A stretch of DNA of 64,000 nucleotides from an uncultured Gammaproteobacteria bacterium (GTDB lineage: Bacteria > Patescibacteriota > Microgenomatia > Levybacterales > GWA1-39-11), in assembly GCA_964485575.1 (NCBI GenBank), contig CAZAJO010000004.1, positions 25,307 to 89,306 of the forward strand, read 5' to 3'. Both the position numbers and the translations under genes were made by a program. This document shows positions 1 through 64,000 of this stretch, in pieces; positions within the stretch are counted from its first letter, which is position 1, and every line of letters begins with the position of its first letter. The notes below the pieces were generated by a model. It did not search any database. It had not been told where the DNA came from and saw nothing but the letters and a program-made list of their open reading frames with translations.

Positions 1-366
1 CTCTAAAATACTCTTTACTTTCTTGAGCAAATCTTCGTGTGATATCTGATACTTCAAAATATAATCAATTGCCCCTCTATTGAGTGCTTCTTTTACTAAT
101 TCGTCATGTGAAAAATTAGTAAGCATAGCAACTGGTATACCTTTTACAGCCTCGTCTTCCTTTAAAGCCCTTAGAACGTCATTACCACTCATATCAGGCA
201 TCATCTGGTCTAAAAGTATGAGATCAAATGGTTCAGTCTTGACTGATGCGAGTGCCCCTTGACCATTATTGGCTATAGTTACCTCATACCCTCCCTGCTT
301 CAGAACAGTCTCAAAAACTGTAGCAGTATCCAATTCATCATCCACGAGAAGTATTTTTAGAGACAT
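1..366 (-). CDS. Response-regulator receiver (CheY-like REC) domain protein; ATG at 366, C-terminus runs off the window edge
   Basis: Reverse-strand translation from 366 gives MSLKILLVDDELDTATVFETVLKQGGYEVTIANNGQGALASVKTEPFDLILLDQMMPDMSGNDVLRALKEDEAVKGIPVAMLTNFSHDELVKEALNRGAIDYILK. The DD...D...K receiver pattern is present. Absent from the ORF track because it reaches the window edge. Confidence 0.6.
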   Translation of the reverse strand, partial: MSLKILLVDDELDTATVFETVLKQGGYEVTIANNGQGALASVKTEPFDLILLDQMMPDMSGNDVLRALKEDEAVKGIPVAMLTNFSHDELVKEALNRGAIDYILKYQISHEDLLKKVKSILE

Positions 367-431
367 ATACCTAATTCCAGGCTATCAACTATCCGTGAAA
401 AATGCAAGGGGCGGTACAGGTCCACAATCAA

Positions 432-1946
432 TTAGGCAGCCTGGGAAAAACCAAGAAGCTCCAGTTCTCCATTGAGCGTTACCGGCTTATATGTACCATC
501 AGGCTGTTTTTCCATGATTTGTTTATCAGAAAGTACGGCTGGATCAAATCCTTTTGTGTTTATACTTTCTCTTTTTGCTTCAGCTTTATTCTGATCAATT
601 GCAGCGGGTACATCAATATAGTACTGCTCCACCATCGCATCAACCTTCTTCCAAAGCTCGTCACTACCTTTTTGAACACGTTGCTTCCATAAATCTGCTT
701 TTCTTTTAGACTCTGGCCCACCACCATTTGAAGTAGCAATTTTTTCATACGTCGCTGCAATAAGAGGCATATAATGAGTCGGTGGCATAAGGCTTCTGCA
801 TTGTGTTATGAATTTTTCAACTGCTTCAGGAGTTGCAGGTAGATAAAATATACCCTCTGAGAAATTTTTCTCATGGTCACTTTTTGCCATATTTGCATGT
901 ATTTTAATTATTTCAGAGAGGGATTTTGATGATACCGCTGAAAGACCAACTTCTTGGTGGGGAGAGACAAGATCCCGGCCAAAACAAACAACCTTCATTC
1001 GATCAATATCAGTCCTAACCTGCCCCGCCTCTTCTTTCATCTTCCCCGCTGCAAAGTCTTTGATGTCATCAGTTGTAATTCTTTCTAAAGATCCATCTTT
1101 TGTTTTAGTAGAAAATCCGGCTTCTTCTTGTAGCTCTTTTTCACCTTGGTTATAAATTGTTTGATTTCTAAAATTTTGAGGGTGACCAGGAACGGTCAGA
1201 CGTGAAAAAGTTGAATCCATTATACCTGCGCCTAAAGCCCCAGGCTGTCCTCCTGACTCTTTTGACGCACGGTATTGGTTGTTTTCTGCAAACCGTCTGC
1301 CTAAAACAAAATAATTGTGAGGACTTCCCTCAGACTCAGTCGTTTCCAATATATTACAAACTCCTGTCGGATACGCAAATTCAATAAGCCCACGAGTAAC
1401 GTCTTCTGGCTTTCTGATGTGTTTGTAAGCAATAAAGGGAACTTTATTAACATCGGCTAGAATTGTATTTCCATCTTTTGAAACGGTGATATTACTGAGC
1501 CGAAATTTATTGTTGTTCTCCATTTTCCGTGCAAATATTGCCCTGTCTCTTGCTGAAAGAAGATCATAATCTTGAGCCTTTTTCTGTGGAAGTGCTGATA
1601 CATATGCAGACTTTTGCTTATCTGTTATAGTAACCCCTAGCTCACGCCATAAAGCAATTTCAGCTTCAATTTCTGATATATTAGCCCCTTCTTTTATGGC
1701 GTCAGCTAAAGTAAATGGGACTTCTTTTTCTTTCAAGTCTTTCTTTATCGCATTTAAGATATTTGCACCATATTCGCCTTGAGCGAGCAATTTCTCCTTC
1801 ATGTGTGGTGGGCGTGGCAAAGTTTGGCCGGTTATAAATTCCAGTCCTTCTGGCCGCGTTGATAAGGCCAAAATTTCATATGCTCGCGTACTAAATAATG
1901 GTTGCGGCTCTTTATATTCGGCTGAACGAGGTTGAAGTTCTTGCAT
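432..1946 (-). CDS. Hypothetical protein, 504 aa, function not recognised
   Basis: Long uninterrupted ORF with native low-GC codon usage, packed tightly between neighbouring genes. No motif I can assign with confidence. Confidence 0.5.
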   Translation of the reverse strand: MQELQPRSAEYKEPQPLFSTRAYEILALSTRPEGLEFITGQTLPRPPHMKEKLLAQGEYGANILNAIKKDLKEKEVPFTLADAIKEGANISEIEAEIALWRELGVTITDKQKSAYVSALPQKKAQDYDLLSARDRAIFARKMENNNKFRLSNITVSKDGNTILADVNKVPFIAYKHIRKPEDVTRGLIEFAYPTGVCNILETTESEGSPHNYFVLGRRFAENNQYRASKESGGQPGALGAGIMDSTFSRLTVPGHPQNFRNQTIYNQGEKELQEEAGFSTKTKDGSLERITTDDIKDFAAGKMKEEAGQVRTDIDRMKVVCFGRDLVSPHQEVGLSAVSSKSLSEIIKIHANMAKSDHEKNFSEGIFYLPATPEAVEKFITQCRSLMPPTHYMPLIAATYEKIATSNGGGPESKRKADLWKQRVQKGSDELWKKVDAMVEQYYIDVPAAIDQNKAEAKRESINTKGFDPAVLSDKQIMEKQPDGTYKPVTLNGELELLGFSQAA

Positions 1947-1984
1947 TCCTCTATTTTATAGTATTTATTGCATCTTGGGCAACC

Positions 1985-2827
1985 TTAGTTCAATTTCCAT
2001 GATTCTCCATCTGAAGTGATTTCTATATCCCCCTTCAAAGTATCTTTATAGGCAATACTGTATTGCCTGAGAATATCTATCACTTGAGGTGAGGGGTGAT
2101 GATACCGGTTACGATATCCGTATGACAGAACAGCATATTTAGGCACGATATGTTGGAATGTGAACTCATCTATCCCTGTTTTTGAGCCGTGGTGGGGAGG
2201 CTTAAATACATTTATATAATCTAACTGAGGTATAATTGAATTGAGAAATGTTGATGGGATATCCCCAGTCAACAAAGATTGAAACTTCCCATACTTAACC
2301 ATCTGCACCAATGAATAGTCGTTTGTCTCCTCACTCTTAAGATCCAAAAAACCACTGGTAGGCCAGTATGTGGAAATGGCAACACCATCTTTTGTTTTTA
2401 ATCCATCTCCCAAAAGTATGGAGTGTTTTGTGATTTTTTTCTCATCTAAAAGACCCATCAGTTCTTTATAAACTTCCGTTCCTTTTGGCGCTTCTGGAGT
2501 TCCAAAATATCCCACATTATAGGACTTTACAACACCGATGAGTCCCGTCAGATGGTCAGCATCAGGATGAGTCAGATATATTACTTCTATTGCCCTGTCC
2601 CAGAAAGGCAAATGCCTTGAGAGACAATCTGTCATGGAATTTTCATGCGGTCCACCATCAATTATTATGTCTAGACCCCTTGGAGTTCGGATTAAAATTC
2701 CATCTCCCTGCCCTACGTTGCAAAAAATCAGATGAAATTTGTTGTCAGAGAACTGTGTTAAGTGATAGGCCACCAAAATGCATAGAAAAGACATTGATAA
2801 CAAGCCAAATAGCAAAATCCGCCTCAT
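1985..2827 (-). CDS. comEC: ComEC/Rec2 C-terminal metallo-beta-lactamase-fold domain; probably the 3' part of a comEC interrupted at an A7 tract
   Basis: CNVGQGDGILIRTP...IIIDGG...HPDADH is the ComEC lactamase-domain pattern. The start overlaps the upstream ORF's stop by 4 nt (ATGA) inside a homopolymer. Confidence 0.7.
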   Translation of the reverse strand: MRRILLFGLLSMSFLCILVAYHLTQFSDNKFHLIFCNVGQGDGILIRTPRGLDIIIDGGPHENSMTDCLSRHLPFWDRAIEVIYLTHPDADHLTGLIGVVKSYNVGYFGTPEAPKGTEVYKELMGLLDEKKITKHSILLGDGLKTKDGVAISTYWPTSGFLDLKSEETNDYSLVQMVKYGKFQSLLTGDIPSTFLNSIIPQLDYINVFKPPHHGSKTGIDEFTFQHIVPKYAVLSYGYRNRYHHPSPQVIDILRQYSIAYKDTLKGDIEITSDGESWKLN

Positions 2828-4041
2828 TTTTTTACAGTTTTCCTTTCTTTTAGTCTAATAACTACTACTAAAAGTATCAAATAGTACCCAAAAATGCATG
2901 CAATTGGTACTGTATCTATACTTATCTGTAAGTTTATTTTGGAGAATAACACTACTATAGTCGTAAAATAAGACAGAAATGGATAGCAAAGAAGTATCAA
3001 AGGTTTGGCTATAATTGGTAAAAACAAGGAAATCAAACCCGCTAGCCCTCCAAAAATCATTATGATGGGAATAGTCCAAAGAACTAATATATTTACTGGA
3101 AATGAGAGTAACGAGTAAGTTCCAAAGACTGTTATTATGAGTGGAAAGGTTGCGATTTGAGCTGAAAGGGTCGTAGTAATGTCATCTTTTATAAAACTCA
3201 GAAACTTAAAACGTAACATGGAATCAAGAATTGGTTTAACCGTCAATATTCCAAATGTCGATAAAAAAGACAATTGAAATGAAACGTCTATGATCTCCTC
3301 CGGCTGTACAAATAGCATCGCCCACCCAGTCAGAAAAAGTACATAAATGCTACCTATTTGTCTACCGCTAAATAGTGCAGTGTATGCCAAAATTGCCATA
3401 ATACTTGCCCTAACAATTGGTGGGTCAAATCCTGTCAGAACTGCGTAGACCAGCACACCAAGTGCCGTGAAAAGTAATGCAAGTCTTCTTTTCACGAAGG
3501 TGCTAAATATTACCAAAAGAAGCATTGCAGCTATGCTGACGTTCTGTCCTGAGGCTGCTATGACATGCAGAACTCCTGCATTTTTCAACTGTTGGTAATA
3601 CTCACTATCTATCTTGTCTCTGACTCCTAAAATTATGCCAAGCAGTAGCCCTCCTTCTCTAGATGGCAAAGTTGTCATGACAGCTTTCTCCACTTTTAGT
3701 CTTACTGATTTCGAAAAAGCCAACAGAAAGTTGTGACTTTTTATCTTTGTGATCTTTGGATTTTCGACAACCAACAATTGCCCTTTTTTAGAATCTTTCT
3801 TTATGATCTTTCCTTCGATCATTACATTGTCTCCATAATGGTAAGACGGATATAACGGTACAGTTATGAGAATCCCATCGGTAAAGAAGTATTGAGAAAG
3901 AGAATTTTTCTTTGGCTCATGAATAAAGCTATAGGATTTTTTGTATGTTTCGTTTTCTTGATAGATATGACGCTCTTCTATCCAAAAAAACTCTCGTGTT
4001 AGTAGCGCTAAAAGTAGTATGCCGATAAATAAGTGCTTCAT
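2824..4041 (-). CDS. comEC: ComEC/Rec2 membrane (competence channel) domain, N-terminal part
   Basis: Polytopic membrane protein with the competence-domain motif GVLHVIAASGQNVSIAA. Sits immediately upstream of the MBL-domain ORF. Confidence 0.7.
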   Translation of the reverse strand: MKHLFIGILLLALLTREFFWIEERHIYQENETYKKSYSFIHEPKKNSLSQYFFTDGILITVPLYPSYHYGDNVMIEGKIIKKDSKKGQLLVVENPKITKIKSHNFLLAFSKSVRLKVEKAVMTTLPSREGGLLLGIILGVRDKIDSEYYQQLKNAGVLHVIAASGQNVSIAAMLLLVIFSTFVKRRLALLFTALGVLVYAVLTGFDPPIVRASIMAILAYTALFSGRQIGSIYVLFLTGWAMLFVQPEEIIDVSFQLSFLSTFGILTVKPILDSMLRFKFLSFIKDDITTTLSAQIATFPLIITVFGTYSLLSFPVNILVLWTIPIIMIFGGLAGLISLFLPIIAKPLILLCYPFLSYFTTIVVLFSKINLQISIDTVPIACIFGYYLILLVVVIRLKERKTVKK

Positions 4042-4047
4042 TGATAC

Positions 4048-4710
4048 CTACTCTGCCACTATCTTATCCTTTATCCCTTCGAATGTTTTTTGACCTAAGA
4101 TTTTCTTACTTACTAACTCGTTTATATTTGAATATGGACGACCAGCGATTATTTTTCTTGCTGTCACCGGTCCAACTTTCTGAAGTGTGTCTAATTCTGA
4201 TTCACTCGCTGAATTTATATTGATCAGTCCACTACTTTCAACAGTTGAGGCTGAGGAATTATCTAAGGTAGCATCGTTTGTATCTACAGATATATTTATA
4301 GTCTTAACCTCACCTATTGCTGGAATATAGATTTTGCCCCCATCCACCACTTTTTGAGCTTGATTCAGATGCTTGCTAACAAATACTCTGTCAGCAGATG
4401 ATGACAAACCCCCGGCTGCTATAAGGGCATCTTGGATCCTGGATCCATCTGCAAGCACATATACACCAGGATGCAGCACTTTTCCTTCAACATCAACAGA
4501 AATCTTGTTGGTAGTAGATGCACCTTTTATATCAGTAGCTTTACTCTCACTTGAGGTGAATACGATATCTGAAGTGTCACTTTTTGAGGCTATGTATTGA
4601 AATACTCCTAGAATCATGAGTAAAACTCCAAGAGAAATAAGTCCTACGAAAAGGAGATTTTTCTTAATAAATTCTAAAATAAATTCTTGGCGGGATTGTG
4701 TTTCCTCCAC
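4048..4710 (-). CDS. comEA: ComEA-like DNA receptor (N-terminal TM, SLBB-like region, C-terminal helix-hairpin-helix)
   Basis: C-terminal ININSASESELDTLQKVGPVTARKIIAGRPY is an HhH motif. Position is directly upstream of comEC. Confidence 0.75.
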   Translation of the reverse strand: MEETQSRQEFILEFIKKNLLFVGLISLGVLLMILGVFQYIASKSDTSDIVFTSSESKATDIKGASTTNKISVDVEGKVLHPGVYVLADGSRIQDALIAAGGLSSSADRVFVSKHLNQAQKVVDGGKIYIPAIGEVKTINISVDTNDATLDNSSASTVESSGLININSASESELDTLQKVGPVTARKIIAGRPYSNINELVSKKILGQKTFEGIKDKIVAE

Positions 4711-4766
4711 TCCTTATCTTATGGCTGATTTAAGCAGTATTTCAAGTAGAAAAATGCGTAGCTCAA

Positions 4767-7760
4767 TTAAACAACGAAATTCACGATCTTACCTGATACA
4801 TAAATGACTTTCTTAATATCTTGACCCTCTAATTGTTTCAAAACCGCAACTTTAGCTTTATTTTCAATCAGATTTCTATCTTCAAGATCTTGGCTACTAA
4901 TTTCTATTTCTCCCCTTCTTTTTCCGTTGATTTGCACAGGAATTACTGTTGATGATGAAATAAGATGCTTTTGGTCAAATTCAGGCCAATTACTCAAATG
5001 TATTGATCCCTCCCCAATTCCACTCCAAATCTCCTCTGTCATATGGGGAGCAAAAGGAGCAAGAAGCCTGAGATAAACCCTAACTTCTTCCTTGCTTAAT
5101 TCTTGATTGTTAACTCTTACCTCCTGGTTGAGGTAGTTGTACCACTCCATGAGCTTTGCGATTGCAGTGTTGTAGCCAAATTCGGATATATCTTTAGTGA
5201 CCCCCTGGATGGTTTTATGCATCATCATCGTCCTTTCATTACTCAGTTGTACTTCATCCTTTGATGATTGGGAAAGAAGTTTCCAGACTTTTCGTAAAAA
5301 TCTGTTCATACCCTCTATCCCACTATCCCTAAAGTCTCCACCGTCAGAGTATGGGCCTATGAACATGAGGTAAGTACGAAGAGTATCAGCCCCATATTTA
5401 CCGATGTACTCGTCAGGTACAACGACATTTCCTTTGCTTTTACTCATCTTTGCTCCATCCTTTATGATGAGACCATGAGCAAAGAAAGTAGAAAATGGTT
5501 CCTCGAAGTTCAAATACCCCAAATCGGACAGCACCATCGTGACAAAACGTGAATATAAAAGGTGTAGCACACTATGTTCTGCTCCGCCAATGTACATGTT
5601 TACTGGTAGCCATTTTCTAGTTGTTTCTATATCAAAAGGTGCTGTAGATACATCAGTTGAGGGGTATCTGAGGAAATACCAGCTACTATCAAGGAAAGTA
5701 TCTGACACATCGGTCTCTCGAGTTGCATCTCCCCCGCAAGATGGACAGGTAGTCTTGTAAAATTCAGGATGATTGGCAAGTGGAGCTTTTCCTGTTCCCA
5801 TTGGTTTCCAATCGGAAACTGATGGTAAAAGTACAGGAAGTTCAGCTTCAGAAACCGTAAACCATCCTTCCATGCCTGTTACCTCAGCTTTACCATTTTT
5901 TTGACAAGTTGAACAGAAGATCATAGGTATTGGCGGCCCCCAATACCTTTGTCGGGAAATGAGCCAATCCCTGAGGTGGAAATTGGATTTTCTAACCCCA
6001 ATTTCTCTTTTTTCAAGGTTTGAAAGAACTTGATCCATTTGCTCTGGCATTACAAGATCATTCCAGGTATCAGAATTTGTTAAGATCCCTTTTCCCGTAT
6101 AAGGCTCAACTTTGAACTCATCAGAACTATTTGTTGTATCAAACCCAAGCTCAATTGCCCGAGCTACTCCATGCTTTAAAAATCTTTCCCAATGTCTTAT
6201 ACCCTCAAGATCCGGATACGACAGCCAATTTTCAAGAATCTCTTTTGGCGTTCTCCAAACAAGCTCAAAATTCTCGTGCTCTTCATGTTTTGTAGGTAAT
6301 AAATCGTTGTCTTCTAGAATTACAAGATATCCTGAAGCTTTCGCAACCCTATATGACTTTCGCCCTCCACTGAAGAAATGAGGGTAGGCATCTCCAATCT
6401 TTTCAACGTGTTTGAAATTATGAAGCCCACTTTCTTCTGTCACTTCCCGCATTACGCCTTTTTCCTCATCTTCTCCTTCTTCTGTTCCTCCGGCAAATAA
6501 TCCTAGGAAGTTATCCCGCTCCGGCCAGAGCGCGACTGCATATTTTTGAGTCCTTGGATCAAATATCACACCTGCTCCTCCATCGCGTCTTTCTTCACCA
6601 TCATGAGGATTTCCATTTTCAGGCATGATAACCTGTTTTACAGCTAGGTTATATTTCTTGGCAAATTCAAAATCACGGCTGTCATGAGCAGGAACTGCCA
6701 TGATTGCCCCAGTTCCATAGCCTGAAAGTACATAGTCAGCGATCCAAACAGGAATCTCCTCATTATTTACAGGATTTATCGCTGTAAGGCCTGAATCAAC
6801 TCCAGTTTTTTCTTTCCCCTCCCCAGTTCTCTCAATATCAGTCTTATCCTTAACTTTTTCTATGTATTGCCTTACCTCTTTACTATCTAAAGTTGAAACA
6901 AGGCTGTGTTCGGGCGCAATAACCATGAATGTTGCACCATACAACGTATCTGGCCGTGTTGTAAAAACCTTCAAACTTTCCTCTCGATCTTTGATTTTGA
7001 ATTCAACCTCCGCTCCTTCACTTTTACCTATCCAATTTGTTTGGGCAATTTTGACCTTGTTCGACCAATCAAGACCTTCAATATTTTTAAGTAGTCTGTC
7101 TGCATATTTAGTAATCCTAAAGAACCACTGTTCAAGATTTTTCTTCTCCACTTTTGTGCCGCAACGCTCACACGACCCATCTATAACTTGCTCATCAGAC
7201 AAAACCGTTAAGTCTTTTGGACACCAATTAACAAGAGCGGTATCACGATATGCAAGGCCAGCTTTAAAAAGTGTTACAAATAGCCACTGGGTCCATTTAT
7301 AGTAATTTGGATTATATGTTTCGACCGTACGTTGCCAATCAAACGAGTTTCCAATACTTCTCATTTGCCTATAAAAGTTCTTCTCAGCAATCTCTGCCTG
7401 TTCTTTAGGGTGTCTTCCTACTTTTAAGGCATAGTTTTCACTATGAATACCAAATCCGTCTAACCCGATAGGCTCAAGAACATCCTTCCCTTGCATGCGT
7501 TGAAATTTTGCGTATACATCGGCACCAGTAAATGCGTACATATTGCCTACATGAAGCCCCTCTGCTGAAGGGTATGGGAACATCATGAGGTTAAAATATG
7601 GGTTCTTTGCTGCTTTTATATCAGGGCTAAAAGTCCTGTCACTCTCCCATTTCTCTTGCCATTTAGCCTCAATATCTGCTGGTATATATTTATTTTCTGC
7701 TGACTTTTGCTGCTTCATATAGACATCCTCTATTCTATCAAATCCAAGTACAAACTTCAC
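4767..7760 (-). CDS. leuS: Leucyl-tRNA synthetase carrying an internal NUDIX-hydrolase-like insertion; the true start is more likely the Met at 7718
   Basis: Class I HVGN (HIGH) and KMSKS motifs, and the CP1 editing motifs TTRPDT and AVPAHDSRD. A perfect Nudix box GGTEEGEDEEKGVMREVTEESGL lies between the editing region and the RDW/RYWG segment. Confidence 0.93.
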   Translation of the reverse strand: MKFVLGFDRIEDVYMKQQKSAENKYIPADIEAKWQEKWESDRTFSPDIKAAKNPYFNLMMFPYPSAEGLHVGNMYAFTGADVYAKFQRMQGKDVLEPIGLDGFGIHSENYALKVGRHPKEQAEIAEKNFYRQMRSIGNSFDWQRTVETYNPNYYKWTQWLFVTLFKAGLAYRDTALVNWCPKDLTVLSDEQVIDGSCERCGTKVEKKNLEQWFFRITKYADRLLKNIEGLDWSNKVKIAQTNWIGKSEGAEVEFKIKDREESLKVFTTRPDTLYGATFMVIAPEHSLVSTLDSKEVRQYIEKVKDKTDIERTGEGKEKTGVDSGLTAINPVNNEEIPVWIADYVLSGYGTGAIMAVPAHDSRDFEFAKKYNLAVKQVIMPENGNPHDGEERRDGGAGVIFDPRTQKYAVALWPERDNFLGLFAGGTEEGEDEEKGVMREVTEESGLHNFKHVEKIGDAYPHFFSGGRKSYRVAKASGYLVILEDNDLLPTKHEEHENFELVWRTPKEILENWLSYPDLEGIRHWERFLKHGVARAIELGFDTTNSSDEFKVEPYTGKGILTNSDTWNDLVMPEQMDQVLSNLEKREIGVRKSNFHLRDWLISRQRYWGPPIPMIFCSTCQKNGKAEVTGMEGWFTVSEAELPVLLPSVSDWKPMGTGKAPLANHPEFYKTTCPSCGGDATRETDVSDTFLDSSWYFLRYPSTDVSTAPFDIETTRKWLPVNMYIGGAEHSVLHLLYSRFVTMVLSDLGYLNFEEPFSTFFAHGLIIKDGAKMSKSKGNVVVPDEYIGKYGADTLRTYLMFIGPYSDGGDFRDSGIEGMNRFLRKVWKLLSQSSKDEVQLSNERTMMMHKTIQGVTKDISEFGYNTAIAKLMEWYNYLNQEVRVNNQELSKEEVRVYLRLLAPFAPHMTEEIWSGIGEGSIHLSNWPEFDQKHLISSSTVIPVQINGKRRGEIEISSQDLEDRNLIENKAKVAVLKQLEGQDIKKVIYVSGKIVNFVV

Positions 7761-7784
7761 TACAACGAAGTAAGTGGATTAATC

Positions 7785-7878
7785 GCGGGTGGCTAGCGGG
7801 GGGAGACCCTCACTGAGCATCCGCAGTGAAGCAACGCGAAACGAGGATTGTCGAGTGAGGAGCGACGACAGAACCCGC
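7785..7878. ncRNA. GC-rich structured RNA-like repeat, family 1 copy A (orientation undetermined)
   Basis: About 95 nt, near-identical to 9623..9718. Closing stem GCGGGU/ACCCGC and internal stem CCUCACU/AGUGAGG. Both stems show compensatory substitutions in copy B. Confidence 0.4.
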
Positions 7879-7889
7879 ACTTCTTGGCA

Positions 7890-7920
7890 GGAACCCAAAA
7901 ATTCTGATTTGTGCTACAAT
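7890..7920 (+). promoter_or_regulatory. Putative extended -10 promoter (TGcTACAAT) ahead of the Clp_N gene
   Basis: tttgtgctacaat at 7908..7920; the -35 is weak. The Clp_N ATG at 8043 is preceded by an aggag RBS. Confidence 0.3.
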
Positions 7921-8042
7921 CCCCCTATCGCTTTGCGGTTAAATAACGCTCGGCCTTTTGGCCTTAGCTTGCGTTGTGTTGGCCGTGAGGCTCGCACATT
8001 AAAAACGCAGGAATTATTCGTAACTACAGCAGGAGTACGTCA

Positions 8043-8498
8043 ATGAATCTGGAAGAACTCTATTTATCCGACCCTCTCCGAAGGACACTCATCCTTGCAG
8101 GTGACGAGGCCAAACGCCTCCGTCGTAAGGAAGTGTCCACCCTAGACATTGTCGCAGGGATGCTCCTTGAAGGAGAAGGAACTGCGGCAGTAGCCCTAGC
8201 ACGATTCGATGTGGACATCCATGCATATCGCCGTGCAGTCGGCAGAATTTTTGGAGAAGGGAAATCACCTCCAAATCCACAGATTGTCTTTACGCACAAG
8301 GCAGAAAAAGCGCTGATCGCCGGACGGGAAGTTGCTGACTGCCTCAACCACGTGACCACCGGAACCGGTCATGTCTTAATCGCTGTCACACGCGACGTGA
8401 GATCTGATGCCGCCGGAGTTCTGCAATCACTCAGGGTGAACCTTGATAATCTGAGGGCAATAGTCCTCACGATCATCTACGATTACCCTGGTCGGTGA
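8043..8498 (+). CDS. Clp N-terminal domain (double Clp_N repeat) protein, GC-rich
   Basis: STLDIVAGMLLEGEGTAAVALARFDVD and a second repeat match the ClpA/ClpC N-domain pattern. Codon third positions are strongly G/C, unlike the flanking genes. Confidence 0.7.
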   Translation: MNLEELYLSDPLRRTLILAGDEAKRLRRKEVSTLDIVAGMLLEGEGTAAVALARFDVDIHAYRRAVGRIFGEGKSPPNPQIVFTHKAEKALIAGREVADCLNHVTTGTGHVLIAVTRDVRSDAAGVLQSLRVNLDNLRAIVLTIIYDYPGR

Positions 8499-8564
8499 TG
8501 GTGCAACACATCCTACGGTGAGCTACTCGCTCACCCCGAACCCCTAGTTTTTGGAGGTGCCCAC

Positions 8565-8897
8565 GTGGGCGAGCAACTATCGGAATCCAGCCAAGATCAA
8601 GAGGCTGGCGAAAAGCCAAGGGCAGGCAGGGCGTCAGACCCTAAGCCCAAGCACCCAGGCACAGTCCTTGAGCGGCTTACGGCCATCCTCGTCGAACAAC
8701 TCGGCGTTGAAGAGGAGGACGTTACCCTAAGTGCCAACTTCGTTGACGACCTCAACGCGGACTCCCTCGACCTCGTCGAGCTCATCATGTCCCTGGAGGA
8801 GGAGTTCGACTCCGAAATCCCTGACGAGGACGCGAAAGCCATCACGGACGTCCAGGCGGCACTGGACTACCTCCGCGACCACGGCGTCGTCGACTAA
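8565..8897 (+). CDS. acpP: Acyl carrier protein (AcpP-like) with about 30-aa N-terminal extension; GTG start with GGAGG RBS
   Basis: [58 protein letters not shown] is near-canonical AcpP, including the DSL phosphopantetheine attachment site. GC-rich codons. Confidence 0.75.
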
Positions 8898-8922
8898 CGC
8901 CCTACCTGCGTTTTCAACCAAG

Positions 8923-8955
8923 AGGCGCCCTTCGGGGCGCCTTACCTTTCTTTGA
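8923..8955 (+). terminator. Intrinsic terminator after acpP-like gene
   Basis: aggcgccc-ttcg-gggcgcct hairpin with UUCG tetraloop, followed by tacctttctttg. Confidence 0.6.
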
Positions 8956-8989
8956 CTCTTTTTCAAATTTGAGATACCATTAACCTTAT

Positions 8990-9613
8990 ATGAGAAGCAA
9001 GCAGATTCTTGAAGGTTCCTCTATAGTCCTTGCAGTATTTTTCGTGTTTTTAGTACAAAATACCGTTCTTATCACTTATAATTCCTATTTGCTAGCCATA
9101 CTTATCATTTTTTCCGCCATATACATCAGCCTCAAAAGAAGATCAAAGTCTCCATCTTCCCTTTTCTCCGGTAGCCCTGTTGAACTCTTCGGACTCATAT
9201 CAATAATAGTACTCATGGTCAGCCTCACAAATGGACTTTCTTCTCCCCTATTCTTCTTTCTTTACTTCATCTTGTTCTTACTTGCATTCATGTGTGAAAG
9301 TATAACCATATGGATATTTTTGACCTCAATTCTACTTTTCTTCCTACCGATAGTTCTGCAGAGTGTGTCCTCTGATTCGCTTATCAAAATGGGATCACTA
9401 GTGCTAATTTCCCCTATAGCCTATTTCATCGGTAGGGAATTTGAGCGTAGACAACTCCTAAACCGTAAGATAGAAAGCAAAACTGATGAAATCATTCAAG
9501 AAGCAAGACTGCTAAAAGAGGATGGAACCCCTAAGGGTCAAGATGAATCTGAGGCTATTGATGAAATAATTGAAGAAGCCTCATCACTTAAAGAAGATGC
9601 ACAAACTGATTAA
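8990..9613 (+). CDS. Polytopic membrane protein with acidic C-terminal tail (hypothetical)
   Basis: Five or more hydrophobic segments, C-terminal E/D-rich region, native low-GC codon usage. Confidence 0.55.
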   Translation: MRSKQILEGSSIVLAVFFVFLVQNTVLITYNSYLLAILIIFSAIYISLKRRSKSPSSLFSGSPVELFGLISIIVLMVSLTNGLSSPLFFFLYFILFLLAFMCESITIWIFLTSILLFFLPIVLQSVSSDSLIKMGSLVLISPIAYFIGREFERRQLLNRKIESKTDEIIQEARLLKEDGTPKGQDESEAIDEIIEEASSLKEDAQTD

Positions 9614-9622
9614 CAATGATTT

Positions 9623-9718
9623 GGGGTGGCTAGCGGGGGGAGGCCCTCATCGAGCACCCGCAGTGAAGCAACGCGAAACGAGGATTGTCGGATGAGGGAG
9701 GAGCGACGACAGGACCCC
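9623..9718. ncRNA. GC-rich structured RNA-like repeat, family 1 copy B
   Basis: Same element as 7785..7878. Closing stem UGGGGU/ACCCCA and internal stem CCCUCAUC/GAUGAGGG are the compensated versions of copy A. Ends 8 nt before the ATG at 9727. Confidence 0.4.
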
Positions 9719-9726
9719 ATTTAAGC

Positions 9727-10500
9727 ATGAATAAAAAAAGTATCACAACTATTCTTTTCTCACCAAAAGGAACTGCAGTATTCCTTACGCTCAACTTTGC
9801 CCTTTTTTGCCTATTTTTAGGTAAGAGTATTAGTGCGGAAACGATGTCTAATTCATCGTATAAAATCAGGTTTGGCAACCTCAATTCATTTGCTGGCAAA
9901 CCTTCAAATGCCTCATATAGCCTTGGAATAACAGGAGGACAAATAGCCCCTGGTCTTTATTCGGGTACAAATTTTAAAGTTAGAGCAGGATTTCAGTATA
10001 TAAAATCAATAATCCCCTTCACCTTCAAGATAAGCAGCGTATTTATCGACTTTGGACCCATAACACCAGGAACACCTATTACACGCACAAATACACTCAC
10101 CATTTCAAACGGTTCTGCTTATGGATACACAGTTCTTGCAAGTGAAAATCACCCTCTTCTTATCAATAGCACGGGTATTTCCATACCTGATACCACATGC
10201 GACAGTGGTACATGCACAGAATCAGTAGCAGCCGCCTGGACAAATCTTACTACATTCGGTTTTGGATACCGCTGCGACAATATAACAGGAACAGACTGCC
10301 AATCTGGATTTAGCACAGCCACAAACTATCGACAGTTTTCGGCTAGTAACTCCGGTGAATTAGCCTATCCTGTGATGCGTGGGGTCAATGTTGGACGTAA
10401 TATCCAAAGTCAGATCACATATAAAGTCAATGTTAGTTCCACCCAAGCAACTGGGGAATACCAAAATGTCATATCTTTCGTTGCTGTTCCTTCTATCTAA
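9727..10500 (+). CDS. Secreted protein with N-terminal signal peptide (hypothetical); the ORF-track start at 9685 is a TTG inside the RNA element, so ATG 9727 is preferred
   Basis: MNKKSITTILFSPKGTAVFLTLNFALFCLFLG is a signal-peptide-like N-terminus; the rest is a Ser/Thr/Asn/Gly-rich body. Confidence 0.6.
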   Translation: MNKKSITTILFSPKGTAVFLTLNFALFCLFLGKSISAETMSNSSYKIRFGNLNSFAGKPSNASYSLGITGGQIAPGLYSGTNFKVRAGFQYIKSIIPFTFKISSVFIDFGPITPGTPITRTNTLTISNGSAYGYTVLASENHPLLINSTGISIPDTTCDSGTCTESVAAAWTNLTTFGFGYRCDNITGTDCQSGFSTATNYRQFSASNSGELAYPVMRGVNVGRNIQSQITYKVNVSSTQATGEYQNVISFVAVPSI

Positions 10501-10910
10501 TCAACTTTTCACAGAGACATTTCCAATTTGCACATATAACAGCGCTTCCAAGGACTCACAAGCATTTTCAGTTATATAAGAATTTATACTTATCGTGTAC
10601 TGATGGATTCTCAAAATTAGGTTTTTAAGCCAATTCATCGATTATCCCATGTACATAGTCCAAAACCCCTCTTTTTTAGTCTATCACTCAGAACCTTAAA
10701 ATGCTGATATGCGAATCATTCGTGCCTTTTTTGAACCGATATAGTTTGATATACTCTATAGTTTTAATGGCTAAAATAACTATTTCCAAATGTATCAGAA
10801 ATGACGAATTACCGCGTATTAGAAATATTCTAGAAATTTGAGGTAAAATATTTTCTCCGCAAAGTAAATACCATTGTGAAATAAATAGGATTCTTTCCTT
10901 TTAAAATGAT

Positions 10911-11903
10911 TTGGGATACTATAAATGTATGAAAAGAAAAGCCATTTTTACCTTACTTATCTTGCCTCTGTTTCTTTCTATAGCAAAGGGCAACATTGAC
11001 GCCCAGGAACAAGCCTTAAGTATTTATCCACCTGTTATTGAAGTCCAGACAACTCCACCCTCCTCACCTCTGGTTCCAATCATAATTCAAAACAGTGCGG
11101 AGAATGATCTGCTTTTGAAAATTGAGCTTGTTCCTTTCAAAACGAATAATATTACAGGTGAGGTAAGATTAGTTCCTAACGATATCTCAAAAGGATTTTC
11201 CCCTTATTATCGGGATCGTATTCAATTTTTGGTTGATGGAAAAAAATCAAATACAGTTACACTCGCTCCTTTAGAATCAAAAGAGGTTCAACTTAATATA
11301 AATCTTAGTAAAGGTGACCCTCCAGGCGACTTCTACTATTCGATAGTATTTATCAATCAACAAGATGGACTCCCTGGCTCTAGCGTATCCCAAATGCCAG
11401 CCGGAATAGCCACAAACCTTCTGCTTTCGGTAGGTCCAAAGGATGAGTCTTCCGGTTCCATCTCCCAGTTCAAGACCTCTTCTTTTAAAACAAATGGCCC
11501 GGTTGAATTTGAGCTTAAAGTACATAATTCAAGCAAGCATCTTATTAACCCTACAGGTTCAATTCAAGTAAAAAATCTCTTTGGTCAGAACGTGGGTTCA
11601 GTCAAAATCTTGCCTCAATATGTTCTTGCTGGATCGGATAGATTTATGCTTGATGATAATCAAAGCTCACCTGAAGCAAGCCTTGCCTATCAACAACTAA
11701 ATACTACACCTAAGGTCATCTGGCCAGAAACGTTTCTCCTCGGTTGGTATGAAGCCAAAGCAACCGTATTACTTGAAGAAGATGGTAGAAGATATACTCA
11801 ATCACTCTACTTCTTCGCTTTTCCGCTGTATCTATTCTTCCCTTTAGTAGCTATAATCTTTATTATTCTTAGTGTGTATCTCAAAGTGAAGAAAAAAATC
11901 TAA
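10911..11903 (+). CDS. Cell-surface protein with signal peptide and C-terminal transmembrane anchor (hypothetical)
   Basis: N-terminal hydrophobic signal (alternative start MKRKAIFTLL at 10929). C-terminal FFAFPLYLFFPLVAIIFIILSVYLKVKKKI anchor followed by a basic tail. Confidence 0.6.
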   Translation: MGYYKCMKRKAIFTLLILPLFLSIAKGNIDAQEQALSIYPPVIEVQTTPPSSPLVPIIIQNSAENDLLLKIELVPFKTNNITGEVRLVPNDISKGFSPYYRDRIQFLVDGKKSNTVTLAPLESKEVQLNINLSKGDPPGDFYYSIVFINQQDGLPGSSVSQMPAGIATNLLLSVGPKDESSGSISQFKTSSFKTNGPVEFELKVHNSSKHLINPTGSIQVKNLFGQNVGSVKILPQYVLAGSDRFMLDDNQSSPEASLAYQQLNTTPKVIWPETFLLGWYEAKATVLLEEDGRRYTQSLYFFAFPLYLFFPLVAIIFIILSVYLKVKKKI

Positions 11904-12463
11904 CTTTTCATTTCTTCGCTTCAAGCTAGCGTTAAAAATATTCCCAGGCTTAAACGAAGTTAAGAAACTTATAGTGAAGAAAAAGGTCTGATTAAGCGGT
12001 TTTTAACAGAGTATTACAAAACATCCCTTTAATAATCCTATTGTGTCTACCAAGATGTATAACCATAGTATAAAAAATTCTATTTACATTATTAATAAAG
12101 GATAAATTAAATTTTAAATCCTTATCACTTCATCCACTAAATTGATTTTTACCGTCCGATAATTATCTTGCTAATTCGTATCTACCAGTTTTAACAAATA
12201 AAAACACCTATCCTAATAGTAATTACTTTTCACAAGATAGTAATTCATTAACCATTGATAAATCGTGTTTAAATGACCAAAAAAGCAACTCACATTATAT
12301 CCTAAAGTATTTTTTGAGGCTAAAATACCAGTTTGATCCACTATTCTAAATTGAATTTTGTGAAAATGTAAAAATCGTTTTTTGTCCTAAAATTACCTCA
12401 AGCAATTAGCGATATTTAATATATCTAAATATAACATAATACATCATAGCCTCAGAGCTACTC

Positions 12464-12491
12464 TTGACAGCGTAGTGTATGATTCTTTAAT
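12464..12491 (+). promoter_or_regulatory. Sigma-70-like promoter for the giant gene (TTGACA-16-TTTAAT)
   Basis: ttgaca at 12464..12469 and tttaat at 12486..12491, inside a 750-bp AT-rich leader. Confidence 0.4.
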
Positions 12492-12653
12492 CTGTTTATA
12501 CCCATGAAAAATCTGGCGTGTAAACAATATAATCAGTATAATTTTGAGGCTAAATACTCCCCTTGCGGTAATAATATTTTTGGACAAAGTGCGGCAATAA
12601 ATTCCAATGAAAATATATCCTCTAGCTTTTCACGATAAATACCAAATCTGCCT

Positions 12654-15600
12654 ATGGAATTATTAGAACTATTCAAAAGACAATTAGCATCAAAATCAGG
12701 ATCATCTTCGAAGAATACAATCAAGAATTATGTTTCAGATGTACGTCATTTTATAGCTTGGTTTGAGGCTATAACAGGATCAAAATTCGACCCTTCGTCG
12801 GTCACTACAGATGTTATTCTTTTATATCAAAATGGCTTGGGAGGGCTCGTTTTGAATGGCCAGTTACAGAGTGGCACCCAATTGTCAGCATCATCCATGA
12901 AAAGACACTTATCCTCAATAAGGAAATTTTTCACAGTCCTTGAGGCAGAAAATGTAGTCCGTGAAAACCCTTTCACAAAAATTATCACGGAAGAGTCTGT
13001 AGAACCGACGGATTATTGGCACTTAAAATCTTTTAAAGATTATTTGATGCTGGGAAATGCTTCAAAGATCACCGTCAAAAATTACCTTTCGGATATTTCC
13101 GGTTTTGCTAGATGGTATGAAGAAGCAATTCTTCCTACTATCGAGAGTCCGTTGAGCTCAAATCAAGGTTTTTATTTAATAACTCAGTCTGTGGTTGAAG
13201 ACTATCGAAAAAGGCTTGTCGAGATTCAAAATGCAGCTCCACGAACCATAAATAGAAAGCTTTCTGCGCTGCGCCGTTATCTGGAATTTGCAACAAGAAA
13301 GGGATTTATTACTAACCAAGAGATAAGTGTAAGCTCGGTTGAAGCAGACATTGCTGACGATGTTGCCGACCTTCCAAAAGTTGCATTATCTGAAATGTCT
13401 GAGAAGCTTTCTCCTCAAAAAAGATCTTACTCAAATATCCCTCCTGTCCGTCTGATTCAAAAACTCCTAATCAACCCATATCTTCTGCTTGAAGAAGGTG
13501 CAGCAAATGCAATAACAGGGTTTTTGATAGGTAAAAAAGTAACTGGTATTGCCAATTTGCCTCAGAAATTATCTGCTCAGATTGCTACTAAAAATGCGCT
13601 CAGAATACAAAATCAAGGAATAAGTACTCTTCTAGGTGTCCGAAATATTGAAAAAGAATTTTATGCTCCAGACAAAGTTTCTCTCTCAGGGTTGCCTGTT
13701 CATCAGAAATTAATCCATCATGTCAGGTTTACTAGACCTAATTGGTATAAAAGATATCATAACTATGCATTTGTTCATTACGTGCATTTTGCCCTACTCG
13801 TCATTTTCGCCGCCGGTGTTGGTGTTGCTTTGTATCAGAATTTAGTAGTGCAAAAACAGACACCAACCTTTGCCGCAGCTACTGCCCCACCTAGAATTCT
13901 TTCATTTCAAGGAAGACTTACTGATGCACTAGACAATCCTATTACTTCTCCTCAACCTGTCAGATTTATGATTTACAATAGCCTTGCTGCTACAGGTGCT
14001 GCTGAACTGTGGGAAGAGACAAGGACAATCAGTCCAGATCAGGATGGTATATTCTCAGTACTTTTAGGTAGCGATTCGACCGGCGCCAATGCTTCTTCTT
14101 GCGGATCTTTCCCTCCGGGAAGTCCATACAACACCGCTTGTCTTATTCCCTCAACAGTCTTCTCTGACAATAGTCAAATTTGGCTTGGTGTAACTATTGC
14201 TAACAGCACTGAGCTAGCACCGCGTCAAAAAATAGCTACCGTCGGATATGCAACAAATTCTGAATTTCTCCAAGGACTTCCTCCAACATCAGCTGTCAGT
14301 AGTTTTGTGAATGCAGTTCTCGCCCTTGATAGTACCGGAAGTTTTAATCTCAATGACGGTATCGAACACACATTTCAGGTCAGTAACGGCACCCTTACTC
14401 TTAAAGCACAAACCCTCAATCTAACCACGAGTCTTGGAACAAATGGAAATATCATCCTAAATCCAGAAGGGCTCGGTAAGGTTGATATACAAAAACCCAT
14501 CATCAATAACTCTAATACAGGCAATCTAGTGAGAGGTGGGGTTGAGATAAATGATAGATTTGGAGTTCTAGCTACCGAATCAGCAGTAGCTGCATTTATC
14601 GTTAACAATAATACGACTGGTGGAGATATTTTTGCTGCCTCTTCTTCTGGTACAACTAAATTTAAGATCGCCAACGATGGTTCTATCACTTCTGGATTTT
14701 ATACTGGTCAGAATGCAGTATTATATGGCACCCAGACTACTGGATTGATAGCTCAAGCAACCACAGCCTCAACTGGTCTTTGTCTTCAATCAGGTGCTTC
14801 AACACCAACGTGGGGCACGTGTGGGTCAAGCTACTGGAACCTTACGACTGACAATGGTGCATTAACCCCATTCAGTAGCACTCTTGACTTACTTATTGGC
14901 GGTCAGTCTACTGCATCTGCTAAATTCGCTTTTATTAATAATGCTTCAGGTGCACCAACCGCCTCTATCTCTGGCAATCTAGCAATCGCTGTGCCAACAG
15001 GAGCAAGTGGGGCAAATCTTTTTAATATTTTTAACGGGGGAAGCCTCAACTTTCAAACTTCAGGAGGAGGTAACGCTGGCCTTACTTCTCGTCTATTTAT
15101 AGCAAATGACGGAAGAATCGGTATAGCAACAACAAGTCCTATTGCTAAAAATGCATTAGATGTTAGGGGGATAAGCGGAACTGGCTCAACTGCAACAATA
15201 TCTGCTCGCTCTTCCTTTGCTGCCCTTGTTGTTAACAATGATGGTCTAGGGGATATTTTTGCTGCAAGTGCATCTGGAGTGCAGAATTTTGTCGTTAAAA
15301 ATAATGGTGATATCATTGTCGGACCCGATGGCGGTGGGAAAATAACAGCAGCAATAATTGATCCTTATCTCGTACAAAACCAAAAAACGACTGGAATTAC
15401 GAGTCTTACCTTACAGACAATGGGGGGGGCCGGGGCTGATATCATATTTTCTAATCAAAGTAGCGATCTTGTACATATCCTTCAAAATGGAAATGTAGGA
15501 ATAGGTGTAACCAATCCTACTACCGCAAAACTTGTGGTTGGTGGGGATATAGGCGCCGATGTAGTAGGACGAAATATAGGCTCACTCTCTATACCATTTA

Positions 15601-18600
15601 ACAATCTCTACGCAAATAATATCATCGCAACCGGTCCGGTAAGCGGATTTTGGGGACAGACACTTGGTTCACTCTACCCTGCAAACCCTACTGTTGATCT
15701 TCTAATCGGAAGCTCTGCGACTTCAACCGCTAAATTTGCAGTACTCAATATCAACACAGGTACCCCTACTGCATCAGTATCAGCTCAAAATGCTGGAGGA
15801 CAGGCATTAGTTCTTGCAAGCGATGGATCGATACAGACAACAAGAAGAAACAGTCTGGCAATTGGAGGCTCTTCCACAGGGTCTATTCAGTTCTTACCAA
15901 ACAATAATTCTGTGAATCTATTCCTTACTGGTTCAAATGCAGCAATCGGCAATCAAACACCTCAAGCGGCACTAGATGTCAGCTCTTCTTCACTAATCTC
16001 ATCTGTCGTCAATAAGATCGTTTTTGGAAGCATTGGTACGGCAATGGGATCATTGGGTTATGATGGATCGTCTTTCAATGAAATCAGGATTGGTGCCACC
16101 TCAAATGTAGGGCTTGAGCTTATAACAAATGACACCGTTAGAGGATATTTCACGGCTACTGGACTTTTTGGCCTGGGTACTGTAAGTCCTGTAGCTCAAT
16201 TACAGGTTAATGGAACCAATGGATCAAATGCTACAGTCATAATAAATCAGGGTAATAATGGTGATATACTCGCGGCATCTGCCTCAGGAACAACAAAATT
16301 TGTCATCAAAAATAATGGAATTGCCTCTTCATCAGCTGGGTTCACAATTGACGGACTGGGCGCTTTACAAAGTACAAATTTTCAGACTCTAACTATTGGT
16401 GGAAATTCTACCGGTAACGTTGTAGTCTCACCAAATAACGGAAGTGGCCAGATTCAATTTACAAATTTCACATCTGCAGGTGGACTACTTTATACTGGGG
16501 CAACTGGTATATTAGCACAGACTAACGTAGGTTCTGGTACACAGTGCTTGCTTGGAGGAACAACTCCTACCTTCGGGACTTGTGGAGGACCATTTAGAGA
16601 ATTGACAGCTTTCGGAACGATTGTTGAGAGCAACACAACTGAAGACTTCTTGCTTGGAGGTGTGGCAACCTCTAGTGCAAAATTTGCTGTACTTAACATT
16701 GCCGGAGGTACTCCTACTGCTTCTGTTTCTGCTCAAAATGCAGGCGGCCAGGCTCTTGTTCTTGGAGGAGATGGCACTATTCAGGCTGTCAGAAACAATA
16801 ACCTCACACTTGGTGGAAATACAACAGGAAGCCTCGTACTGGCAGGAACTTCAATTCAATTAAGCGCTACCAATCCTATCATTGACTTGACGACAGCCTC
16901 GACTCTTTCAATAAACACAACTACCAATAGGCCAATAACTACGGGTACCGGACTTACGACTTTGGGAGGAAATCTTACCGTCAATGGTGCTACCACGTCA
17001 CTTGCCTCAACAGCTATTACCCTGACAGGGTCATCTCCAATAATTGATCTAACTTCAGGCACAACTCTTTCGATAAATACAACTACAAACCGTCCTATTA
17101 CAACTGGGACTGGACTAACAACTCTGGGTGGAAATCTCACTGTAGCTGGTGCCACGACTACATTTAGCAACGCAACTCCAGTTCTAACCTCAAACACCGA
17201 TACTTCACTGACTATAACCCCAAATGGAACAGGAAATCTGATCCTGACCTCTGATCTGGATACAGGAGTAAAAATTGGTGCTTCAACAAATACTCTTGCC
17301 CCACTCTCTGTTTCGGGTGGAATTGGTGGGAATGCTCTCTCAATATTCAATCAGATAAATGGTACAGATATATTAGCGGCTTCGGCTTCGGGTGTTAGTA
17401 AATTCGTCATCAAAAATGACGGTACTGCTTCCTCATCAGCTGGTTTTACCGTTGATGGAATAGGCACAATTCAAAGCACACGAAATCAAACTCTTACTGT
17501 TGGCGGTGGATCGACTGGCAATCTTGTACTTGGAAAAGCCTCACAAACCCTCACACTTCCTGGCTTTACAACAAATGGAGGGTTACTTTATACAAATGCT
17601 TCAGGAGTTTTGGCACAAACAGGTACTGGTGGGGCTACTCAGTGTCTTTTGGGAGGAGCAGGTACTCCAACATTTGGATCATGTGGAACTGGGGTTAACT
17701 CCAGTCCATTCTATGAAATTCCTGCACCAATTGGCGTTATTGCCCAGGCCAACCTCACTGAAGACTTTTTACTTGGAGGACTTGCAACATCAAGCGCAAA
17801 ATTTGCCGTTCTTAACATTGCTGGAGGTACTCCTACTGCTTCTGTTTCTGCTCAAAATGCTGCTGGTCAGGCTCTTGTTCTTTCAGGAGATGGAACAATC
17901 CAATCTACGAGAAATAACAGTCTCACGCTTGGAGGAAATACAACAGGTAGCTTGGTACTAGCAGGAACATCAGTACAGCTCTCAGCTACCAATCCTATCA
18001 TTGACCTAACAAGTTCAAGCACTCTATTCATTAATACAACTACTAACCGTCCTATTACAACAGGTACTGGACTTACGACGCACAACGGAAATCTCACAGT
18101 TGCAGGGGCTACAATTACTTTCAGTAATGCCTCCCCTATCATCACATCAAACACAAATACAGACCTGACAATAACCCCAAATGGAACTGGGAATTTGATA
18201 TTAACCTCAGATCTAGATACAGGAGTAAAAATTGGAAGTTCAACCAATACTATTGCCCCTTTGTCAGTTTCTGGGGGCATTGGATCGAATGCTCTTGCTA
18301 TATTTAATCAAATTAATGGTACAGATATATTAACAGCTTCGGCTTCGGGCGTTAGTAAGTTCGTCATCAAAAACGACGGAACTGCTTCTTCATCAGCAGG
18401 TTTCACCATTGATGGGATAGGCGCTATTCAATCAACTCGCAATCAAACTTTAACAGTAGGTGGTGGAGCTACCGGTAATCTTGTGATTGGTCGTACTGCA
18501 CAAACTGTTACCCTTCCTGGATTTACTACAAATGGAGGATTACTTTATACAAATGCTTCAGGAGTTTTGGCCCAAACAGGTACTGGTGGGGCTACTCAGT

Positions 18601-21600
18601 GTCTTTTGGGAGGAGCTGGTACGCCAACATTTGGATCGTGTGGAACTGGGGTTAATTCCAGTCCATTCTATGAAATTGCCGCTCAGGGAATTATCGTCCA
18701 GGGAAATACCTCTGAGGACTTCCTCTTGGGAGCAACTGCAACATCTAGCGCAAAATTTGCCGTTCTTAACATCGCTGGTGGAACACCTACCGCATCGGTC
18801 TCAGCGCAAAATGCTGCCGGGCAGGCACTAGTTCTTGGATCAGATGGTTCAATCCAGTCAACAAGAAATAACAATCTTACAATTGGTGGTAATACAACAG
18901 GAAGCCTTGTACTTCCTGGAACATCCATCCAACTGACAGGAAACAATCCTGTAATTGACCTTACTACAGCCTCAACTCTTTCGCTAAATACTACAAACAA
19001 CCGTCCTATCACAACTGGTACCGGTACTTTTACTGTTGGTTCAGGAGGAACAGGAACGATTGCTATGAATGGAAGTGCTATAACAACGACCACAACATCA
19101 GTGAGTCTATTTGATGCCAATGCGACCACTATAAATTTTGGGAGAGCAGGAACAAATAATATTAACTTAGGAGGTACGTCAGGAGCACTTAATGTAGGAA
19201 ATGGTGGTAGCTATACTATTCAAACTACATCAAATGGACAACTTAATGTATCAGCTGGGTCAGGCCTTTTAACCCTAAATACTCTTTCAAACGGAGCTGT
19301 AACAACCGGAAATGGACTTACAACATTGGGTGGCAACTTGACTGTGAGTGGAACGACTATTTCTCTTGCTGGTACATCTCCTACAATTTCCACGACAGGA
19401 AGCAACAGCCTTACACTAACAGCAGCAGGAGCAGGCAGTCTAACCCTCTCCTCTGATTCAGATAGCTCAATATTTGTAGGCAACGCTACTACTCCAGCTC
19501 CTCTATCGATATCTGGAGGTATTGGCAATAATGCAGCTTTAGTTCTCAATCAACTTAATTCTACAGGTAATATCTTTTCGGCCTCGGCATCTGGAGTTAG
19601 TAAATTCGTTATCAAAAACGATGGCACAGCCTCTTCATCAGCAGGTTTTACGGTTGATGGGATCGGCAATATCCAATCTACCCTCAATCAAACACTTACG
19701 ATCGGTGGGGGCTCAACAGGAAATCTGATATTAGGTAAAGCAGCCCAGACTCTTACCCTTCCAGGGTTTACCACCAATGGTGGACTATTCTATACAAATG
19801 CGTCAGGGGTACTTGCCCAAACAGGTACTGGTGGGGCAACACAATGTCTACTTGGAGGAGCTGGTACTCCAACATTTGGTTCATGTACAGGAGGATCTAA
19901 TACAAGTCCATTCTATGAGTTCCAAGGAGCAATAGTCCCGGGCAACACCACCGAGGACTTTATCTTGGGTGGAACCGCATCAAGCAGCGCTCGATTTATC
20001 GTAAATGGCCTTGCGACCGGAATCTCCCCTACTGCTTCTATATCTGCTACAAACGGTAACGGAATATATCTTTCTGCACAAAACGGGACCATCCAGTCTC
20101 TAAGAAACAACACTCTTTCAATCGGAGGAAACACTACTGGAATAGTTGCAATAAACCCACTGGCTGCAAATTTCACAGGTATTGGGACTTCTAATCCTAT
20201 AGCTTCTCTTGATGTTAGAGGGTCACTTGGAATTATTGGTGGTGGAACTCTTGCTGTTGCTTCAATATCTGGAAGAACTTCATATGCAGCTCTTGCCGTA
20301 GACAATTTAAGTACCGTAGGAGATCTATTTACAGCTTCATCATCCTCAAATATGCAATTTGTCATCAAAAATAATGGATTTGTTGGCCTTGCAACTGCGG
20401 CTCCGACTGCCCGGCTTGATGTCAATGGTTCAGCCTCGATTTCAAGTGCATTAACATTTAGGACGGGGTCCGGAAGTATTCAAACAACTGCCTTAAATTC
20501 TCTTAATATCGGAGGGAGTACAACAGGAAATCTGATATTTAACCCTAACGGAAATAATCTCATCGGTGCTGGTACCTCAAGTCCGCGTGCCTCTTTTGAT
20601 ATCAGAAACGCTTTGGGGGTTGTTGGCGGGGGAACATTTGCTATAGCTTCAGTCTCGGGTAGAACTTCTTTTGCAGCTCTAACAGTAGACAATAGTTTAG
20701 GAGACTTATTCACAGCTTCATCATCAGGCTTAACAAGATTTGCTATTTCGCAAAATGGAAATGTAGGAATTGGAACAGGTACTCCACTTTACGCATTTGA
20801 TGTTAACAAAAAAACAGCAGCCTTCAATTCAGGCCAGGATGGCACGATTTCAAGCTGGACTAACACAACCGATACTGGATTGAGTGGGCAGCTGGAACAA
20901 TTTGGCCTCGTGTTCATAAATGGATACGTCTACCACGTAGGCGGATATGATGCACCCTCAGTACTTGATACAGTAAGATATGCAAGAGTAAAAAATGACG
21001 GAACACTAGATAATTGGGTAACAAGTCCAAATGTTCTTCCAGAGGCAAGACTTTGGCATGGAACTGTGACAGTTAATGGATATATTTACTCAATTGGTGG
21101 TCACTCAAGTGTTGCTTCACCTACAAATCCTGCTGTTTACTACACTAAAGTCAATTCAGATGGAACAATTAGCAGCTGGGGGTCAACAACTCCACTTCCA
21201 TCTCCCAGGATAAGAATTACACATTCTGTTGCAACAGCAAATGGATATATTTATGTTGTTGGAGGAGAAAATAGCTCAGCTCAAACTACTGTATGGTATA
21301 CAAAAGTAAATGCTGACGGCACGTTGGGACCTTGGCTTACAGGTTCCTCATTGCCAGTTGCTACCTCAGACAATGCAGTGGTTGTAGATAATGGATACAT
21401 ATATTCTATGGGAGGGCTAGCACCTGCAGCAACAAATGCAATCTATTATGCAAAAATTAACTATGATGGATCGATAGGACCATGGATTGGAAATCCCAAC
21501 AATCTTGCGTCAGCTGATTCGATGCATAGTGGAATTGTGGTGAATGGTTTTGTATACATTCTTGGGGGGATAAATAATTCTACAACCGTTTATTATGCAA

Positions 21601-24600
21601 AATTCAACGCTAATGGAACTATACCTGCTTTTTCGACAAATCCTGCCTCTCTTCCTGATGGTCATCAAGGAAGCGGTATAACGTATGGTAATGGCTATAT
21701 CTATATTTCCGGAGGATTTGCTACTGACAATGTAGCTTATGGATCAATTGCAAGAGTGTCTCTAGCTGCTAACTTAGACCTGTTAGGGTTGACCTCAACA
21801 AGTATAGCGAGTTCATCTGGGCTTGCTGGTGGAGGTAGTATCTTTGCAGGTAATATATTTGCCAAAAATCTTGAGGTAGGTGGAAGCGGAACCGTTTGGG
21901 GAAATCTTGCAGTATCAGATACCCTTTCGGCCAAAACTCTATCAATTTCTGGTCGGATTACTGGTAAAGCCCTCACTATTATTAACGAAACAGGTAATCA
22001 GGCTATATTTTCTGCATCTGCTTCCGGAGTTACTAAATTTACCATCGGCAATGATGGACAAGTCATGATAGGCAACATTGCTGCTGACCCTTCAACTGCC
22101 TTGGGAGCAGGATCTATATATTACAACACAGTAAGCCAGGCTCTAAAATTCTATAATGGTTCGGCATGGGCCACAATAGGTACGGGGAGCTCATCGTCAG
22201 GTCCATTTGGAGTACTTCAAGGAGCAATCGTTCCGACAAATACGACGTATGACTTTCTCCTTGGAGGAACAGCAACATCCTCTGCTAAATTCGCCGTACT
22301 CAATCTTTCAGGAACAGCAACTACTGTTGCATCGGTATCTGGCAACTTGGTTGTTATGCCTACAAATGGTACAGGAGGACTCTTGTCGATTGGTACGACA
22401 AATCCTTCTTCCAAATTACACATATTTGAATCTGTTAGCGATGTTGCAGTAACTATCGAGACGCAAGGATCAAACAAAAGTGCTAACCTAAATCTGCTTA
22501 GCACCAGTAATACTGCAGGACAAATATCCCATTTTGCTTCAGGAGTACGACAATGGATGATTGGTAACAATGGGGACATCACAGCTGGTGGAATTGGCAT
22601 ATATACTACTTCAAGTAACGCTAACCGGCTTGCCATATCTTCTACAGGCAACGTAGGGATTGGAACGGCGCTCTCTCCAACAGGAGTAAATCCTACGTCC
22701 CCCCTTCAGGTATATGGACTGAGTACTCAACCTATCGCTTCAATATCAGGTAAAACTTCGGGACCAACCCTTCTTCTAACAAATGATGGAAGCGGTGACA
22801 TACTAGCCGCTTCAGTATCCGGAGTTCAGAAGTTCAGGATCAACGCTACTGGCGATCTTATTATTGGAGACGGATCAGGGAAAATATACGGAGGAGGATT
22901 TGACCCTCTCTATACAATCGATGGCAAGAAATTTTCTACATACGCTTCAAGCATCAATGGTATGAAAGAAGAATATATCGGTACTGCAAATCTTGCCTAT
23001 GATCCTGCCGCTGGAGGATATGCTTATACCCTTGATTTCAACAATTTTGAGTATGGTACTGAGTTATGGACTTTCTCTCGGGTAATCGATCCGGATCTTA
23101 CTAAGGTCAATGTACTTCTCACACCCACTTCTCAAGCAAGGACCTGGTTCAGGCGTGACCCGGTCAACAGAAAACTCATACTCTATTCAGACAGACCTAC
23201 GTCAGTCACATACAGGTTCACTGCACCTCGTTTTGATTATGCTTTGTATCCTTCTTCGGATCATTCCCATGATATTACTGGTTTACAAGCACCAGCGGCT
23301 CCAAACACTACCGGGACAGGTGAGGCTGATCCTATGGATTCTTTCTTTGCATCTCTTTCCATACAATTTAACAATGGGATGTTCACGATACTTGATGGAT
23401 TTGGCAACTTAGTTCATAGGGTCGATGGGTTCTCAAACCTCATAGCAGCAAATCTTGAGGCTGGTTTTATCCACGCAAGGAATTTGGCTGCAGATACTTT
23501 TTCAGCAGGAAGTGCATCATTGGGTAATGCAACAGCAAATACTTTTGCAGTAGCTGCGAATACAATCACTATTGGTGGACAAGATATCAGGCAATTTATC
23601 ATAGATACTGTTACTGCAGCAGGATTTGGCCAAAATACAATCATTTCCCCTCTTGCTGAGGTAGAAACAATAAAAACAAATACTATCAGGTCTCTTACTG
23701 AAGGTGGAGATATAAATGTGAAAGGAAAACTCATCACAGAGTCAGACAGATCGGCTACTGATAGTTCAGTAGTCTCACTTGACGTGAGAGGATCAGCAAC
23801 TATTTCAGGCTCACTAGCAACAAATTCTATCCAAACTAACGATGCGACTATAGCTGGAACCCTTCGCGCAGGAAACCTTATTGCTGACAATATCCAAGGG
23901 CTTGAGGATAAGATTTCCTCAGTAGCCTCACAATTCGTCAACAATCATGCAGCAACTCTAGCAGTAGGTACTGTACGGGCTGATTTTGGCATATTTGAAC
24001 AAGGAATAACCTCAATGGGACCAGTGACTGCCAATATCCTTACTGCAACAGATCAATTGGCCGTAGGAAATAACTTTACAATCTCAAACAATGCAATAAA
24101 TACAGTAGGATCTGATCTTGCCATACAGTCTTTGAGACAAGGTGCTATAGCATTTCAGGGTGGGCTTATCCGCATGGATACAGATGGCAATATGACGGTC
24201 AACGGTAATTTCAACCTTCTCGGCGAAATTGATGCGGTATACGGAGTATTTAGTGGTACTCTCACTACCCCAGCCCTTACTACAGATCTCATTTCACCTG
24301 TAGCTGATTCGAATATCTCTCTTTCATTCAAAGATTCTAAATTTAATATTCAGAATTCCAAAACTGCTTCCGGAAGTGCTGTGCTATCCATAGACAATAA
24401 AGGGAACATACAGTCGTCAGGATCTGCAACATTTGCAAAACTCAATTTCAATCTAGTTGGAAAGGCTGAAGCAACAAGTCTTTCAGAAGCGGTAGCTACT
24501 GGAAGCGCAGGTTTTGCTTCACTCAGAGCCGGACAACCAGAACTAACCATAAAGAACAATATCATTACATCAAAATCATTGATCTATATCACACCATTTG

Positions 24601-24737
24601 GAAATACTGACAACAAAGTCCTTTATCTTCTCCGCCAAATACCCGAATCAGAAACCGAGGATGGCTCTTTCACTGTCGGAGTTTCAGGTCCGGTCCCAAC
24701 ACATGATATGCAATTCAACTGGCTGATCGTGAACTAG
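12654..24737 (+). CDS. Giant 4027-aa surface protein: two N-terminal integrase-type SAM-like domains, one TM helix (about 13767..13835), long tandem beta-strand repeat region, Kelch-type beta-propeller, C-terminal region
   Basis: Single uninterrupted ORF. N-terminal KNTIKNYVSDVRHFIAWF and ITVKNYLSDISGFARWY match the phage-integrase N-terminal SAM-like pattern. Hydrophobic helix YAFVHYVHFALLVIFAAGVGVALY. The motif ILAASASGVSKFVIKNDG recurs about a dozen times. Confidence 0.85.
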   Translation: MELLELFKRQLASKSGSSSKNTIKNYVSDVRHFIAWFEAITGSKFDPSSVTTDVILLYQNGLGGLVLNGQLQSGTQLSASSMKRHLSSIRKFFTVLEAENVVRENPFTKIITEESVEPTDYWHLKSFKDYLMLGNASKITVKNYLSDISGFARWYEEAILPTIESPLSSNQGFYLITQSVVEDYRKRLVEIQNAAPRTINRKLSALRRYLEFATRKGFITNQEISVSSVEADIADDVADLPKVALSEMSEKLSPQKRSYSNIPPVRLIQKLLINPYLLLEEGAANAITGFLIGKKVTGIANLPQKLSAQIATKNALRIQNQGISTLLGVRNIEKEFYAPDKVSLSGLPVHQKLIHHVRFTRPNWYKRYHNYAFVHYVHFALLVIFAAGVGVALYQNLVVQKQTPTFAAATAPPRILSFQGRLTDALDNPITSPQPVRFMIYNSLAATGAAELWEETRTISPDQDGIFSVLLGSDSTGANASSCGSFPPGSPYNTACLIPSTVFSDNSQIWLGVTIANSTELAPRQKIATVGYATNSEFLQGLPPTSAVSSFVNAVLALDSTGSFNLNDGIEHTFQVSNGTLTLKAQTLNLTTSLGTNGNIILNPEGLGKVDIQKPIINNSNTGNLVRGGVEINDRFGVLATESAVAAFIVNNNTTGGDIFAASSSGTTKFKIANDGSITSGFYTGQNAVLYGTQTTGLIAQATTASTGLCLQSGASTPTWGTCGSSYWNLTTDNGALTPFSSTLDLLIGGQSTASAKFAFINNASGAPTASISGNLAIAVPTGASGANLFNIFNGGSLNFQTSGGGNAGLTSRLFIANDGRIGIATTSPIAKNALDVRGISGTGSTATISARSSFAALVVNNDGLGDIFAASASGVQNFVVKNNGDIIVGPDGGGKITAAIIDPYLVQNQKTTGITSLTLQTMGGAGADIIFSNQSSDLVHILQNGNVGIGVTNPTTAKLVVGGDIGADVVGRNIGSLSIPFNNLYANNIIATGPVSGFWGQTLGSLYPANPTVDLLIGSSATSTAKFAVLNINTGTPTASVSAQNAGGQALVLASDGSIQTTRRNSLAIGGSSTGSIQFLPNNNSVNLFLTGSNAAIGNQTPQAALDVSSSSLISSVVNKIVFGSIGTAMGSLGYDGSSFNEIRIGATSNVGLELITNDTVRGYFTATGLFGLGTVSPVAQLQVNGTNGSNATVIINQGNNGDILAASASGTTKFVIKNNGIASSSAGFTIDGLGALQSTNFQTLTIGGNSTGNVVVSPNNGSGQIQFTNFTSAGGLLYTGATGILAQTNVGSGTQCLLGGTTPTFGTCGGPFRELTAFGTIVESNTTEDFLLGGVATSSAKFAVLNIAGGTPTASVSAQNAGGQALVLGGDGTIQAVRNNNLTLGGNTTGSLVLAGTSIQLSATNPIIDLTTASTLSINTTTNRPITTGTGLTTLGGNLTVNGATTSLASTAITLTGSSPIIDLTSGTTLSINTTTNRPITTGTGLTTLGGNLTVAGATTTFSNATPVLTSNTDTSLTITPNGTGNLILTSDLDTGVKIGASTNTLAPLSVSGGIGGNALSIFNQINGTDILAASASGVSKFVIKNDGTASSSAGFTVDGIGTIQSTRNQTLTVGGGSTGNLVLGKASQTLTLPGFTTNGGLLYTNASGVLAQTGTGGATQCLLGGAGTPTFGSCGTGVNSSPFYEIPAPIGVIAQANLTEDFLLGGLATSSAKFAVLNIAGGTPTASVSAQNAAGQALVLSGDGTIQSTRNNSLTLGGNTTGSLVLAGTSVQLSATNPIIDLTSSSTLFINTTTNRPITTGTGLTTHNGNLTVAGATITFSNASPIITSNTNTDLTITPNGTGNLILTSDLDTGVKIGSSTNTIAPLSVSGGIGSNALAIFNQINGTDILTASASGVSKFVIKNDGTASSSAGFTIDGIGAIQSTRNQTLTVGGGATGNLVIGRTAQTVTLPGFTTNGGLLYTNASGVLAQTGTGGATQCLLGGAGTPTFGSCGTGVNSSPFYEIAAQGIIVQGNTSEDFLLGATATSSAKFAVLNIAGGTPTASVSAQNAAGQALVLGSDGSIQSTRNNNLTIGGNTTGSLVLPGTSIQLTGNNPVIDLTTASTLSLNTTNNRPITTGTGTFTVGSGGTGTIAMNGSAITTTTTSVSLFDANATTINFGRAGTNNINLGGTSGALNVGNGGSYTIQTTSNGQLNVSAGSGLLTLNTLSNGAVTTGNGLTTLGGNLTVSGTTISLAGTSPTISTTGSNSLTLTAAGAGSLTLSSDSDSSIFVGNATTPAPLSISGGIGNNAALVLNQLNSTGNIFSASASGVSKFVIKNDGTASSSAGFTVDGIGNIQSTLNQTLTIGGGSTGNLILGKAAQTLTLPGFTTNGGLFYTNASGVLAQTGTGGATQCLLGGAGTPTFGSCTGGSNTSPFYEFQGAIVPGNTTEDFILGGTASSSARFIVNGLATGISPTASISATNGNGIYLSAQNGTIQSLRNNTLSIGGNTTGIVAINPLAANFTGIGTSNPIASLDVRGSLGIIGGGTLAVASISGRTSYAALAVDNLSTVGDLFTASSSSNMQFVIKNNGFVGLATAAPTARLDVNGSASISSALTFRTGSGSIQTTALNSLNIGGSTTGNLIFNPNGNNLIGAGTSSPRASFDIRNALGVVGGGTFAIASVSGRTSFAALTVDNSLGDLFTASSSGLTRFAISQNGNVGIGTGTPLYAFDVNKKTAAFNSGQDGTISSWTNTTDTGLSGQLEQFGLVFINGYVYHVGGYDAPSVLDTVRYARVKNDGTLDNWVTSPNVLPEARLWHGTVTVNGYIYSIGGHSSVASPTNPAVYYTKVNSDGTISSWGSTTPLPSPRIRITHSVATANGYIYVVGGENSSAQTTVWYTKVNADGTLGPWLTGSSLPVATSDNAVVVDNGYIYSMGGLAPAATNAIYYAKINYDGSIGPWIGNPNNLASADSMHSGIVVNGFVYILGGINNSTTVYYAKFNANGTIPAFSTNPASLPDGHQGSGITYGNGYIYISGGFATDNVAYGSIARVSLAANLDLLGLTSTSIASSSGLAGGGSIFAGNIFAKNLEVGGSGTVWGNLAVSDTLSAKTLSISGRITGKALTIINETGNQAIFSASASGVTKFTIGNDGQVMIGNIAADPSTALGAGSIYYNTVSQALKFYNGSAWATIGTGSSSSGPFGVLQGAIVPTNTTYDFLLGGTATSSAKFAVLNLSGTATTVASVSGNLVVMPTNGTGGLLSIGTTNPSSKLHIFESVSDVAVTIETQGSNKSANLNLLSTSNTAGQISHFASGVRQWMIGNNGDITAGGIGIYTTSSNANRLAISSTGNVGIGTALSPTGVNPTSPLQVYGLSTQPIASISGKTSGPTLLLTNDGSGDILAASVSGVQKFRINATGDLIIGDGSGKIYGGGFDPLYTIDGKKFSTYASSINGMKEEYIGTANLAYDPAAGGYAYTLDFNNFEYGTELWTFSRVIDPDLTKVNVLLTPTSQARTWFRRDPVNRKLILYSDRPTSVTYRFTAPRFDYALYPSSDHSHDITGLQAPAAPNTTGTGEADPMDSFFASLSIQFNNGMFTILDGFGNLVHRVDGFSNLIAANLEAGFIHARNLAADTFSAGSASLGNATANTFAVAANTITIGGQDIRQFIIDTVTAAGFGQNTIISPLAEVETIKTNTIRSLTEGGDINVKGKLITESDRSATDSSVVSLDVRGSATISGSLATNSIQTNDATIAGTLRAGNLIADNIQGLEDKISSVASQFVNNHAATLAVGTVRADFGIFEQGITSMGPVTANILTATDQLAVGNNFTISNNAINTVGSDLAIQSLRQGAIAFQGGLIRMDTDGNMTVNGNFNLLGEIDAVYGVFSGTLTTPALTTDLISPVADSNISLSFKDSKFNIQNSKTASGSAVLSIDNKGNIQSSGSATFAKLNFNLVGKAEATSLSEAVATGSAGFASLRAGQPELTIKNNIITSKSLIYITPFGNTDNKVLYLLRQIPESETEDGSFTVGVSGPVPTHDMQFNWLIVN
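16600..19950 (+). repeat. Tandem near-identical coding repeats (about 0.96 kb unit, 3-4 copies) inside the giant gene
   Basis: Stretches of over 300 nt recur almost verbatim, e.g. around 17400..17720, 18360..18680 and 19600..19920. The antisense ORFs in the track (16856..17350, 17867..18280, 18683..19129) are their mirror artefacts. Confidence 0.65.
20900..21750 (+). other. Six-bladed Kelch-type beta-propeller domain within the giant protein
   Basis: NGYVYHVGG, NGYIYSIGG, NGYIYVVGG, NGYIYSMGG, NGFVYILGG and NGYIYISGG spaced about 52 aa apart. Confidence 0.6.
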
Positions 24738-24766
24738 TATATGGTATGTAGTATTTTGTATATAGT

Positions 24767-25132
24767 ATGGGAAAAATAAGTACATTTACTGATCTTGAAA
24801 CCTGGAAAGAAGGTCATAAGCTAGTAATCGCTGTTTATAAAATTCTTCCAACCATTCCTCGCTCTTCATATTCGCTTATAGATCAATTATCTAGATGTGT
24901 AGTGTCTATTACTTCAAATATTGCTGAAGGCTTCTCGAGGCAAAGCAAAAAAGAAAAGATTCAGTTTTATCACATAGCAAAAGGCTCCCTTACTGAGCTT
25001 CAAAATCAATTGTTAATATGTCGAGATGTCCGATTTATAACACAAAAAGAATTCCTTCCGTTAGCTGAACAGACTATAGTTGTGGGAAAATTACTTACAG
25101 GACTTATTCGATCAGCGCAATCATATCAATGA
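24767..25132 (+). CDS. Four-helix-bundle protein (23S rRNA intervening-sequence protein family; DGR Avd-like fold)
   Basis: AEGFSRQSKKEKIQFYHIAKGSLTELQNQL matches the TIGR02436-type four-helix-bundle family pattern. Confidence 0.7.
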   Translation: MGKISTFTDLETWKEGHKLVIAVYKILPTIPRSSYSLIDQLSRCVVSITSNIAEGFSRQSKKEKIQFYHIAKGSLTELQNQLLICRDVRFITQKEFLPLAEQTIVVGKLLTGLIRSAQSYQ

Positions 25133-25182
25133 TTTTTGAATATACTATATACGATATTCAATATACCAACTTTGCTTCGCAA

Positions 25183-25221
25183 AGGCTTGACAAGGGTAAA
25201 AAAATGAGCGTAATATAAAGA
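25183..25221 (+). promoter_or_regulatory. Promoter (TTGACA-18-TAATAT) embedded in the shared motif AAGGCTTGACAAGGGTAAAAAAA
   Basis: Seen directly. The same 22-mer recurs in inverted orientation at 33078..33100. Confidence 0.45.
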
Positions 25222-25224
25222 TAT

Positions 25225-25920
25225 ATGGATCCAAATCAACCTGCCCAATCCAGTGAGAATTTACCTCCTAGAAAAGAACCCCATCTGCCTATATCTATGG
25301 CCGAAACCCACCCTGAAATATACAATGAAAACTCAACGACAAATTCAAAAAACACCCTCCTCACCCTCGCCTCACTATTGGTACTTGCCGGCATCGTCGG
25401 CATAACACTATTTTTATACATTCAGAATAAATCAGGAAAAATTGCGCTTAACAATTATGATAAAAATCCAAAAATAACTCCTCAACAACCTCAACCTACT
25501 CTTAGTATAGAGCAAAAAAAGACAAAATACGGAGTTATTTGTAGGAGATTTACGAGCATTGAACAAGCCCTGGCTCAACCAGAGGTTACCTGTACACTTG
25601 ATCTTTCAAATCAAGGATTAACGGAAATTCCAAAAGATATTGCTAAGCTTTCTTATTTACAAACACTTAATTTATCAAATAACAATATAACAAAATTCTC
25701 TGATGTTCTTGTTGATATGGACAATCTTCTCAGCGTTGATCTTAGTAACAATAATATCTCCTCAGCAGGGACTATCAAAAAACCTACTTCAAAAATTCTT
25801 CCTGATGGCCTTACATCTATGCATATTTTTCAAGTAGTTACTCTTACAGGAAACCCAATTTCTGAGGTTGAGAAATCAAAATTTAGATCTTCTATAGCGT
25901 CAAATAAAATTGTCTTCTAG
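25225..25920 (+). CDS. Membrane-anchored leucine-rich-repeat protein
   Basis: TM helix LLTLASLLVLAGIVGITLFLYI, then LxxLxLSNNNIT-type LRRs (LDLSNQGLTEIP, LNLSNNNITKF, VDLSNNNIS). Confidence 0.65.
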   Translation: MDPNQPAQSSENLPPRKEPHLPISMAETHPEIYNENSTTNSKNTLLTLASLLVLAGIVGITLFLYIQNKSGKIALNNYDKNPKITPQQPQPTLSIEQKKTKYGVICRRFTSIEQALAQPEVTCTLDLSNQGLTEIPKDIAKLSYLQTLNLSNNNITKFSDVLVDMDNLLSVDLSNNNISSAGTIKKPTSKILPDGLTSMHIFQVVTLTGNPISEVEKSKFRSSIASNKIVF

Positions 25921-26001
25921 GTTTATAACTTTTATAAATATTTGTCCCAATTTTTAAAATTCATTTAATTTAGAACAAACAATTATTTTACTTTCCTGAA
26001 G

Positions 26002-29000
26002 TTAATGACATGCTACGTTATATGAATGACTTGGGGAGACCTGTGATGTACACCCACTATTAGTAAAGTACCAATTAAAGTCGGTAAGACTGTAAGTACC
26101 TTGGTTAGAAGGCGCACTAGCCCCACAGGCCGATGGATGTTGACCAACAGTATGACCCGTACAATAGAGAATTGATCCAACTGAAGTACAAACACCAGTT
26201 CCATTATTATCTTTTATCCAGCCTGAACCAGTGGTAGTTCCAGTACAGTAGTCTACAGACTCTTTAACCGATGAGTTGTTACAATCATAGTCATAATCTC
26301 CATTCAACCCACTTCCTGTTGGGGTTGAGAAGTATAAGGTCTGTCCCGGAAATACATTTGCGTTAAGATCATAACAGTCAGCAGTTCCTGAAGCTGAAGC
26401 TCTGTATCCATATGCTAAGGATGAACCAGAGCAAACGGACTGAGAGCCACCGGTAGTGTAAGTGTCATTGTCTGCATCTGAGTATCCAGTTATATTTTGC
26501 CATTTCCCTCCATCGTCATAATTATTATTGTCACCATTGTTACCAGATTGTGCGCAATCTGTACCGGAAGACACACTTACACCAGGCCTTAAAGATGCAC
26601 CAGAACATATCTGTGATTGGAACGAAGGATTAACGCCGTCGCTATCGTTATCTGGATACCCTGTTGAAAGCATTTGATAGTAAGAGCTAGTAGTATCGTC
26701 ACAATCCGTATTATCGGTAGACCACCCTGAAGCAGGAGCTCCAGTTAAACACTGTACCTGCGATGTCTGAGCCAATGGTTTTATAGACATATTGATACCT
26801 AATATAGTTGTACCTCCAGGAGAACTCTGGTTAAACTGAGCCCAATAGGTAGCTTTATTTCCATTATATTTACGATATACTCCAACTAAAGAGTCATTTG
26901 AAGCATACTGAATAAAATAATCACTATACAATTCGTCCCCAAACCCAGGGGCTGAATAAAATACTTTTGAAGAACTCCCTGAATTAGACCCGCCAACTTG
27001 TAAATATAAATCGCCTGCAGTGTAGGCTATTGATGCATCTGAGACAGAATTATATGAACCAGCTGCTCTAATAGGAGCACTTGTTGCTACGTTACTAAAT
27101 GATGTAATAAATCCCTGAGAAGCACCGGTTGATGAGCTTAATGTGAACGCATATGAAGCCCCTTCACCGCTTGCATATTTGTACCAGACATCTAATCCGG
27201 TATTTGTTCCATTATAGGAACTTCTAACTAAATTCCATGTACCGCCACCCGCTGGAGCGCTGACTGTTCTATTACTCCCTCCTTCGTGCTCCACAACAGC
27301 TATCATAAACATACCATCGACTATATCAGCTGGTTTATTAATGGTTAGTGTCGTACCACTGGAAATCGATGCTTTAGTAGTAATCCCATTAGTAAAACTT
27401 GGTCCATTATTACCGTGTCCGTCCAAGTCATTATCAGAGTATACTGTTGTATTGGTACAGCTTGCCGGAGTTGTTAGATTAACTACATTTGATATTGCTC
27501 CTGCTCCTGCGGCATTTTTTGCCCTAACTGCATAACTATAATTTGTAGTTTGTGATACGGTTGAATCACTTAATGAGGTTGAAGCTGTGCTATTAAGCGT
27601 AGCTGAAGGGGTACAATTACCATTACATCTTAATAAGTCATATCCATTAGTAATAGCAGGTACCGCTCCACCTACTTGTGTTCCGCTCCACGATGCATCA
27701 ACCCTGTTGTAGACAGGTGCAGTTGCGCTAAACGATGAAGGTGCGCAAGGCGCACCGCTGGGATTGTCCTGACAGTCAGTCGTTGCTGAAAGTTTTTGCC
27801 CATCAGGAAGCCAGGTGTTCGCATTTGAGGTGTCTTTGTAATATGTTCTTCCACTCACCTGCGTTGGTGTTCCAACGCATTGCGCGGCTGCGGCTGCAGA
27901 GGTTTTATAACCATCATTATCTGCATCTGTTACTAATCCGTCAATAGTCCTAAAAGTGTAGGCGTTGTTAGGATTACAATCTACTGAAGCTGAAGCGCTT
28001 GCCATCTTCCAAGCATAATTATAATTTGTAGATAGGGTATTTCTTCTAACAAATTCAGATGCAGCTGATGGTGTTGAGCCTACATATTGGGTCTTGTCAT
28101 CCAGTATCCCATCACCGTCTTTATCATGGACAAATACTCCACCCTTCTTCAATGATCCTCCGCGGGCAATAACGAGTGATGAATTAGGCTTTTGGAGTTG
28201 GAAGCTTCCAAATGCAACTTGTTGTGAAGGACCAATTGTCATTTGCGCAGTTGTACTAAGAATTAGTGACCCTGTGTTAGTGGTTCCTGAACCTGTGTCT
28301 ACTCCATTGAAATTACCATTTAGGTTACAGGTTGCAGAGGCAGGAATTGTAAGATTTCCTGAAGCTGGTGGGTCGCAAGGACTTGCCGGACCGTCCCCTG
28401 TTGTAAATGTCGCAACTGTTGCTCCACCAGTCGTACCATTAGTATTTATAGCAAATGAGCAATACCAGTATTGTGTATTAGGCTCAAGAAATGTGTTGGC
28501 ATTTGGTGGTATGGTATAAGTAAATGTGTGTGGGCTACTATCTGCACCTATCACTACGTCATTTCCTGATGACTGAGGATACCGGATTCCAAGGCTGTCA
28601 CTATTACAATTTCCAGGAGTTGTAGTATACACCCTAAAGTGACCAGTTGAGGCTGAGGAATTAGGGTTGGCTACTCCAGACAGAGTTACGTAATACGAAT
28701 TGATACCTGTCGGTGAATTTGTGTCTACTCCAGTTGGATTTACATTCAAAGTAGTAAATGTTCCGACATTTGAATACCCATAACCCACCGAATTATGAGC
28801 ATACGCAACGAAAGAATAACCAGTATTTTGTGTAAGACCGCTTATTGTCTGTGTGAAGCCAGTTGTCGCTGTACCACCTTCAGGAGTACAAGTAACTCCT
28901 GTCCCACCAGATTGTGGATTTGAATTAGTTGTTGTTACTGAATAACAAATACCACGCGCGTCAATAGCTTGAGTTCCAGCTGATGTAACCGTGCCACCTA

Positions 29001-31137
29001 GAAGAGCGCTTGTTCCGGTTATTGATGCTGAAGTTGGTGTCGTCACAGTGGGTGGAGCAGCTGTACATACTGAGAGTGCATAAACTTCTACTTCGTTAGG
29101 TGTAAAGGTACTTGTTCCGCTTAAGTAAGTGAATGCACCCTGACTGGATGGTTGCTGCCAATAACTTGAGTTATTATTATTTCCCCAGGATGTATTCAAG
29201 TTTGCACTATTAGGTGCGGCCAAATTGCCTCCACCACCCATGTAGGGTCCATAAGAACTTGCACCCAACAACATATAATCAGAGTAGTTAACCTGCGCAA
29301 GCTTATAATTGTCTGAGATACTAAAAAGCAGTGCTCCGGCACCGGCGATCCAAGAACCTGCTGAATTCCATGATTTTGGAGCATATGCTCCAAATACTTT
29401 ACTATTTGCAGAGTTTCTAATCAAAATCAATGTCGGCCCCTGATTATCAACTGCTGTATGGAAATTTGCTAGTGTCCAACCATTTACAGTTCCTTTATAA
29501 AGCAATGTTCCTTGCATTTTTGATGTACCCAAAAATCCTTTTACTGTTGTTGAGTCTGCAGAATTCGCTATACCTGATCCTGGGAAAAGACTACACGCAG
29601 TAGATGAAGTTGCAGACAATGTAAATGAAACAACAGATGAATAACCCGGACTACCTATGGAAGTTGATTGAAAACAATACACATAAGTAGCACCTGCTGT
29701 AAGCCCAGTTATTTGAGCTGACCGAGGAAAATAATTTCCATTGTTATTACCGGACGATGAATTTGATGTTGTATTTGGCAGACTGCTACATGCAGATCCT
29801 GTCGTATAAGTTGGGGATATTCCATACCGGAAGTAACCATTTGAAGAAGCTCCATAACTGTTAATACCAGCAGTCAGAACTGCTGTTGTATCGTCTACCA
29901 AAATTGCCCCATAGTTACTAACGGCAGGCACAGGAAATGTCTGCTCTCCCCCAACAGTATTGATGAATTTACCTGCACCACTACCCTGATTTTGAACTGT
30001 GTAATATTCAGTATTAAGCCACCCGGCAGTTCTTGCTACATTGGAAATTCTAACCTCATCTATGCTACCCAAAAATGCTTGCGATGTATTCCCATCATAT
30101 CTTCCACCAATACCTAATCCGTTAGTACCATCATAATTTCCCAAAGTCACACCGGGAGATGTTGAATATGCAGCCAAATTAAAATATATGTTAAATGCAG
30201 ATCCATTATAAGTAGATGCTAAATACGTCCAGGTGACATCAGATAAGCTGCTTGTAGTAGCGTACAGTGGATAAGAGGTCGTATCACTAGCAATTTGACC
30301 TCCAATTTCAGTATCGCTACCATTATTAAACTGAAGACCATAAGGGCCATAAGGACTTGCACTGTTTTGTCCGAACCAAACCGGTTTTCCCCAGGTATCT
30401 TGAGCTCCATTTCTATATACCCAAGCACTTAGTGTCACATTTGAAGGCTTAAGACTAGCATGGTTAGCTACTGTAACTCTACCGCTTGAACCGTTGGACG
30501 AGATTCCATTTCCGACTTTTCCTGCTACGCCCGTTGTTGCTCCGACATTTGTACCATTATTGGCATTTGAAGTAGAATCATTTAAATTGGCTCCCAAATG
30601 CCAAACTCCAGCATAGTTACTGCTCCAAACATCGGTCTTATTTTCTTGGGTAGAACTGATACTAGAATTTCCATAGTATACATACAAAACAGTATTTGAA
30701 CCTGAATAAAGATTTAATACTTTAACCCACATTTTAATGGTTCCTGTTGTTCCATCATAACTTTCTATCTCGTGCGATAATTTTGTACCCTCAGCATCAT
30801 CTGTAAAGATGATATCGAATCCACTTGCATTATTGACCCTTCCCCCATTAGCAGTTGTTCTTAGTTGCGAATCTGTTATAGCAACAAGAACCGGGAAATT
30901 ATTGAGAGTCGACCCACCAGGAACCTGCGACCCATCGATAGTCAACTGCTTTTTATATATATATCCTGTGTCATACCAGGCTTCGGATTTATGTACACCT
31001 AGAGGAGATGATTCATTAATGCCATCAGGTGTTAATATATTTGTGTATTGAGCAATAAAACCAATACTTAAAAAGACAAATAAAAGAAATACCTTTGATT
31101 TTTTCATACTGAATTTTTTAAATATATTTCTCTTCAT
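26002..31137 (-). CDS. Giant 1711-aa secreted protein with LamG/ConA-like lectin domain and Cys-rich C-terminal region
   Basis: N-terminal signal peptide. GVWHLGANLNDSTSNANNG...GSIDEVRISNVARTAGW fits the laminin-G-like jelly-roll pattern. Thr/Ser/Gly-rich throughout. Confidence 0.8.
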   Translation of the reverse strand: MKRNIFKKFSMKKSKVFLLFVFLSIGFIAQYTNILTPDGINESSPLGVHKSEAWYDTGYIYKKQLTIDGSQVPGGSTLNNFPVLVAITDSQLRTTANGGRVNNASGFDIIFTDDAEGTKLSHEIESYDGTTGTIKMWVKVLNLYSGSNTVLYVYYGNSSISSTQENKTDVWSSNYAGVWHLGANLNDSTSNANNGTNVGATTGVAGKVGNGISSNGSSGRVTVANHASLKPSNVTLSAWVYRNGAQDTWGKPVWFGQNSASPYGPYGLQFNNGSDTEIGGQIASDTTSYPLYATTSSLSDVTWTYLASTYNGSAFNIYFNLAAYSTSPGVTLGNYDGTNGLGIGGRYDGNTSQAFLGSIDEVRISNVARTAGWLNTEYYTVQNQGSGAGKFINTVGGEQTFPVPAVSNYGAILVDDTTAVLTAGINSYGASSNGYFRYGISPTYTTGSACSSLPNTTSNSSSGNNNGNYFPRSAQITGLTAGATYVYCFQSTSIGSPGYSSVVSFTLSATSSTACSLFPGSGIANSADSTTVKGFLGTSKMQGTLLYKGTVNGWTLANFHTAVDNQGPTLILIRNSANSKVFGAYAPKSWNSAGSWIAGAGALLFSISDNYKLAQVNYSDYMLLGASSYGPYMGGGGNLAAPNSANLNTSWGNNNNSSYWQQPSSQGAFTYLSGTSTFTPNEVEVYALSVCTAAPPTVTTPTSASITGTSALLGGTVTSAGTQAIDARGICYSVTTTNSNPQSGGTGVTCTPEGGTATTGFTQTISGLTQNTGYSFVAYAHNSVGYGYSNVGTFTTLNVNPTGVDTNSPTGINSYYVTLSGVANPNSSASTGHFRVYTTTPGNCNSDSLGIRYPQSSGNDVVIGADSSPHTFTYTIPPNANTFLEPNTQYWYCSFAINTNGTTGGATVATFTTGDGPASPCDPPASGNLTIPASATCNLNGNFNGVDTGSGTTNTGSLILSTTAQMTIGPSQQVAFGSFQLQKPNSSLVIARGGSLKKGGVFVHDKDGDGILDDKTQYVGSTPSAASEFVRRNTLSTNYNYAWKMASASASVDCNPNNAYTFRTIDGLVTDADNDGYKTSAAAAAQCVGTPTQVSGRTYYKDTSNANTWLPDGQKLSATTDCQDNPSGAPCAPSSFSATAPVYNRVDASWSGTQVGGAVPAITNGYDLLRCNGNCTPSATLNSTASTSLSDSTVSQTTNYSYAVRAKNAAGAGAISNVVNLTTPASCTNTTVYSDNDLDGHGNNGPSFTNGITTKASISSGTTLTINKPADIVDGMFMIAVVEHEGGSNRTVSAPAGGGTWNLVRSSYNGTNTGLDVWYKYASGEGASYAFTLSSSTGASQGFITSFSNVATSAPIRAAGSYNSVSDASIAYTAGDLYLQVGGSNSGSSSKVFYSAPGFGDELYSDYFIQYASNDSLVGVYRKYNGNKATYWAQFNQSSPGGTTILGINMSIKPLAQTSQVQCLTGAPASGWSTDNTDCDDTTSSYYQMLSTGYPDNDSDGVNPSFQSQICSGASLRPGVSVSSGTDCAQSGNNGDNNNYDDGGKWQNITGYSDADNDTYTTGGSQSVCSGSSLAYGYRASASGTADCYDLNANVFPGQTLYFSTPTGSGLNGDYDYDCNNSSVKESVDYCTGTTTGSGWIKDNNGTGVCTSVGSILYCTGHTVGQHPSACGASAPSNQGTYSLTDFNWYFTNSGCTSQVSPSHSYNVACH

Positions 31138-31138
31138 A

Positions 31139-31546
31139 TTAATTTATTGTTATAGTTCCAATTTTTTTGTTATTTTTGAGATTTACAACTGACAACTCCC
31201 CAACCTTACCAAAAACAGGACCTCCTACTGACTTACCAGCAGGAATGATAATTTTGTCAATATTTATTACACCCTGAAGTGAAATGGTCATTTCCTCAGT
31301 TGTACTATTTGTAAAAATAATTGTTTTATCTTTTAGTACATCTACAATTACTGGTAGCATCCCAGCTTCATTAATTATTACTGAAGCCTTGTATTCCTTT
31401 GGGATATTTGTTTTAACTACATCCGATGTTTTTACTACATCTGTATTAACTATTTTTCCATCATCTTTTTTAAGGTACCAAAATATACCTCCGGTCAGAA
31501 TTATTATTCCTCCCAAAAATATTATTGCTAATGTTCTTGTATTCAT
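31139..31546 (-). CDS. Small N-terminally anchored hypothetical protein, in an operon with the pilin and the giant gene
   Basis: N-terminal TM LAIIFLGGIIILTGGIFWYL. Overlaps neighbours by 1-8 nt. Confidence 0.5.
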   Translation of the reverse strand: MNTRTLAIIFLGGIIILTGGIFWYLKKDDGKIVNTDVVKTSDVVKTNIPKEYKASVIINEAGMLPVIVDVLKDKTIIFTNSTTEEMTISLQGVINIDKIIIPAGKSVGGPVFGKVGELSVVNLKNNKKIGTITIN

Positions 31547-31551
31547 AGTAT

Positions 31552-32496
31552 TTATTGATTCGCTCTTATTGACCCTGTTTGGGTATTCCCACGATCATCT
31601 GTTCCTATAATGTCATATCCATAGTGAGTATATGTGTCAGTTACCTGCCAGGTCCCCGTCCAAGTTCCACTCTGAGCGGTTCCACCTGTCCTTGATAGTG
31701 TGAATTCACGTGCATCTCCATCTGAATAAAGGATTGCCTTCATTGATGTAATGTTACCAACTGTGTCGTCAGCAAGAACCTGTATTGATTGTGCCATACC
31801 AATAGTCTGATATAACGGCATGACGGTGACTTGATAGATATCGGGGTTGACTCCTGCTTGATTTCCTAAGTTGTAAGTGACCGATCCTACTGGTGGTGTT
31901 GGGGTTGGGGTTGGAGTTGCTGATGGCAATGGTGTTGGTGTTGGAGTTGGACTGATAGACTCAATTCCACCTGCAATCGAAGCAGCTGAGGCAAGAGCAC
32001 TACAATTTACTGCTCCTGACAGGGTACATGCCCATACACCACTGGTATATCCGCTAGGTGTACAGTTGGATAATGATGAAAGTGGACAGACATTTGTCAG
32101 AGCCGAAGATTTACTAACCTGAGCAAATATTACATTCCATTGTGGACAAGAAGCAGCTGACTCAGTCCTATATTTATAACACTCACCATTCCCACCATTA
32201 CATTTAGGATCCTGTGGGACCTTCTTCATATAAGTAGTTGCATTGACTTTCCACTCCTGACCGAAAGGAAGTTGAGATGGATAACACTTTGTATCGTTGT
32301 AGTAAAGGTCTACTGCTGTCTTTATAGCTTGAATGTCAGCGAGTCTTTGAGAGTCCTGACCTTTATTTATTTGAGCGATAGGATTTAGGGTCAAAAGTAC
32401 TCCTCCAATGAGTGTTGCTAGTATAGTTCCTGCAACTAATACCTCAACGAGGGTAAATCCGAATTTTTTTTGTGATTGGGCAGTTTTTATATTCAT
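31552..32496 (-). CDS. Type IV pilin-like / pseudopilin protein (class III prepilin signal) with TP-repeat linker
   Basis: KKFGFTLVEVLVAGTILATLIGG is a prepilin cleavage/methylation motif (G|FTLVE). Also a TPTPTPLPSATPTPTPTPP linker. Confidence 0.7.
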   Translation of the reverse strand: MNIKTAQSQKKFGFTLVEVLVAGTILATLIGGVLLTLNPIAQINKGQDSQRLADIQAIKTAVDLYYNDTKCYPSQLPFGQEWKVNATTYMKKVPQDPKCNGGNGECYKYRTESAASCPQWNVIFAQVSKSSALTNVCPLSSLSNCTPSGYTSGVWACTLSGAVNCSALASAASIAGGIESISPTPTPTPLPSATPTPTPTPPVGSVTYNLGNQAGVNPDIYQVTVMPLYQTIGMAQSIQVLADDTVGNITSMKAILYSDGDAREFTLSRTGGTAQSGTWTGTWQVTDTYTHYGYDIIGTDDRGNTQTGSIRANQ

Positions 32497-33017
32497 TTTA
32501 TAATGATTATTCCAGTCATTTCTGGATTTGCTTTGTTGCGATATGTATATGTACCAGGAGTGTTGAACCTAACCTCTTTCAAATCACTTGGCTCAAGCGT
32601 TCCTATGTTAAGGATCTTACTATTCTCATCATTTGCCTCAATCGTGATTGCGTCTGCGTCAATATTAAGAAATGATATAAATCCCTCTTTTGGAATTGTA
32701 GCAACATTTGGATTGAACCTTCTTGAACTTACCATGACAGTTGTATTGACGATTGGTGGGATGGTTGGATAAGGAGTATTTGTAGTTGTATTCATTGGTA
32801 CGGAAGGAGTATTTTCGACTGAAACGTTATTCTGTTTTCCTTTACCAAATAGTACGATGATCGAAAGGAGAAGAAAAACAATAATACCTGCAACAAGTAT
32901 TCCCATGATGATCTTCTCGTTCTTGTTCATAGATTTCTTGACTTCACTACCGATAAACCCCTCTTGAGAATGGTTTGATTGAGGATGTGCTTTATGTTCA
33001 TGTCTTCTTCTTAACAT
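32493..33017 (-). CDS. Membrane-anchored hypothetical protein (degenerate cupredoxin-like C-terminus?), first gene of the pilin-giant operon
   Basis: TM IIMGILVAGIIVFLLLSIIVLF. C-terminal PGTYTYRNKANPEMTGIIIIK resembles a metal-less cupredoxin strand pattern; this is weak. Confidence 0.5.
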   Translation of the reverse strand: MLRRRHEHKAHPQSNHSQEGFIGSEVKKSMNKNEKIIMGILVAGIIVFLLLSIIVLFGKGKQNNVSVENTPSVPMNTTTNTPYPTIPPIVNTTVMVSSRRFNPNVATIPKEGFISFLNIDADAITIEANDENSKILNIGTLEPSDLKEVRFNTPGTYTYRNKANPEMTGIIIIK

Positions 33018-33060
33018 AAATAAATTCTATACAGCAAAAAACCCTTTTCAGGCTTATATA

Positions 33061-33100
33061 CCTATTTAGTATATGTACGTTTTTTTTCCCTTGTCAAGCC
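33061..33100 (-). promoter_or_regulatory. Minus-strand promoter (TTGACA-18-TATACT) within the inverted copy of the AAGGGCTTGACAAGGGAAAAAAAA motif
   Basis: Reverse complement of 33061..33100 reads aagggcttgacaagggaaaaaaaacgtacatatact. It sits upstream of the gene starting at 33017. Confidence 0.45.
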
Positions 33101-33304
33101 CTTCAAATTAGGGCGCAGTGCCGGCATCTTTTGATGGGCGGTGCAAGCACATATTTTGCTCAAAAATGATTAATTTTACCTATTACAAAGAGTGTATAAA
33201 TACTCATAAATATATAAGACTATATCTTTTAGTACTACAATCTAACACTTTTAATCGCATCTACTCTTCCTATATATGTAATGTTATTGAGTTAGTTTGA
33301 ATTA

Positions 33305-33334
33305 TTGACATCCATTCAGCTACTTTGCTAATGT
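33305..33334 (+). promoter_or_regulatory. Putative promoter TTGACA-18-TAATGT for the gene at 33396
   Basis: ttgaca at 33305..33310 and taatgt at 33329..33334. Confidence 0.3.
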
Positions 33335-33395
33335 GGAATATACCCTTATTTTCTTGTTCAGCTTTTTTTCAGGAAAAGCATAGTAATCTAAATAT

Positions 33396-35564
33396 ATGAG
33401 TAAATCGGTTTTATCATTTTTATCATCAGTTGCCACCATTATCACGGCAACTCTCTTTCTTTTGTTTCCGCTATTCTTCTTGACGATAACTACAGATTTC
33501 TTCACATTTCCAAAACAAATATTGATCGTTATTGGATCGTTACTTCTGTTAGTTCTTTGGGGTATAAAAGTTGTAGTTGAAAAAAGAATCACCTTTCTTC
33601 TCAATCCTCTCAATTTACCTATCCTTCTTTTTGGGCTCGTTCTTATTCTTTCAACCTTCTTCTCCTTGTCGTCTCAGGACGCTGTACTCCAATCTGTACC
33701 GGTCATTCTCCTTTGCGTACTTTTTGTAACAACCGTCAATTTCATCACTGAGAAGTCATCATTTACGATAGTAGTAACCTCCCTTATTATTGGAAGTGCT
33801 CTTTCTACTCTTTTAAGTATCTTTTCCTACTTCAATATATATCTACTTCCTTTTGAGGCTATAAAAAATCCAGGGTTTAACACTCACGGCTCTCCAGTCC
33901 AATACGCTGCTTTTTTGATCCCATTACTAATCCTTTGCGTTGCCTCACTCCTTGATATTGTCAAGAAAGGTAAGTTGAAGTCAATTACCAAAGATTACTC
34001 ATATATTCTTCAGCTTGTATCGGCTGTAATTTTTGCAGTCGGCCTTGGAATAGTTATCTTCCAGATCGTATCTGCACCTCAAAAACCGATTCTTCTACCT
34101 TTCAATCACGGTTTTCAGGTAGCATTTGCGACAATTAGTCAGGATGTTCCTCAAAGACTTGCCCAATCATTACTTCTGGGGAGTGGATATGGGACGTTCT
34201 CGACTGATTTTACACGATATGTATCTCCAGCTTTTAACACACTTTCCTTTTGGAATCTAACATTTGCTTTCTCATCCTCTTATGTTTTGGAGATATTGGC
34301 AACTACTGGTATATTGGGGCTTTTTACTTTTGCCTTCATTTTCCTGAATTTCTTGAGAAGCAAAGCCGCACCATCAAATCCGCTGTTCCTTTCGACACTT
34401 GCCGTCTTTATCATGACTCTTCTTATTCCATTCTCTTATTCTTTGGTTTTTCTTCTATTCGCACTATTGAGTCTATTTGTGTGCTACAGAGCGATAGCCA
34501 GGGCTAAAGGATTTGATAGTATCGCACTCAATCTAGTGGCATTGCGTCAAGGCCTTATCTCAGTTACTGAGGAGGGAGCAAAGAAAAATAAAGAGAACTT
34601 AGTACTACCAGCAATCGTTTTGGCAGTAACCGTCTTGATTGCTGCATTTGTGCTTTTCTACCTGACTGGGACGGGTGCAACACCAAGAAAAGGCTATTTA
34701 TCCCTTATCAGCTCTGATATCAAATTTGCAAAGTCCTTCTCCCAAGAAGCATTAAGATCCGGAACTCAAACATATAACCTGGAGACGCAAGCAATTTCTG
34801 AATATCCATACAGAAGCGACTATTACAGACTGTTCTCTCAAATCAATCTTGCACTTGCCGCAAACATAGTAACAGCACAACAAGGCAGAAAGCCATCAGA
34901 AGACGTGCAAAATAATATCATTGCCCTTCTTCAACAAAGCATTAACAGTGCAAGACAAGCAGTAACCTTGTCTCCTCTTTCATCAGTCAATTGGCAAAAT
35001 CTAGGCCAAATCTATAGAAATCTCATCGGAGTTGGCCAGAATGCTGAACAATTCGCGGTCGCCTCGTACAATCAGGCATCAACGCTCAATCCCTCAAATC
35101 CAAGCCTTAGAATAGAGCTTGGTGGAATATATTACCAACTAAAACAATGGGATCTAGCACAAAATCAATTCAATATCGCTCAACAACTAAAAGCAGATTA
35201 TCCAAATGCATACTACAACCTTGGTCATGTTTATGAGGAAAAAGGAGACCTTCAGAATGCTTTGATCCAATATAGAACGGTTGCTCAGCTCGTAGCCAAT
35301 GACAAGCCAAATCTTGACAAAATCAATGGTGAGATCAAAGCGTTAGAGGATAAAATCGGCCAAGCAGAGGCTCAAAACGCAGAAACAAAGCAACCCGCAA
35401 CAGATACTACACCACTTGGAGTAGATAAGCCTCAAACTGAATTCCCACCAAAAAATCCTAAGGAAACCATTCCAGCTCCTCCAAAAGGTGTTGTGACTCC
35501 AAAACCAACAGCTACTGTTACACCAGCTCCTACAGTTGAGGTTTCTCCAACACCAGTTAACTAA
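33396..35564 (+). CDS. O-antigen-ligase-like polytopic membrane protein with C-terminal TPR repeats and Pro/Thr-rich tail
   Basis: At least 10 TM helices in the N-terminal half. C-terminal TPR-like repeats (ADYPNAYYNLGHVYEEKGDLQNALIQY). Confidence 0.65.
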   Translation: MSKSVLSFLSSVATIITATLFLLFPLFFLTITTDFFTFPKQILIVIGSLLLLVLWGIKVVVEKRITFLLNPLNLPILLFGLVLILSTFFSLSSQDAVLQSVPVILLCVLFVTTVNFITEKSSFTIVVTSLIIGSALSTLLSIFSYFNIYLLPFEAIKNPGFNTHGSPVQYAAFLIPLLILCVASLLDIVKKGKLKSITKDYSYILQLVSAVIFAVGLGIVIFQIVSAPQKPILLPFNHGFQVAFATISQDVPQRLAQSLLLGSGYGTFSTDFTRYVSPAFNTLSFWNLTFAFSSSYVLEILATTGILGLFTFAFIFLNFLRSKAAPSNPLFLSTLAVFIMTLLIPFSYSLVFLLFALLSLFVCYRAIARAKGFDSIALNLVALRQGLISVTEEGAKKNKENLVLPAIVLAVTVLIAAFVLFYLTGTGATPRKGYLSLISSDIKFAKSFSQEALRSGTQTYNLETQAISEYPYRSDYYRLFSQINLALAANIVTAQQGRKPSEDVQNNIIALLQQSINSARQAVTLSPLSSVNWQNLGQIYRNLIGVGQNAEQFAVASYNQASTLNPSNPSLRIELGGIYYQLKQWDLAQNQFNIAQQLKADYPNAYYNLGHVYEEKGDLQNALIQYRTVAQLVANDKPNLDKINGEIKALEDKIGQAEAQNAETKQPATDTTPLGVDKPQTEFPPKNPKETIPAPPKGVVTPKPTATVTPAPTVEVSPTPVN

Positions 35565-35585
35565 AGTTAATAGTAAAAATTCCTT

Positions 35586-35760
35586 GATCGTCGATTGCAG
35601 TTCTGAACTTGAGATTTAGATTGAGCGAACGTCTCGACAGCCGAAAAGGCGGAGTGTATTCACGAAGTCCGGGCTGTAGTGAAAGAATGAGAAATCGAAC
35701 GTTCTAGACTGCTCCTCGACGAGAGCTTTTTGTTCTTTTCTCGGAAGAAAAGAACAAAAG
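35586..35760. repeat. Structured non-coding repeat, family 2 copy 1 (about 175 nt), ending in a perfect palindromic hairpin
   Basis: About 85% identical to 47555..47735. Hairpin gttcttttc-tcggaa-gaaaagaac at 35732..35755. Compensatory GUG-UAUU-CAC versus GCG-UACC-CGC between copies. Lies between convergent genes, so it is non-coding. Confidence 0.5.
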
Positions 35761-35807
35761 ATAGAATTAATGTAGGAAGCTCAGCGGGTCGTTTCGCAAC
35801 CCATTGT

Positions 35808-36983
35808 CTAATGTAAAAATGACAAAGGGTTGTAGAAAGTACCGCCACTTCTGACTTCGAAATGAAGATGGGCACCTGTTGTTCTACCTGTCAAACCCAC
35901 CCAACCTACCACGGTCTGCCCTGCAACCACGCTTTGTCCAGAACTTACATTTAATCCACTCATGTGTGCATAGAGTGTCTGATACCCATTGCTTCCACTT
36001 ACAATAACATGCGTTCCATATCCATAATTCCATCCTCCAGCGACTGCATAACTGACTGTTCCGCTTGAAGCTGCGACAACTGGGGTTCCAACAGGTGCTC
36101 CAATATCAATTCCTTGGTGGTACCAACTATAGTATTGGTTCATGGTTCCCTGTACTGGCCACGCAAACCCGGATCCTGAGACAGAAACTGATCCTGAAGG
36201 TATAAATGTGCGCCGCGCTATGTAAGTTGGAGCCGACCTCGGCGGAACTCCTTCAGGCACAATAAGGGTTTGACCTATGACAAGTGAAAAGGTCTGTGGA
36301 TCTGCAAAATCATTGAATGGAAAATCAACTATTCCCTGTGCATTCGTGCTGTATTTCTTAGCAATTGTGTAAATTGTATCTCCTGAAGTCACTTTATGAG
36401 CTACTCCGCTTACTGGAAGTATCTGCAAAGTGTCTCCTACTGTTATATCATCGTCAGTCAAATCATTCTGCCAACGTACAGTATCTTCAGATACTGCAAA
36501 TTTCTTGGCAATTCCAGACAATGTGTCTCCCTTCTGGACAGTATAGGTAATGATCTCTGATCTAGGTTTGTCTGAAAGCTGGGTATGAAATACGTCTTGA
36601 GGTGCAAGACTTTGCTTTTGCTCTGAGATATCTTGGGCAAAAGAAAGAAGGTTTTTATCTTTTGAAAAAGGGTTTTGGTCTGTGATGAACGGGGAAATAA
36701 GCACACCAAAAGAAAGAACAGCCATGGCTGCAACATGAAGGAAAAACCGATTGCGCTTGCCGCGCTTTATCAAAATAGATTTAACGACGGTATTTTTGTT
36801 CTTCTCAAAGATGTTGGAGAAGAACATTACCTTGTCTTTTGTGTATGTCGAAAGGAACAAAAGAAAGCTCCCAAACTCACTTTTGAGGTAAGAAAGCGAT
36901 TTTAAAGCATTTTTGAAAAACGAGGGTTTTTTTGCTCCTGTATGAACTTTGCCCAATGAGGGGGCCATCTTGTGACGATTCAT
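35808..36983 (-). CDS. LysM-domain M23 family peptidase
   Basis: Two LysM motifs (YTVQKGDTLSGIAKKF, HKVTSGDTIYTIAKKY). C-terminal M23 signature GLTGRTTGAHLHFEV. Confidence 0.85.
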   Translation of the reverse strand: MNRHKMAPSLGKVHTGAKKPSFFKNALKSLSYLKSEFGSFLLFLSTYTKDKVMFFSNIFEKNKNTVVKSILIKRGKRNRFFLHVAAMAVLSFGVLISPFITDQNPFSKDKNLLSFAQDISEQKQSLAPQDVFHTQLSDKPRSEIITYTVQKGDTLSGIAKKFAVSEDTVRWQNDLTDDDITVGDTLQILPVSGVAHKVTSGDTIYTIAKKYSTNAQGIVDFPFNDFADPQTFSLVIGQTLIVPEGVPPRSAPTYIARRTFIPSGSVSVSGSGFAWPVQGTMNQYYSWYHQGIDIGAPVGTPVVAASSGTVSYAVAGGWNYGYGTHVIVSGSNGYQTLYAHMSGLNVSSGQSVVAGQTVVGWVGLTGRTTGAHLHFEVRSGGTFYNPLSFLH

Positions 36984-37030
36984 GGAAGTCTAAGTGTACC
37001 AAATGAGGTATGTGGAAGCAAGTTTTGTAC

Positions 37031-38569
37031 TCACTCTAGGTACGTTTCAAGTTGTTTGAATGCTTTGTTAGCACTCAATTTGCGAAGTGCCCTTGCTTCT
37101 ATTTGCCGGATCCTTTCACGGCTTACACCAAATTTCTTTCCTATTTCTTCTAAAGTGTGTTCATGACCATCTATAAATCCGAATCGTAGATCTAATATAA
37201 CTCGTTCTCTCTTACTGCACACTCTTACAGCAATCTCAGACATCTTTTCTCTTAGTTCTTTTCTTTGAGCTTCATTTATAAACGAATTTGACTGAGGATC
37301 TGCAACAAAATCACCAAGCGTACCCTCTGAATCGGAAAACAATCTTCTATCTAGAGAGCCTATACCTAACGCTGCGAATCCACTTTTGACTGTTTCACTA
37401 GCTTCCTCTAATTTGCCGTCTTTTAATGCTTTCATCATAGCTTCATAAGTTTGGGAAGGAATACGTATGTCGCGTGATTTATCTGTCAATGCTCTTATCA
37501 TTGATTGTCGGATCCACGCTGTTGCATATGTAGAGAACCTAAATCCCTTTCTATAATCAAAATAGGCAGCCGCAACACTAAGACCAATCATTCCTTCCGA
37601 AGTTAAATCCTCAACACCAAAACTAGTTCTCCTATATCTGGTTGCATTAGATAGAACCAAACGGTAATTTCTCATAACTAATTCATCAAATGCTATTTCC
37701 CCCTCAGAGAGATCATTTTTGTATTGTTCAAATAGTTTTTGAAGCTCCTGTTCCCTATCTTCTTTGATCTCTATATCAAGTATTTCTTGAATTTTCTTAT
37801 TGATCTGATCAGTTAAGGCTAAACCTACTTCAGGTAAAGGAGTGTGTTCATCTCTTTCTTCTCCTTCATCCTTCTGATTTCCTGATTTCTCTCTAGCGGA
37901 AAAATGACTTAATAAAAATTTTGCCCTATTACTTCCTAACGCTTTTTCTATGATATCAAGACTTTCTTCGTTCAATCCCTGTCTATCAATTCTTTTGAAA
38001 GCAAATAATATTAACTTAGACCACTGTATTTTTGAACCCAAGATCATCTGCTCTTGCAGCTCTGGAAATTCAACTTGACCAAAAAATGATGCGAGTTTTG
38101 TTATCTCACTATCAGACTCAAACATAGCCAAATCAAGCGATTCCTCTCGAGTTAAAACAACAGATTTTTCAATTATAGGAACCTCACCTGTAGGTCTTTT
38201 AACTTTTGGGCGATAAGGTGCATTCCTTGGACTTGAATTAACTCTTCTTGAAGGTACCTCGTTCTGAGACCTAATAAATTGCTTCACTTCATCTAATACT
38301 GAGGGTTGGTAAATTTCATCTCCAAAAAATTCTGTGGAGCTTTGTTTTCTAAATCGTCTTAGTGCATCACTCAACTGACTTAAATCAGCAATGCCCAAGT
38401 AATCCATAGCCTGTTGCTTCACTTCAGATAATGGCACTTTACCACCTGTAGTATATGGCAATACTTGCTCAGAAGGATTCAAACCTAAATTAATTTCAGG
38501 AACTTGATTTGCTTGGTTTTCAGGAATTTTGTCTGGCGGAATATCTTGGATGGCTTGTTCTGGATTCAT
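37031..38569 (-). CDS. rpoD: RNA polymerase sigma-70 family primary-like sigma factor with long N-terminal extension
   Basis: Region 2 (YRLVLSNATRYRR...EGMIGLSVAAAYFDYRKGFRFSTYATAWIRQ) and region 4 (TLEEIGKKFGVSRERIRQIEARALRKL). Confidence 0.85.
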   Translation of the reverse strand: MNPEQAIQDIPPDKIPENQANQVPEINLGLNPSEQVLPYTTGGKVPLSEVKQQAMDYLGIADLSQLSDALRRFRKQSSTEFFGDEIYQPSVLDEVKQFIRSQNEVPSRRVNSSPRNAPYRPKVKRPTGEVPIIEKSVVLTREESLDLAMFESDSEITKLASFFGQVEFPELQEQMILGSKIQWSKLILFAFKRIDRQGLNEESLDIIEKALGSNRAKFLLSHFSAREKSGNQKDEGEERDEHTPLPEVGLALTDQINKKIQEILDIEIKEDREQELQKLFEQYKNDLSEGEIAFDELVMRNYRLVLSNATRYRRTSFGVEDLTSEGMIGLSVAAAYFDYRKGFRFSTYATAWIRQSMIRALTDKSRDIRIPSQTYEAMMKALKDGKLEEASETVKSGFAALGIGSLDRRLFSDSEGTLGDFVADPQSNSFINEAQRKELREKMSEIAVRVCSKRERVILDLRFGFIDGHEHTLEEIGKKFGVSRERIRQIEARALRKLSANKAFKQLETYLE

Positions 38570-38607
38570 TGAGCCAATTATAGCAACGATTTACTGCTAA
38601 AACAGGG

Positions 38608-39825
38608 CTATTCCTTGCCTAAGCCGTTGAGGAATTCTTCGTTTGTTTCAGTCTGTTGGAGTCTTTCTATAAGAATTTGAGTACGCTCATCAGGTCCTAA
38701 TACATCCATCATTCTTCTCATGGTGGCAATCTTTTTGTAATCCTTCTCAGATAACAATAGCTCTTCTTTTCTGGTGCCTGAACGCTCAATATTAATTGAA
38801 GGGAATATGCGTCGTTCTGCAAGTCTACGGTCAAGATGAAGTTCCATATTTCCAGTTCCCTTAAACTCTTCATAGATAAGATCATCCATTCTGCTTCCGG
38901 TATCAACTAATGCAGTTCCGATAACAGTTAGAGATCCACCCTCTTCACATTTTCTGGCTGCTCCAAAAAATCTTTTTGCAGGCCAAAGTGCAGCAGGATC
39001 AAATCCTCCCGTTAATGTTCTTCCTGACGGTTCAATTGAAAGATTGTATGCGCGTGCAAGTCGCGTTATTGAATCAAGCAGAATAACCACATCTGCTCCA
39101 CCTTCAACGAGTCTTTTCGCTCGATCAAGAGCAATTTCAGCTGCATTGGTTTGTGCTTCCGGTGGTTCATCAAAATTTGAGGCTACAACCTCGCCCTTAA
39201 CTGATCGTGATATATCTGTTACTTCCTCAGGGCGTTCTCCAATAAGACATGCCATCAGATGAACTTTGGGGAAATTTTCAGCAATTCCTGCTGCTAGATC
39301 CTTTAGAATAGTAGTCTTTCCTGCTTTAGGAGGGGATACTATCATTCCTCTTTGACCAAAACCAATTGGACTTACGATGTCGATGATGCGTGATGACAGT
39401 GGTGTTTTACCGGTAGAAAGAACAAGCTGCTTTATAGGATATATAGGAGTCAGGTCTTCAAAATAAACTCTTTTGACACCCTCGGCAGCTATTTTGCCGT
39501 TAATTTTTTCGATCTTCAAAAGTCCATAATATCTCTCGTTGTCTTTTGGAGGACGACCTAGACCTTCAACAAAATCCCCATTTCGTAGCCAAAAACGTCT
39601 GATTTGGGAAGAAGATATATAAATATCTTTTTCTGAAGGTCTGAATTTTGGGCGTAAAAACCCGTGTCCTTCAGGCTTTATGTCTAAAATTCCTGCAACT
39701 ACTTCAGTTGCTTGGTCACCGCGTGGACGTCCATACTCTCCCCTATCTTCAACCATAGGAGTTGCCTCCACAGGCTGTGCTTGGGATTCATCAATGTCTT
39801 CTTGAGATTTCTTTACTGGACTCAT
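38608..39825 (-). CDS. rho: Transcription termination factor Rho
   Basis: Walker A GQRGMIVSPPKAGKTT, plus the RNA-binding and ATPase cores (LIGERPEEVTD). Confidence 0.9.
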   Translation of the reverse strand: MSPVKKSQEDIDESQAQPVEATPMVEDRGEYGRPRGDQATEVVAGILDIKPEGHGFLRPKFRPSEKDIYISSSQIRRFWLRNGDFVEGLGRPPKDNERYYGLLKIEKINGKIAAEGVKRVYFEDLTPIYPIKQLVLSTGKTPLSSRIIDIVSPIGFGQRGMIVSPPKAGKTTILKDLAAGIAENFPKVHLMACLIGERPEEVTDISRSVKGEVVASNFDEPPEAQTNAAEIALDRAKRLVEGGADVVILLDSITRLARAYNLSIEPSGRTLTGGFDPAALWPAKRFFGAARKCEEGGSLTVIGTALVDTGSRMDDLIYEEFKGTGNMELHLDRRLAERRIFPSINIERSGTRKEELLLSEKDYKKIATMRRMMDVLGPDERTQILIERLQQTETNEEFLNGLGKE

Positions 39826-40047
39826 ACGTAATTTCGAGGCTTAATTTGTCTGGAAAATTAACGAAGCGGAAAAATTAAAATTTTACCGAACGTTACAATT
39901 ATTAAACCACGCACCCTCAGGAAAGTCAATGGGTTATTAAAAGGCCAAACTGTAACAACCCATAATAATTAGAGTGATGTAAAACTATAAGCTACCCTAT
40001 TCCCTAAATCCTACAACCTATCACCTCACCTAAGCATCCTATAACAC

Positions 40048-40076
40048 TTGACAAACAACTCTTTCTCTGTTACAAT
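40048..40076 (+). promoter_or_regulatory. Canonical sigma-70 promoter TTGACA-17-TACAAT
   Basis: Seen directly, 12 nt upstream of the ATG at 40089. Confidence 0.5.
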
Positions 40077-40088
40077 CCCAAAATCAAT

Positions 40089-40787
40089 ATGAATTTTAAA
40101 AGATTTGTCGCAACATTTTTTGCTACAGCAGCTTTTCTTGCAACCGCAGGAAGCGCTATAGCTTCTGGTACCGGATATGGTACAAGTAACTGCCAAGTAA
40201 TCTACGGCGGAGGACAAGTTTGTCCAACAACCCTACAATTCTCTATAGATAAGAAAGTTCTTGCACCTACTAAAGGTGGGTCATTTGTTGATAATCTTGG
40301 ATTTAATGATGCAAAATTCCAACCAGGAGATCAGGTTTCATTTAAAATAACTCTAAAAAATACCGGAGACAAGACAATTGACCAAATAACTGTTGTTGAT
40401 ACTCTTCCAGCTTATCTTACATTTACATCTGGACCTGGAACTTATGATGCAACTTCAAGAACCGTTACCTATATCATAAAGAATATTGCTGCTAACCAAT
40501 CAAATGATCAGACAATAGTTGCTACTATCGCAAATGTTGATGCACTTCCAAAAGATCAAGGAGTTATGTGTCTTACAAACAATGTAAAAGGTAATGACAA
40601 TCAAAGTGACGTAGCAAACGATAGCTCTTCTTTTTGTATCCAAAAAGAAGCTATGACTCCAAAAGTATTCACAACAGTTCCACCTAAATCTATCCCAAAT
40701 ACCGGACCTGAAATGCTTCCTTTGCTTGGGCTTATCCCAGCTGGAATCGCAGGATTTACACTTCGAAGAAAATCAAAACTCGGATAA
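40089..40787 (+). CDS. Secreted surface protein with C-terminal sortase-type sorting signal (IPNTG + hydrophobic segment + basic tail)
   Basis: Signal peptide. C-terminus IPNTGPEMLPLLGLIPAGIAGFTLRRKSKLG. Confidence 0.6.
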   Translation: MNFKRFVATFFATAAFLATAGSAIASGTGYGTSNCQVIYGGGQVCPTTLQFSIDKKVLAPTKGGSFVDNLGFNDAKFQPGDQVSFKITLKNTGDKTIDQITVVDTLPAYLTFTSGPGTYDATSRTVTYIIKNIAANQSNDQTIVATIANVDALPKDQGVMCLTNNVKGNDNQSDVANDSSSFCIQKEAMTPKVFTTVPPKSIPNTGPEMLPLLGLIPAGIAGFTLRRKSKLG

Positions 40788-41244
40788 CGCCCGAGTCTAC
40801 GAGGGCGCAAGCTTTGCTTACGCCCACTCGTTAGGCTTGAGGTTAGAGAAGGCAGCTTTCACCAAATCACCCCAACAAATTCCCAAAAAGCTTTCTTCCC
40901 TGACTTTTAAGTTAGGAAAGTAGTATGCAGCAGACTATCCATTAGCTGGATAACTTTGCACCATATACCACTTTGTTCTTTGAAAATTGGTATACAGAAA
41001 TTATTTTTGGAAGACACTTCGGTGTCGGATTGAGCGTTCCGTTGGCATGAAAGCTGCACAATGGGCCGCTCAACCCGGCACTGTAAGTTACAACCGGGAA
41101 ACTTCACTTACAAGGAGAACATATTGGAGGCTCGATCTCCGCCCACCATTCCCCAACCGCAAGGTTAGGATCAAAGAATGTGAGCGGTATCGTCCGCCTA
41201 CATTCTTCCTTTAAGTCAGAGTTCAGTTCCGGAGGAACAACACC

Positions 41245-42177
41245 TTGTCTAGGTCATCCCAAGTTTGGGTCGTGTTCAGTATCATCGTCACCGCTATCGC
41301 GGTTGGCTGGGGTATGCACACGCTCGACAACACGGATTCTGCCATCGCGGACGAACCGTCCACGACGGCAACCGCCACAGTGGCGGCCACCCAGACGCCC
41401 AACCCGGGCGACAAGAAGGACCAGCCGCCGGCGCCTAGCGCCGTCTGCCGTCTTTCGGTCATCGGGCCTTGGTCCGAGATCAATGGCACCGCCCCCTACC
41501 GCATCGAAGTCGGTGGAGGCGATGTTCAGCACATGGACTTCTACCCCACGATTGGGGTCCAGTCCATCAGCTACATCGTCGACTCCCTTCCACGCGGCGG
41601 CGTCGCCGCCAAGTGGTACGGGTACGGCCAGATGTGGCAGGGCAACAAGCACGAGTGCGCTAACTTCGACTACGTCAAGGACGCCGTCGAGTACGCGAAG
41701 GGTAACGCCAGCGGCCAGCCCGGCCGCCTCCAGCAGGGCCACAGCGGGATCGTCATTGATCTCCGCGGTGGCAACTTCAAGATCATCGAGAAGCCGAAAG
41801 GCTGGACCGAAGATCAGATCGATGCCCTCATCGCCCTCCACAAGGCGGCGATGAACCCTGCCAATCCGCCTACTGCTGGTGCTGTTCAGGCTCCCAGCGG
41901 CAAGTGCGAAGCCGTCCGCGTTATGCAAGACGAAACCAAGCGCCCCAACGGCGCCAACAGTATCGTTAAGCTTGGCGGCGACGGCCACGCCTACGTCTTC
42001 GAACTCTGGAATCCAGAAGTTCAGGGCGGCAAGGAGATGAAGGTCCTGATTCCTGCAGGCGAAAGCCGTACGTTCACTGGTTTTGGTGGCGCCGCATGGC
42101 AATACCCAACCACGTGCACGGCTCAGCAGATCAAGGACGACTTCAACAACAACCCGAAGCCTGCCTATACCGGTTAA
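41245..42177 (+). CDS. GC-rich, N-terminally membrane-anchored hypothetical protein (310 aa); TTG start with GGAGG RBS
   Basis: ggagg at 41231..41235 and ttg at 41245. TM VWVVFSIIVTAIAVGWG. G/C-dominated third codon positions, unlike the flanks. The antisense ORFs in the track (41254..42102, 41180..41854) are GC-composition artefacts. Confidence 0.6.
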   Translation: MSRSSQVWVVFSIIVTAIAVGWGMHTLDNTDSAIADEPSTTATATVAATQTPNPGDKKDQPPAPSAVCRLSVIGPWSEINGTAPYRIEVGGGDVQHMDFYPTIGVQSISYIVDSLPRGGVAAKWYGYGQMWQGNKHECANFDYVKDAVEYAKGNASGQPGRLQQGHSGIVIDLRGGNFKIIEKPKGWTEDQIDALIALHKAAMNPANPPTAGAVQAPSGKCEAVRVMQDETKRPNGANSIVKLGGDGHAYVFELWNPEVQGGKEMKVLIPAGESRTFTGFGGAAWQYPTTCTAQQIKDDFNNNPKPAYTG

Positions 42178-42208
42178 TCCGGTGGCCGACTTCTCTGTAT
42201 ACCAAGCT

Positions 42209-42239
42209 CGGGATGGTCCCCTTCGGGGGGCCGTCCCGG
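42209..42239 (+). terminator. GC-rich UUCG-tetraloop hairpin immediately after the island-2 gene (terminator-like; weak U tract)
   Basis: cgggatggtcccc-ttcg-gggggccgtcccgg. Confidence 0.4.
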
Positions 42240-42347
42240 CAAGAGAGGGGAGGCGCTAACACCGCTTCCAAAGAACAAACCGGGCATGCCCGGCAGAACG
42301 CTTTGGAGTCGATTGCCTCCCCCCTTTCCCCCTGTACATAAAAACTT

Positions 42348-42578
42348 TTGTGTACAGAGCCGAAAGGTATGAAAATTTTACAAATAATAGTAATGGGAGT
42401 CATAGGAATAGGCCTTATTGGGGTCGTATATTTTCTTGGCATGAAGCATATCCAAAATGAAGCAATAGACAAATGTCTAGCCGTTGGAAAAGCACAATTT
42501 GTGAGAGATGGCCAGACTCTTACTGGTCCTGATGGATATTGGTATCAGTACTGTATGAAAGAAAAAGGGCTCAAATAA
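42348..42578 (+). CDS. Small single-TM protein (hypothetical)
   Basis: ILQIIVMGVIGIGLIGVVYFLG helix; native AT-rich codons. Short ORF, could be spurious. Confidence 0.4.
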   Translation: MCTEPKGMKILQIIVMGVIGIGLIGVVYFLGMKHIQNEAIDKCLAVGKAQFVRDGQTLTGPDGYWYQYCMKEKGLK

Positions 42579-42589
42579 AAAATATTAAT

Positions 42590-43477
42590 ATGAAAAAACC
42601 ATTAGTATCAGTCATCATGCCAGTCTATAATGCAGGAAAATTCCTAAAACCTGCAATCGATAGTATTTTGAATCAATCATTTCAGGATTTTGAACTTATT
42701 ATTATTGATGATGCCTCTTCAGATGGATCACTTGAGACATTGGAACAATACAAAAGACATTATCCTTTTAAGATAAAGGTTATCGAAATGAAGAAGAACC
42801 TCAATTGTGGTGGAGATAGATGTGCGAATGAAGGATTAAAAATTGCAAAGGGAACATATATTGCCAGAATGGATGCTGACGATGTTGCTCATAAGAGTAG
42901 GCTTCAAAAGCAAATAGACTTTCTTGAGTCTAATGAAGATGTATTTCTCGTCGGTTCAAACGCCTATGTGATTGATAAACAGGGAAAAATAATCGGTGAA
43001 AAAAATGAACCATCAACTCATAAAGAGATTTATAATTCCTATTTCTCTTTTCACCCTCTTATCCACCCTACGTGCATGATGAGAAGAACATTCAAAAACA
43101 AAAAGTTTAGCTACAAACTTTCATATAATGCCAATAATGACTATCTTACCTTCTTCACTCTTATTTGTAGTGGAGCAAAATTTGCCAATCTCAACGATAA
43201 ACTTTTGTACTATAGAATTCATGGAAAGAATGATACTTTCGTACATATGAAGCAAAAATTCATAAATACCATGAAGATCAGACTCAAGATGATCTCAAAA
43301 TATGGTTACAGACCAAGCAAACGGGCTGTAATACTTAGCATTATTCAAGCAACTGCATTTTTGATACTTCCCGAAAAGGTACTTTTTAATATGTACCTTA
43401 CGAGCCGCGGCATCATAAAAAGACCTGTATTTAATTTTTCATACAAAAATTTTATATCTGTGAGATTGAGTGCCTAA
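42590..43477 (+). CDS. Family 2 glycosyltransferase (start taken at MKKPLVSV rather than 42539)
   Basis: KPLVSVIMPVYNAGKFLKPAIDSILNQSFQDFELIIIDDASSDGS is the GT2 N-terminal signature including a DxD motif. Confidence 0.75.
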   Translation: MKKPLVSVIMPVYNAGKFLKPAIDSILNQSFQDFELIIIDDASSDGSLETLEQYKRHYPFKIKVIEMKKNLNCGGDRCANEGLKIAKGTYIARMDADDVAHKSRLQKQIDFLESNEDVFLVGSNAYVIDKQGKIIGEKNEPSTHKEIYNSYFSFHPLIHPTCMMRRTFKNKKFSYKLSYNANNDYLTFFTLICSGAKFANLNDKLLYYRIHGKNDTFVHMKQKFINTMKIRLKMISKYGYRPSKRAVILSIIQATAFLILPEKVLFNMYLTSRGIIKRPVFNFSYKNFISVRLSA

Positions 43478-46400
43478 TATGAATTTAGTCAAAAAAATAT
43501 GGAAAAACTTCTCTTACTACGCAGTAGCAAGCTTCGCTTACCCTCTGCTTCTCATAGTAATTGAAGCAGTAGTTTTTGCTGCAAATTTCACTCCAAAAAC
43601 ATACCTCATTGGCTGGGACAATGTCATGCCTGAGTTCAATTTGAAGTTAAATTACCTGAGAGCTTTAAGTGCTGTGTGGCAGGACTATAGAGGACTTGGA
43701 ACGCTGGATGGGATGGCACACGGTGCAAATCTCTTTCATGTTATGTATATCAATTTACTGAGCTTTTTCTTGCCTCAAAATATGCTCCGTTATTCATTTA
43801 TAGGACTTACTCATCTTATCGGAGGAATCGCTTTCTATTATTTGGCTGTGAAGCTATTCAAGAACAAACACGGGGCATTTTTGGGCGCCCTCTTTTATCT
43901 TTTTAACCTTGGGGTTATCCAAATGTACTTTGCCCCTCTTGAAGTATTTGCGATGCATTTTGCTGCTCTTCCTATTATGGGGCTTGCCATACTACATGCT
44001 ATAAAGAAAAAGACTAGAACCTCCTTATTTGTTCTAGGAGCTGCAAGTCTTATGACAACTCCACAAGCTTTTGTTCCAACAGTATTTATCTCCTACTCAC
44101 TTTTTGTAGCCCTACTTATGGTTTTTTCATTCAAAAAAACCTTGATCAAAAGATTTATTCTAATATTAGGAATTCTTTTTATTACCAATGCATTTTGGTT
44201 GCTTCCTTTTTCATATACTGCTCTTTTTAAGTCTGCCGTTGTCCAAAATACAAGGATCAATGAATTCTCATCTGAAGAGATCTATTACCGCAATAAGGCA
44301 AAAGGGAACATAACTGATGTCATGACTCTTAAGGGATTTATGATAGATACTATCGAATATGACTCATTTAAGAAAGAGAATTTTAACTTCATGCAAAAAT
44401 GGCTGGATCAGACAAAAACAGTATCATTTAAAATAATTTCTTCAGCAATCGCAGGACTTATGATCCTCGGGTCATTTCTTGTCATTCGTTTCAGGCTTAA
44501 ATCACTCTACCCATTTTTGGCTACAAATTTGATAACTCTCGTTCTTCTTGCCAATAATACTCCTGGCCTGACAATGGTTAATGATGGTGTTAGGACCATC
44601 TTCCCTCTTTTTGGTGAGGCTTTCCGCTTCCCCTTCACAAAGTTCATTACGGTTTTTGCTTTTACCTACGCGATGCTTTTTGGTCTTGGGGTGAGTTTTG
44701 CCATCAAATTTATCCTCAACGGCTTTTCTTCAGCCCTAAATCATATAGAGTTTTTAAAACATAGACTCAAAACTCTGTCTTTTTCCCTATACCTTTTGGC
44801 TATTCTTATATTATCCGCCTCTATCCTGTGGTACGCAAAGCCGATATTTACTGGTAATTTTACCTCACCATTTCTAAGACTTTCTGTACCTTCCGACTAT
44901 CAGGCAACGATGACTTATTTTAACGGTCAAAACCCCGATGGAAGAATACTTACTTTTCCGCTCAATAGTTTTTGGAACTGGGAGTATCGAAATTGGGGAC
45001 ACAGAGGTTCAGGCTTTTTATGGTATGGCATTTCCCAGCCTCTACTTATCAGAGCTTTCGACCCATGGAGTAACCAAAACGAACAACTCTATAACGAATT
45101 TGCCACATCTTATTCAAATAAGGATATAGCTTCATTTGATACACTTTTGAAGAAATATGATGTTTCATTTATATTAATTGATAAGACTGTTTTAAATACT
45201 ATATCTCCAAAACCAGTCGATTATGGTGAGGTTGAAGAATTCTTAAGTAAAAGCACATTGGTCAAAAAAGACGCATCTTTCGGAACTCAGCTTATATATA
45301 AGTCTAGAAAATTACCTTCAAAAGTAGCCCAACTACCACTTCTTAACACTATTAATTCTTACCCTGCAACATTACAACAATCAAAAGATACTTTAATTTC
45401 ATCATCAGGCAACTACTATGTATCAGCAAAAAATCCAGACATCATAACTCCCTTGCCGTCAATTTCAACATTGAAGTTACAGAAAGAAAACCAATTTAAC
45501 TGGCTCTACAAAAATAACGTCTTAACCTTTAGCTCGAAAAATGTACCATTCGAATCTAAAGGAAGAAAGATCCTACTTCCTTCCCTATTTAAGGATGAGT
45601 TCTTGATACCGGTCAGTAGTTCAACTGGAGAAAATACGGTCACAATAACACCGATATATCCAAATGTAGTCATTAATGGTAAAAGCTTAACAGTGCCGGT
45701 AACCCCTATTGTTATCCGTACAACAAACGTCACTTATCCAACAAAAATTAGTTTTGTAGATACAAATAATACGGTTGAAATTGGGGGTGATATCAACAGC
45801 TTTCTTCTAAATGACTTTACGAATACCATCAAAATCAGTGATGGTGTTAATGAAGAATACGCGACTATCGATACTACAACTGTTGAAAAATCTCCTATCG
45901 TCCTTGATATTCCATACGACAAAATAAGCTCATTTGAGATATCAGTGCCAACCTTTGATACCGAGCTTGGTAAAGCAAATTATGTAAAGAACAAGCAATA
46001 TATCATCACAAAAGCATCTGACCAATCAAAGATCAAAAACAAGACATCAAACTCAAAAACCACCATTACAAAAAATGGCGTAGGTCTTGAGACAATAAGT
46101 GATACTACTTCTCTTGATATATATCTTGACACTTTGTACCACGCTGCATCATACGCTGTTGTAGGCTCTATCAACCACAAAAAGGGTCTTCCTGTAAATT
46201 TTTATGTAGACAATCCAAAAGAATCAAAGCCAATCCTAGAGACAAAAATGGGTAATGGCCAAAATATTGCTATAGTTACTGGCACAGATACCTATTCAAA
46301 GGGGTATGGATTTCATTTCGGCGTAAAGTCAGTCGGCACTGAAATCGCAAACACGCAGATAAATGAGGTGAGCATATTTCCTATACCTCAAAAAACTATA

Positions 46401-46898
46401 GAATCAGTGCGTATCTTTAGTCCAAACTCCTATATATTATCGGGTCAAAATCCGGAAAAAGAAGCGCTTTCTTATACAAAAACCGGAGATTTTGTATTTG
46501 AAACTAATGGAAAAGACAACTCCATAATCACGTTGTCAGAATCATACGACAAGGGCTGGAAGGCATATGAGATGAAGAACAAGGGAATACTTGCTTCAAT
46601 ATTTCCATTTATCTTTGGGAAAGAGGTAAAATCACACGTCTTAGTCAACAACTGGGCAAATGGCTGGATACTGGATAGCAAACAACAAACTTCAAACACT
46701 AAGCTAGCTTTAGTCTACCTACCTCAATATCTTGAGATTTTGGGGCTTTCACTTCTTGGGATTCCTTTACTTTTTATTCTCATTTCTTTGTATGAAAGAT
46801 TCATGCTGCCTATTACAACTAATGTGGATGCATTCTTTGATGTAAGAGCCAACATGCTTCGCCGGAAAATAAATAAAAGTCTTCATCCTAATTCCTAG
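43470..46898 (+). CDS. Large (1142 aa) polytopic membrane protein, possibly a YfhO/ArnT-like membrane glycosyltransferase
   Basis: About 12 N-terminal TM helices, then a large hydrophilic domain and a final TM helix. Overlaps the GT2 gene by 8 nt. Confidence 0.65.
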   Translation: MPNMNLVKKIWKNFSYYAVASFAYPLLLIVIEAVVFAANFTPKTYLIGWDNVMPEFNLKLNYLRALSAVWQDYRGLGTLDGMAHGANLFHVMYINLLSFFLPQNMLRYSFIGLTHLIGGIAFYYLAVKLFKNKHGAFLGALFYLFNLGVIQMYFAPLEVFAMHFAALPIMGLAILHAIKKKTRTSLFVLGAASLMTTPQAFVPTVFISYSLFVALLMVFSFKKTLIKRFILILGILFITNAFWLLPFSYTALFKSAVVQNTRINEFSSEEIYYRNKAKGNITDVMTLKGFMIDTIEYDSFKKENFNFMQKWLDQTKTVSFKIISSAIAGLMILGSFLVIRFRLKSLYPFLATNLITLVLLANNTPGLTMVNDGVRTIFPLFGEAFRFPFTKFITVFAFTYAMLFGLGVSFAIKFILNGFSSALNHIEFLKHRLKTLSFSLYLLAILILSASILWYAKPIFTGNFTSPFLRLSVPSDYQATMTYFNGQNPDGRILTFPLNSFWNWEYRNWGHRGSGFLWYGISQPLLIRAFDPWSNQNEQLYNEFATSYSNKDIASFDTLLKKYDVSFILIDKTVLNTISPKPVDYGEVEEFLSKSTLVKKDASFGTQLIYKSRKLPSKVAQLPLLNTINSYPATLQQSKDTLISSSGNYYVSAKNPDIITPLPSISTLKLQKENQFNWLYKNNVLTFSSKNVPFESKGRKILLPSLFKDEFLIPVSSSTGENTVTITPIYPNVVINGKSLTVPVTPIVIRTTNVTYPTKISFVDTNNTVEIGGDINSFLLNDFTNTIKISDGVNEEYATIDTTTVEKSPIVLDIPYDKISSFEISVPTFDTELGKANYVKNKQYIITKASDQSKIKNKTSNSKTTITKNGVGLETISDTTSLDIYLDTLYHAASYAVVGSINHKKGLPVNFYVDNPKESKPILETKMGNGQNIAIVTGTDTYSKGYGFHFGVKSVGTEIANTQINEVSIFPIPQKTIESVRIFSPNSYILSGQNPEKEALSYTKTGDFVFETNGKDNSIITLSESYDKGWKAYEMKNKGILASIFPFIFGKEVKSHVLVNNWANGWILDSKQQTSNTKLALVYLPQYLEILGLSLLGIPLLFILISLYERFMLPITTNVDAFFDVRANMLRRKINKSLHPNS

Positions 46899-47554
46899 AT
46901 TCTCCCCAAGTTATCCACATTTAATTTGTGTGTCAAAATATATTGATTTGATAGGCTAAAATGAATACATACTAACTCTAGGTCTACATCATAATATATC
47001 ACTTTTGTTATAGGTTGAAGAGGTTGACAAGATGTGTTATACTTTTGACAATTATGAAACTTTTTTCATTCACCACCAAAAAACGTTCCAAGAACAATAG
47101 AAGTAAAAGGATATTTGCGGACTATCAACAGGAGTCTGTAAATAACTACGGAAAACAACAATTAAAATCACTCATCAGTCGGGGCATTAGTGTCCAATGG
47201 TAGAGAACTGGTGAGGCAGGATCTTTTAAAATAACGGGTTTTAGTTAACAGTTAACTTTCTTTCTTTGACGAGGAGAAAGAAAAAGAGCATCGCTTTCGC
47301 TACTCATAAATAAATTCAAGTACGAAAAGCAATGCTCTTTTAACTGTTAGCTATTAGTCTTTAGGCAGGGTAAGACTATGCTAAGAATCAAATTAGCAAA
47401 TTCTACTCTTCCTTGTCAAGAAAACATGATGAAGCGGATTGTGATCATTTAGATTGTTAAATGAACACTTTTCACGAAGGGTATTTGGTCGGGAGTGAGT
47501 GAGTTGGGCAGGCTTTCTCACTTCCGATTAAGTACCCTTTTTTAGTACCCAAAA

Positions 47555-47735
47555 ATCATCGATTGCAGTTCTGAACTTGAGATTTAGATTGAACGAACGT
47601 CTCGACAGCCGAAAAGGCGGAGCGTACCCGCGAAGTCCGGGCTGTAGTGAGTGAATGAAAAATCGAGCGTTCAAGGCTGCATCTCGATGAGAGCTTTTGG
47701 TTCTTTTCTCGGAAGAAAAGAACAGAGTTATTTTG
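47555..47735. repeat. Structured non-coding repeat, family 2 copy 2, abutting the pyk stop codon
   Basis: Hairpin gttcttttc-tcggaa-gaaaagaac at 47700..47723, 4 nt from the pyk stop (47728..47730). The rest is collinear with copy 1. Confidence 0.5.
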
Positions 47736-49212
47736 AGGGGGAAATTACTTTAATTGTACTGACTCTACCTTCAACCATCCAGTTATCTCCGTAGAGAAGG
47801 ATATAATATTTACTTTCATCGAACACATCAATCTTTTTGAGATAACTTATTGCATTTTTCATATCATCCAGCTTCACTGGCTGCCCTTTTTTGAAAATCG
47901 TAGGTTGAACGAATGGGAATACACCATAATTTGCAGTTAGACTGTCACGTACTTTCTCATTTGGTGCAAAAACAAAAATCGGAGCCTCTGCTCTATATCT
48001 TGAAAGCTTGCGGGCTGTCCTACCACCTTCTGTGAAGACCACAAAGCCACCAAAATTGAAGTTTTTCTTACGGAACTGTAGATAGAGGTTATATGCGGTA
48101 TCACAAAGCATTTCTTCGGCATCTACGGTTATGAAATCGAAAGTGTTTCGTGTATCTTTGACAAGAACGTTCTTTTCATTAAAAACAATTGTTTTTTTCA
48201 TCATGGCAACTGCCTCCAAAGGATACTGTCCTGCAGCTGATTCTTCTGAAAGCATGACCATATCGGTCAAATCAAAAGCAGCGTTTGCTATGTCTGAGAT
48301 CTCAGCCCGTGTTGGGTAAGGTTTTTCTATCATGGAATGAATCATTTGAGTTGCAGTGATCACTGGAAAGCCTCTTTCCATACATTTTTTGATCATAATT
48401 TTCTGGTAATAAGGCACTTGTTCTATCGGTAATTCTACTCCCAAATCTCCTCGAGCAACCATAATTCCTTCAGATGCATCTATGACCTCATCTAGTGCAT
48501 CTATTGCTAGTTTTGTTTCTATTTTTGAGATGACACGACCGTGAAATCCAGTCTTTGCCATGAATTTCTTGAGATCAAAAACATCTTGAGCTGTTCTGAC
48601 GAATGAAAGAGCTACAAAATCAACAGGAGAACTGGCAAATCCTTTTATAGCTTCTTTGTCGCGTTCTGTAATAGCAGCCAAAGGAAAATAGACACCAGGT
48701 ACGCTTAGGGTCTTTCTTGTCTTGAGTGATCCATTGGAATGCGATAAAAGCGTAACAGCGTCTTTCCCTGCTTTTATAACTTCGAATTGGAATTTTCCGT
48801 CGTCTACAACTACTTTCTGGCCTTTCTCAAGGTAAGAAAGTACTATATCATCAGTCAAAGAAAAACTGTCGTTGTCTTTTTGCTGTTTTGTGATTGTTAT
48901 TTCACTACCTTTAACGATTGCAACCTCTGAACTTTGAGGTGTAACAAGTCTGATCTCTGGTCCTTGAAGATCAATAAGAACACCAATTGCACGATCCATT
49001 TTTTTTGCGATTGATTTGACTAAGCTAATTTTCTCTTTATGCCAGGAAAGTTCGTTGTGTTTGAGGTTGAATCGGAATATGTCTACACCCTCTTCGATGA
49101 GCTTTTTGATCATTTCTTCACTCTCTGAGGCTGGACCAATGGTTGCTATTATTTTTGTATATTCGTGTACGTTTAGTTTTTGCATGTTAAAGACGAAAAA
49201 AGCGGCATCCAC
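47728..49212 (-). CDS. pyk: Pyruvate kinase
   Basis: IIATIGPASESEEMIKKLIEEGVDIFRFNLKHN and MVARGDLGVELP motifs. Confidence 0.85.
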   Translation of the reverse strand: MDAAFFVFNMQKLNVHEYTKIIATIGPASESEEMIKKLIEEGVDIFRFNLKHNELSWHKEKISLVKSIAKKMDRAIGVLIDLQGPEIRLVTPQSSEVAIVKGSEITITKQQKDNDSFSLTDDIVLSYLEKGQKVVVDDGKFQFEVIKAGKDAVTLLSHSNGSLKTRKTLSVPGVYFPLAAITERDKEAIKGFASSPVDFVALSFVRTAQDVFDLKKFMAKTGFHGRVISKIETKLAIDALDEVIDASEGIMVARGDLGVELPIEQVPYYQKIMIKKCMERGFPVITATQMIHSMIEKPYPTRAEISDIANAAFDLTDMVMLSEESAAGQYPLEAVAMMKKTIVFNEKNVLVKDTRNTFDFITVDAEEMLCDTAYNLYLQFRKKNFNFGGFVVFTEGGRTARKLSRYRAEAPIFVFAPNEKVRDSLTANYGVFPFVQPTIFKKGQPVKLDDMKNAISYLKKIDVFDESKYYILLYGDNWMVEGRVSTIKVISPSK

Positions 49213-49273
49213 TTGATACCGCCACGGTCAATATTGTACTATATTTTTTCTAATCAATCAAGCACTTTGCCTT

Positions 49274-50074
49274 CTAATTCACTATCTTTCCGAAAAATAT
49301 CCTTCCAACGTCTGTTTGGATTACCCGCGAGATGATAACTTTTACAGTTTCGTCTATCATACTTTCTCCTTCTTCAACTACCACCATCGTTCCATCGGGT
49401 AAATACCCTACTCCTTGCCTGTCACCTTTTCCTTTTTGGATAACTTTGATGAAGAAGGCTTCTCCGGGAAGGGCTGTAGTCTTTAGTACATTTGCCATTT
49501 CGTACATATCAATTGCAGTCACTCCTGAAATCTGGGCTTTCTTCGATAGGTTGAAATCGCAGGTGATGATTTTACCTTTCGTTTTCTTAGAGGCTTCAAT
49601 AATACGCTCATCTACTGGTTTTTTTATCGATGCATCGTCGTATGTTTCAAAAAGAACCCCTTTGCTCTTTCTCAAGATCTCAAGAAGAGTCAATCCTTTT
49701 CTCCCCCGCTCTTTTTTTAATTCATCTTTTGAATCAGCAATATGCTTTAGTTCATCCAACACTCCGTCTAAAACAACAAAGGTTCCTGTAAAAACGCCTA
49801 AGCGTATGAGTTCAAAAACTCTGGCGTCTATGATTGCTGATGTATCAAGGAATAATGGGTTATCGAGTTTTTTTTGTGAATCAGGTGTTGAAGGTGCTCT
49901 TTTGAGCCTATTTGAGACCCTCATAGCTACCTCTTCCGCAATCTGACTAACAACGCGCTGAGGAAGCAGTATTCCTTCAAGAATTCTATTGGCTTCGTGG
50001 ACGTGTGGAACGACTGCCGCTTTTGTAGATTTTTTAACAACTTTCTTTGATGATTGTGTTTTTTCTTTGGCCAT
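49274..50074 (-). CDS. PIN + TRAM domain protein (YacL-like)
   Basis: PIN acidic core LFLDTSAIIDARVFE...VVLDGVLDELK. C-terminal TRAM-like beta-barrel VGYLPDGTMVVVEEG. Confidence 0.7.
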   Translation of the reverse strand: MAKEKTQSSKKVVKKSTKAAVVPHVHEANRILEGILLPQRVVSQIAEEVAMRVSNRLKRAPSTPDSQKKLDNPLFLDTSAIIDARVFELIRLGVFTGTFVVLDGVLDELKHIADSKDELKKERGRKGLTLLEILRKSKGVLFETYDDASIKKPVDERIIEASKKTKGKIITCDFNLSKKAQISGVTAIDMYEMANVLKTTALPGEAFFIKVIQKGKGDRQGVGYLPDGTMVVVEEGESMIDETVKVIISRVIQTDVGRIFFGKIVN

Positions 50075-50117
50075 ACAATAATGATTTTACTTATTCCTAA
50101 CTGAAATCCAGCTGAAT

Positions 50118-51470
50118 CTAGCTTTTTGCTGATGCTAGATTGAGTGCTTTTTTCAAGAATGGAGCTGATTTGAATGTAATGATATTCTTATACCCAAACT
50201 TAACAGCTTCTTTTTCCCGTTTCTCCAAGTTTATCACGCCTTTCGTCTCACCTAAAAGTCCCACTTCGGCGATCGCCACCGTTGAATTTAAAGTAAACCC
50301 TTTGATGCTTGAAGCAATCGCTAGACAAATTGCAAGGTCAGATGCAGTCTCGGAAATCTTGAGTCCCCCGACAACATTAACGAAAACATCGTATTTATCA
50401 GTACTTATTGTACCATGACGTTGTAATACGGCGAGTAAGAGTTCAAGTCTTCTATCGGCAATTCCTTGAGCAACCCGTCTTGGAAATGCCAACTGTGAAG
50501 GAACGGTCAATGCCTGCACCTCAACGAGTAATGGCCGTGACCCTTCCATAACTACTGTTATACAAGAACCGGGGACTGTTTTTTCATTTGTTCCAAGAAA
50601 AAAATCCTTTACATTTGCTATTTCTGAAAGCCCTTTTTCCTCCATGATAAATATTCCGACCTCACTTGTATCACCAAATCTATTTTTAAGAGCCCTTAAA
50701 ATTCTTGTCCCAGTCAATGATTCACCCTCAAGATAGAGTACGCAGTCAACCATATGAGCCAAAAGCTGCGGACCTGCAATCGTACCCTCTTTTGTGACGT
50801 GTCCTATAAAAAAGACAGGAATCTGGCTGCTCTTTGCAAAATTAACCAACTTCATTGTTGAATATCGTAGCTGTGGCAATGAGCCTGGAAATCCGGTAGC
50901 ATCATCCGATGAAACAGTCTGGATGGAATCTATGATCAGAAGGTCTACTTTTTTGTCGGTAGCCGTTGCTACTGCCTGATCAATATCTGTACTTGAAAGT
51001 ATAAAAAGGTCTTGATTTGAAAGTATCTTTTCACTCGCTATTCTTTCTGCTCTAATGCGGATTTGTGACTCACTTTCCTCTCCACTAACGTAAAGCACCT
51101 TCTTACCACTTCCGGCAATATTTAATGCAATCTGAAGCATTATGGTAGATTTCCCTATCCCAGGATCTCCAGATAATAGAATAACCTCTCCTGGAACAAT
51201 TCCTTGAAATTTTTCTTTACCTCCCAAAACGCGATCGAATTCCGAAATTGTTGTTGTGATGCGGGACAATTGTGTACTTTTGATTTGTCCGATTTTCTGT
51301 ACATTTTGAGGCATGACAGGACTTTTTCGACTGGTGACTCCACCCTTTGGTTTTTCTGGAAGGACCATTTCTTGGAATGTATTCCAACTCTGACAATCGG
51401 GACAAAGACCTAACCATTTAGAGGATTCATTACCGCAGTTGTTGCATACGAATATTCTTTTAGCAGCCAT
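50118..51470 (-). CDS. radA: DNA repair protein RadA/Sms
   Basis: N-terminal C4 zinc finger CNNCGNESSKWLGLCPDCQSWNTF, Walker A GDPGIGKST, KNRFG motif, Lon-like C-terminal domain. Confidence 0.9.
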   Translation of the reverse strand: MAAKRIFVCNNCGNESSKWLGLCPDCQSWNTFQEMVLPEKPKGGVTSRKSPVMPQNVQKIGQIKSTQLSRITTTISEFDRVLGGKEKFQGIVPGEVILLSGDPGIGKSTIMLQIALNIAGSGKKVLYVSGEESESQIRIRAERIASEKILSNQDLFILSSTDIDQAVATATDKKVDLLIIDSIQTVSSDDATGFPGSLPQLRYSTMKLVNFAKSSQIPVFFIGHVTKEGTIAGPQLLAHMVDCVLYLEGESLTGTRILRALKNRFGDTSEVGIFIMEEKGLSEIANVKDFFLGTNEKTVPGSCITVVMEGSRPLLVEVQALTVPSQLAFPRRVAQGIADRRLELLLAVLQRHGTISTDKYDVFVNVVGGLKISETASDLAICLAIASSIKGFTLNSTVAIAEVGLLGETKGVINLEKREKEAVKFGYKNIITFKSAPFLKKALNLASAKS

Positions 51471-52561
51471 TATCTATATCCTATCACTTTAGTCTTCAAG
51501 ACTGGGGAAACAAGTATGAGTCTCTTTTTGTCGTCAAAATCAGTCACTTCAACTTCAACCTTATCATCTTTCTTGTATTCTTTGTCTGTAGGGATCTTTG
51601 AAGACGAAATAAATGCAGTGACGTTTTCCTCAACTTGAAGAGTAATTCCTTTTGATTTAACATCAACTACAGTTGCGGTTAATGTGTCCTCCTTTTTATA
51701 TTTCTTTTTAACGTCTTCAAAATTATCTTTCTCCAAGCGCTTCAATGAAAGATTGACTCGTTTGTTTTCGACATCAACTCCAATTATTTGAGTCTCAAGA
51801 GTCTGTCCGATCTTAAATTTACCCTCAAGTCCCTCTACTCTTTGGTGGCTTACTTCTGAAATATGGATAAACCCTTCTATCAAAATGCCTTCACGGGGGG
51901 ATACTTCAAGATAGATTCCATAAGGTGTGACAAGGGTTACAAGTGCTTTTACAACAGTATCTCTCTTTACTTCTTTCTCAATCTCTGAAATATTCATGAG
52001 GTAGTGAGTTGCCTTTTGAGAAACGATTACTCTTTTCTTCTCACGGTCAAATTCAATTACTTTAACATCAACTGAATCCCCTTGCATAAGTCTTGCATCC
52101 AAAAGTTGGGAATTAGGAAGAAAACCCTTGATCCCCTCTTTTGTTTCGATGAAGTATCCGCCACGAGTTACCTCAAGTACATAAGCTTTGAGCGTCGTAT
52201 CGGCTTTAAACACTCCTTCAAGCGCTCCGTATACTTTCTCTTCCAACATCCGTCTCAAAGAAAGGACAGGAAATCCTTCCTCAGACTCGGGTGAAATGAC
52301 GCTTGCAGTGACTGTATCTCCGACTTTAAGAAGACCCAAAAGGTTCTCCATATTCTGCTTGTCGTATTCGATAACCAAAGCATCTGACTTATAACCGATA
52401 TCAAGAAGTATTTCTTTTGGAGTTAGTTTTTTAACTACCCCCTTAACATTATCTCCTCTTTTAAGAGACTGAAATTGTGAAGACTGGCGAGACATTAACT
52501 CGGCCATTGATGTGGCTTTACCCGAATGGGCGTTACCCTTTGAAGATGATACGTCGGACAT
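51470..52561 (-). CDS. rpsA: Ribosomal protein S1 homologue (four S1 domains)
   Basis: Four repeated S1 OB-fold units (GxV.G.V..I...G.FV). Directly upstream of radA. Confidence 0.75.
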   Translation of the reverse strand: MSDVSSSKGNAHSGKATSMAELMSRQSSQFQSLKRGDNVKGVVKKLTPKEILLDIGYKSDALVIEYDKQNMENLLGLLKVGDTVTASVISPESEEGFPVLSLRRMLEEKVYGALEGVFKADTTLKAYVLEVTRGGYFIETKEGIKGFLPNSQLLDARLMQGDSVDVKVIEFDREKKRVIVSQKATHYLMNISEIEKEVKRDTVVKALVTLVTPYGIYLEVSPREGILIEGFIHISEVSHQRVEGLEGKFKIGQTLETQIIGVDVENKRVNLSLKRLEKDNFEDVKKKYKKEDTLTATVVDVKSKGITLQVEENVTAFISSSKIPTDKEYKKDDKVEVEVTDFDDKKRLILVSPVLKTKVIGYR

Positions 52562-52664
52562 ATATATAATTTCCTTTCATGTTAGATGAGGTTATTTTAC
52601 CACACACTACCCTATGTTGCAAAAGAAAAAGAAGTGATATACTCTTTCAATTCTGCCCATATCT

Positions 52665-54089
52665 ATGAGCGCGGAAAAACCATCAAGATTTGAAGTTATA
52701 CAATCAGCCCTAGCACATTCTAGGGAAATAGTAGCAGCTGGACCAACTGAGGAAATTCCAATATTCACAATAGAAGGATTGGCCGACACATCAATACCCC
52801 TACTTGAACAATTGGAAATCCATGAGGAGCATGTAATCAATCCGGATGGTGAATCTGCTCCACATATCGACAAAATAAATACTCCATTCAGACGGGAGTT
52901 ATATCATCAACTCTATTCTTCTGCACAACGAGGCATATTACCCACAAGAGATGCTCTTGTTTTTGCTCTCTTTATTGATGAGCTTAACAATGGGATGGAT
53001 AGACGTGAAGCTGTTGCATTAACTAACGATAATATTAAAAGCCTAACGGGCACACTAGGCAAAAACGGAGTTGAAGTGGTTTCAAAAGCTGGACATAAAG
53101 GGGTATATTACAATCTGCCAAAGTTTTATAAAGAACCGGCTGAAATAACCACAGAAGCTGAAAAACCACAGATGTCAGAATTATTTCCTGAGATTCCAAA
53201 TGAGGAGATTTCTTCATATATCTCACTTTTTCAGGAAGGGACAGCAACTCGAGCATATATTCAATATGCTGCTGACCTAATAGCTAAGGGTATTTATCCT
53301 AACGCCGATACAACGAGAAAGCACTTTTTTGAAAATGGGTACACCCTAAAAAATCATGAAAATTCAGTAGCATACTTGAGATTTAGATTTAGACAAATAG
53401 CCTTAGATAGAAGACAGAAAGAACCTTCAGTAGACGAAACAAATCAGACTAGCAAGTCTACATCTCCGGGGATAGAAGGTTTTTTTAAAGGAATTCCAAA
53501 TGCAGATCTCCCAGATCCGGATGATGTCTTTAGACCAAACACGCTCTCCCATAAATACTTTACCTTCGTGAGAAATCAAATCAAAGACGGTGTTCTTCCA
53601 ACTCTACATGACGTCAAAAGTTACCTATCTGAATCTGGAGCTTCGATTGAGCATTTTGAGCAGATAAGAACTTCTGTGGAAAAGAAGGTTCGTGAATCAC
53701 TCGGACCTTCATTTGATGCTTGGAAATCGAAAAGAGAAATCGTGAACGGTTTCCCAGTTATTATTGCTCCTGAAAGGCCTCATTCTGAAGAACAAGTTCA
53801 AAAACAAAGCGCTGATGATGAAATGCAAAGGGTAAGCATTCAGTTCATGCGTCCGGATCTGAAAGTAGTCGCTTCTACTGTGTTTGATAGAACGGCCGGT
53901 AAATCAATCAGCCAAAGCGATTGGATAGCTGAAATACGAAAAGAAAATCCAAATATATTTATCGGCCCAACAGATCTTCCAAGACTTATTCAGGAAATGA
54001 GAGAAGAGGGAAATATCAAAGTTATATCTTTTGTTAGTGATGGGGTTACTTATTATTACCGTAGGTCGGACAATATAAAAAGAATCTGA
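52665..54089 (+). CDS. Hypothetical cytoplasmic protein (474 aa); paralogous N-terminal module shared with 54776..56713
   Basis: Long ORF with native codon usage. ALVFALFIDELNN...NDNIKSLTGTLGKNGVEV parallels SVALIALANEIAAGLSISDAEFKVSNNIYAQRKSFFKNHGIEI in the downstream gene. Confidence 0.5.
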   Translation: MSAEKPSRFEVIQSALAHSREIVAAGPTEEIPIFTIEGLADTSIPLLEQLEIHEEHVINPDGESAPHIDKINTPFRRELYHQLYSSAQRGILPTRDALVFALFIDELNNGMDRREAVALTNDNIKSLTGTLGKNGVEVVSKAGHKGVYYNLPKFYKEPAEITTEAEKPQMSELFPEIPNEEISSYISLFQEGTATRAYIQYAADLIAKGIYPNADTTRKHFFENGYTLKNHENSVAYLRFRFRQIALDRRQKEPSVDETNQTSKSTSPGIEGFFKGIPNADLPDPDDVFRPNTLSHKYFTFVRNQIKDGVLPTLHDVKSYLSESGASIEHFEQIRTSVEKKVRESLGPSFDAWKSKREIVNGFPVIIAPERPHSEEQVQKQSADDEMQRVSIQFMRPDLKVVASTVFDRTAGKSISQSDWIAEIRKENPNIFIGPTDLPRLIQEMREEGNIKVISFVSDGVTYYYRRSDNIKRI

Positions 54090-54101
54090 TATTATAAAAA
54101 G

Positions 54102-54707
54102 ATGGAAGGTTTTCTTGTTGGTATTATTATTTTAGTGTTCTCAGCGATCCTTCATGAGGTTGCTCATGGGTTTGTCGCTGATAGGCTTGGTGATCCAACG
54201 GCTCGGCTCGCTGGACGTCTGACTCTAAATCCACTACCCCACATAGATCCTATTATGAGTATTGCTGTCCCACTTCTTCTTATCCTCTCCCATTCGCCTC
54301 TTATTTTTGGTGCAGCACGGCCAGTGCCAGTCAATCCTCTCATGCTTCGGGAAGGAAGAAAGGACGTTGCCCTTGTTGCCCTTGCCGGGCCACTGACTAA
54401 CCTTCTTCTTGCATTGACTGGAGCACTACTACTCAAGCTTTTGGGCGGATTTATTCCTCAGATAGTACCAGTACTTACAATTGTAGTTTTTTATAACCTT
54501 GCACTCGGATTTCTGAACCTTATTCCAATTCCACCTTTAGACGGATCAAAATTTTTCTCTATCATCCTACCGGAAAGGGCTGCACAACAGTATTTTGCCT
54601 TGGCTCCTTTCGGAATATTTTTACTATTTCTACTTCTTTTAGCTACTCCGTTAGGTGATATTCTAAACGTATTGATCTTTAACTCTCTTCACGTTCTGGG
54701 GATTTAA
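54102..54707 (+). CDS. Site-2-protease-like zinc metalloprotease (peptidase M50 family), membrane-embedded
   Basis: HEVAHG (HExxH) in the first TM helix and the LNLIPIPPLDGSK motif. Confidence 0.7.
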   Translation: MEGFLVGIIILVFSAILHEVAHGFVADRLGDPTARLAGRLTLNPLPHIDPIMSIAVPLLLILSHSPLIFGAARPVPVNPLMLREGRKDVALVALAGPLTNLLLALTGALLLKLLGGFIPQIVPVLTIVVFYNLALGFLNLIPIPPLDGSKFFSIILPERAAQQYFALAPFGIFLLFLLLLATPLGDILNVLIFNSLHVLGI

Positions 54708-54775
54708 TAACAAATCTTAAAAAGCCTTGTGCAACAACGTTTTTACTGATATATTCATCCCAACCAAATTTAATT

Positions 54776-56713
54776 ATGATAGAAGATCCATTATCCTCTG
54801 CTCAGCTCGGAATTGCACCTGAAGAATTTATTGATCAAGAGCCACTAAGTGTAACTCCAAACGTTGTCCCCCCTTTAGAGATTAATACTCCACCGTTAGA
54901 GCCTGGAGACGAAATACCTCTACCAACCTCTGCAGAATTAAATTTAGTACCAAATAGTATTTTTTCAAGATCATATGATGCAATGAATCAATTAGCACAA
55001 ACTGGACAGCCGATAACTCCTAGAAGTGTTGCCTTAATTGCCCTTGCAAACGAAATAGCTGCAGGACTTTCGATTTCAGATGCAGAATTTAAGGTTTCCA
55101 ATAATATATACGCACAAAGAAAATCATTCTTTAAAAACCATGGAATAGAAATAGAAACTTATAAAAGTGAAGAACACGGGCTAGCATTTAAACCACAAAA
55201 AACAACTGAACCAAAGACATTTCGAACACCAAAATCCGAAGCTGATAAGAATACAGAACCAACTCCAGACTTACAAAAGGAACCAATAAAACCACGTTTA
55301 AGCGCATTTGAAATAGATATATACTCCCATCCTGAAAGATTTGGAGAAGAAGGAAGTGATGTGAGACGCACTGCTGAAATCTTGTTCTCTCGAGCGCTTG
55401 CAAATAGAGGCTCAAGTCGAGAACTTATTCTTGAAGACTTTGCTCCTGGATACCTCTTAGACCATCCTGGTGCTTCCCAAAAAACCATATCAAACGCATT
55501 TGGACGAAGCATTGTATTGCTTGAGCAAGCGTTAAAGGAACGCGATAGTTCTTTTAGAATACCGAGATCAACAGGTAACAGTAAAAATTCAATCTTAAAA
55601 ATTGATCACGACTCTATCCCACTGCCAATAACCACGCAAGAAGAAGCAAAACAAATTTCCGTAGACAAAGAGACAGAAACAGAAGGGGAAGAGCAGGAAA
55701 CAATTGATACCTCAGTATTTGGGGTATCAAAAACAACACTAATTCAATATCTTTTAAGTTCAAATAAGGCACGAACACTAACAGATATATCAGTAATAAG
55801 ACGTAAGGACGGCAAAACTGGCCCCGTTCTAACAGCAGAAATGAATACAACCAGAATGGTTGTTTCGACTCTTCAATTAGAACTCCCGAAAGGAGTTGAG
55901 CTAAGAAATTCTTTAGACCAAAACAATAAACCCCTTCCCGACCAATTCGAAGTTTATCCTAAAGACATTACTATTCAACAAATTATTGAACTTAAAAAAC
56001 AAGAAATTGAAGCATCAAGAATTGCAAAGGAGTCAGAACAAAAGAAACAAGAGGCAGAAAGGATCTCTCTTGAAGAAAGAAGAGTCGCATTAGAAGCAGA
56101 ACGATTGGCACAAAGGGAAAGAATGAGAATTGAAGCTGAAAAAGCACAAAAAGAAAGAATAGAGGCAGAAAGGATTGTTGCTGAAGAACGAGCATTAGAA
56201 GAATCCTTAGCTAAGGCATTAGAGCTAGAGGTAGATGCAGCCCTAAGAGTACTGGAGGTTACTAAGCCTGAGGCCCCAGTTCCACAACCCGCAGAAAGAC
56301 CAGATCCAATACAAAAAGCTCCCCAAGTTCGAAGATTTGAAATGAGACCTGGAGTACAGGAAGAAGTAACAGCTAAAAGAATTGAGCCGCAGAAAGAAGC
56401 AGGGATTGAAATACTCGATGGGAAAGTTATAATGTCTGATGATCAATTAAAGGTTTTTGATGCTCTCAAGGGCATGGGTCAAAATGGAGCAAAACCCCGT
56501 GACATTGCCCAAATTATTACCCAAGGAAAAGCAAAGGGTACAATTATTCCTGATACAGAACGCCGTCTCAAAGAACTAATGGATGCTTTCTCCCAAACTC
56601 CTATTCGCATCATCCACCCCACTGATGAAAATGGCATAGTCGACGACAGAAGATTTATTCTTGATATACCAGAAGGAGTAAATCCACTCAATTTCATATC
56701 ATTTAGGGCTTGA
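54776..56713 (+). CDS. Hypothetical protein (645 aa) with central charged coiled-coil (EAERI repeats) and C-terminal winged-helix-like segment
   Basis: ERRVALEAERLAQRERMRIEAEKAQKERIEAERIVAEERALEE. C-terminal DQLKVFDALKGMGQNGAKPRDIAQIITQ is HTH-like. Confidence 0.5.
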   Translation: MIEDPLSSAQLGIAPEEFIDQEPLSVTPNVVPPLEINTPPLEPGDEIPLPTSAELNLVPNSIFSRSYDAMNQLAQTGQPITPRSVALIALANEIAAGLSISDAEFKVSNNIYAQRKSFFKNHGIEIETYKSEEHGLAFKPQKTTEPKTFRTPKSEADKNTEPTPDLQKEPIKPRLSAFEIDIYSHPERFGEEGSDVRRTAEILFSRALANRGSSRELILEDFAPGYLLDHPGASQKTISNAFGRSIVLLEQALKERDSSFRIPRSTGNSKNSILKIDHDSIPLPITTQEEAKQISVDKETETEGEEQETIDTSVFGVSKTTLIQYLLSSNKARTLTDISVIRRKDGKTGPVLTAEMNTTRMVVSTLQLELPKGVELRNSLDQNNKPLPDQFEVYPKDITIQQIIELKKQEIEASRIAKESEQKKQEAERISLEERRVALEAERLAQRERMRIEAEKAQKERIEAERIVAEERALEESLAKALELEVDAALRVLEVTKPEAPVPQPAERPDPIQKAPQVRRFEMRPGVQEEVTAKRIEPQKEAGIEILDGKVIMSDDQLKVFDALKGMGQNGAKPRDIAQIITQGKAKGTIIPDTERRLKELMDAFSQTPIRIIHPTDENGIVDDRRFILDIPEGVNPLNFISFRA

Positions 56714-56748
56714 GTTTTTAGGCCAAATCCCTTATCATAACTACTCAC

Positions 56749-57990
56749 ATGAAAATTACAAATCTTGCCGCTCTTGAGATTTTGGACTCTCGAGGTAACC
56801 CAACAGTCCGCACAATTGTCACTCTAGAAGATGGAACAACCCACGCATCAAGTGTGCCTTCTGGCGCTTCAACAGGGTCTCATGAGGCAGTAGAGCTTCG
56901 TGATGAGGACAATACCCGTTATATGGGCAAAGGTGTACTTAATGCCGTAGAAAATGTAAATACTACTATAAAAGAAGCGATCGTTGGCATGAAGGCAGAT
57001 CCAAATACGATTGATGAGTTGATGCTTCAACTCGACGGAACCCCAAATAAGGCAAAATTAGGTGCAAACGCTATCCTTTCTGTGTCACAAGCAGTAGTTA
57101 AAGCCGCCGCTCACGCAAAAGGACAACCTCTTTGGAAATTTATGAATGAATACTACTTTAATAGTAGTCCGGTTGGTTTTCCTCAGTTGCTTGTAAACAT
57201 TGTAAACGGAGGCAAACACGCTTCATGGAATTTTGATATCCAGGAATTTATGGTCGTTCCAAATACTAAGGTCCCATCAGAATCAGTCAGAATCGCAGCT
57301 GAGATATTTCATAACCTGGGAAAAATCCTGAAAGAAAAAAAACTCTCTACTCTGTTGGGAGATGAGGGCGGCTATTCTCCTCTTCTTTCTTCAAATGAAG
57401 AGGTATTGGAAACTATTATCGCCGCGGCAAAGAACGCAGGATATGAAAATGTAAAAGATTATCGACTCTCACTTGATGTTGCCTCAACAGAATTTTTCAA
57501 AGACGGAAAGTACGAGTTTAAAAAGCAGAATAAGTGGCTCACTCCTGAAGAATTGACAGCATACTACCAAGAAATTGGGCAAAAATACTTAATTCTTTCA
57601 TTTGAAGATGCATTTTCTGAAGACGATTGGAAAGCTTGGACTAACTTTACCGATATGGCTGAAAAATTTAAGTTCATCACCATTGGAGACGACCTTCTCG
57701 TCACAAATCCTGAAAGAATTAAAAGAGCAATTGATGAAAAGGCTGCTAATGCAGTACTTGTGAAGGTAAATCAGATTGGATCTATTAAAGAAACTGTTGA
57801 AGCAATTAATATGAGCCACGCGGCTGGCTGGAAAACTGCAATTTCTCATAGATCAGGTGAAACTGAAGACTCATTTATCGCAGATTTGGCCTATGCATGC
57901 GCTAGTGAATTTATCAAAACAGGTTCTATGGCCAGATCTGAGCGCCTCGCAAAATATAACCGCCTCCTAGAGATAGAAAAGGGATTATAA
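56749..57990 (+). CDS. eno: Enolase
   Basis: ILDSRGNPTVRTIVTLEDGTTHASSVPSGASTGSHEAVELRD and the SHRSGETED motif. Confidence 0.9.
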   Translation: MKITNLAALEILDSRGNPTVRTIVTLEDGTTHASSVPSGASTGSHEAVELRDEDNTRYMGKGVLNAVENVNTTIKEAIVGMKADPNTIDELMLQLDGTPNKAKLGANAILSVSQAVVKAAAHAKGQPLWKFMNEYYFNSSPVGFPQLLVNIVNGGKHASWNFDIQEFMVVPNTKVPSESVRIAAEIFHNLGKILKEKKLSTLLGDEGGYSPLLSSNEEVLETIIAAAKNAGYENVKDYRLSLDVASTEFFKDGKYEFKKQNKWLTPEELTAYYQEIGQKYLILSFEDAFSEDDWKAWTNFTDMAEKFKFITIGDDLLVTNPERIKRAIDEKAANAVLVKVNQIGSIKETVEAINMSHAAGWKTAISHRSGETEDSFIADLAYACASEFIKTGSMARSERLAKYNRLLEIEKGL

Positions 57991-57996
57991 TTATTT

Positions 57997-58626
57997 ATGG
58001 CAAAGTTAGTACTTGTACGTCATGGAAAATCTGAGTGGAATGAAAAAGGTCTTTGGACTGGGTGGCGTGATATCCCTCTTGCTCCAACAGGCATTGAAGA
58101 AGCCCAAACAACTGGAGAACAGTTAAATGATATCCACTTTGACTATGCCTATACATCCGCACTTATGCGCGCGCAACAAACTTTAGCTGAAATTTTAAAA
58201 GTCATCAATCAACAGCCACCAATCACCAATGACCAATCACTAAATGAGCGTGATTATGGGGATTACACTGAAAAAAACAAATGGGATATCCAAAAAGAAC
58301 TTGGAGAAGAAGAGTTTCAAAAAATTAGACGGTCATGGGACTACCCTCCTCCAAATGGCGAAAGCCTCAAGATGGTATACGAGCGAGTGCTTCCTTACTT
58401 CGTGTCTGAGATTCTCCCCCATCTGAAAGAAGGCAAGAACGTTATTATTGCAGCACACGGCAATTCTTTGAGGGCTCTTGTTAAATTCCTTGAAAACATC
58501 TCGGAAGAAGATATAGCTACACTCGAAATTGGAACAGGAGAAGCATATATTTATGATCTAGATTCTGAAGGAAAGGTGACTAATAAAGAAATCCGCGGCA
58601 TTAACGAGAATAAAGGCACAGTGTAA
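57997..58626 (+). CDS. gpmA: 2,3-bisphosphoglycerate-dependent phosphoglycerate mutase
   Basis: LVLVRHGKSEWNEKGLWTGWRD (catalytic RHG motif) and the AAHGNSLRAL motif. Confidence 0.85.
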   Translation: MAKLVLVRHGKSEWNEKGLWTGWRDIPLAPTGIEEAQTTGEQLNDIHFDYAYTSALMRAQQTLAEILKVINQQPPITNDQSLNERDYGDYTEKNKWDIQKELGEEEFQKIRRSWDYPPPNGESLKMVYERVLPYFVSEILPHLKEGKNVIIAAHGNSLRALVKFLENISEEDIATLEIGTGEAYIYDLDSEGKVTNKEIRGINENKGTV

Positions 58627-58720
58627 AATAGGTAAGAGTACTAGAAGTTAGGTAGTAGAATCTCCAAAATATAACTTGATATTGACTATTTCCTATTACC
58701 TAGTTACTATTACCTAAACT

Positions 58721-59329
58721 ATGAAGATTATTGTTGGACTCGGCAACCCTGGGGATAAATATACAGGTACCCGCCACAATATTGGGTTTGCTACACTTGA
58801 TCATCTCCTAAAAAAATACGAACCAGTCGACCAATCGGTCTGGGAGGACAATAAAAAAACTAAATCTCAGATCAAAAAACTGTCTATTGGGCAATACCAG
58901 GTACTTCTTGCAAAGCCTCAAACTTTTATGAATAACTCTGGCATGGCACTTTCCTTACTCACCCAATACTTCAAGATAAAACCTGAAGAAGTAATTGTTA
59001 TTCATGACGATCTTGATCTTCCTCTCGGAAAAATCCAAATTAGGTTTGGTGGAGGAAGTGCTGGGCACAATGGTATCGAATCAGTGATAGAAGCTTTAAA
59101 AACGGATAAATTTAGCCGAATCCGCATGGGTATTGGACATCCAAGAGGAAGAAACCCGATTGATGAGATTAGAAGCCACGACTCGGTCAGTAATTACGTT
59201 GTTTCACATTTTGTTGAGGGTGAGCATAAAGACGTCAGGAATATGATAAAGCATGTTCAGAAGAACTTAGAGTTACTACTTGAGCATGGAATTGATACCT
59301 TCATGAGCAAATTTAACTCGAAGAGTTAG
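58721..59329 (+). CDS. pth: Peptidyl-tRNA hydrolase
   Basis: IIVGLGNPGDKYTGTRHNIGF and HDDLDLPLGKIQIRFGGGSAGHNG. Confidence 0.85.
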   Translation: MKIIVGLGNPGDKYTGTRHNIGFATLDHLLKKYEPVDQSVWEDNKKTKSQIKKLSIGQYQVLLAKPQTFMNNSGMALSLLTQYFKIKPEEVIVIHDDLDLPLGKIQIRFGGGSAGHNGIESVIEALKTDKFSRIRMGIGHPRGRNPIDEIRSHDSVSNYVVSHFVEGEHKDVRNMIKHVQKNLELLLEHGIDTFMSKFNSKS

Positions 59330-62100
59330 GGACTGACTTCTTGCCACTTCGTGTACGTGGTCTTGTAGAAATCAGTAAGCTGGGTTATAAAATCAGGTCG
59401 TGCACTAATATAGAGTGATGGATACAGTAGGTTATTGAAACAAAGACTTCTTCTATTTTGTAGTGTTCCAGTTCCAGACGTTGAGAAAGGTTTAAGGCTA
59501 TTTGCAACGAGGGCACCACCAACATTAAGCCGTAAATCTGAAGTTACAGTATCAGGACATGAATCACCATCCAATATTATGCTTCCCTGGGCAGTATAAT
59601 ATCCGTCAATATTACTTGTCGTTGAGGAGAGTGTTGCAGTTCCAATTGTTTTTGCTATCGTTATATTTCCTTTTGCAGCAACTATAAATATCCCTTGATT
59701 TTGAGCAATAGAAATAGTACTCGCGTTGATAGTCACGTTTCCATTTACAAGAATAACTACTCTTCTCCCAATAACATGTGTGTAGAGATTTATGGTGAGG
59801 TCCGCGGGGGATTCGTATACACCACTTGCAGTTATCTGTGTCTGATCAAATGTTCCTGCGGAAATAGGAGTAACTGTCACTCCATCTTGCTTTGTCTTTG
59901 ACTTATAGAAGTCGTAGCTCATACCACCATTTCTGTTCTCTGTATCTGCATTGTAAGAATATTCGTTATTGATGACCCAATTTTTAACAGAAGCAGCCCC
60001 AAAACCAAGATTTGCAGTGCTGTCTGAAGAATAAAATATCCCTGGATAATTCGCGTCAGTTGAGGCATAAAGTCCTGCGGGCACTGGATTACTGAGATTT
60101 AAGAATCGCACATCTCCCACGCTGGTCTGAAACCAAGGGTTAAGAGGTGCGATACAAAATGTAGCTACTTGATTATTGCTTCCTGTCGCAAATGATACTC
60201 CATTGCTTCCCAATGGTGACTCGACAGCTGGTGTCACATCTGTACCTATTACGGTGTATCCTGATGGAACCTGAAGACTTAACTGATAATTACCCTGTGG
60301 AAGACATGCAAATGCAGTGTCCCCTGTACCTGAATTGGTAGTCTGGTTAGTATTCACACTTCCACCATTTGTGATATTTAATGTCGCACCTACCCCACCA
60401 CTACTGTATGCAACTCCTGAAGATGAGTTACAAGTGCCAACGGCAGCAACTCTTCGAACATTAGCAGTAACAGTCACCGTTGTTGGTACCGTAATTGAGG
60501 CTGTATAATTTGTTGATCCCCCTGGACCTCCAACTGTCACACGTGGCGTGTAGGTTGTCTGGGATGCTGGACAAGCTGGAGCTGTCCATGTTGTTGTTGA
60601 GCTTGTAGATGTATCTGTCTGTCCACTAACGGTTGGGGGTGGGTTGTTGCCACCAGTATCTGGGTTCCAAGTGAATGGTGGTGGAGGAAGACTATCATCT
60701 GGATTTTCGACATTTGTACATGATGTAACCGATAGTGTGACAGTTCCTCCAGGATTTGCACTTCCACCTGGTGGATTAAGCGTGATTGAACCTGGAGTAC
60801 ACGCAGGTACTGATTGACGAATTCCGAAATTGACCCCTGATGCATCAGGGCCCAAAGAAACAGCCCTTGGATTGGTATTACCACCAGCCGTTCCCATTGA
60901 ATAGCCTGCAGGCAGTGTAAGCGTGATATTATAGCTTCCAGCACTGTTGCTCAAAAAGCTATACGTACCGTTTGCAGCTGTTGTCGTAGATGGATCTGCC
61001 CCTGGTCCTACCCTTTGGACTGATGCGTTTGCCACATTTAACTCATCACCAGCACCATTGTTGCATGCTCCTGAGCAATTCTGAACCCCACTATTATTGG
61101 TGTCAACATAGACCTTCCCAGTCACATCATATGTACAGTCAGCTACACAATTAGCAGCTGTCTCACCGGCATCACAAACTCCATTCCCACAGGTACAATC
61201 AAAATCAGTACTGCAATTTCCGAAAAATCCGCACCCTTGGGGCTGACAAGAATTACCGACGCATGAGCTCACCTCTACTTGTCCAAAACCGCACCCTCCA
61301 CCACCCCCGCTTGGCGGAAGGCAAGTCCCTCCAGCTCCCGGAGCAACGCACGTGTCTCCTGCAGAACAACAAACAGTGCCACACAAAAACCCAGACCCAC
61401 AAGCTCCACCACCTGGAGGTGATGTTGGCGCAGGGGTACCTCCTGTTCCTCCCCCACCACAAGGTGGTGAGGATGAACACCAGGCTCCACAAGAATTACA
61501 GATAGGTTGCGAGTATGTGCTGGATGGAACAGTACAATTACAACTTCCATCGTAAACATAAATTTGAGAAGAACCACAGCTTACACAAAAATCATTACAA
61601 TAAGTACCTGGAGTACAACCTAAAGCTGGGGTTGGCGTTGCTTGGGGAGCTGGACAGCTTGGATCCACTTTTCCTCCCTGTACACATGATCCACCAGAAC
61701 ATACTCCATAACGCTCACAACCTTGTCCATCAAAACTATTAAAACAATTTGAGGGTCCACACGTAGATCCACCTCCCCAGTTACATTCATTAACTATATT
61801 AGCGGAAGCTCCATAACAAGCTTGAGATAAGTAGCATGCAAATTCATCGCTCGCAAAACAACCTCGCCATTCTATATCAGACCCATTAATGACACACGCA
61901 CAATGTCCACCCAGTCCACCACATACCGAACCCTGAGTTGTACAGACACCACTAATCCCATCGTCACAATTACAATCGTAATGGGGCGTCGAACAACTAT
62001 AGCTTCCTGTACAACTCTGGGCAAACGAAGTATTTACAACAAATGAAAAGCAAAAAAGAAGAAATATAACAATAAATACCTTTAGGATTCGAGATTGCAT
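59326..62100 (-). CDS. Secreted 924-aa surface protein with N-terminal Cys/Gly-rich (EGF-like or disulfide-knot-like) region and Thr/Ser-rich beta-rich body
   Basis: Signal peptide MQSRILKVFIVIFLLFCFSFVVNTSFA. More than 60 Cys in the first 330 aa. Overlaps the pth stop by 4 nt. Confidence 0.65.
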   Translation of the reverse strand: MQSRILKVFIVIFLLFCFSFVVNTSFAQSCTGSYSCSTPHYDCNCDDGISGVCTTQGSVCGGLGGHCACVINGSDIEWRGCFASDEFACYLSQACYGASANIVNECNWGGGSTCGPSNCFNSFDGQGCERYGVCSGGSCVQGGKVDPSCPAPQATPTPALGCTPGTYCNDFCVSCGSSQIYVYDGSCNCTVPSSTYSQPICNSCGAWCSSSPPCGGGGTGGTPAPTSPPGGGACGSGFLCGTVCCSAGDTCVAPGAGGTCLPPSGGGGGCGFGQVEVSSCVGNSCQPQGCGFFGNCSTDFDCTCGNGVCDAGETAANCVADCTYDVTGKVYVDTNNSGVQNCSGACNNGAGDELNVANASVQRVGPGADPSTTTAANGTYSFLSNSAGSYNITLTLPAGYSMGTAGGNTNPRAVSLGPDASGVNFGIRQSVPACTPGSITLNPPGGSANPGGTVTLSVTSCTNVENPDDSLPPPPFTWNPDTGGNNPPPTVSGQTDTSTSSTTTWTAPACPASQTTYTPRVTVGGPGGSTNYTASITVPTTVTVTANVRRVAAVGTCNSSSGVAYSSGGVGATLNITNGGSVNTNQTTNSGTGDTAFACLPQGNYQLSLQVPSGYTVIGTDVTPAVESPLGSNGVSFATGSNNQVATFCIAPLNPWFQTSVGDVRFLNLSNPVPAGLYASTDANYPGIFYSSDSTANLGFGAASVKNWVINNEYSYNADTENRNGGMSYDFYKSKTKQDGVTVTPISAGTFDQTQITASGVYESPADLTINLYTHVIGRRVVILVNGNVTINASTISIAQNQGIFIVAAKGNITIAKTIGTATLSSTTSNIDGYYTAQGSIILDGDSCPDTVTSDLRLNVGGALVANSLKPFSTSGTGTLQNRRSLCFNNLLYPSLYISARPDFITQLTDFYKTTYTKWQEVSP

Positions 62101-62148
62101 TATACATCTAGTATAAGCACCTTATGCTGGAATACGCAATAATATGGA

Positions 62149-63288
62149 TTAATTTTCGAATGAGAGGATACTTACCGCCCCAATGTTTTCGTTTGGATAA
62201 GGAACTAGTTGATATTGGAAAGGTTCAGCTCTAGCTATTGTCTGAGTACTATCAGGTAAACCACCAGCACCATAGATAGCCGCCGTATCTGGATAAGTCA
62301 ATGGAACCATCATGTTGGCAACATTTCGCGCAAAAGTAACCGTCCACTCATGACCTACATTGATTGCCTTATCTCCAAGTTCTCTAGTTACCTTACCATT
62401 AGCAACAAGACCATTTACGCGTTCTATAAATTTTTCCTTACCATTATTTTCTTGCATCCATAGTCTTAAAACTTCACTACCTTCATACTCTCCTTCGTGC
62501 ATTGTAGTTCTACCATACCCAAATCCACCTGTCATTACTCCACCAGGATTGTCATTTTCCATTTTTATAAATCTGTCTTTTGTAGGATCTTTATAAAATC
62601 CATCCACCATTTCACCTTTCAATTTATTTGTACGAATAAGATCCTTAATTTTTGCAAGAGCTTGAAGGTCGTGCGGATCTGTTTCAGGATCAAATGACTC
62701 AAATAATTCTTTATGATCGTTTGATGCTCGATAATCATTTACAACTGTCAAAAGAAATACGTTCTCCATGCGCTTAATCATTTCCTCCGCAGACATTTCT
62801 TCACCCTGATATTGCTTAACATATTCCGTTGTAAGTTTAAAGTCAGACAATGGCAAAGTCCCAGCTGTACTATGCTTTGCGCCTTTAAAATCAGTTGTTG
62901 CAGCTGTCCTCTGAGGAAGTCTATTATCAATCAGAAAACCGAATTTTAAATATTCTCCTTGATAGTAATGTAGTACTTCTGTATTGGTGTCTACTTCTTT
63001 CTTCAACTGATCCTTCAATTTTTGAGGAGCTTCAATTATAGCTGGCACCATTAATTCACGGTCATGCTCAATTGCTGGAGGGGCTACTGTTGGGTTTTCT
63101 TGGACATTTGTTGAATTTACTCCATTTTCTGCTTCACTGGTTGCATCTCCATCTAGTATTCCACTTAATTTTGCGCCTACAGCACCTGCACCGACAGCAA
63201 CCCCAGCTACTGCTAAGGCTTGTAAAAATCTCCTTCTCGAATGTCTATTTCCGGGCACATGGTGTGCTCCGGGAGCTTCTATTGCCAT
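62149..63288 (-). CDS. Secreted protein with twin-arginine (Tat-type) signal peptide (hypothetical)
   Basis: N-terminus HSRRRFLQALAVAGVAVGAGAVGA: RRxFL plus a hydrophobic h-region. The first 120 nt are more GC-rich than the rest. Confidence 0.55.
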   Translation of the reverse strand: MAIEAPGAHHVPGNRHSRRRFLQALAVAGVAVGAGAVGAKLSGILDGDATSEAENGVNSTNVQENPTVAPPAIEHDRELMVPAIIEAPQKLKDQLKKEVDTNTEVLHYYQGEYLKFGFLIDNRLPQRTAATTDFKGAKHSTAGTLPLSDFKLTTEYVKQYQGEEMSAEEMIKRMENVFLLTVVNDYRASNDHKELFESFDPETDPHDLQALAKIKDLIRTNKLKGEMVDGFYKDPTKDRFIKMENDNPGGVMTGGFGYGRTTMHEGEYEGSEVLRLWMQENNGKEKFIERVNGLVANGKVTRELGDKAINVGHEWTVTFARNVANMMVPLTYPDTAAIYGAGGLPDSTQTIARAEPFQYQLVPYPNENIGAVSILSFEN

Positions 63289-63334
63289 ACTATGAGATGT
63301 ATAACATATTGGGTATATTTTGTCAAGTTAGCCT

Positions 63335-63991
63335 CTATTTTTTCACGACATCGAAATATTTAGTGCGTGAAGCTTGCTCAATTTGAGTGTTTTGTGACTT
63401 TAGCTCTTCGGCTGATGGTTGATAATTAGTTACATGAGTCAAATTAAATAACGTAAGTATAAGCTGACTGTTAAAATAAAAACCAGGCTCAGGTGCGGCA
63501 AGACCATCAGGCGAAACATTGATTAGAACCAAAAGGGAACTATCATCCATCTTTATACTTGATGATGAGGAAATATTAGAACCTGGTGTCGTAGTAAGCA
63601 ATTTAGGCTGTTTTTCAGCTGTAAGCCTGATGGTTACTTCTTTTATATCTGAATTTGAACCTAATTGAGGAAAGGAACGACCAGTCACCCACCACTTTTT
63701 TAAAAGATCTGAAAATGCTTTTTTATCTAACAATTCTAATTGATATCCAGAGACATCTGAGGAATAAGACAGTACTGCATCTACCTGGGAATCATTTTTG
63801 GATTCTATTTTTAACTTTTTTTCTGCTGGTTTTACTGTATCTATTTGGGGCGAAGACTTAAACAATGTACTGTTTTTAAATACGCCCAAATAATATAACA
63901 ATCCTAGGATCCCGACAATCGCAAAGATTAATACGATTACCTCTAAAACAAAAAGTCTTGCAGCATTTTTCTTCTGTTTTTCTGGGGACAC
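63335..63991 (-). CDS. N-terminally anchored hypothetical protein
   Basis: TM LFVLEVIVLIFAIVGILGLLYYLGVF; native codon usage. Start is close to the window end. Confidence 0.45.
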   Translation of the reverse strand: MSPEKQKKNAARLFVLEVIVLIFAIVGILGLLYYLGVFKNSTLFKSSPQIDTVKPAEKKLKIESKNDSQVDAVLSYSSDVSGYQLELLDKKAFSDLLKKWWVTGRSFPQLGSNSDIKEVTIRLTAEKQPKLLTTTPGSNISSSSSIKMDDSSLLVLINVSPDGLAAPEPGFYFNSQLILTLFNLTHVTNYQPSAEELKSQNTQIEQASRTKYFDVVKK

Positions 63992-64000
63992 ATATGAAAA

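What the first reader, a model, noticed from the sequence alone, without database searches (positions are those of the whole stretch)
35586..35760. About 175-nt structured non-coding repeat (family 2) placed downstream of two minus-strand genes
35586..35760 (after the LysM/M23 gene) and 47555..47735 (4 nt after the pyk stop) are about 85% identical and collinear. Both end in the same perfect hairpin (gttcttttc-tcggaa-gaaaagaac), which extends to cuuuuguucuuuuc/gaaaagaacaaaag. Between copies a small hairpin changes from GUG-UAUU-CAC to GCG-UACC-CGC, a compensatory U-A to C-G change that suggests selection on RNA structure. The hairpin has a U tract 5' and an A tract 3' on both strands, so it is not a canonical intrinsic terminator in either direction. 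The element could be a conserved 3'UTR element, an sRNA, or a small MITE-like repeat.
Basis: seen in the sequence. Interest (0 to 1): 0.6.

Follow-up and report, generated by a model that had tools for sequence, protein, structure and literature searches.

The report
Structured dispersed intergenic repeat of Levybacteria

Summary
The repeat is real. Window 35587-35756 and 47555-47724 are 91% identical over 170 nt (E 1e-64), and there are only two copies in the window. I found five more relatives, all in Candidatus Levybacteria contigs: L012, L065, L010, L037, and a weak one in L047.

All share one architecture. A closing rod of about 140 nt (helices P1-P4, an invariant 4x4 internal loop, a central junction, a GC-rich arm P5-P6) is followed by GAGC-UUUU and an AU-rich hairpin of 10-14 bp.

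On six copies, 95% of cells pair and 23 of 49 pairs show changes on both sides; slid controls give 38-49% paired. G-U outnumbers A-C 12 to 1, so the fold belongs to the window + strand. That strand is antisense to the M23 and pyk genes and co-directional with the upstream gene at all five independent sites.

The element comes and goes. Strains with identical 2.5-kb pyk flanks either carry it or do not, and relatives hold other inserts at both sites.

It has no Rfam match, no conserved ORF, no inverted repeats at its own ends, no visible target duplication and no terminator U-tract.

Best reading: a new family of structured interspersed repeats in the ERIC/BOX/Correia class, co-transcribed as a 3' tail. 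The RNA-level function is inferred.

The parts
35587..35762 (+). Copy A, whole element (rod + linker + hairpin + short A-rich tail)
   Evidence: 91% repeat. CM R1 hit at 35586-35766, 210 bits. An identical copy sits in an independent Logan contig, L064.
47555..47727 (+). Copy B, whole element. Its right edge abuts the pyk stop codon (47728-47730, minus strand).
   Evidence: CM R1 hit at 47554-47734, 208 bits. Logan contigs L001, L006 and L007 break exactly at the pyk stop, and L005 carries a different allele from that base on.
35588..35594 (+). P1 5' strand UCGUCGA. It pairs with 35716-35722 (UCGACGA). In copy B: 47556-47562 with 47684-47690 (UCAUCGA/UCGAUGA).
   Evidence: 6 of 7 P1 pairs change on both sides across copies, with 100% of cells paired.
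35597..35608 (+). P2 GCAG and P3 UCU-GAAC, 5' strands. Partners are 35701-35712 (GUUC-u-AGA-CUGC).
   Evidence: Folds. GCAG/CUGC becomes GUUG/CAAC in L012. UCU/AGA becomes UCU/AGG (a U-G pair) in copy B, L012 and L065.
35609..35612 (+). Invariant 4x4 internal loop, UUGA opposite GAAC (35697-35700). It could hold tandem G-A pairs.
   Evidence: Invariant in the five close copies. The tandem G-A reading is inference.
35613..35617 (+). P4 5' strand GAUUU. It pairs with 35692-35696 (AAAUC).
   Evidence: Three versions are seen: GAUUU/AAAUC, GAAUU/AAUUC and GAAAU/AUUUC. All cells pair.
35618..35691 (+). Central domain. It contains a small hairpin P4a (35623-35635), P5 ACAGCC/GGCUGU (35637-35642 with 35672-35677), P5b CGGA/UCCG (35650-35653 with 35668-35671), P6 GUG-UAUU-CAC (35654-35663), and the 3' junction strand AGUGAAAGAAUGAG.
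   Evidence: The core GACAGCCGAAAAGGCGGAG ... AGUCCGGGCUGU is invariant in the five close copies. P6 covaries (UA, CG, UG) and is nearly deleted in L010. In L037 the whole domain is replaced by an AU-rich stem.
35723..35727 (+). Linker GAGC-U between P1 and the hairpin. It forms the motif (GA)GAGCUUUU conserved across the family.
   Evidence: Conserved in the window copies, L012, L065, L010 (GAGCUUCU) and L037. L047 has GAGGCUUU.
35728..35759 (+). 3' hairpin of copy A: 14 bp, loop CGGA, U-rich 5' arm and A-rich 3' arm. In copy B: 47700-47723, 10 perfect bp.
   Evidence: It is one of only four perfect hairpins of 9 bp or more in 64 kb. Its stem covaries across copies: 4 pairs change on both sides. 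No U-tract follows it on either strand.
47478..47543 (+). Context, not part of the element: a canonical intrinsic terminator (long hairpin plus T6) that ends the conserved non-coding transcript just upstream of copy B.
   Evidence: Sequence. The hairpin covaries between loci, and the left edge of copy B lies 12 nt after the T-run.

Best explanation
The element is one member of a small, so far Levybacteria-restricted family of dispersed, non-autonomous intergenic repeats of about 180 nt.

Shown:
- It is non-coding.
- It folds on the window + strand into an irregular rod of about 140 nt (P1-P4, a conserved internal loop, a central junction with a GC-rich arm), followed by GAGC-UUUU and an AU-rich hairpin.
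- The pairing is maintained by compensatory substitutions, while parts of the unpaired core stay invariant.
- It sits in the terminator position just after a co-directional gene.
- It is present or absent, or replaced by other small cassettes, between close strains and relatives.

Inferred:
- It is transcribed by read-through as the 3' tail of the upstream transcript. In two sites this puts it between two co-directional genes.
- Its fold acts at the RNA level as a 3'-end module. It could be a double-stranded rod that blocks 3' exonucleases, or that is cut by RNase III, and it could insulate convergent genes. This is the way ERIC, BOX, RUP and Correia elements behave.
- Selection on that fold, in one orientation only, is what keeps the copies intact.

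How it moves is unknown. Recombination between flanks, or an unidentified trans-acting enzyme, are both possible.
For: - The repeat is real and has two copies in the window.
- Relatives occur only in Levybacteria DNA. L010 is labelled Levyibacteriota. L012's RmuC is closest to Levybacteria proteins. L037, L047 and L065 were reached through Levybacteria pyk, M23 and RmuC orthologues.
- Structure: 95.1% of cells pair. 23 of 49 pairs change on both sides. No shuffle out of 500 reaches the observed values. Slid controls give 38-49% paired and 1-5 covarying pairs.
- Strand: 12 G-U against 1 A-C.
- Between the two window copies no pair is broken by the 18 differences (P about 0.0005).
- Orientation: the element is co-directional with the upstream gene at five independent sites. 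These are TPR, the terminated ncRNA, SpoU (in two genomes), APH, and a 98-aa ORF in L037. The gap from the upstream stop codon is 14-37 nt at three of them.
- Turnover at the pyk site: L002 carries the element and L005 does not, yet both show the same 14 mismatches to the window over the 2473-nt flank. Three contigs break exactly at the junction. L037, L038 and L042 lack it there.
- Turnover at the TPR/M23 site: other genomes hold a weak family member (L047, 28 bits), GIY-YIG cassettes, 23S_rRNA_IVP cassettes, or unrelated DNA.
- Persistence: the SpoU/RmuC site holds a copy in both L012 and L065, 77% identical against 82% for the flanking gene.
- Published small interspersed repeats behave this way when co-transcribed (PMC3049150, PMC2649163, PMC3184786).
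Against: - There is no expression data, so transcription, read-through and any RNA-level effect are inferred.
- Copy B lies 12 nt after a canonical terminator, which argues against efficient read-through there.
- Copy number is low: 2 in 64 kb, and none to one in each 20-kb stretch of relatives. About 340 kb of Levybacteria loci were searched with the second model.
- A 19-mer from the core is invariant in copies whose stems have diverged. That looks more like a functional RNA gene than a selfish repeat.
- No empty site clean enough to show an insertion junction was found. At the pyk site the element replaces 57 nt instead of simply adding to the sequence.
- The sample is only six or seven copies, and the counting alignment was fitted to the model.
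Confidence: 0.5

Rival explanations
1. It is an independent, trans-acting structured ncRNA gene family, for example a protein-binding or scaffold RNA. The rod and conserved core would be the functional RNA and the 3' hairpin its terminator or stability hairpin. Copies would arise by duplication and be lost or replaced over time.
For: - The invariant core (GACAGCCGAAAAGGCGGAG ... AGUCCGGGCUGU, the 4x4 loop UUGA/GAAC) sits beside fast-covarying stems, which is typical of functional RNAs.
- Both window copies are kept intact.
- A copy is retained at the SpoU/RmuC site in two lineages.
- Copy B lies behind a terminator, so it may need its own transcription.
- L010 has a near-consensus promoter about 90 nt upstream of its copy.
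Against: - There is no conserved promoter in or upstream of the element; the flanks are unrelated right up to P1.
- No U-tract terminator is present.
- In L037 the 'core' domain is swapped for an unrelated AU-rich stem, and L047 is only weakly related.
- Presence and absence differ between strains with identical flanks.
- No Rfam family matches.
Confidence: 0.2
2. It is a DNA-level mobile element whose fold matters in single-stranded DNA. It would be a substrate of a strand-specific HUH or tyrosine-recombinase machinery (like IS200/IS605-derived PATEs, REP/RAYT or integron attC sites), and the covariation would reflect structure-based recognition during transposition.
For: - Pairing is strand-specific, with G-T tolerated.
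- Stems covary without sequence conservation, as in attC sites.
- Gain and loss occur at the strain level, and different small cassettes (GIY-YIG, IVP) occupy the same intergenic hotspot.
Against: - No transposase, RAYT or integrase was found among the 28 window ORFs scanned with Pfam out of 39 listed.
- There is only one small terminal hairpin, not one at each end.
- No shared target motif or cleavage tetranucleotide appears at the flanks.
- The attC R' box (GTTRRRY) is absent; both strands read GTTC (read).
- There is no cassette array.
- The orientation bias relative to transcription is better explained at the RNA level.
Confidence: 0.15
3. One reading: it is a 3'UTR element or terminator of the minus-strand genes (M23, pyk), transcribed from the minus strand.
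For: - The hairpin lies 4 nt after the pyk stop and 48 nt after the M23 stop.
- The minus-strand folds are also stable (z -3.0 and -3.5).
Against: - On the minus strand the 12 G-U pairs become A-C mismatches.
- In L010, L012 and L065 the gene on the hairpin side runs the same way as the element, so it faces the element with its 5' end.
- No U-tract follows the hairpin on the minus strand.
- Relatives and co-occurring strains lack the element downstream of the same genes.
Confidence: 0.04
4. It is a neutral segmental duplicate with no selected structure.
For: The window holds only two copies.
Against: - Relatives exist in other genomes at unrelated loci, with compensated stems.
- No difference between the two window copies breaks a pair.
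Confidence: 0.01

Closest known systems
ERIC (enterobacterial repetitive intergenic consensus) and similar long imperfect-palindrome repeats
   Same: Both are non-coding, 100-200 nt, intergenic and co-transcribed with neighbours. Both fold into a long irregular hairpin, have orientation-dependent effects on transcripts, are conserved across related genomes, and differ in presence between them (PMC3049150 background; PMC3184786).
   Different: This is a different phylum and there is no sequence relation. Here a separate 3' hairpin module lies outside the rod, copy number is low, and the central arm is GC-rich and invariant in the main subfamily.
Pneumococcal BOX / RUP / SPRITE and Neisseria Correia (CREE) elements (MITE-like small interspersed repeats)
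   Same: These are small structured repeats at gene ends that are co-transcribed. SPRITE is enriched at the 3' ends of convergent genes. CREE RNA is an RNase III substrate. Insertions differ between strains (PMC3049150, PMC2649163, PMC10969869).
   Different: BOX, RUP and CREE have terminal inverted repeats and target duplications, and some have a candidate parent IS. None of these is seen here. SPRITE looks like a Rho-independent terminator, whereas this hairpin has no U-tract.
Hairpin-flanked GIY-YIG and 23S_rRNA_IVP (four-helix-bundle) mini-cassettes of the same genomes
   Same: They occupy the very same TPR/M23 gap in relatives (L052, L055, L060, L061) and are bracketed by long inverted repeats. 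The L060/L061 cassettes end in a hairpin with nearly the same arms (TTTCTTTTCTCC/GGAGAAAAGAAA). The flank of the L052 cassette shares CGTAGTGAAGAAT with the element's GUAGUGAAAGAAU.
   Different: Those cassettes carry an ORF and this element does not. Kinship rests on short matches only and was not tested.
6S RNA
   Same: It has a similar size (about 180 nt) and a rod shape with a large central loop.
   Different: 6S RNA is a housekeeping RNA conserved by synteny. This element is absent from close relatives at both sites, differs between strains, and gives no Rfam 6S hit even at E up to 10.

Membership tests
Classical MITE | Terminal inverted repeats at both ends of the element, conserved in sequence (transposase binding) | tested here: not met
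   The 5' end is the P1 5' strand, but its partner lies about 38 nt inside the 3' end, and the 3' hairpin module lies outside the rod. The arm sequences are not conserved: P1 is UCGUCGA, UCACCGA, UCGUCAU, UGGCAU and CUGACAC in different copies, each compensated.
Classical MITE | Target-site duplication flanking the insertion | tested here: inconclusive
   No direct repeat is seen at the flanks of copies A, B, L010, L012 or L065. No clean empty site was available; at the pyk site the element replaces 57 nt.
Classical MITE | Parent IS with matching ends in the same genome | not testable with these tools
   Only 64 kb of the genome is held. No transposase was found among the 28 window ORFs scanned out of 39 listed.
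Small interspersed structured repeats (ERIC/BOX/CREE class, broad sense) | Several dispersed, non-coding intergenic copies under 200 bp with a strongly base-paired fold, differing in presence between strains | tested here: met
   Two copies in the window and five more at unrelated loci. No conserved ORF. 95% of cells pair. Strain polymorphism at the pyk site. Caveat: copy number is low.
Intrinsic (Rho-independent) terminator | GC-rich stem immediately followed by a U-tract | tested here: not met
   The stem has 3 G-C pairs out of 10-14. U precedes it and A follows it on both strands. Only copy B is flagged, weakly, by the scan. A true terminator with T6 lies just upstream, at 47478-47543.
Any Rfam 15 family (including 6S, RNase P, ribozymes, HEARO, OLE) | Covariance-model score at or near the gathering threshold | tested here: not met
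   No hit at gathering in the whole window. At E up to 10 there is only noise (17.8 bits or less against thresholds of 65-90).
6S RNA | Conserved housekeeping gene retained in related genomes | tested here: not met
   It is absent at both orthologous sites in L037, L038, L042, L052, L055, L057, L060 and L061; L047 lacks it at the pyk site and holds only a weak relative (28 bits) at the TPR/M23 site. It also differs between strains.
DGR template/variable repeat pair | Mismatches confined to adenines of one copy; the variable repeat inside a target gene; a reverse transcriptase nearby | tested here: not met
   The 18 differences are of mixed types (G>A, U>C, A>G, A>U, C>U, U>G). Both copies are intergenic. 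No reverse transcriptase appears among the scanned ORFs.
Integron attC site | R''/R' boxes (RYYYAAC ... GTTRRRY), placement at the end of cassettes in an array | tested here: not met
   The only GTT-containing arms read GTTCTAG and GTTCAAG, or GTTCAGA on the other strand, with C at the fourth position. There is no array and no integrase among the scanned ORFs.
IS200/IS605-derived PATE or omega-RNA-bearing end | Sub-terminal hairpins at both ends, a conserved target or cleavage motif at the left flank, TnpA/TnpB in the genome | tested here: inconclusive
   There is one terminal hairpin only, and the left flanks share no motif. The rest of the genome could not be searched.

The most novel reading that the evidence does not exclude
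The rod with its invariant core (the UUGA/GAAC loop, ACAGCC-GAAAAGG-CGGAG ... AGUCCGGGCUGU) is a previously undescribed functional RNA class of CPR bacteria. It could be a small ribozyme, or the RNA partner of an unidentified protein. On this reading it propagates between intergenic sites as a unit with its 3' hairpin, possibly through an RNA intermediate given the strand-specific fold and A-rich tail, and is not merely a passive structured repeat.
Probability: 0.12. Interest if true: 0.75.

Novelty: new member of a known kind. Interest (0 to 1): 0.45.

Why it matters
I found no description of small structured interspersed repeats in candidate-phyla-radiation bacteria. These genomes are tiny and are usually thought poor in repeats.

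A family with strong covariation, a strand-specific fold, strain-level gain and loss, and shared hotspots with GIY-YIG and IVP mini-cassettes shows that the ends of convergent genes in Levybacteria are dynamic landing sites.

It also gives a concrete RNA motif to test in metatranscriptomes, and it explains why short-read assemblies of these organisms break at such loci.

If the conserved core turns out to be a functional RNA, it would add a new CPR-specific RNA class.

Tried and rejected
- Rfam at gathering and at E up to 10: nothing.
- Metagenome scans with a gapped core pattern and with the 19-mer: 0 hits, then 19 chance hits.
- Viral contig scans: none, or chance hits only.
- Plasmid and phage BLAST in distant mode: no match.
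- Coding potential: a TTG-started 25-32 aa ORF in the + frame is truncated in copy B and lost in L012. Rejected.
- DGR TR/VR pair: rejected because the mismatches are not adenine-specific.
- attC: rejected because the R boxes are missing.
- 6S-like RNA: rejected on presence/absence.
- Terminator on either strand: rejected because there is no U-tract.
- A promoter inside or upstream of the element: nothing conserved; only L010 has a good upstream site.
- A motif-plus-hairpin scan (GCTT[TC][TG] followed by a stem of 8 bp or more, plus a long-range P1) over all loci found no extra members. The second model R2, run over about 340 kb, also found none beyond L047.
- The RNase P-like 11-mer AAGUCCGGGCU in the core is treated as coincidence. 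It is recalled from memory, its pairing partners differ, and no covariance-model hit supports it.

Full report
**Observation**

The two stretches are a genuine repeat. Window 35587-35756 and 47555-47724 align without gaps at 90.6-91% identity over 170 nt (blastn E 1.3e-64), and no third copy exists in the 64-kb window. Both end in the hairpin gttcttttct-cgga-agaaaagaac. These are two of only four perfect hairpins of 9 bp or more in the window. The 14-bp extension is perfect only in copy A.

Copy A lies between the stop of a plus-strand TPR gene (35564) and the stop of the minus-strand LysM/M23 gene (35808). Copy B lies between a canonical plus-strand terminator (hairpin 47478-47537 plus T6) and the stop codon of minus-strand pyk (47728-47730), 4 nt from the hairpin. 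The small-hairpin change GUG/CAC to GCG/CGC is present.

**Organism and relatives**

The best pyk and M23 homologues are from Candidatus Levybacteria of the candidate phyla radiation. One scan of 185,579 species genomes with the core 19-mer GACAGCCGAAAAGGCGGAG gave nine loci. Two of them carry the whole element at 76-78% identity:
- L010, a Levyibacteriota MAG.
- L012, labelled Gammaproteobacteria, but its RmuC is 84% identical to proteins named Levybacteria.

JGI metagenome, viral, plasmid and phage collections gave nothing real.

I then walked orthologous loci of relatives through pyk, M23 and RmuC homologues and searched them with covariance models. That added three copies:
- L065:9736-9918, 177 bits, at the same SpoU-to-RmuC gap as L012.
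- L037:9249-9439, 58 bits with R1 and 108 bits with R2.
- L047:11229-11406, a weak member at 20 then 28 bits (E 1.7e-4), at the same TPR/M23 gap as copy A.

About 340 kb of Levybacteria loci searched with the second model held no others.

**Anatomy (window + strand, copy A coordinates)**

- P1: UCGUCGA (35588-94) with UCGACGA (35716-22).
- P2: GCAG with CUGC.
- P3: UCU-GAAC with GUUC-u-AGA.
- An invariant 4x4 internal loop, UUGA opposite GAAC.
- P4: GAUUU with AAAUC.
- A central junction with a small hairpin P4a.
- A GC-rich arm: P5 ACAGCC/GGCUGU, P5b CGGA/UCCG and the variable tip P6.
- After P1 closes: GAGC-UUUU and the AU-rich hairpin (35728-35759), followed by an A-rich tail.

Single-sequence folds recover this shape. 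In L037 the GC-rich arm is replaced by an AU-rich stem, which gives an unbranched rod (z -4.9). The constant features of the family are therefore the rod, the loop motifs, the linker and the hairpin.

**Is the fold selected, and on which strand?**

On six copies aligned to the model, 95.1% of cells form standard pairs and 23 of 49 pairs change on both sides. No shuffle out of 500 reaches these values. Sliding the partners by 1-3 columns drops pairing to 38-49% and covarying pairs to 1-5 (similar with L047 included).

P1 covaries at 6 of 7 pairs, P4 at 3 of 5, and the 3' hairpin at 4 of 14. The alignment was fitted to the model, which inflates pairing somewhat, but the slid controls share that bias.

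Between the two window copies, 7 of 18 differences fall in paired columns and none breaks a pair (simulation P about 0.0005).

G-U pairs outnumber A-C 12 to 1, spread over eight different pairs. The fold therefore belongs to the window + strand, whether as RNA or as that strand of DNA.

**Context**

At five independent sites the element follows a co-directional gene or transcript:
- TPR (copy A and L047).
- The terminated non-coding transcript (copy B).
- SpoU (L012 and L065).
- APH (L010).
- A 98-aa membrane-like ORF (L037; the called plus-strand ORF there looks spurious).

The gap from the upstream stop is 14-37 nt at three sites, which is the usual terminator position. The gene on the hairpin side is convergent at three sites and co-directional at two. 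No gene family recurs next to the element, so a cis-regulatory link to a particular gene is unlikely.

**Turnover**

Contigs from other samples whose 2473-nt pyk flank shows the same 14 mismatches to the window either carry copy B (L002, L003, L004, L008) or carry an unrelated sequence of about 57 nt from the first base after the pyk stop (L005). Three more contigs break exactly at that base, as expected if both alleles co-occur.

L037, L038 and L042 also lack the element there.

The TPR/M23 gap is a hotspot. It holds copy A in the window and in L064, the weak relative in L047-L051, a GIY-YIG cassette in L052 and L055, a 23S_rRNA_IVP cassette in either orientation in L060 and L061, and 307 nt of other DNA in L057.

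Copy A and the L047 element share no BLAST similarity although their flanking genes are 81-84% identical in DNA. By contrast, the L012 and L065 copies are 77% identical beside an RmuC gene that is 82% identical. One site therefore shows replacement and another shows vertical persistence.

**What it is not**

- No Rfam family matches.
- No conserved ORF.
- Not a DGR repeat pair, because the mismatches are not adenine-specific.
- Not an attC site, because the R boxes are missing.
- Not 6S RNA, because it is not conserved by synteny.
- Not an intrinsic terminator on either strand.
- Not a classical MITE. The ends of the unit are not inverted repeats of each other, the paired arms are not conserved in sequence, and no target duplication is visible.
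- No transposase, integrase or reverse transcriptase was found among the 28 window ORFs scanned out of 39 listed.

**Most likely mechanism**

Shown: the element is a dispersed, non-coding, strand-specific structured element under selection for its fold. It sits in the post-gene position and is gained, lost or replaced between strains.

Inferred: it is transcribed as the tail of the upstream transcript and acts as an RNA 3'-end module. The long rod would be an obstacle to 3' exonucleases, or a substrate for RNase III, and a buffer between convergent genes. Published small interspersed repeats (ERIC, BOX, RUP, SPRITE, Correia) do this (PMC3049150, PMC2649163, PMC3184786, PMC10969869). Orientation-specific selection would explain both the orientation bias and the G-U pattern.

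Weak points: there is no expression data, a real terminator lies just upstream of copy B, copy number is low, and the invariant core would fit a free-standing functional RNA at least as well. I put 0.5 on this model, 0.2 on an independent ncRNA gene family, 0.15 on a DNA-level (ssDNA-folding) mobile substrate, and under 0.05 on the minus-strand 3'UTR reading.

**Novelty and score**

The kind of element, a small structured interspersed repeat, is known. This family is new, and I found no literature on such repeats in CPR bacteria. It departs from the MITE template by having no terminal repeats or duplications, by its modular 3' hairpin, and by its invariant unpaired core.

I file it as a new member of a known kind, with interest 0.45. 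The boldest reading still open is a new functional RNA class that spreads as a unit (probability about 0.12).

**Dead ends and limits**

The sample is six or seven copies.

Noticed in passing
window 47015-47543 (+): This is a strongly conserved non-coding stretch of about 500 nt between the 1142-aa gene and copy B. It has a conserved promoter-like site (TTGAAG-17-TATACT with an upstream TG, 47015-47043), an invariant block of about 130 nt that forms long hairpins, and a canonical terminator (47478-47543) whose stem covaries between loci. It is conserved in L037, L038, L042, L047 and L052. It has no convincing ORF, no Rfam hit at E up to 1, and no tRNA or tmRNA. It is probably an undescribed Levybacteria ncRNA.
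   Followed up: partly
window 7787-7860 and 9624-9697: A second repeat family: 74 nt, 92% identical, G+C-rich, with an internal stem CCTCACT.../...GAGTGAGG. The copies flank genes downstream of leuS.
   Followed up: no
window 35564-35808; L047:11177-11442; L052:11177-11623; L055; L060:11147-11767; L061:11174-11755: The gap between the convergent TPR and M23 genes is an insertion hotspot in Levybacteria. Different genomes hold this element, a distant relative, a GIY-YIG mini-gene, or a 23S_rRNA_IVP/bAvd-like mini-gene in either orientation. The ORF cassettes are bracketed by long inverted repeats. The L060/L061 cassettes end in a hairpin whose arms nearly match the element's 3' hairpin.
   Followed up: partly
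window 37031-38569 (-): A 512-aa protein with sigma-70 regions 2 and 4 sits between rho and M23 in the window. It is absent from the relatives examined. In L047, L057 and L061 rho is followed directly by M23, and L052 and L055 have a 23S_rRNA_IVP gene there instead.
   Followed up: no
window 24767-25132 (+): A stand-alone 23S_rRNA_IVP / bAvd-like gene of 121 aa lies directly after the 4027-aa repeat protein.
   Followed up: no
window 12654-24737 (+): A single 4027-aa ORF built of diverged internal repeats with a period of about 1 kb (repeat families D1-D5, D7).
   Followed up: no
window 35665-35675 and 47633-47643: The invariant core contains AAGUCCGGGCU. From memory, this matches the bacterial RNase P RNA CR-I/P4 segment. 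No RNase P covariance-model hit supports a relation, and the pairing partners differ.
   Followed up: partly
L010:2451-2479 (-): A near-consensus promoter (TTGACA-17-TATATT) lies about 90 nt upstream of the L010 copy. That copy sits in front of a LexA-like/S24 gene and a Y-family polymerase gene.
   Followed up: no
L037:9152-10000: Compared with the window, L037 carries about 850 extra nt between the TRAM-domain gene and pyk. The insert holds a 98-aa membrane-like ORF followed by its diverged copy of the element, so it may be a joint cassette.
   Followed up: partly
window 40627-40650 (+): A perfect 10-bp hairpin of the same style (agct-CTTCTTTTTG-tatc-CAAAAAGAAG) lies inside the 3' part of the DUF11/CLIPPER gene.
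   Followed up: no

What the first reader, a model, noticed from the sequence alone, without database searches (positions are those of the whole stretch)
40925..42345. GC-rich island 2: structured 5' leader, GC-rich membrane-anchored protein with TTG start, and a structured 3' element
The 310-aa ORF at 41245..42177 has GC-dominated third codon positions, a GGAGG RBS and a TTG start. It is preceded by about 300 nt of unusually structured sequence: a GACAC-UUCG-GUGUC hairpin, GAUUGAGCG...CGCUCAACC, and the imperfect stem AAGAAUGUGAGCGG...CCGCCUACAUUCUU at 41176..41209. It is followed by a UUCG-tetraloop hairpin at 42209..42239. After that comes a nested stem set (GGGGAGGC...GCCUCCCC enclosing CUUCCAAAG...CUUUGGAG and the palindrome CCGGGCAUGCCCGG) at about 42258..42325. 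It lies between a native LPXTG-like gene and a native glycosyltransferase cluster. This is a second foreign-looking unit of the same character as island 1, and its product is predicted to be cell-surface exposed.
Basis: partly seen in the sequence, partly recalled or inferred. Interest (0 to 1): 0.7.

Follow-up and report, generated by a model that had tools for sequence, protein, structure and literature searches.

The report
Protein gene packaged like an rRNA operon
The GC-rich island is not a recent foreign insert but a conserved gene unit for a variable cell-surface protein, apparently built like a ribosomal-RNA operon: an antitermination (boxA) signal, two co-evolving end sequences that can pair, and an unusually folded, GC-rich messenger RNA.

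Summary
The stems are conserved and covary.

The "foreign unit" reading is not supported. The same GC-rich gene sits in the same synteny (rho, DUF11, this gene, small TM protein, GT2, GT-C) in at least 12 independent assemblies. These include relatives whose flanking genes are only 65-85% identical.

The ORF is real. It encodes an N-terminally anchored two-domain protein of an unnamed family (242 cluster representatives). Its alleles are mosaics exchanged between lineages.

New findings:
- Every GC-rich unit, in this window and in relatives, begins with a boxA-like sequence. This is a perfect GYTCTTTAANA in three lineages.
- A 9-15-nt arm follows boxA directly, and its exact complement lies just after the stop codon. 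The two arms covary.
- The CDS is far more base-paired than synonymous shuffles (z = -7.4; control genes +1.3 to -2.65).

Best model: an rRNA-operon-style unit. It combines Nus/boxA antitermination, a long-range closing helix, and a structured mRNA with throttled translation. None of this is experimentally tested.

The parts
40835..40912 (+). Conserved leader hairpin 1 (boxB-like position): about 23-bp stem with a variable loop
   Evidence: RNAalifold on 7 loci. The arms are invariant and the loop varies with indels. Five conserved G.U pairs work only in + strand RNA.
40930..40959 (+). Conserved leader hairpin 2 (GCAGACUAUCCA-UUAGC-UGGAUAACUUUGC)
   Evidence: All pairs are invariant in 7 loci, so there is no covariation evidence.
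40975..40985 (+). boxA-like element GTTCTTTGAAA (NusB/NusE loading-site consensus)
   Evidence: Matches GYTCTTTRANA. Orthologous positions in L006/L015, L008 and L009 are perfect GYTCTTTAANA, the published consensus (PMC5725501). The first 12 nt of the Mycoplasma rRNA-spacer primer F2 are identical to GTTCTTTGAAAA (PMC4312986).
40987..40998 (+). 5' arm TTGGTATACAGA of the long-range inverted repeat (boxC position)
   Evidence: 12-nt perfect complement of 42194-42205. The arms covary across 10 units.
41008..41244 (+). Structured 5' leader: rod-like hairpin 41012-41100, GGAGG-CUCGA-UCUCC 41127-41141, hairpin 41174-41207, and the SD-containing hairpin GUUCC-GGA-GGAAC 41226-41238
   Evidence: Fold z = -6.06. 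Consensus fold on 9 loci has 67 pairs, 3 of them with compensatory changes. Conservation is 0.8-0.9, against 0.5-0.6 for the rho-DUF11 spacer. No Rfam match.
41245..42177 (+). CDS (TTG start) for a 310-aa protein: N-terminal TM anchor (res 5-22), T/A/P linker, N-domain (about 67-205; invariant C68, E88, GG, QH96, D98, GHSG165-168) and C-domain (about 229-310, variant A)
   Evidence: GC3 is 0.77. Excess RNA structure against synonymous shuffles, z = -7.4.
41870..42192 (+). Exchangeable C-terminal module (linker 2 plus C-domain), with recombination breakpoints at both ends
   Evidence: 97-99% identical to L006/L012/L015, whose genome background is about 80%. Only 43-54% identical to L003, whose background is 97-100%.
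42194..42205 (+). 3' arm TCTGTATACCAA, 17 nt after the stop codon
42206..42240 (+). T1: GC-rich UUCG-tetraloop hairpin (terminator-like, no U tract)
   Evidence: One-sided and double changes keep the pairing.
42243..42326 (+). T2: three-level nested stem. It contains 42269-42279 CAAAGAACAAA, which is complementary to the boxA region 40972-40982.
   Evidence: compensatory changes in the inner stems. (the second inverted repeat).
42332..42357 (+). T3 hairpin CUGUACA...UGUACAG, directly upstream of the small TM protein gene (42370-42578)
   Evidence: The arms resemble the bracket core.

Best explanation
The island is a conserved, self-contained transcription unit organised like a ribosomal-RNA operon but carrying a protein-coding gene.

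Proposed order of events:
1. Transcription enters from upstream, either as read-through from the strong DUF11 promoter or from a weak promoter just 5' of boxA.
2. It passes two conserved leader hairpins and a boxA element (40975-40985). On nascent RNA, boxA would load NusB/NusE and the other Nus factors onto RNA polymerase. That would make the polymerase resistant to Rho, which the genome encodes two genes upstream.
3. Directly after boxA lies a 12-nt arm (40987-40998). Its exact complement lies 17 nt after the stop codon (42194-42205). The two would form a long-range closing helix like the 16S/23S processing stalk, with the boxA-bound complex holding the 5' arm until the 3' arm emerges.
4. 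The enclosed RNA is GC-rich and far more base-paired than its protein sequence and codon usage require. It has a 237-nt structured 5' UTR, an SD partly locked in a hairpin, and a TTG start. Conserved hairpins T1-T3 follow the 3' arm. The result would be a compact, long-lived mRNA that is translated slowly and is not coupled to transcription.
5. On this reading the high G+C content is a consequence of selection for RNA folding in an AT-rich genome, as it is for rRNA.

The product is an N-terminally anchored extracytoplasmic protein with a sensor-type N-domain and a portable C-domain. Alleles are mosaics swapped between lineages by homologous recombination, using the conserved leader, anchor and trailer as anchors. 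The window encodes ComEA and ComEC.

Shown here: the sequence features, conservation, covariation, excess fold stability, mosaicism and synteny.
Inferred: that boxA and the 5' arm are transcribed, Nus binding, helix formation in vivo, any RNase III cleavage, mRNA stability, and the protein's function.
For: 1. The boxA consensus sits at the same place in all units. It is a perfect GYTCTTTAANA in L006/L015, L008 and L009. It matches 10 of 11 positions in the window, L001, L007 and L013. In L010_u1 it reads GCACUUUAACAA, compared with E. coli GCUCUUUAACAA as recalled from memory (consensus from PMC5725501). This boxA-plus-arm block is the only intergenic sequence that BLAST aligns between the window and the distant loci L005 and L008.

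2. The arms covary. Five core variants each have a matched partner: GGTATACAG, GGTGTACAG, GGTACACAG, AGTATACAG and GGCATACAG. Of 15 pairs, 8 show double changes. The covariation score is 0.231 against 0.114+-0.023 in shuffles (0 of 500 reach it), and slid controls give 0.03-0.09. The bracket is the longest inverted repeat between the upstream 800 nt and the downstream 520 nt in nearly every locus. Background genes in the window have a median of 7-8 nt.

3. The 3' arm lies between the stop codon and a terminator-like hairpin, so it is transcribed. The leader hairpin upstream of boxA has 5 conserved G.U pairs, which fits + strand RNA.

4. The architecture matches the published rrn nut-like site: boxB, boxA, boxC, with the boxC strand pairing downstream of 16S and being delivered there by the Nus complex (PMC8632103). 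BoxA is also known upstream of protein genes and CRISPR arrays (PMC5725501, PMC7665894).

5. The CDS has excess structure against synonymous shuffles: z = -7.4 (window), -4.1, -5.1 and -6.5 (other alleles), and -5.3 (L005). Nine low-GC genes give +0.55 to -1.64. Six genes from a 69% GC contig give +1.3 to -2.65.

6. The GC elevation is bounded by the arms in every locus.

7. Polarised third-position changes in the ORF are S>W:W>S = 37:11. This mirrors the flanks (rho W>S:S>W = 70:26). It is not the 7.8:1 or more expected for plain amelioration.

8. Synteny, mosaicism and the coding signal are documented.
Against: - No transcript data, so the TSS is unknown. In the genus-level loci the boxA/arm region also reads as a sigma-70 promoter (TTGACA, 17 nt, TATTTT). 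That would leave both elements untranscribed unless there is read-through.
- The arms are only 9-15 bp, which is short for RNase III.
- All of roughly 95 arm base pairs are Watson-Crick, with no G.U and no one-sided change. The core sequence is conserved among units with unrelated cargo. Both features fit a DNA site recognised by a protein at least as well as an RNA helix.
- RNAalifold finds no common fold inside the CDS (covariation term +4.9).
- Enolase and ribosomal protein S1 are not GC-rich, so high expression alone does not explain the composition.
- The boxA pattern is expected 1.4 times per 64 kb by chance. Its weight therefore rests on positional conservation.
- The rRNA operons of this lineage could not be fetched for comparison.
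Confidence: 0.5

Rival explanations
1. The two arms are DNA sites for a site-specific invertase. On this view the whole gene segment (40999-42193) flips relative to fixed upstream signals. That would give ON/OFF phase variation of a variable surface protein, under a recombinase encoded elsewhere that recognises the shared core GGYRYACAG.
For: - The inverted repeats are perfect and sharply bounded, 9-15 bp, with no G.U-type mismatches.
- The core sequence is conserved among units with unrelated cargo in the same genome, such as L005 u1/u2 and L010 u1/u2. This is what sites of one recombinase would look like.
- Arm identity within a unit is what strand exchange requires.
- The cargo is a hypervariable surface protein.
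- A promoter-like -35/-10 straddles the left arm in the genus-level loci.
Against: - The unit has the same orientation relative to its flanking genes in every assembly that shows a flank.
- No recombinase is present in the 64-kb window.
- The element next to the left arm matches boxA, an RNA signal.
- Inversion explains neither the GC content nor the excess CDS structure.
- The brackets enclose up to 5.2 kb with four genes, including ACP-type housekeeping cargo in island 1.
Confidence: 0.13
2. The units are non-autonomous mobile cassettes with short terminal inverted repeats and asymmetric subterminal motifs. They arose in a higher-GC gene pool and spread by transposition or transformation. 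On this view GC richness reflects origin, renewed by repeated allele import.
For: - Compositional boundaries at the arms are sharp in every locus.
- The cargo is unrelated between units: the family protein, SPFH, Clp_N plus ACP, and other secreted proteins.
- Units occur at different loci. L005 u2 lies after the GT-C gene, and island 1 lies next to LeuRS.
- The N-domain exists in a 69% GC bacterium fused to a Ser/Thr kinase.
- The C-module is 97-99% identical across lineages that are 80% identical genome-wide.
- Competence genes are present.
Against: - The position is syntenic across genus- and family-level divergence.
- There are no target-site duplications and no transposase.
- No relatives were found in phage, plasmid or viral collections.
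- Independent TIRs would not be expected to covary within a unit.
- Third-position substitution directions do not show amelioration.
- The excess CDS structure is absent from genuine high-GC genes.
Confidence: 0.1
3. The high GC content is a by-product of GC-biased gene conversion at a recombination hotspot. On this view the flanking structures are ordinary UTR hairpins.
For: - Recombination at this gene is clearly frequent, as shown by the mosaic N and C modules and breakpoints at about 41870 and 42192.
- The GC elevation extends into non-coding flanks.
Against: - The effect size is very large: GC3 of 0.77 against about 0.30.
- gBGC predicts neither boxA, nor the covarying bracket, nor z = -7 excess structure.
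- The most recently exchanged module (C-domain type A) is the least structured part, not the most GC-rich.
Confidence: 0.1
4. One reading: a recently acquired foreign island, or an assembly chimera.
For: Compositional deviation and a non-ATG start.
Against: - The same junctions appear in at least 12 independent assemblies.
- GC-rich orthologs occur in the same synteny at 65-97% flanking identity.
- The leader is conserved as strongly as rho coding sequence.
- There are no mobility genes.
Confidence: 0.03
5. The region is a large structured non-coding RNA and the ORF is a GC artefact.
For: - The region is GC-rich and highly structured, with long ORFs on both strands.
Against: - Codon-position substitution bias: 35% of third positions show changes against 13.5% of positions 1+2.
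- Protein-level homology extends down to 27-34% identity, including a kinase fusion.
- Indels fall in frame.
- AF2 gives confident domains.
- There is no Rfam hit.
Confidence: 0.02

Closest known systems
rRNA operon leader/spacer nut-like sites (boxB-boxA-boxC) with the 16S/23S RNase III processing stalk
   Same: - The order of elements is the same: hairpin(s), a boxA consensus, then a strand that pairs with its complement downstream of the enclosed RNA.
- The enclosed RNA is GC-rich and highly folded in an AT-rich genome.
- Rho is present.
   Different: - The enclosed RNA encodes proteins.
- The helix is 9-15 bp, or about 23 bp with the second pair in the genus-level loci, rather than a long stalk.
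- There are no G.U pairs.
- There are several units per genome, with unrelated cargo.
BoxA-controlled non-rRNA targets: suhB and rpsJ 5' UTRs (Baniulyte 2017, PMC5725501) and CRISPR arrays (Stringer 2020, PMC7665894)
   Same: A boxA consensus lies upstream of a non-rRNA transcript that is poorly translated or untranslated and therefore exposed to Rho.
   Different: Those cases have no long-range closing helix, no compositional island and no excess CDS structure. In suhB the boxA is within about 50 nt of the start codon, whereas here it lies about 260 nt upstream.
Stabilising 5' UTRs of abundant surface (S-layer) protein mRNAs, and the hok mRNA 5'-3' fold-back (recalled from general knowledge, not tested here)
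   Same: A long structured leader with a 5'-proximal stem, a surface-protein cargo, end-to-end pairing, and restrained translation.
   Different: No sequence relation. Here the whole CDS is also GC-shifted and over-structured, and a boxA is present.
Invertons / gene-scale DNA inversion switches
   Same: Short perfect inverted repeats flank a segment that encodes a variable surface protein, and the repeat core is shared among several loci.
   Different: No inverted orientation was seen and no recombinase lies nearby. The adjacent motif is an RNA signal.
Extracellular sensor domains of bacterial Ser/Thr kinases (PASTA-type arrangement)
   Same: The N-domain occurs after the TM segment of a Pkinase protein (P0089, 34% identity).
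   Different: It is not PASTA. It matches no Pfam or NCBIfam family and no PDB fold. In this window it is not attached to a kinase.

Membership tests
BoxA / Nus-factor antitermination site | Sense-strand match to the boxA consensus (GYTCTTTAANA in gamma-proteobacteria; varies by phylum) | tested here: met
   Window 40975-40985 is GTTCTTTGAAA, matching 10 of 11 positions (A8 is G). Perfect matches occur at the orthologous site in L006/L015, L008 and L009. The consensus comes from PMC5725501.
BoxA / Nus-factor antitermination site | The element is transcribed and binds NusB-NusE on nascent RNA | not testable with these tools
   No transcript or binding data. Indirect support: a conserved + strand hairpin with G.U pairs lies upstream of it.
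BoxA / Nus-factor antitermination site | The genome uses Rho, the target of the antitermination | tested here: met
   Rho is encoded at 38608-39825, with Rho_RNA_bind and the ATPase domain. nusB was not seen in the window.
rRNA-type processing stalk | Complementary strands flank the RNA, with covariation | tested here: met
   8 of 15 pairs have double changes, and 0 of 500 shuffles reach the observed score.
rRNA-type processing stalk | Duplex long enough for RNase III (about two helical turns) and cleaved in vivo | tested here: inconclusive
   The arms are 9-15 bp. About 23 bp is reached only if the second pair (40972-40982 with 42269-42279) is counted, and that pair is absent in L001. Cleavage cannot be tested here.
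Inverton (phase-variable DNA inversion) | Both orientations occur in populations | tested here: not met
   The orientation is the same in all assemblies with flanks. A read-level test was not possible.
Inverton (phase-variable DNA inversion) | An associated tyrosine or serine recombinase | tested here: not met
   No recombinase among the window ORFs scanned. A distal one cannot be excluded.
Recently acquired genomic island | Absent from related genomes at the locus, with mobility genes, a tRNA or direct repeats at the borders | tested here: not met
   The unit is present and GC-rich in all relatives. There is no tRNA, no flanking direct repeat and no integrase.
Integron gene cassette / attC | R''/R' core sites RYYYAAC / GTTRRRY | tested here: not met
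   The arms read CTGTATACC / GGTATACAG. No intI is present.
Any Rfam RNA family | Covariance-model score at or above the gathering threshold | tested here: not met
   No hit in the window at gathering threshold. The best sub-threshold hits in 40700-42450 score 21 bits or less, against gathering thresholds of 33-99.
Any Pfam / NCBIfam protein family or solved fold (for the 310-aa protein) | A significant profile or structural match | tested here: not met

The most novel reading that the evidence does not exclude
These islands may represent an unrecognised class of 'rRNA-like mRNA cassettes'.

Defining features on this reading:
- They are protein-coding units in AT-rich (probably ultrasmall, competent) bacteria.
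- Each is delimited by a boxA and a covarying closing helix.
- Each is kept GC-rich and hyper-structured by selection on the RNA.
- They are transcribed by Nus-modified polymerase, uncoupled from ribosomes.
- They carry interchangeable cargo: variable surface proteins, SPFH, and Clp_N plus ACP.
- They are exchanged between lineages as modules.
Probability: 0.33. Interest if true: 0.9.

Novelty: new variant of a known kind. Interest (0 to 1): 0.8.

Why it matters
If the model is right, the Nus/boxA machinery and the long-range 'stalk' logic of ribosomal RNA synthesis have been co-opted for a set of protein genes. Local GC content in an AT-rich genome could then be driven by selection on mRNA folding rather than by gene origin.

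That would change how compositional 'islands' are read, because they are routinely scored as horizontal transfer. It would extend the known targets of BoxA antitermination. It would also give a concrete, testable example of a whole-transcript structural design: protection from Rho and RNases together with throttled translation.

The cargo is an uncharacterised, hypervariable, recombining surface protein whose N-domain doubles as a kinase sensor domain in other bacteria. It is a candidate host- or phage-interaction determinant in a poorly known lineage.

Tried and rejected
Searches that found nothing:
- Rfam at gathering and E-value thresholds.
- Pfam and NCBIfam on the protein.
- Phage, plasmid and viral-contig searches for relatives.
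- A metagenome scan with a 21-nt leader word gave only one locus, L012.
- Literature searches for GC-rich islands or invertons in Patescibacteria found no precedent.

Readings I dropped:
- I first read the conserved block at 40972-41007 as a sigma-70 promoter (TTGACA, 17 nt, TATTTT). I dropped this as the primary reading because distant units keep the box and arm but have no -10, and because the box matches boxA.
- A leader peptide in the 5' region is rejected because the indels are not multiples of three.
- High expression as the cause of the codon bias is rejected because enolase and S1 have ordinary GC3.
- A shared leader or repeat between islands 1 and 2 is rejected because there is no DNA similarity.
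- Direct repeats or target-site duplications at the borders: none found.
- An empty-site hairpin search (CTGTRYAC...GTRYACAG) gave no hit in the window.

Analyses that were uninformative:
- RNAalifold on the CDS of four alleles gave no convincing common fold.
- RNAduplex on the flanks was uninformative.
- The full-length fold shuffles timed out and were replaced by windowed folds.
- Taxonomy could not be resolved. The MAG records are titled 'uncultured Gammaproteobacteria bacterium', and the cluster look-up gave no names.
Full report
**The observation**

The window averages about 40% GC, and 41001-42000 is 59.5% GC. In 100-nt windows the rise begins at about 41000 and ends at about 42340.

The ORF at 41245-42177 starts with TTG, 9 nt after GGAGG, and encodes 310 aa. 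Its GC3 is 0.77, against 0.19-0.38 for all other genes in the window except those of island 1.

One is offset by 2 nt: it lies at 41174-41207. The leader 41005-41260 folds with z = -6.06 and the 3' region with z = -3.62, both against dinucleotide shuffles. No Rfam family matches, and there is no tRNA.

**A real gene, but not a recent foreign one**

The protein has no Pfam or NCBIfam match. It does have 18 close homologues and 242 cluster representatives in a full HMM search.

The contexts of the homologues show one synteny everywhere: rho, a DUF11 sortase-type protein, this gene, a roughly 70-aa TM protein, GT2, and a roughly 1100-aa GT-C. The gene is GC-rich in every locus (0.535-0.64) against flanks of 0.35-0.41.

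Flanking DNA is 97% identical in L003, about 80-85% in L001, L006 and L007, and about 65-73% in L005 and L008. The unit therefore predates family-level divergence. Its junctions recur in independent ENA, Logan, JGI and NCBI assemblies.

Evidence that the ORF is protein-coding:
- Third positions change 2.6 times as often as positions 1+2.
- Indels fall in frame.
- AF2 gives two confident domains.

**A modular, recombining surface protein**

The architecture is a TM helix, a T/A/P linker, an N-domain with invariant C, E, GG, QH, D and GHSG, a second linker, and a C-domain that comes in two types.

Nucleotide identity matrices show four N-domain types and two C-domain types in different combinations. 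The N types are 0.51-0.68 identical to one another, and C type A is 0.41-0.47 identical to type B.

The window's C-module is 97-99% identical to those of L006, L012 and L015, whose genomes are only about 80% identical to the window. It is only 43-54% identical to that of L003, whose genome is 97-100% identical. Breakpoints lie at about 41870 and 42192.

ComEC and ComEA are encoded in the window, so natural transformation is a plausible route of exchange.

The C-domain also occurs in neighbouring GC-elevated secreted proteins. The N-domain occurs as the extracellular part of a Ser/Thr kinase in a 69% GC contig.

**Flanking RNA structures**

The 450-nt spacer upstream of the ORF is as conserved as rho coding sequence (0.8-0.9). 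The rho-DUF11 spacer is only 0.5-0.6 conserved.

On nine loci the leader consensus fold has 67 pairs. The hairpin at 41174-41207 keeps pairing through compensatory changes, and the SD sits in a conserved small hairpin.

The 3' element has 53 pairs, 6 of them with double compensatory changes. It resolves into T1, the nested T2, and T3.

Upstream, 40835-40912 forms a hairpin with invariant arms, a variable loop and five conserved G.U pairs. This indicates + strand RNA.

**The bracket**

An inverted-repeat scan found TTGGTATACAGA (40987-40998) and its perfect complement at 42194-42205, 17 nt after the stop codon. It also found a second pair, 40972-40985 with 42266-42279.

The 9-nt core brackets the GC-rich segment in every locus, and it varies together on both sides:
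- L005 unit 1: GGTGTACAG / CTGTACACC.
- L005 unit 2: AACGGTACACAGGAA and its complement, around a different gene.
- L009: AAAAAGTATACAGTT and its complement, around a 5.2-kb four-gene island.
- L008: AAAGGTATACAG, around an SPFH gene plus the family gene.
- L010 unit 1: AGGCATACAGG.

On an alignment of ten units, 8 of 15 pairs have changes on both sides and none has a one-sided change. The covariation score is 0.231 against 0.114+-0.023 in shuffles (0 of 500 reach it), and slid controls give 0.03-0.09. For other genes in the window, the longest such repeat is typically 7-8 nt.

Island 1 has an analogous pair: AAAACGCAGG at 8002-8011 and its complement at 8905-8914, 8 nt after the ACP stop codon.

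**boxA**

A conserved box lies immediately 5' of the left arm in every unit:
- GTTCTTTAACA in L006/L015, L008 and L009.
- GTTCTTTGACA in L001, L007 and L013.
- GTTCTTTGAAA in the window.
- GCACTTTAACAA in L010 unit 1.
- GCACATTAAAA in island 1.

The first form is a perfect match to the published boxA consensus GYTCTTTAANA (PMC5725501).

GTTCTTTGAAAA is also the start of the universal primer for the Mycoplasma 16S-23S spacer (PMC4312986). From my own knowledge, that primer site is the spacer boxA. In the fetched loci, the pattern occurs almost only at this position.

In rrn operons the order is boxB hairpin, boxA, boxC. The boxC strand pairs with a complement downstream of 16S to form the RNase III site. 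The Nus complex is thought to hold and deliver that strand (PMC8632103).

BoxA also protects CRISPR arrays from Rho (PMC7665894). The unit here has the same order of parts.

**An over-structured, GC-rich mRNA**

I compared summed 150-nt window fold energies of the native CDS with shuffles of synonymous codons, which keep the protein sequence and the codon usage.

| Sequence | z-score |
|---|---|
| Window CDS | -7.4 |
| Window CDS, shuffling restricted to 50-codon blocks | -6.5 |
| Three other allele types | -4.1, -5.1, -6.5 |
| L005 family gene | -5.3 |
| L018 family gene | -4.2 |
| SPFH gene (L008) | -3.3 |
| Clp_N (island 1) | -4.7 |
| Nine ordinary genes of the window | +0.55 to -1.64 |
| Six genes of the 69% GC contig (kinase-borne N-domain: -0.77) | +1.3 to -2.65 |

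No common fold could be shown inside the CDS. What is maintained is the property of being structured, not a specific structure.

Polarised third-position changes are S>W:W>S = 37:11. This mirrors the flanks (70:26 in the other direction). Plain decay towards the genomic GC would give 7.8:1 or more. This test is only suggestive, because parsimony is biased by base composition.

**Interpretation**

The best-supported model is an rRNA-operon-style unit with these parts:
- boxA-dependent, Rho-resistant transcription.
- A long-range closing helix.
- A compact GC-rich mRNA with a structured leader, a sequestered SD and a TTG start.
- Conserved 3' hairpins.

GC richness would then follow from selection for RNA folding, as it does for rRNA genes in AT-rich genomes.

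The main doubts:
- The TSS is unknown.
- The arms are short, entirely Watson-Crick, and conserved in sequence among unrelated units. This also fits DNA sites such as inversion sites or terminal repeats.
- No inverted copy, recombinase, transposase or target duplication was found.

**Comparison with known systems**

The parts are known: boxA, the processing-stalk logic, stabilising UTRs and mosaic surface proteins. I did not find the following combination described:
- boxA plus a covarying closing helix around protein-coding cargo.
- A compositional island coextensive with that helix.
- Genome-wide recurrence with different cargo.

I therefore rate it a new variant of a known kind. There is a substantial chance that it is a distinct class.

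Noticed in passing
window 7760-8960 (island 1): The second GC-rich unit encodes a Clp_N-domain protein (8043-8498) and an acyl carrier protein with an N-terminal extension (8565-8897, GC3 0.74). It has a boxA-like GCACATTAAAA at 7994-8004. Arms AAAACGCAGG (8002-8011) and CCTGCGTTTT (8905-8914) bracket both genes, followed by a UUCG terminator hairpin. The Clp_N CDS is over-structured (z = -4.7) but ACP is not (z = -0.7). The GC-rich stretch 7760-8000 upstream of the bracket is unexplained (fold z = -1.2).
   Followed up: partly
window 47281-47382 and L008 12074-12178: A roughly 105-nt non-coding stretch in the GT-C to pyruvate kinase spacer is 87.6% identical between genomes whose coding flanks are only 65-72% identical. 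It may be an unannotated small RNA or regulatory element. Rfam gives no hit at gathering threshold.
   Followed up: no
window 4767-7760 (- strand): The leucyl-tRNA synthetase carries an inserted NUDIX domain (residues 398-510, Pfam E = 3.9e-08) after the editing domain.
   Followed up: partly
window 1985-4710 (- strand): A competence DNA-uptake gene set is present: a ComEC-type Competence domain (2824-4041), a ComEA-like HHH_3/SLBB protein (4048-4710) and a weak MBL-fold match next to them. A pilin-like N_methyl protein lies at 31552-32496. These fit allele exchange by natural transformation.
   Followed up: partly
window 42332-42357 and 42370-42578: The T3 hairpin (CUGUACA-12 nt-UGUACAG) has arms that resemble the bracket core and covary. 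It sits 12 nt before a conserved 69-aa TM protein gene. It looks like a bracket with nothing in its loop. Its meaning is unknown.
   Followed up: partly
window 40972-40982 and 42269-42279: The boxA region is complementary to the 5' inner arm and loop of T2 (11 nt exact). This could sequester boxA at the end of the unit, acting as an 'anti-boxA'. The pair is conserved in the genus-level loci but deleted in L001.
   Followed up: partly
L019 3303-5384 (contig SRR33230238_171605, 69% GC): A Ser/Thr protein kinase has its extracellular part formed by the family's N-domain. It lies next to an FHA-ABC transporter and an RT-Cas1/Cas2 CRISPR adaptation module.
   Followed up: partly
L008 3992-4000 / 7014-7022 and L009 1035-1044 / 5975-5984: A second, inner inverted repeat (ACTAATAGGC / GCCTATTAGT) is nested inside the main bracket in two distant loci. 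L008's unit also carries an SPFH/band-7-like gene at 4682-5695 (assigned by reading the sequence, not scanned).
   Followed up: no
window 12654-24737, 26002-31137, 59326-62100: Giant ORFs of 4027, 1711 and 924 aa have high GC2 (0.52-0.58) and low GC3. They are probably large surface proteins. The 1711-aa gene has a 13-nt A/T-rich inverted repeat between its upstream and downstream regions, which is probably chance.
   Followed up: no
L006, L007, L008 record titles: The GTDB representative MAGs that carry the locus are titled 'uncultured Gammaproteobacteria bacterium'. The gene content looks more like a monoderm or ultrasmall lineage: a sortase-type sorting signal, competence genes, giant surface proteins and PMT_2/GT-C. 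The taxonomy was not resolved here.
   Followed up: no
window 41254-42102 (- strand) and 41180-41854 (+): Long overlapping ORFs of 282 and 224 aa in other frames are artefacts of the GC-rich sequence. They are not supported by homology.
   Followed up: yes

What the first reader, a model, noticed from the sequence alone, without database searches (positions are those of the whole stretch)
40925..42345. GC-rich island 2: structured 5' leader, GC-rich membrane-anchored protein with TTG start, and a structured 3' element
The 310-aa ORF at 41245..42177 has GC-dominated third codon positions, a GGAGG RBS and a TTG start. It is preceded by about 300 nt of unusually structured sequence: a GACAC-UUCG-GUGUC hairpin, GAUUGAGCG...CGCUCAACC, and the imperfect stem AAGAAUGUGAGCGG...CCGCCUACAUUCUU at 41176..41209. 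It is followed by a UUCG-tetraloop hairpin at 42209..42239. After that comes a nested stem set (GGGGAGGC...GCCUCCCC enclosing CUUCCAAAG...CUUUGGAG and the palindrome CCGGGCAUGCCCGG) at about 42258..42325. It lies between a native LPXTG-like gene and a native glycosyltransferase cluster. This is a second foreign-looking unit of the same character as island 1, and its product is predicted to be cell-surface exposed.
Basis: partly seen in the sequence, partly recalled or inferred. Interest (0 to 1): 0.7.

Follow-up and report, generated by a model that had tools for sequence, protein, structure and literature searches.

The report
GC-rich variable surface-protein cassette locus
The GC-rich stretch is not a one-off foreign insert: it is this genome's copy of a conserved slot, marked by a structured RNA hairpin and a pair of short inverted repeats, where a whole family of small-genome wastewater bacteria keeps swappable, persistently GC-rich genes for membrane-anchored surface proteins.

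Summary
Window 41010-42345 is 57-62% GC in a 39% GC genome. It holds a real 310-aa ORF (TTG start, GGAGG RBS, GC3 0.77), and its leader and tail fold far better than shuffled sequence (z about -6). The "foreign island" reading does not hold. In at least 26 related genomes from 7 genera, the same slot lies between a DUF11/CLIPPER LPXTG-type gene and a glycosyltransferase cluster. It always carries a 1-3.7 kb GC-rich unit, although the genes inside often belong to unrelated families. Each unit starts with one conserved hairpin of about 62 nt (window 41019-41084). In 26 sequences, 17 of its 20 pairs show compensatory changes, there is one site per genome, and it is not in Rfam. Each unit is bracketed by perfect 11-16 nt inverted repeats that co-vary between genomes (window 40987-40998 and 42194-42205). 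In 9 relatives a type III hammerhead follows the unit; this window keeps only a decayed remnant. The product is an N-terminally anchored extracellular protein with a new conserved domain (D1) and a swappable C-terminal domain (D2). Alleles are mosaic and do not follow the flanking genes. GC3 stays high although synonymous sites have turned over. The cause of the GC-richness and the role of the repeats are unresolved.

The parts
40089..40787 (+). Upstream flank: low-GC DUF11/CLIPPER surface protein gene with an IPNTG-type sorting signal. It is the conserved left neighbour of the slot.
   Evidence: Pfam PF01345, E 2e-14. Same neighbour in L025, L026, L027 and L092. GC3 0.19.
40980..41007 (+). 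Promoter-like site (TTGAAA, 16 nt, TATTTT; TTGACA in relatives). It overlaps the left repeat arm, and its role as a promoter is not shown.
   Evidence: Consensus scan, 9 of 12 matches. The block is conserved even in genomes with unrelated cassettes.
40987..40998 (.). Left arm of the inverted repeat (TTGGTATACAGA).
   Evidence: Its exact reverse complement lies at 42194-42205. This 12-mer occurs nowhere else in the 1.2-Mb genome. Arms co-vary between genomes.
41019..41084 (+). Conserved 5' hairpin motif. In this window it has three helices: GUGUCGG/CCGGCAC, UUGAGCG/CGCUCAA and CCGUUGGCA/UGCACAAUGG. The apical AAGCUGC is invariant within the genus. It marks the start of the GC-rich unit.
   Evidence: 26-sequence alignment: 20 pairs, 96.9% of cells paired, 17 pairs with changes on both sides, 0 of 500 shuffles reach this, slid controls 28-47%. 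One site per genome in 26 of 49 family genomes. The sense strand scores 83 bits and the antisense 30. No Rfam match.
41121..41144 (+). Invariant 24-nt block in the leader, containing a GGAG/CUCC hairpin.
   Evidence: Identical in all 6 orthologous leaders, while neighbouring columns vary.
41176..41209 (+). Imperfect hairpin just upstream of the RBS.
   Evidence: A compensatory U-A to G-C change in G002, and a G-U to G-C change in L025. It is part of the leader fold.
41231..41235 (+). GGAGG ribosome-binding site, 9 nt before the TTG start.
   Evidence: Invariant in the orthologues.
41245..42177 (+). ORF of 310 aa. Layout: hydrophobic anchor (about residues 7-24, nt 41263-41316), Thr/Ala/Pro linker, domain D1 (residues 64-206, nt 41434-41862), short linker, and domain D2 (residues 216-310, nt 41890-42174).
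   Evidence: D1 model pLDDT 93.2. D2 pLDDT about 86-90 in the full-length model. GC by codon position 0.59, 0.48, 0.77. RNA-library contigs cover 41091-41870 in two studies.
42194..42205 (.). Right arm of the inverted repeat (TCTGTATACCAA), 17 nt after the stop codon.
   Evidence: Conserved at the same place in G002, G003, L025 and L092.
42208..42240 (+). GC-rich hairpin with a UUCG loop. It looks like a terminator but has no U tract.
   Evidence: Conserved, with pair-preserving changes in G003. Similar GC hairpins end the unit in G006, G007 and G009.
42247..42325 (+). Long nested hairpin (GGGGAGGC/GCCUCCCC enclosing CCAAAG/CUUUGG and CCGGG/CCCGG). It is an accessory insertion or deletion.
   Evidence: Two compensatory changes among 3 sequences. 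A block of about 60 nt (42253-42313) is missing in L025, L026 and L038. Single copy in the genome.
42325..42368 (+). Hairpin in which CCUUUC pairs with GAAAGG (the SD of the next gene), enclosing CUGUACA/UGUACAG. It sits where relatives have a type III hammerhead and lacks the CUGANGA core and stem II, so it is read as a decayed remnant.
   Evidence: fold. (hammerheads in 9 relatives). No hammerhead hit here at E up to 10.
42369..42578 (+). Downstream flank: low-GC 69-aa membrane protein gene, the first gene of the glycosyltransferase cluster (GT2 about 42591-43477; a 1142-aa membrane protein at 43470-46898).

Best explanation
Window 40987-42368 is this genome's copy of a slot specific to its bacterial family. 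The slot lies between a DUF11 sortase-substrate gene and a cell-envelope glycosyltransferase operon, and it holds an exchangeable, persistently GC-rich cassette. The cassette is delimited by two short perfect inverted repeats. Its sense strand begins with a conserved structured hairpin, which I infer acts in the mRNA 5' end as a stabiliser or protein-binding element. Here the cassette encodes one N-terminally anchored extracellular protein. Its D1 domain is a new alpha/beta domain with a conserved polar cluster (E88, Q95-H96, D98, D146, Y150, R161, G165-H166-S167-G168) and a Cys68-Cys138 pair. Its D2 domain is a C-terminal module that is swapped between strains. I infer that the protein is a variable cell-surface, ligand-binding or host-contact protein under diversifying pressure. 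I also infer that whole cassettes and single domains move between lineages by recombination in the conserved borders and linkers, possibly helped by the repeats. In relatives the unit is joined to the glycosyltransferase operon through a type III hammerhead whose stem III holds the next gene's SD. In this lineage the ribozyme core is lost, and a plain hairpin sequesters that SD. Shown: the anatomy, conservation, covariation, mosaicism and maintained GC3. Inferred: transcription start, surface location, function, the role of the repeats, and the cause of GC-richness.
For: Synteny, with a GC-rich unit always in the slot. Cassettes of different genomes are unrelated by BLASTP, yet all encode anchored or secreted Cys-bearing proteins with Thr/Ala/Pro linkers. 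Hairpin. It is found in 25 of 48 genomes of the family, 1 of 70 of the sister family and 0 of 2 of a third. Inverted repeats at both GC borders, differing between genomes but identical within each. Mosaic evolution: the flanks put G003 closest (CLIPPER dS 0.33, against 0.64 for G002), but the cassette is closest to G002 (dS 0.38, D2 only 0.11) and far from G003 (dS 1.38, dN 0.60). P0003 is 98% identical through D1 and then only 40% identical over 42 aa of D2. GC3 is 0.71-0.78 in all alleles despite this turnover. Family members are GC-rich islands in low-GC flanks in most of the 13 metagenome loci. D1 is a compact domain (pLDDT 93.2). It is also fused C-terminally to a Ser/Thr kinase in a 68% GC contig. 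Hammerheads at the 3' border in 9 of 22 relatives: (RF00008 full-length alignment, 31.2 bits, E 4e-5). RNA-library contigs cover the leader and ORF in two studies.
Against: No transcription start, expression level or protein location has been measured, and RNA-library contigs can contain DNA. The left repeat arm lies inside the only promoter-like site, so either the promoter call or an RNA role for the arm must be wrong. No recombinase gene lies nearby, and only one orientation is seen in about 30 assemblies, so the repeats have no demonstrated activity. Exchange by ordinary homologous recombination does not explain why the unit is GC-rich or why its borders are so sharp. D1 has no match in Pfam, PDB sequences or PDB folds, so ligand binding or host contact rests on architecture alone. 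The hairpin sequences were collected with a model that rewards pairing, though there is only one syntenic candidate per genome.
Confidence: 0.55

Rival explanations
1. One reading: a recently acquired foreign gene unit from a high-GC donor, inserted between native genes.
For: The composition and codon usage deviate strongly. The genome has about 20 other GC-rich islands, including PPDK, NUDIX and Clp_N plus ACP-type genes that look acquired. A D1-like domain sits natively in a 68% GC contig.
Against: The slot is occupied by GC-rich DNA in at least 26 genomes of 7 genera. Orthologues down to 33-43% identity lie at the same place and are still GC-rich. dS is 0.4-1.4 between alleles with no fall in GC3. 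There is no integrase, tRNA or direct repeat at the borders. Nearly all close homologues lie in low-GC flanks.
Confidence: 0.07
2. The unit is an invertible DNA segment. The co-varying inverted repeats are sites of a recombinase encoded elsewhere, which flips the cassette and so switches the surface protein, and perhaps read-through into the glycosyltransferase operon, on and off.
For: Perfect 11-16 nt inverted repeats sit exactly at both borders in nearly all loci. They differ between genomes but are identical within each, which fits homogenisation by recombination. The arms have sharp ends and no G-U type mismatches. The locus is next to surface-glycan genes, as many known invertons are (PMC11892184, 10.1101/2023.03.11.532203). 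The genome encodes two tyrosine recombinases and one serine recombinase.
Against: All of about 30 assemblies show the same orientation. No inversion joint appeared in the contigs laid, though contigs drop minority forms. No recombinase gene lies on this contig. The hairpin scores far better on one strand, so it has a fixed functional orientation. The segment (1.2-3.7 kb of whole genes) is much larger than typical promoter invertons.
Confidence: 0.15
3. The two repeat arms pair in a long primary transcript and form a processing stem like those that flank rRNAs. An RNase III-type enzyme cuts there and releases a defined, hairpin-capped, stable mRNA. In relatives the hammerhead then frees the downstream operon.
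For: Complementarity is kept while the sequence changes completely between genera, the classic signature of an RNA helix. The unit is flanked by other RNA structures and by a self-cleaving ribozyme. A strong promoter (11 of 12 matches) lies upstream, before the DUF11 gene.
Against: The arms show no G-U pairs and no extension as imperfect helices. 11-16 bp is short for closing a 1.2-3.7 kb loop. The left arm would need transcription from upstream of the promoter-like site, which has not been shown.
Confidence: 0.13
4. A dedicated capture site, integron-like: the hairpin and/or the repeats are recombination sites through which foreign GC-rich cassettes are repeatedly captured downstream of a fixed promoter.
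For: A constant promoter-like block and hairpin are followed by unrelated cassettes in different genomes. GC content steps sharply at both borders. The hairpin is imperfect and strand-specific, like the folded sites of integron cassettes.
Against: There is no integrase next to the slot. There is one hairpin per locus, not one per cassette, even where 3-4 ORFs are present. No R'/R''-type core sequences were seen by eye. The cassette families appear confined to this low-GC lineage rather than shared with high-GC donors.
Confidence: 0.07
5. An assembly or binning artefact: a chimeric join of GC-rich DNA from another organism.
For: The window comes from a metagenome-assembled genome with 23 contigs.
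Against: The same architecture appears in dozens of independent assemblies from different studies. Contigs bridge both junctions with 0 mismatches. The leader and tail are conserved together with the low-GC flanks.
Confidence: 0.01

Closest known systems
Invertons and invertible gene segments (Bacteroides capsule promoters, fimS, Hin/Gin segments, hsdS shufflons)
   Same: Short perfect inverted repeats bracket a discrete segment next to surface-structure genes, and the repeats are kept identical within a genome.
   Different: No nearby invertase, only one orientation observed, a segment that holds whole and often unrelated genes, a strong GC offset, and a strand-specific RNA hairpin inside.
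Hypervariable surface-antigen or glycan loci exchanged by homologous recombination in conserved flanks (capsule or O-antigen loci, mosaic adhesin genes)
   Same: A fixed chromosomal slot between conserved genes, allele phylogeny that disagrees with the flanks, domain-level mosaics, and unrelated alleles in sister species.
   Different: Those loci are usually lower in GC than the genome and have no bracketing inverted repeats, no conserved leader hairpin and no ribozyme.
Type III hammerhead ribozyme (Rfam RF00008)
   Same: Nine relatives carry CUGANGA, a stem II hairpin, GAAA, a U-A closing pair, an H cleavage nucleotide, a closed stem I and an open stem III at the unit's 3' border.
   Different: Scores are below Rfam's gathering threshold (18.8-31.2 against 48.5 bits). 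Stem III contains the SD of the next gene. The window itself has lost the core and stem II.
5'-terminal stabiliser stem-loops of bacterial mRNAs (ompA, aprE, ermC leaders) and protein-bound leader hairpins
   Same: A stable hairpin lies at or near the predicted 5' end of an mRNA for an exported protein, conserved in structure rather than sequence.
   Different: The apical sequence is invariant within the genus, and there is one site per genome across 7 genera regardless of the downstream gene. The 5' end has not been mapped.
Integron platform (attI, Pc promoter and attC-bearing cassettes)
   Same: A fixed promoter-proximal site is followed by variable, compositionally deviant cassettes, and there is a folded, strand-specific imperfect hairpin.
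   Different: No IntI gene, no hairpin per cassette, and cassettes that carry their own long leaders.
DUF3105 (PF11303) extracellular domains
   Same: The best AlphaFold DB structural neighbour of D1 is the C-terminal part of a DUF3105 protein (probability 0.96). The membrane-anchored extracytoplasmic context is similar.
   Different: No Pfam HMM match for any of about 100 family members. TM-score is only 0.41.

Membership tests
Recently acquired genomic island | Composition deviates from the host genome | tested here: met
   GC 0.57-0.62 against 0.39; GC3 0.77 against about 0.2-0.4.
Recently acquired genomic island | Absent from the syntenic site of close relatives (an empty site exists) | tested here: not met
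   Every related genome whose locus was read has a GC-rich unit there. The hairpin site that marks it was found in 26 of 49 family genomes.
Recently acquired genomic island | Mobility signatures at the borders (integrase, tRNA, direct repeats) | tested here: not met
   No tRNA in the window. Recombinase genes lie only on other contigs. The borders are inverted repeats, not direct repeats.
Inverton / invertible segment | Inverted repeats flank the segment | tested here: met
   The 12-nt arms at 40987-40998 and 42194-42205 are unique in the genome. 11-16 nt arms occur in nearly all related loci.
Inverton / invertible segment | Both orientations exist in a population | tested here: inconclusive
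   Only one orientation in about 30 assemblies, and no inversion joint in the contigs laid. Contigs hide minority forms, and raw reads were not available.
Inverton / invertible segment | A cognate invertase | tested here: inconclusive
   None adjacent. Two PF00589 genes and one PF00239 gene lie elsewhere in the genome, and their specificity is unknown.
Hammerhead ribozyme type III (RF00008), window copy | Catalytic core CUGANGA ... GAAA with stems I, II and III | tested here: not met
   Window 42325-42368 has a stem I-like hairpin and GAAAGG but no CUGANGA and no stem II. There is no Rfam hit at E up to 10.
Hammerhead ribozyme type III (RF00008), relatives' copies | Catalytic core, three stems, U-A pair and H at the cleavage site | tested here: met
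   All core positions were read directly in 9 loci. RF00008 aligns full-length in G012 at 31.2 bits, E 3.7e-5, below the gathering score of 48.5. Self-cleavage was not assayed.
Diversity-generating retroelement target | A reverse transcriptase and a template repeat matching the variable region | tested here: not met
   No RVT_1 in the genome. The region is single copy in the genome.
Integron | An IntI integrase next to the attI site and promoter | tested here: not met
   No PF00589 hit on contig C4.
Any Rfam family (leader and tail) | Covariance-model score at or above gathering | tested here: not met
   0 hits at gathering in the window. Only chance-level hits at E up to 10 in 40780-42420.
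DUF3105 (PF11303) | Pfam HMM match | tested here: not met
   No Pfam family for P0001 at E up to 1, nor for DUF3105 in 19 and 89 family members.
DUF3105 (PF11303) | Shared fold | tested here: inconclusive
   Foldseek probability 0.96, TM 0.41, 16% identity to the C-terminal part of a DUF3105 protein.
Sortase-anchored (LPXTG) surface protein | C-terminal LPXTG-type motif, hydrophobic stretch and basic tail | tested here: not met
   P0001 ends in ...NPKPAYTG with no sorting signal. Its anchor is N-terminal. The upstream DUF11 gene does carry IPNTG plus a hydrophobic stretch and RRK.

The most novel reading that the evidence does not exclude
The slot is a previously undescribed kind of programmed variable locus. 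A recombination or RNA-processing module (co-varying inverted repeats, a dedicated hairpin and a hammerhead) would be coupled to a locus-restricted process that keeps the enclosed genes GC-rich and fast-evolving. That process could be targeted AT-to-GC mutagenesis or biased conversion, or it could be selection for a GC-rich, C-rich mRNA. On this reading a genome-reduced epibiont-like lineage continually renews its surface or host-contact proteins this way.
Probability: 0.25. Interest if true: 0.9.

Novelty: new variant of a known kind. Interest (0 to 1): 0.74.

Why it matters
Small-genome bacteria of this type are thought to live attached to other cells, and their surface proteins are the likely determinants of partner choice, yet almost none are characterised. 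This locus gives a defined, family-wide address for hypervariable surface proteins. It also gives a new extracellular domain family with a confident structure model, a new structured RNA motif with strong covariation, and a hammerhead ribozyme wired to the ribosome-binding site of a cell-envelope glycan operon. The persistent offset of 25-35 GC points in one bounded unit of a 39% GC genome, across genera and despite synonymous turnover, is not explained by standard amelioration theory. It could therefore expose a local mutational, conversion or selective force that can be tested directly with population metagenomes.

Tried and rejected
- **Rfam:** at gathering over the whole window, and at E up to 10 over 40780-42420, nothing credible. 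At gathering over 16 related loci, nothing.
- **tRNA scan:** none.
- **Pfam on P0001 and about 100 relatives:** no family for D1 or D2. The scattered hits fall in linkers or fused domains.
- **PDB sequence profiles:** nothing below E 0.2.
- **Fold searches:** the full-length model gave only low-TM matches. For the D1-only model, Foldseek PDB found nothing at E up to 0.001, and VIA-align over 48,161 chains gave a best Z of 4.5 (gelsolin-like arrangement, non-specific). This does not show that the fold is new.
- **Protein atlas by features:** no usable hit.
- **Viral contigs:** no relative of D1.
- **DGR idea:** no reverse transcriptase and no template repeat.
- **dif/Xer idea:** dropped. The structure is strand-specific with many G-U pairs, and cumulative GC skew does not turn here.
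- **Shared leader or tail with island 1:** no similarity.
- **Repeat arms next to other GC-rich islands:** the exact arm occurs only at this locus.
- **Short contig lengths of many homologues:** first looked like a free 1.3-kb element, but they are typical of that collection, and longer contigs show the chromosomal slot.
- **RNA-library contigs:** they did not cover 40689-41069 or 41959-42339. Absence of contig cover is not evidence.
- **Taxon name:** record titles are placeholders ("uncultured Gammaproteobacteria"). The nearest atlas cluster for Rho lists Candidatus Woeseibacteriota. Treat "Patescibacteria/Microgenomates-like" as likely, not shown.
- **Literature:** four full-text searches found no description of this locus, hairpin or GC pattern.
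- **Errors:** an attempted dN/dS for the GT2 gene failed on a frame error and was dropped. Searches were input errors that were corrected.
Full report

Yes. GC content rises from 0.34-0.40 to 0.57-0.62 between about 41010 and 42345 and then falls back to 0.31-0.38. The genome averages 0.391.

The ORF 41245..42177 (+, 310 aa) starts with TTG, 9 nt after GGAGG. Both signals are invariant in six orthologous leaders. GC by codon position is 0.59, 0.48 and 0.77. Third positions are half C and only 7% A, the opposite of neighbouring genes.

The leader (41012-41244) and the tail (42178-42368) fold about six standard deviations better than dinucleotide shuffles. Contigs from a wastewater DNA run bridge both composition junctions without mismatch. 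That run may be the source sample, so the stronger support is that many independent assemblies show the same junctions (see section 2).

**2. The unit is not a one-off insertion.**

The protein has few relatives: 18 in the word-indexed search and 123 cluster representatives with a D1 profile. No Pfam family matches.

Wherever a relative lies on a long contig, the gene order is the same:
- Rho
- a DUF11/CLIPPER sortase-substrate gene
- the GC-rich gene
- a small membrane protein
- GT2
- a large membrane glycosyltransferase-like protein

Only 2 of 12 other genomes of the genus carry a homologue. Five further genus members that lack one still have a GC-rich island (0.6-0.7) at exactly this position. 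Their ORFs are unrelated to P0001 by BLASTP. They again encode proteins with an N-terminal anchor or lipoprotein-like signal, Thr/Ala/Pro linkers and Cys-bearing domains, sometimes preceded by an HeH/SAP-like domain.

**3. A conserved hairpin marks the start of the unit.**

Directly after a conserved low-GC block, all these loci share an imperfect hairpin of about 62 nt. In the window it spans 41019-41084.

A covariance model built from seven genus variants finds exactly one site per genome. The counts by family are:

| Group searched | Genomes with a site |
|---|---|
| Own family, including this genome (7 of its 12 genera) | 26 of 49 |
| Sister family | 1 of 70 |
| Third family | 0 of 2 |

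A MAFFT alignment of 26 sense-strand copies gave:
- 20 pairs, with 96.9% of cells paired
- 17 pairs with changes on both sides
- 0 of 500 shuffles reaching any measure
- slid controls at 28-47% paired

The sense strand scores far higher than the antisense (83 against 30 bits) because of many G-U pairs. This points to an RNA, or at least to a strand-specific structure. No Rfam family matches it.

In every one of the 26 genomes the hairpin marks a switch from 0.3-0.45 GC upstream to 0.5-0.75 downstream.

**4. The unit is a bounded object.**

Extending 22 loci shows GC-rich units of 1.05-3.75 kb holding 1-4 ORFs with GC3 0.51-0.87. Each ends abruptly before low-GC glycosyltransferase genes.

The borders carry perfect inverted repeats of 11-16 nt. 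The left arm lies 8-180 nt upstream of the hairpin, and the right arm lies just after the last GC-rich ORF. The repeats differ between genomes but are identical within each genome:

| Genomes | Arm variant |
|---|---|
| Most genomes | GGTATACAG-type |
| G009 and G021 | GGTAACAGG |
| G020 | GGTATATAGGGA |
| G057 | GGTATGTAGG |
| One genus | Entirely different (AGGCATCATCAA-type) |

In the window the arms are 40987-40998 and 42194-42205. This 12-mer occurs nowhere else in the genome.

Taken one genome at a time, the repeats are only modestly significant: 0-24 of 200 shuffles match them. Their constant position at both GC borders, together with their co-variation, makes chance very unlikely.

The arms end sharply, have no G-U type mismatches and do not extend as imperfect helices.

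**5. The 3' side.**

In 9 of the 22 loci the right arm is followed at once by a canonical type III hammerhead. It has a closed stem I, CUGANGA, a stem II hairpin, GAAA, a U-A closing pair and an H cleavage nucleotide. The 3' strand of stem III is the SD of the first glycosyltransferase-cluster gene.

Rfam's RF00008 aligns full-length in one locus at 31.2 bits (E 3.7e-5) and partially in another at 18.8 bits. Both are below the gathering score of 48.5.

The window lineage instead has three elements after the right arm:
- a UUCG-capped GC hairpin (42208-42240)
- a long nested hairpin (42247-42325) with two compensatory changes among three sequences, which is missing from one sister lineage
- a hairpin (42325-42368) that pairs CCUUUC with the GAAAGG SD of the next gene and encloses a stem I-like hairpin, but lacks the CUGANGA core and stem II

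I read the last element as a decayed hammerhead.

It is composite, and it lies outside the repeat-bounded segment.

**6. The protein.**

The layout is as follows:
- residues 7-24: a hydrophobic anchor
- residues 25-63: a Thr/Ala/Pro-rich linker
- D1 (64-206): invariant C68, E88, G90-G91, Q95-H96, D98, S109, G126, G128, C138, V144, D146, Y150, A151, R161, G165-H166-S167-G168 and V170 among 19 relatives
- D2 (216-310): a second Cys pair

A D1-only AlphaFold2 model is confident (pLDDT 93.2, pTM 0.89). It has no convincing counterpart in solved structures: Foldseek finds nothing at E up to 0.001, and the best VIA-align Z is 4.5. Its nearest predicted neighbours are uncharacterised proteins and the C-terminal part of a DUF3105 protein (probability 0.96, TM 0.41).

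In one high-GC contig a D1-like domain is the C-terminal domain of a Ser/Thr protein kinase, probably extracellular. This architecture fits a ligand-sensing or ligand-binding ectodomain. It also shows that the domain exists in high-GC bacteria.

The function is inferred, not shown.

**7. Evolution.**

The table compares the flanking DUF11/CLIPPER gene with the cassette.

| Comparison | CLIPPER dS | Cassette dS | Detail |
|---|---|---|---|
| Window vs G003 | 0.33 | 1.38 | cassette dN 0.60 |
| Window vs G002 | 0.64 | 0.38 | anchor and linker 0.79, D1 0.46, D2 0.11 |

The flanks place G003 closest to the window. The cassette is closest to G002 and very far from G003.

A metagenomic protein, P0003, is 98% identical to the window's protein through D1. 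It then drops to 40% identity over 42 aa in D2, with the break in the linker.

Cassettes and domains are therefore exchanged between lineages. All alleles nevertheless keep GC3 at 0.71-0.78. More distant family members are also GC-rich islands in low-GC flanks in most of the 13 metagenome loci and in L092.

GC-richness is therefore maintained rather than a fading relic. I could not determine the cause.

Mechanisms I could exclude or that lack support:
- There is no reverse transcriptase and no template repeat, so this is not a DGR.
- There is no adjacent recombinase.
- The arms were not found next to other GC-rich islands.

**8. Expression and habitat.**

The stretch occurs in wastewater and activated-sludge runs from 10 studies. 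Contigs from RNA libraries of two studies cover 41091-41870 at 99-100% identity. This is a weak hint of transcription, because such libraries can contain DNA.

**9. Verdict.**

The "foreign unit" interpretation is only partly supported.

The best-supported description is a family-wide slot, led by a hairpin and bounded by inverted repeats, that holds exchangeable GC-rich surface-protein cassettes upstream of a glycan operon. Two questions remain open:
- What the repeats do: inversion, an RNA processing stem, or cassette capture.
- What keeps the unit GC-rich.

Four full-text literature searches found no prior description.

Noticed in passing
window 7780-8900 (island 1): This GC-rich stretch encodes a Clp_N-domain protein (8043-8498) and a phosphopantetheine-binding, ACP-like protein (8565-8897). 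It ends in a GC hairpin with a UUCG loop. It shares no sequence with island 2 and has no hairpin motif or repeat arms.
   Followed up: partly
own genome, contigs C4, C5, C7, C10, C12, C13, C16, C17 (e.g. L094:886-3546, L093:816-2300, L096:766-1920, L095:770-1507): About 20 GC-rich islands (at least 0.56 GC over 300 nt) lie in a 39% GC genome. They include a pyruvate-phosphate-dikinase-type gene, a NUDIX gene, and two further secreted proteins with long Thr/Pro/Ser linkers and no Pfam family. The first 25 kb of contig C4, just before the window, is especially rich in them.
   Followed up: partly
L020:6129-6188, L073:4624-4688, L081:3001-3074, L080:4560-4632 (+); L022:6574-6633, L023:4885-4944, L084:2866-2935, L085:3750-3820, L088:3525-3594 (-): Type III hammerhead ribozyme candidates whose stem III 3' strand is the ribosome-binding site of the downstream glycosyltransferase-cluster gene. 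All score below Rfam's gathering threshold. This suggests cleavage-dependent release of the SD.
   Followed up: partly
L020:4947-5076 (G009): The hairpin motif carries a branched insertion of about 70 nt in its apical region while keeping both helices. Strict filters miss it in whole-genome searches.
   Followed up: no
L087 (G052), reverse strand of the locus; oriented positions 2527-3072 downstream of the hairpin: In one genome the GC-rich unit is 3.75 kb and includes an ORF that looks, from sequence alone, like an ECF-type sigma factor. In G048 the unit has an ORF that looks SPFH/band-7-like. Cargo is therefore not limited to surface proteins.
   Followed up: no
L032:3303-10256: The kinase carrying a D1-like domain lies in a 68% GC contig next to an FHA-ABC transporter and a reverse-transcriptase-Cas1 / Cas2 pair.
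   Followed up: no
L025:1181-1477 and 2940-3236: In a close relative, two 98-aa GIY-YIG ORFs flank the LysM/M23 peptidase gene upstream of rho. They are possibly mobile homing-endonuclease-like genes.
   Followed up: no
window 12654-24737: A single 4027-aa ORF, a giant protein typical of small-genome epibiont-like bacteria. Not analysed.
   Followed up: no
window 40788-40810: A CGCCC/GGGCG hairpin directly after the DUF11 stop codon is present only in this genome and replaces the sequence seen in relatives.
   Followed up: no
window 40940-40965: A conserved palindrome, TATCCA N5 TGGATA, lies about 20 nt upstream of the promoter-like block in the P0001-type loci. It could be an operator.
   Followed up: no
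window 61301-61500: A short GC-rich patch (0.57-0.61) inside the 924-aa ORF on the minus strand (59326-62100). Not examined.
   Followed up: no
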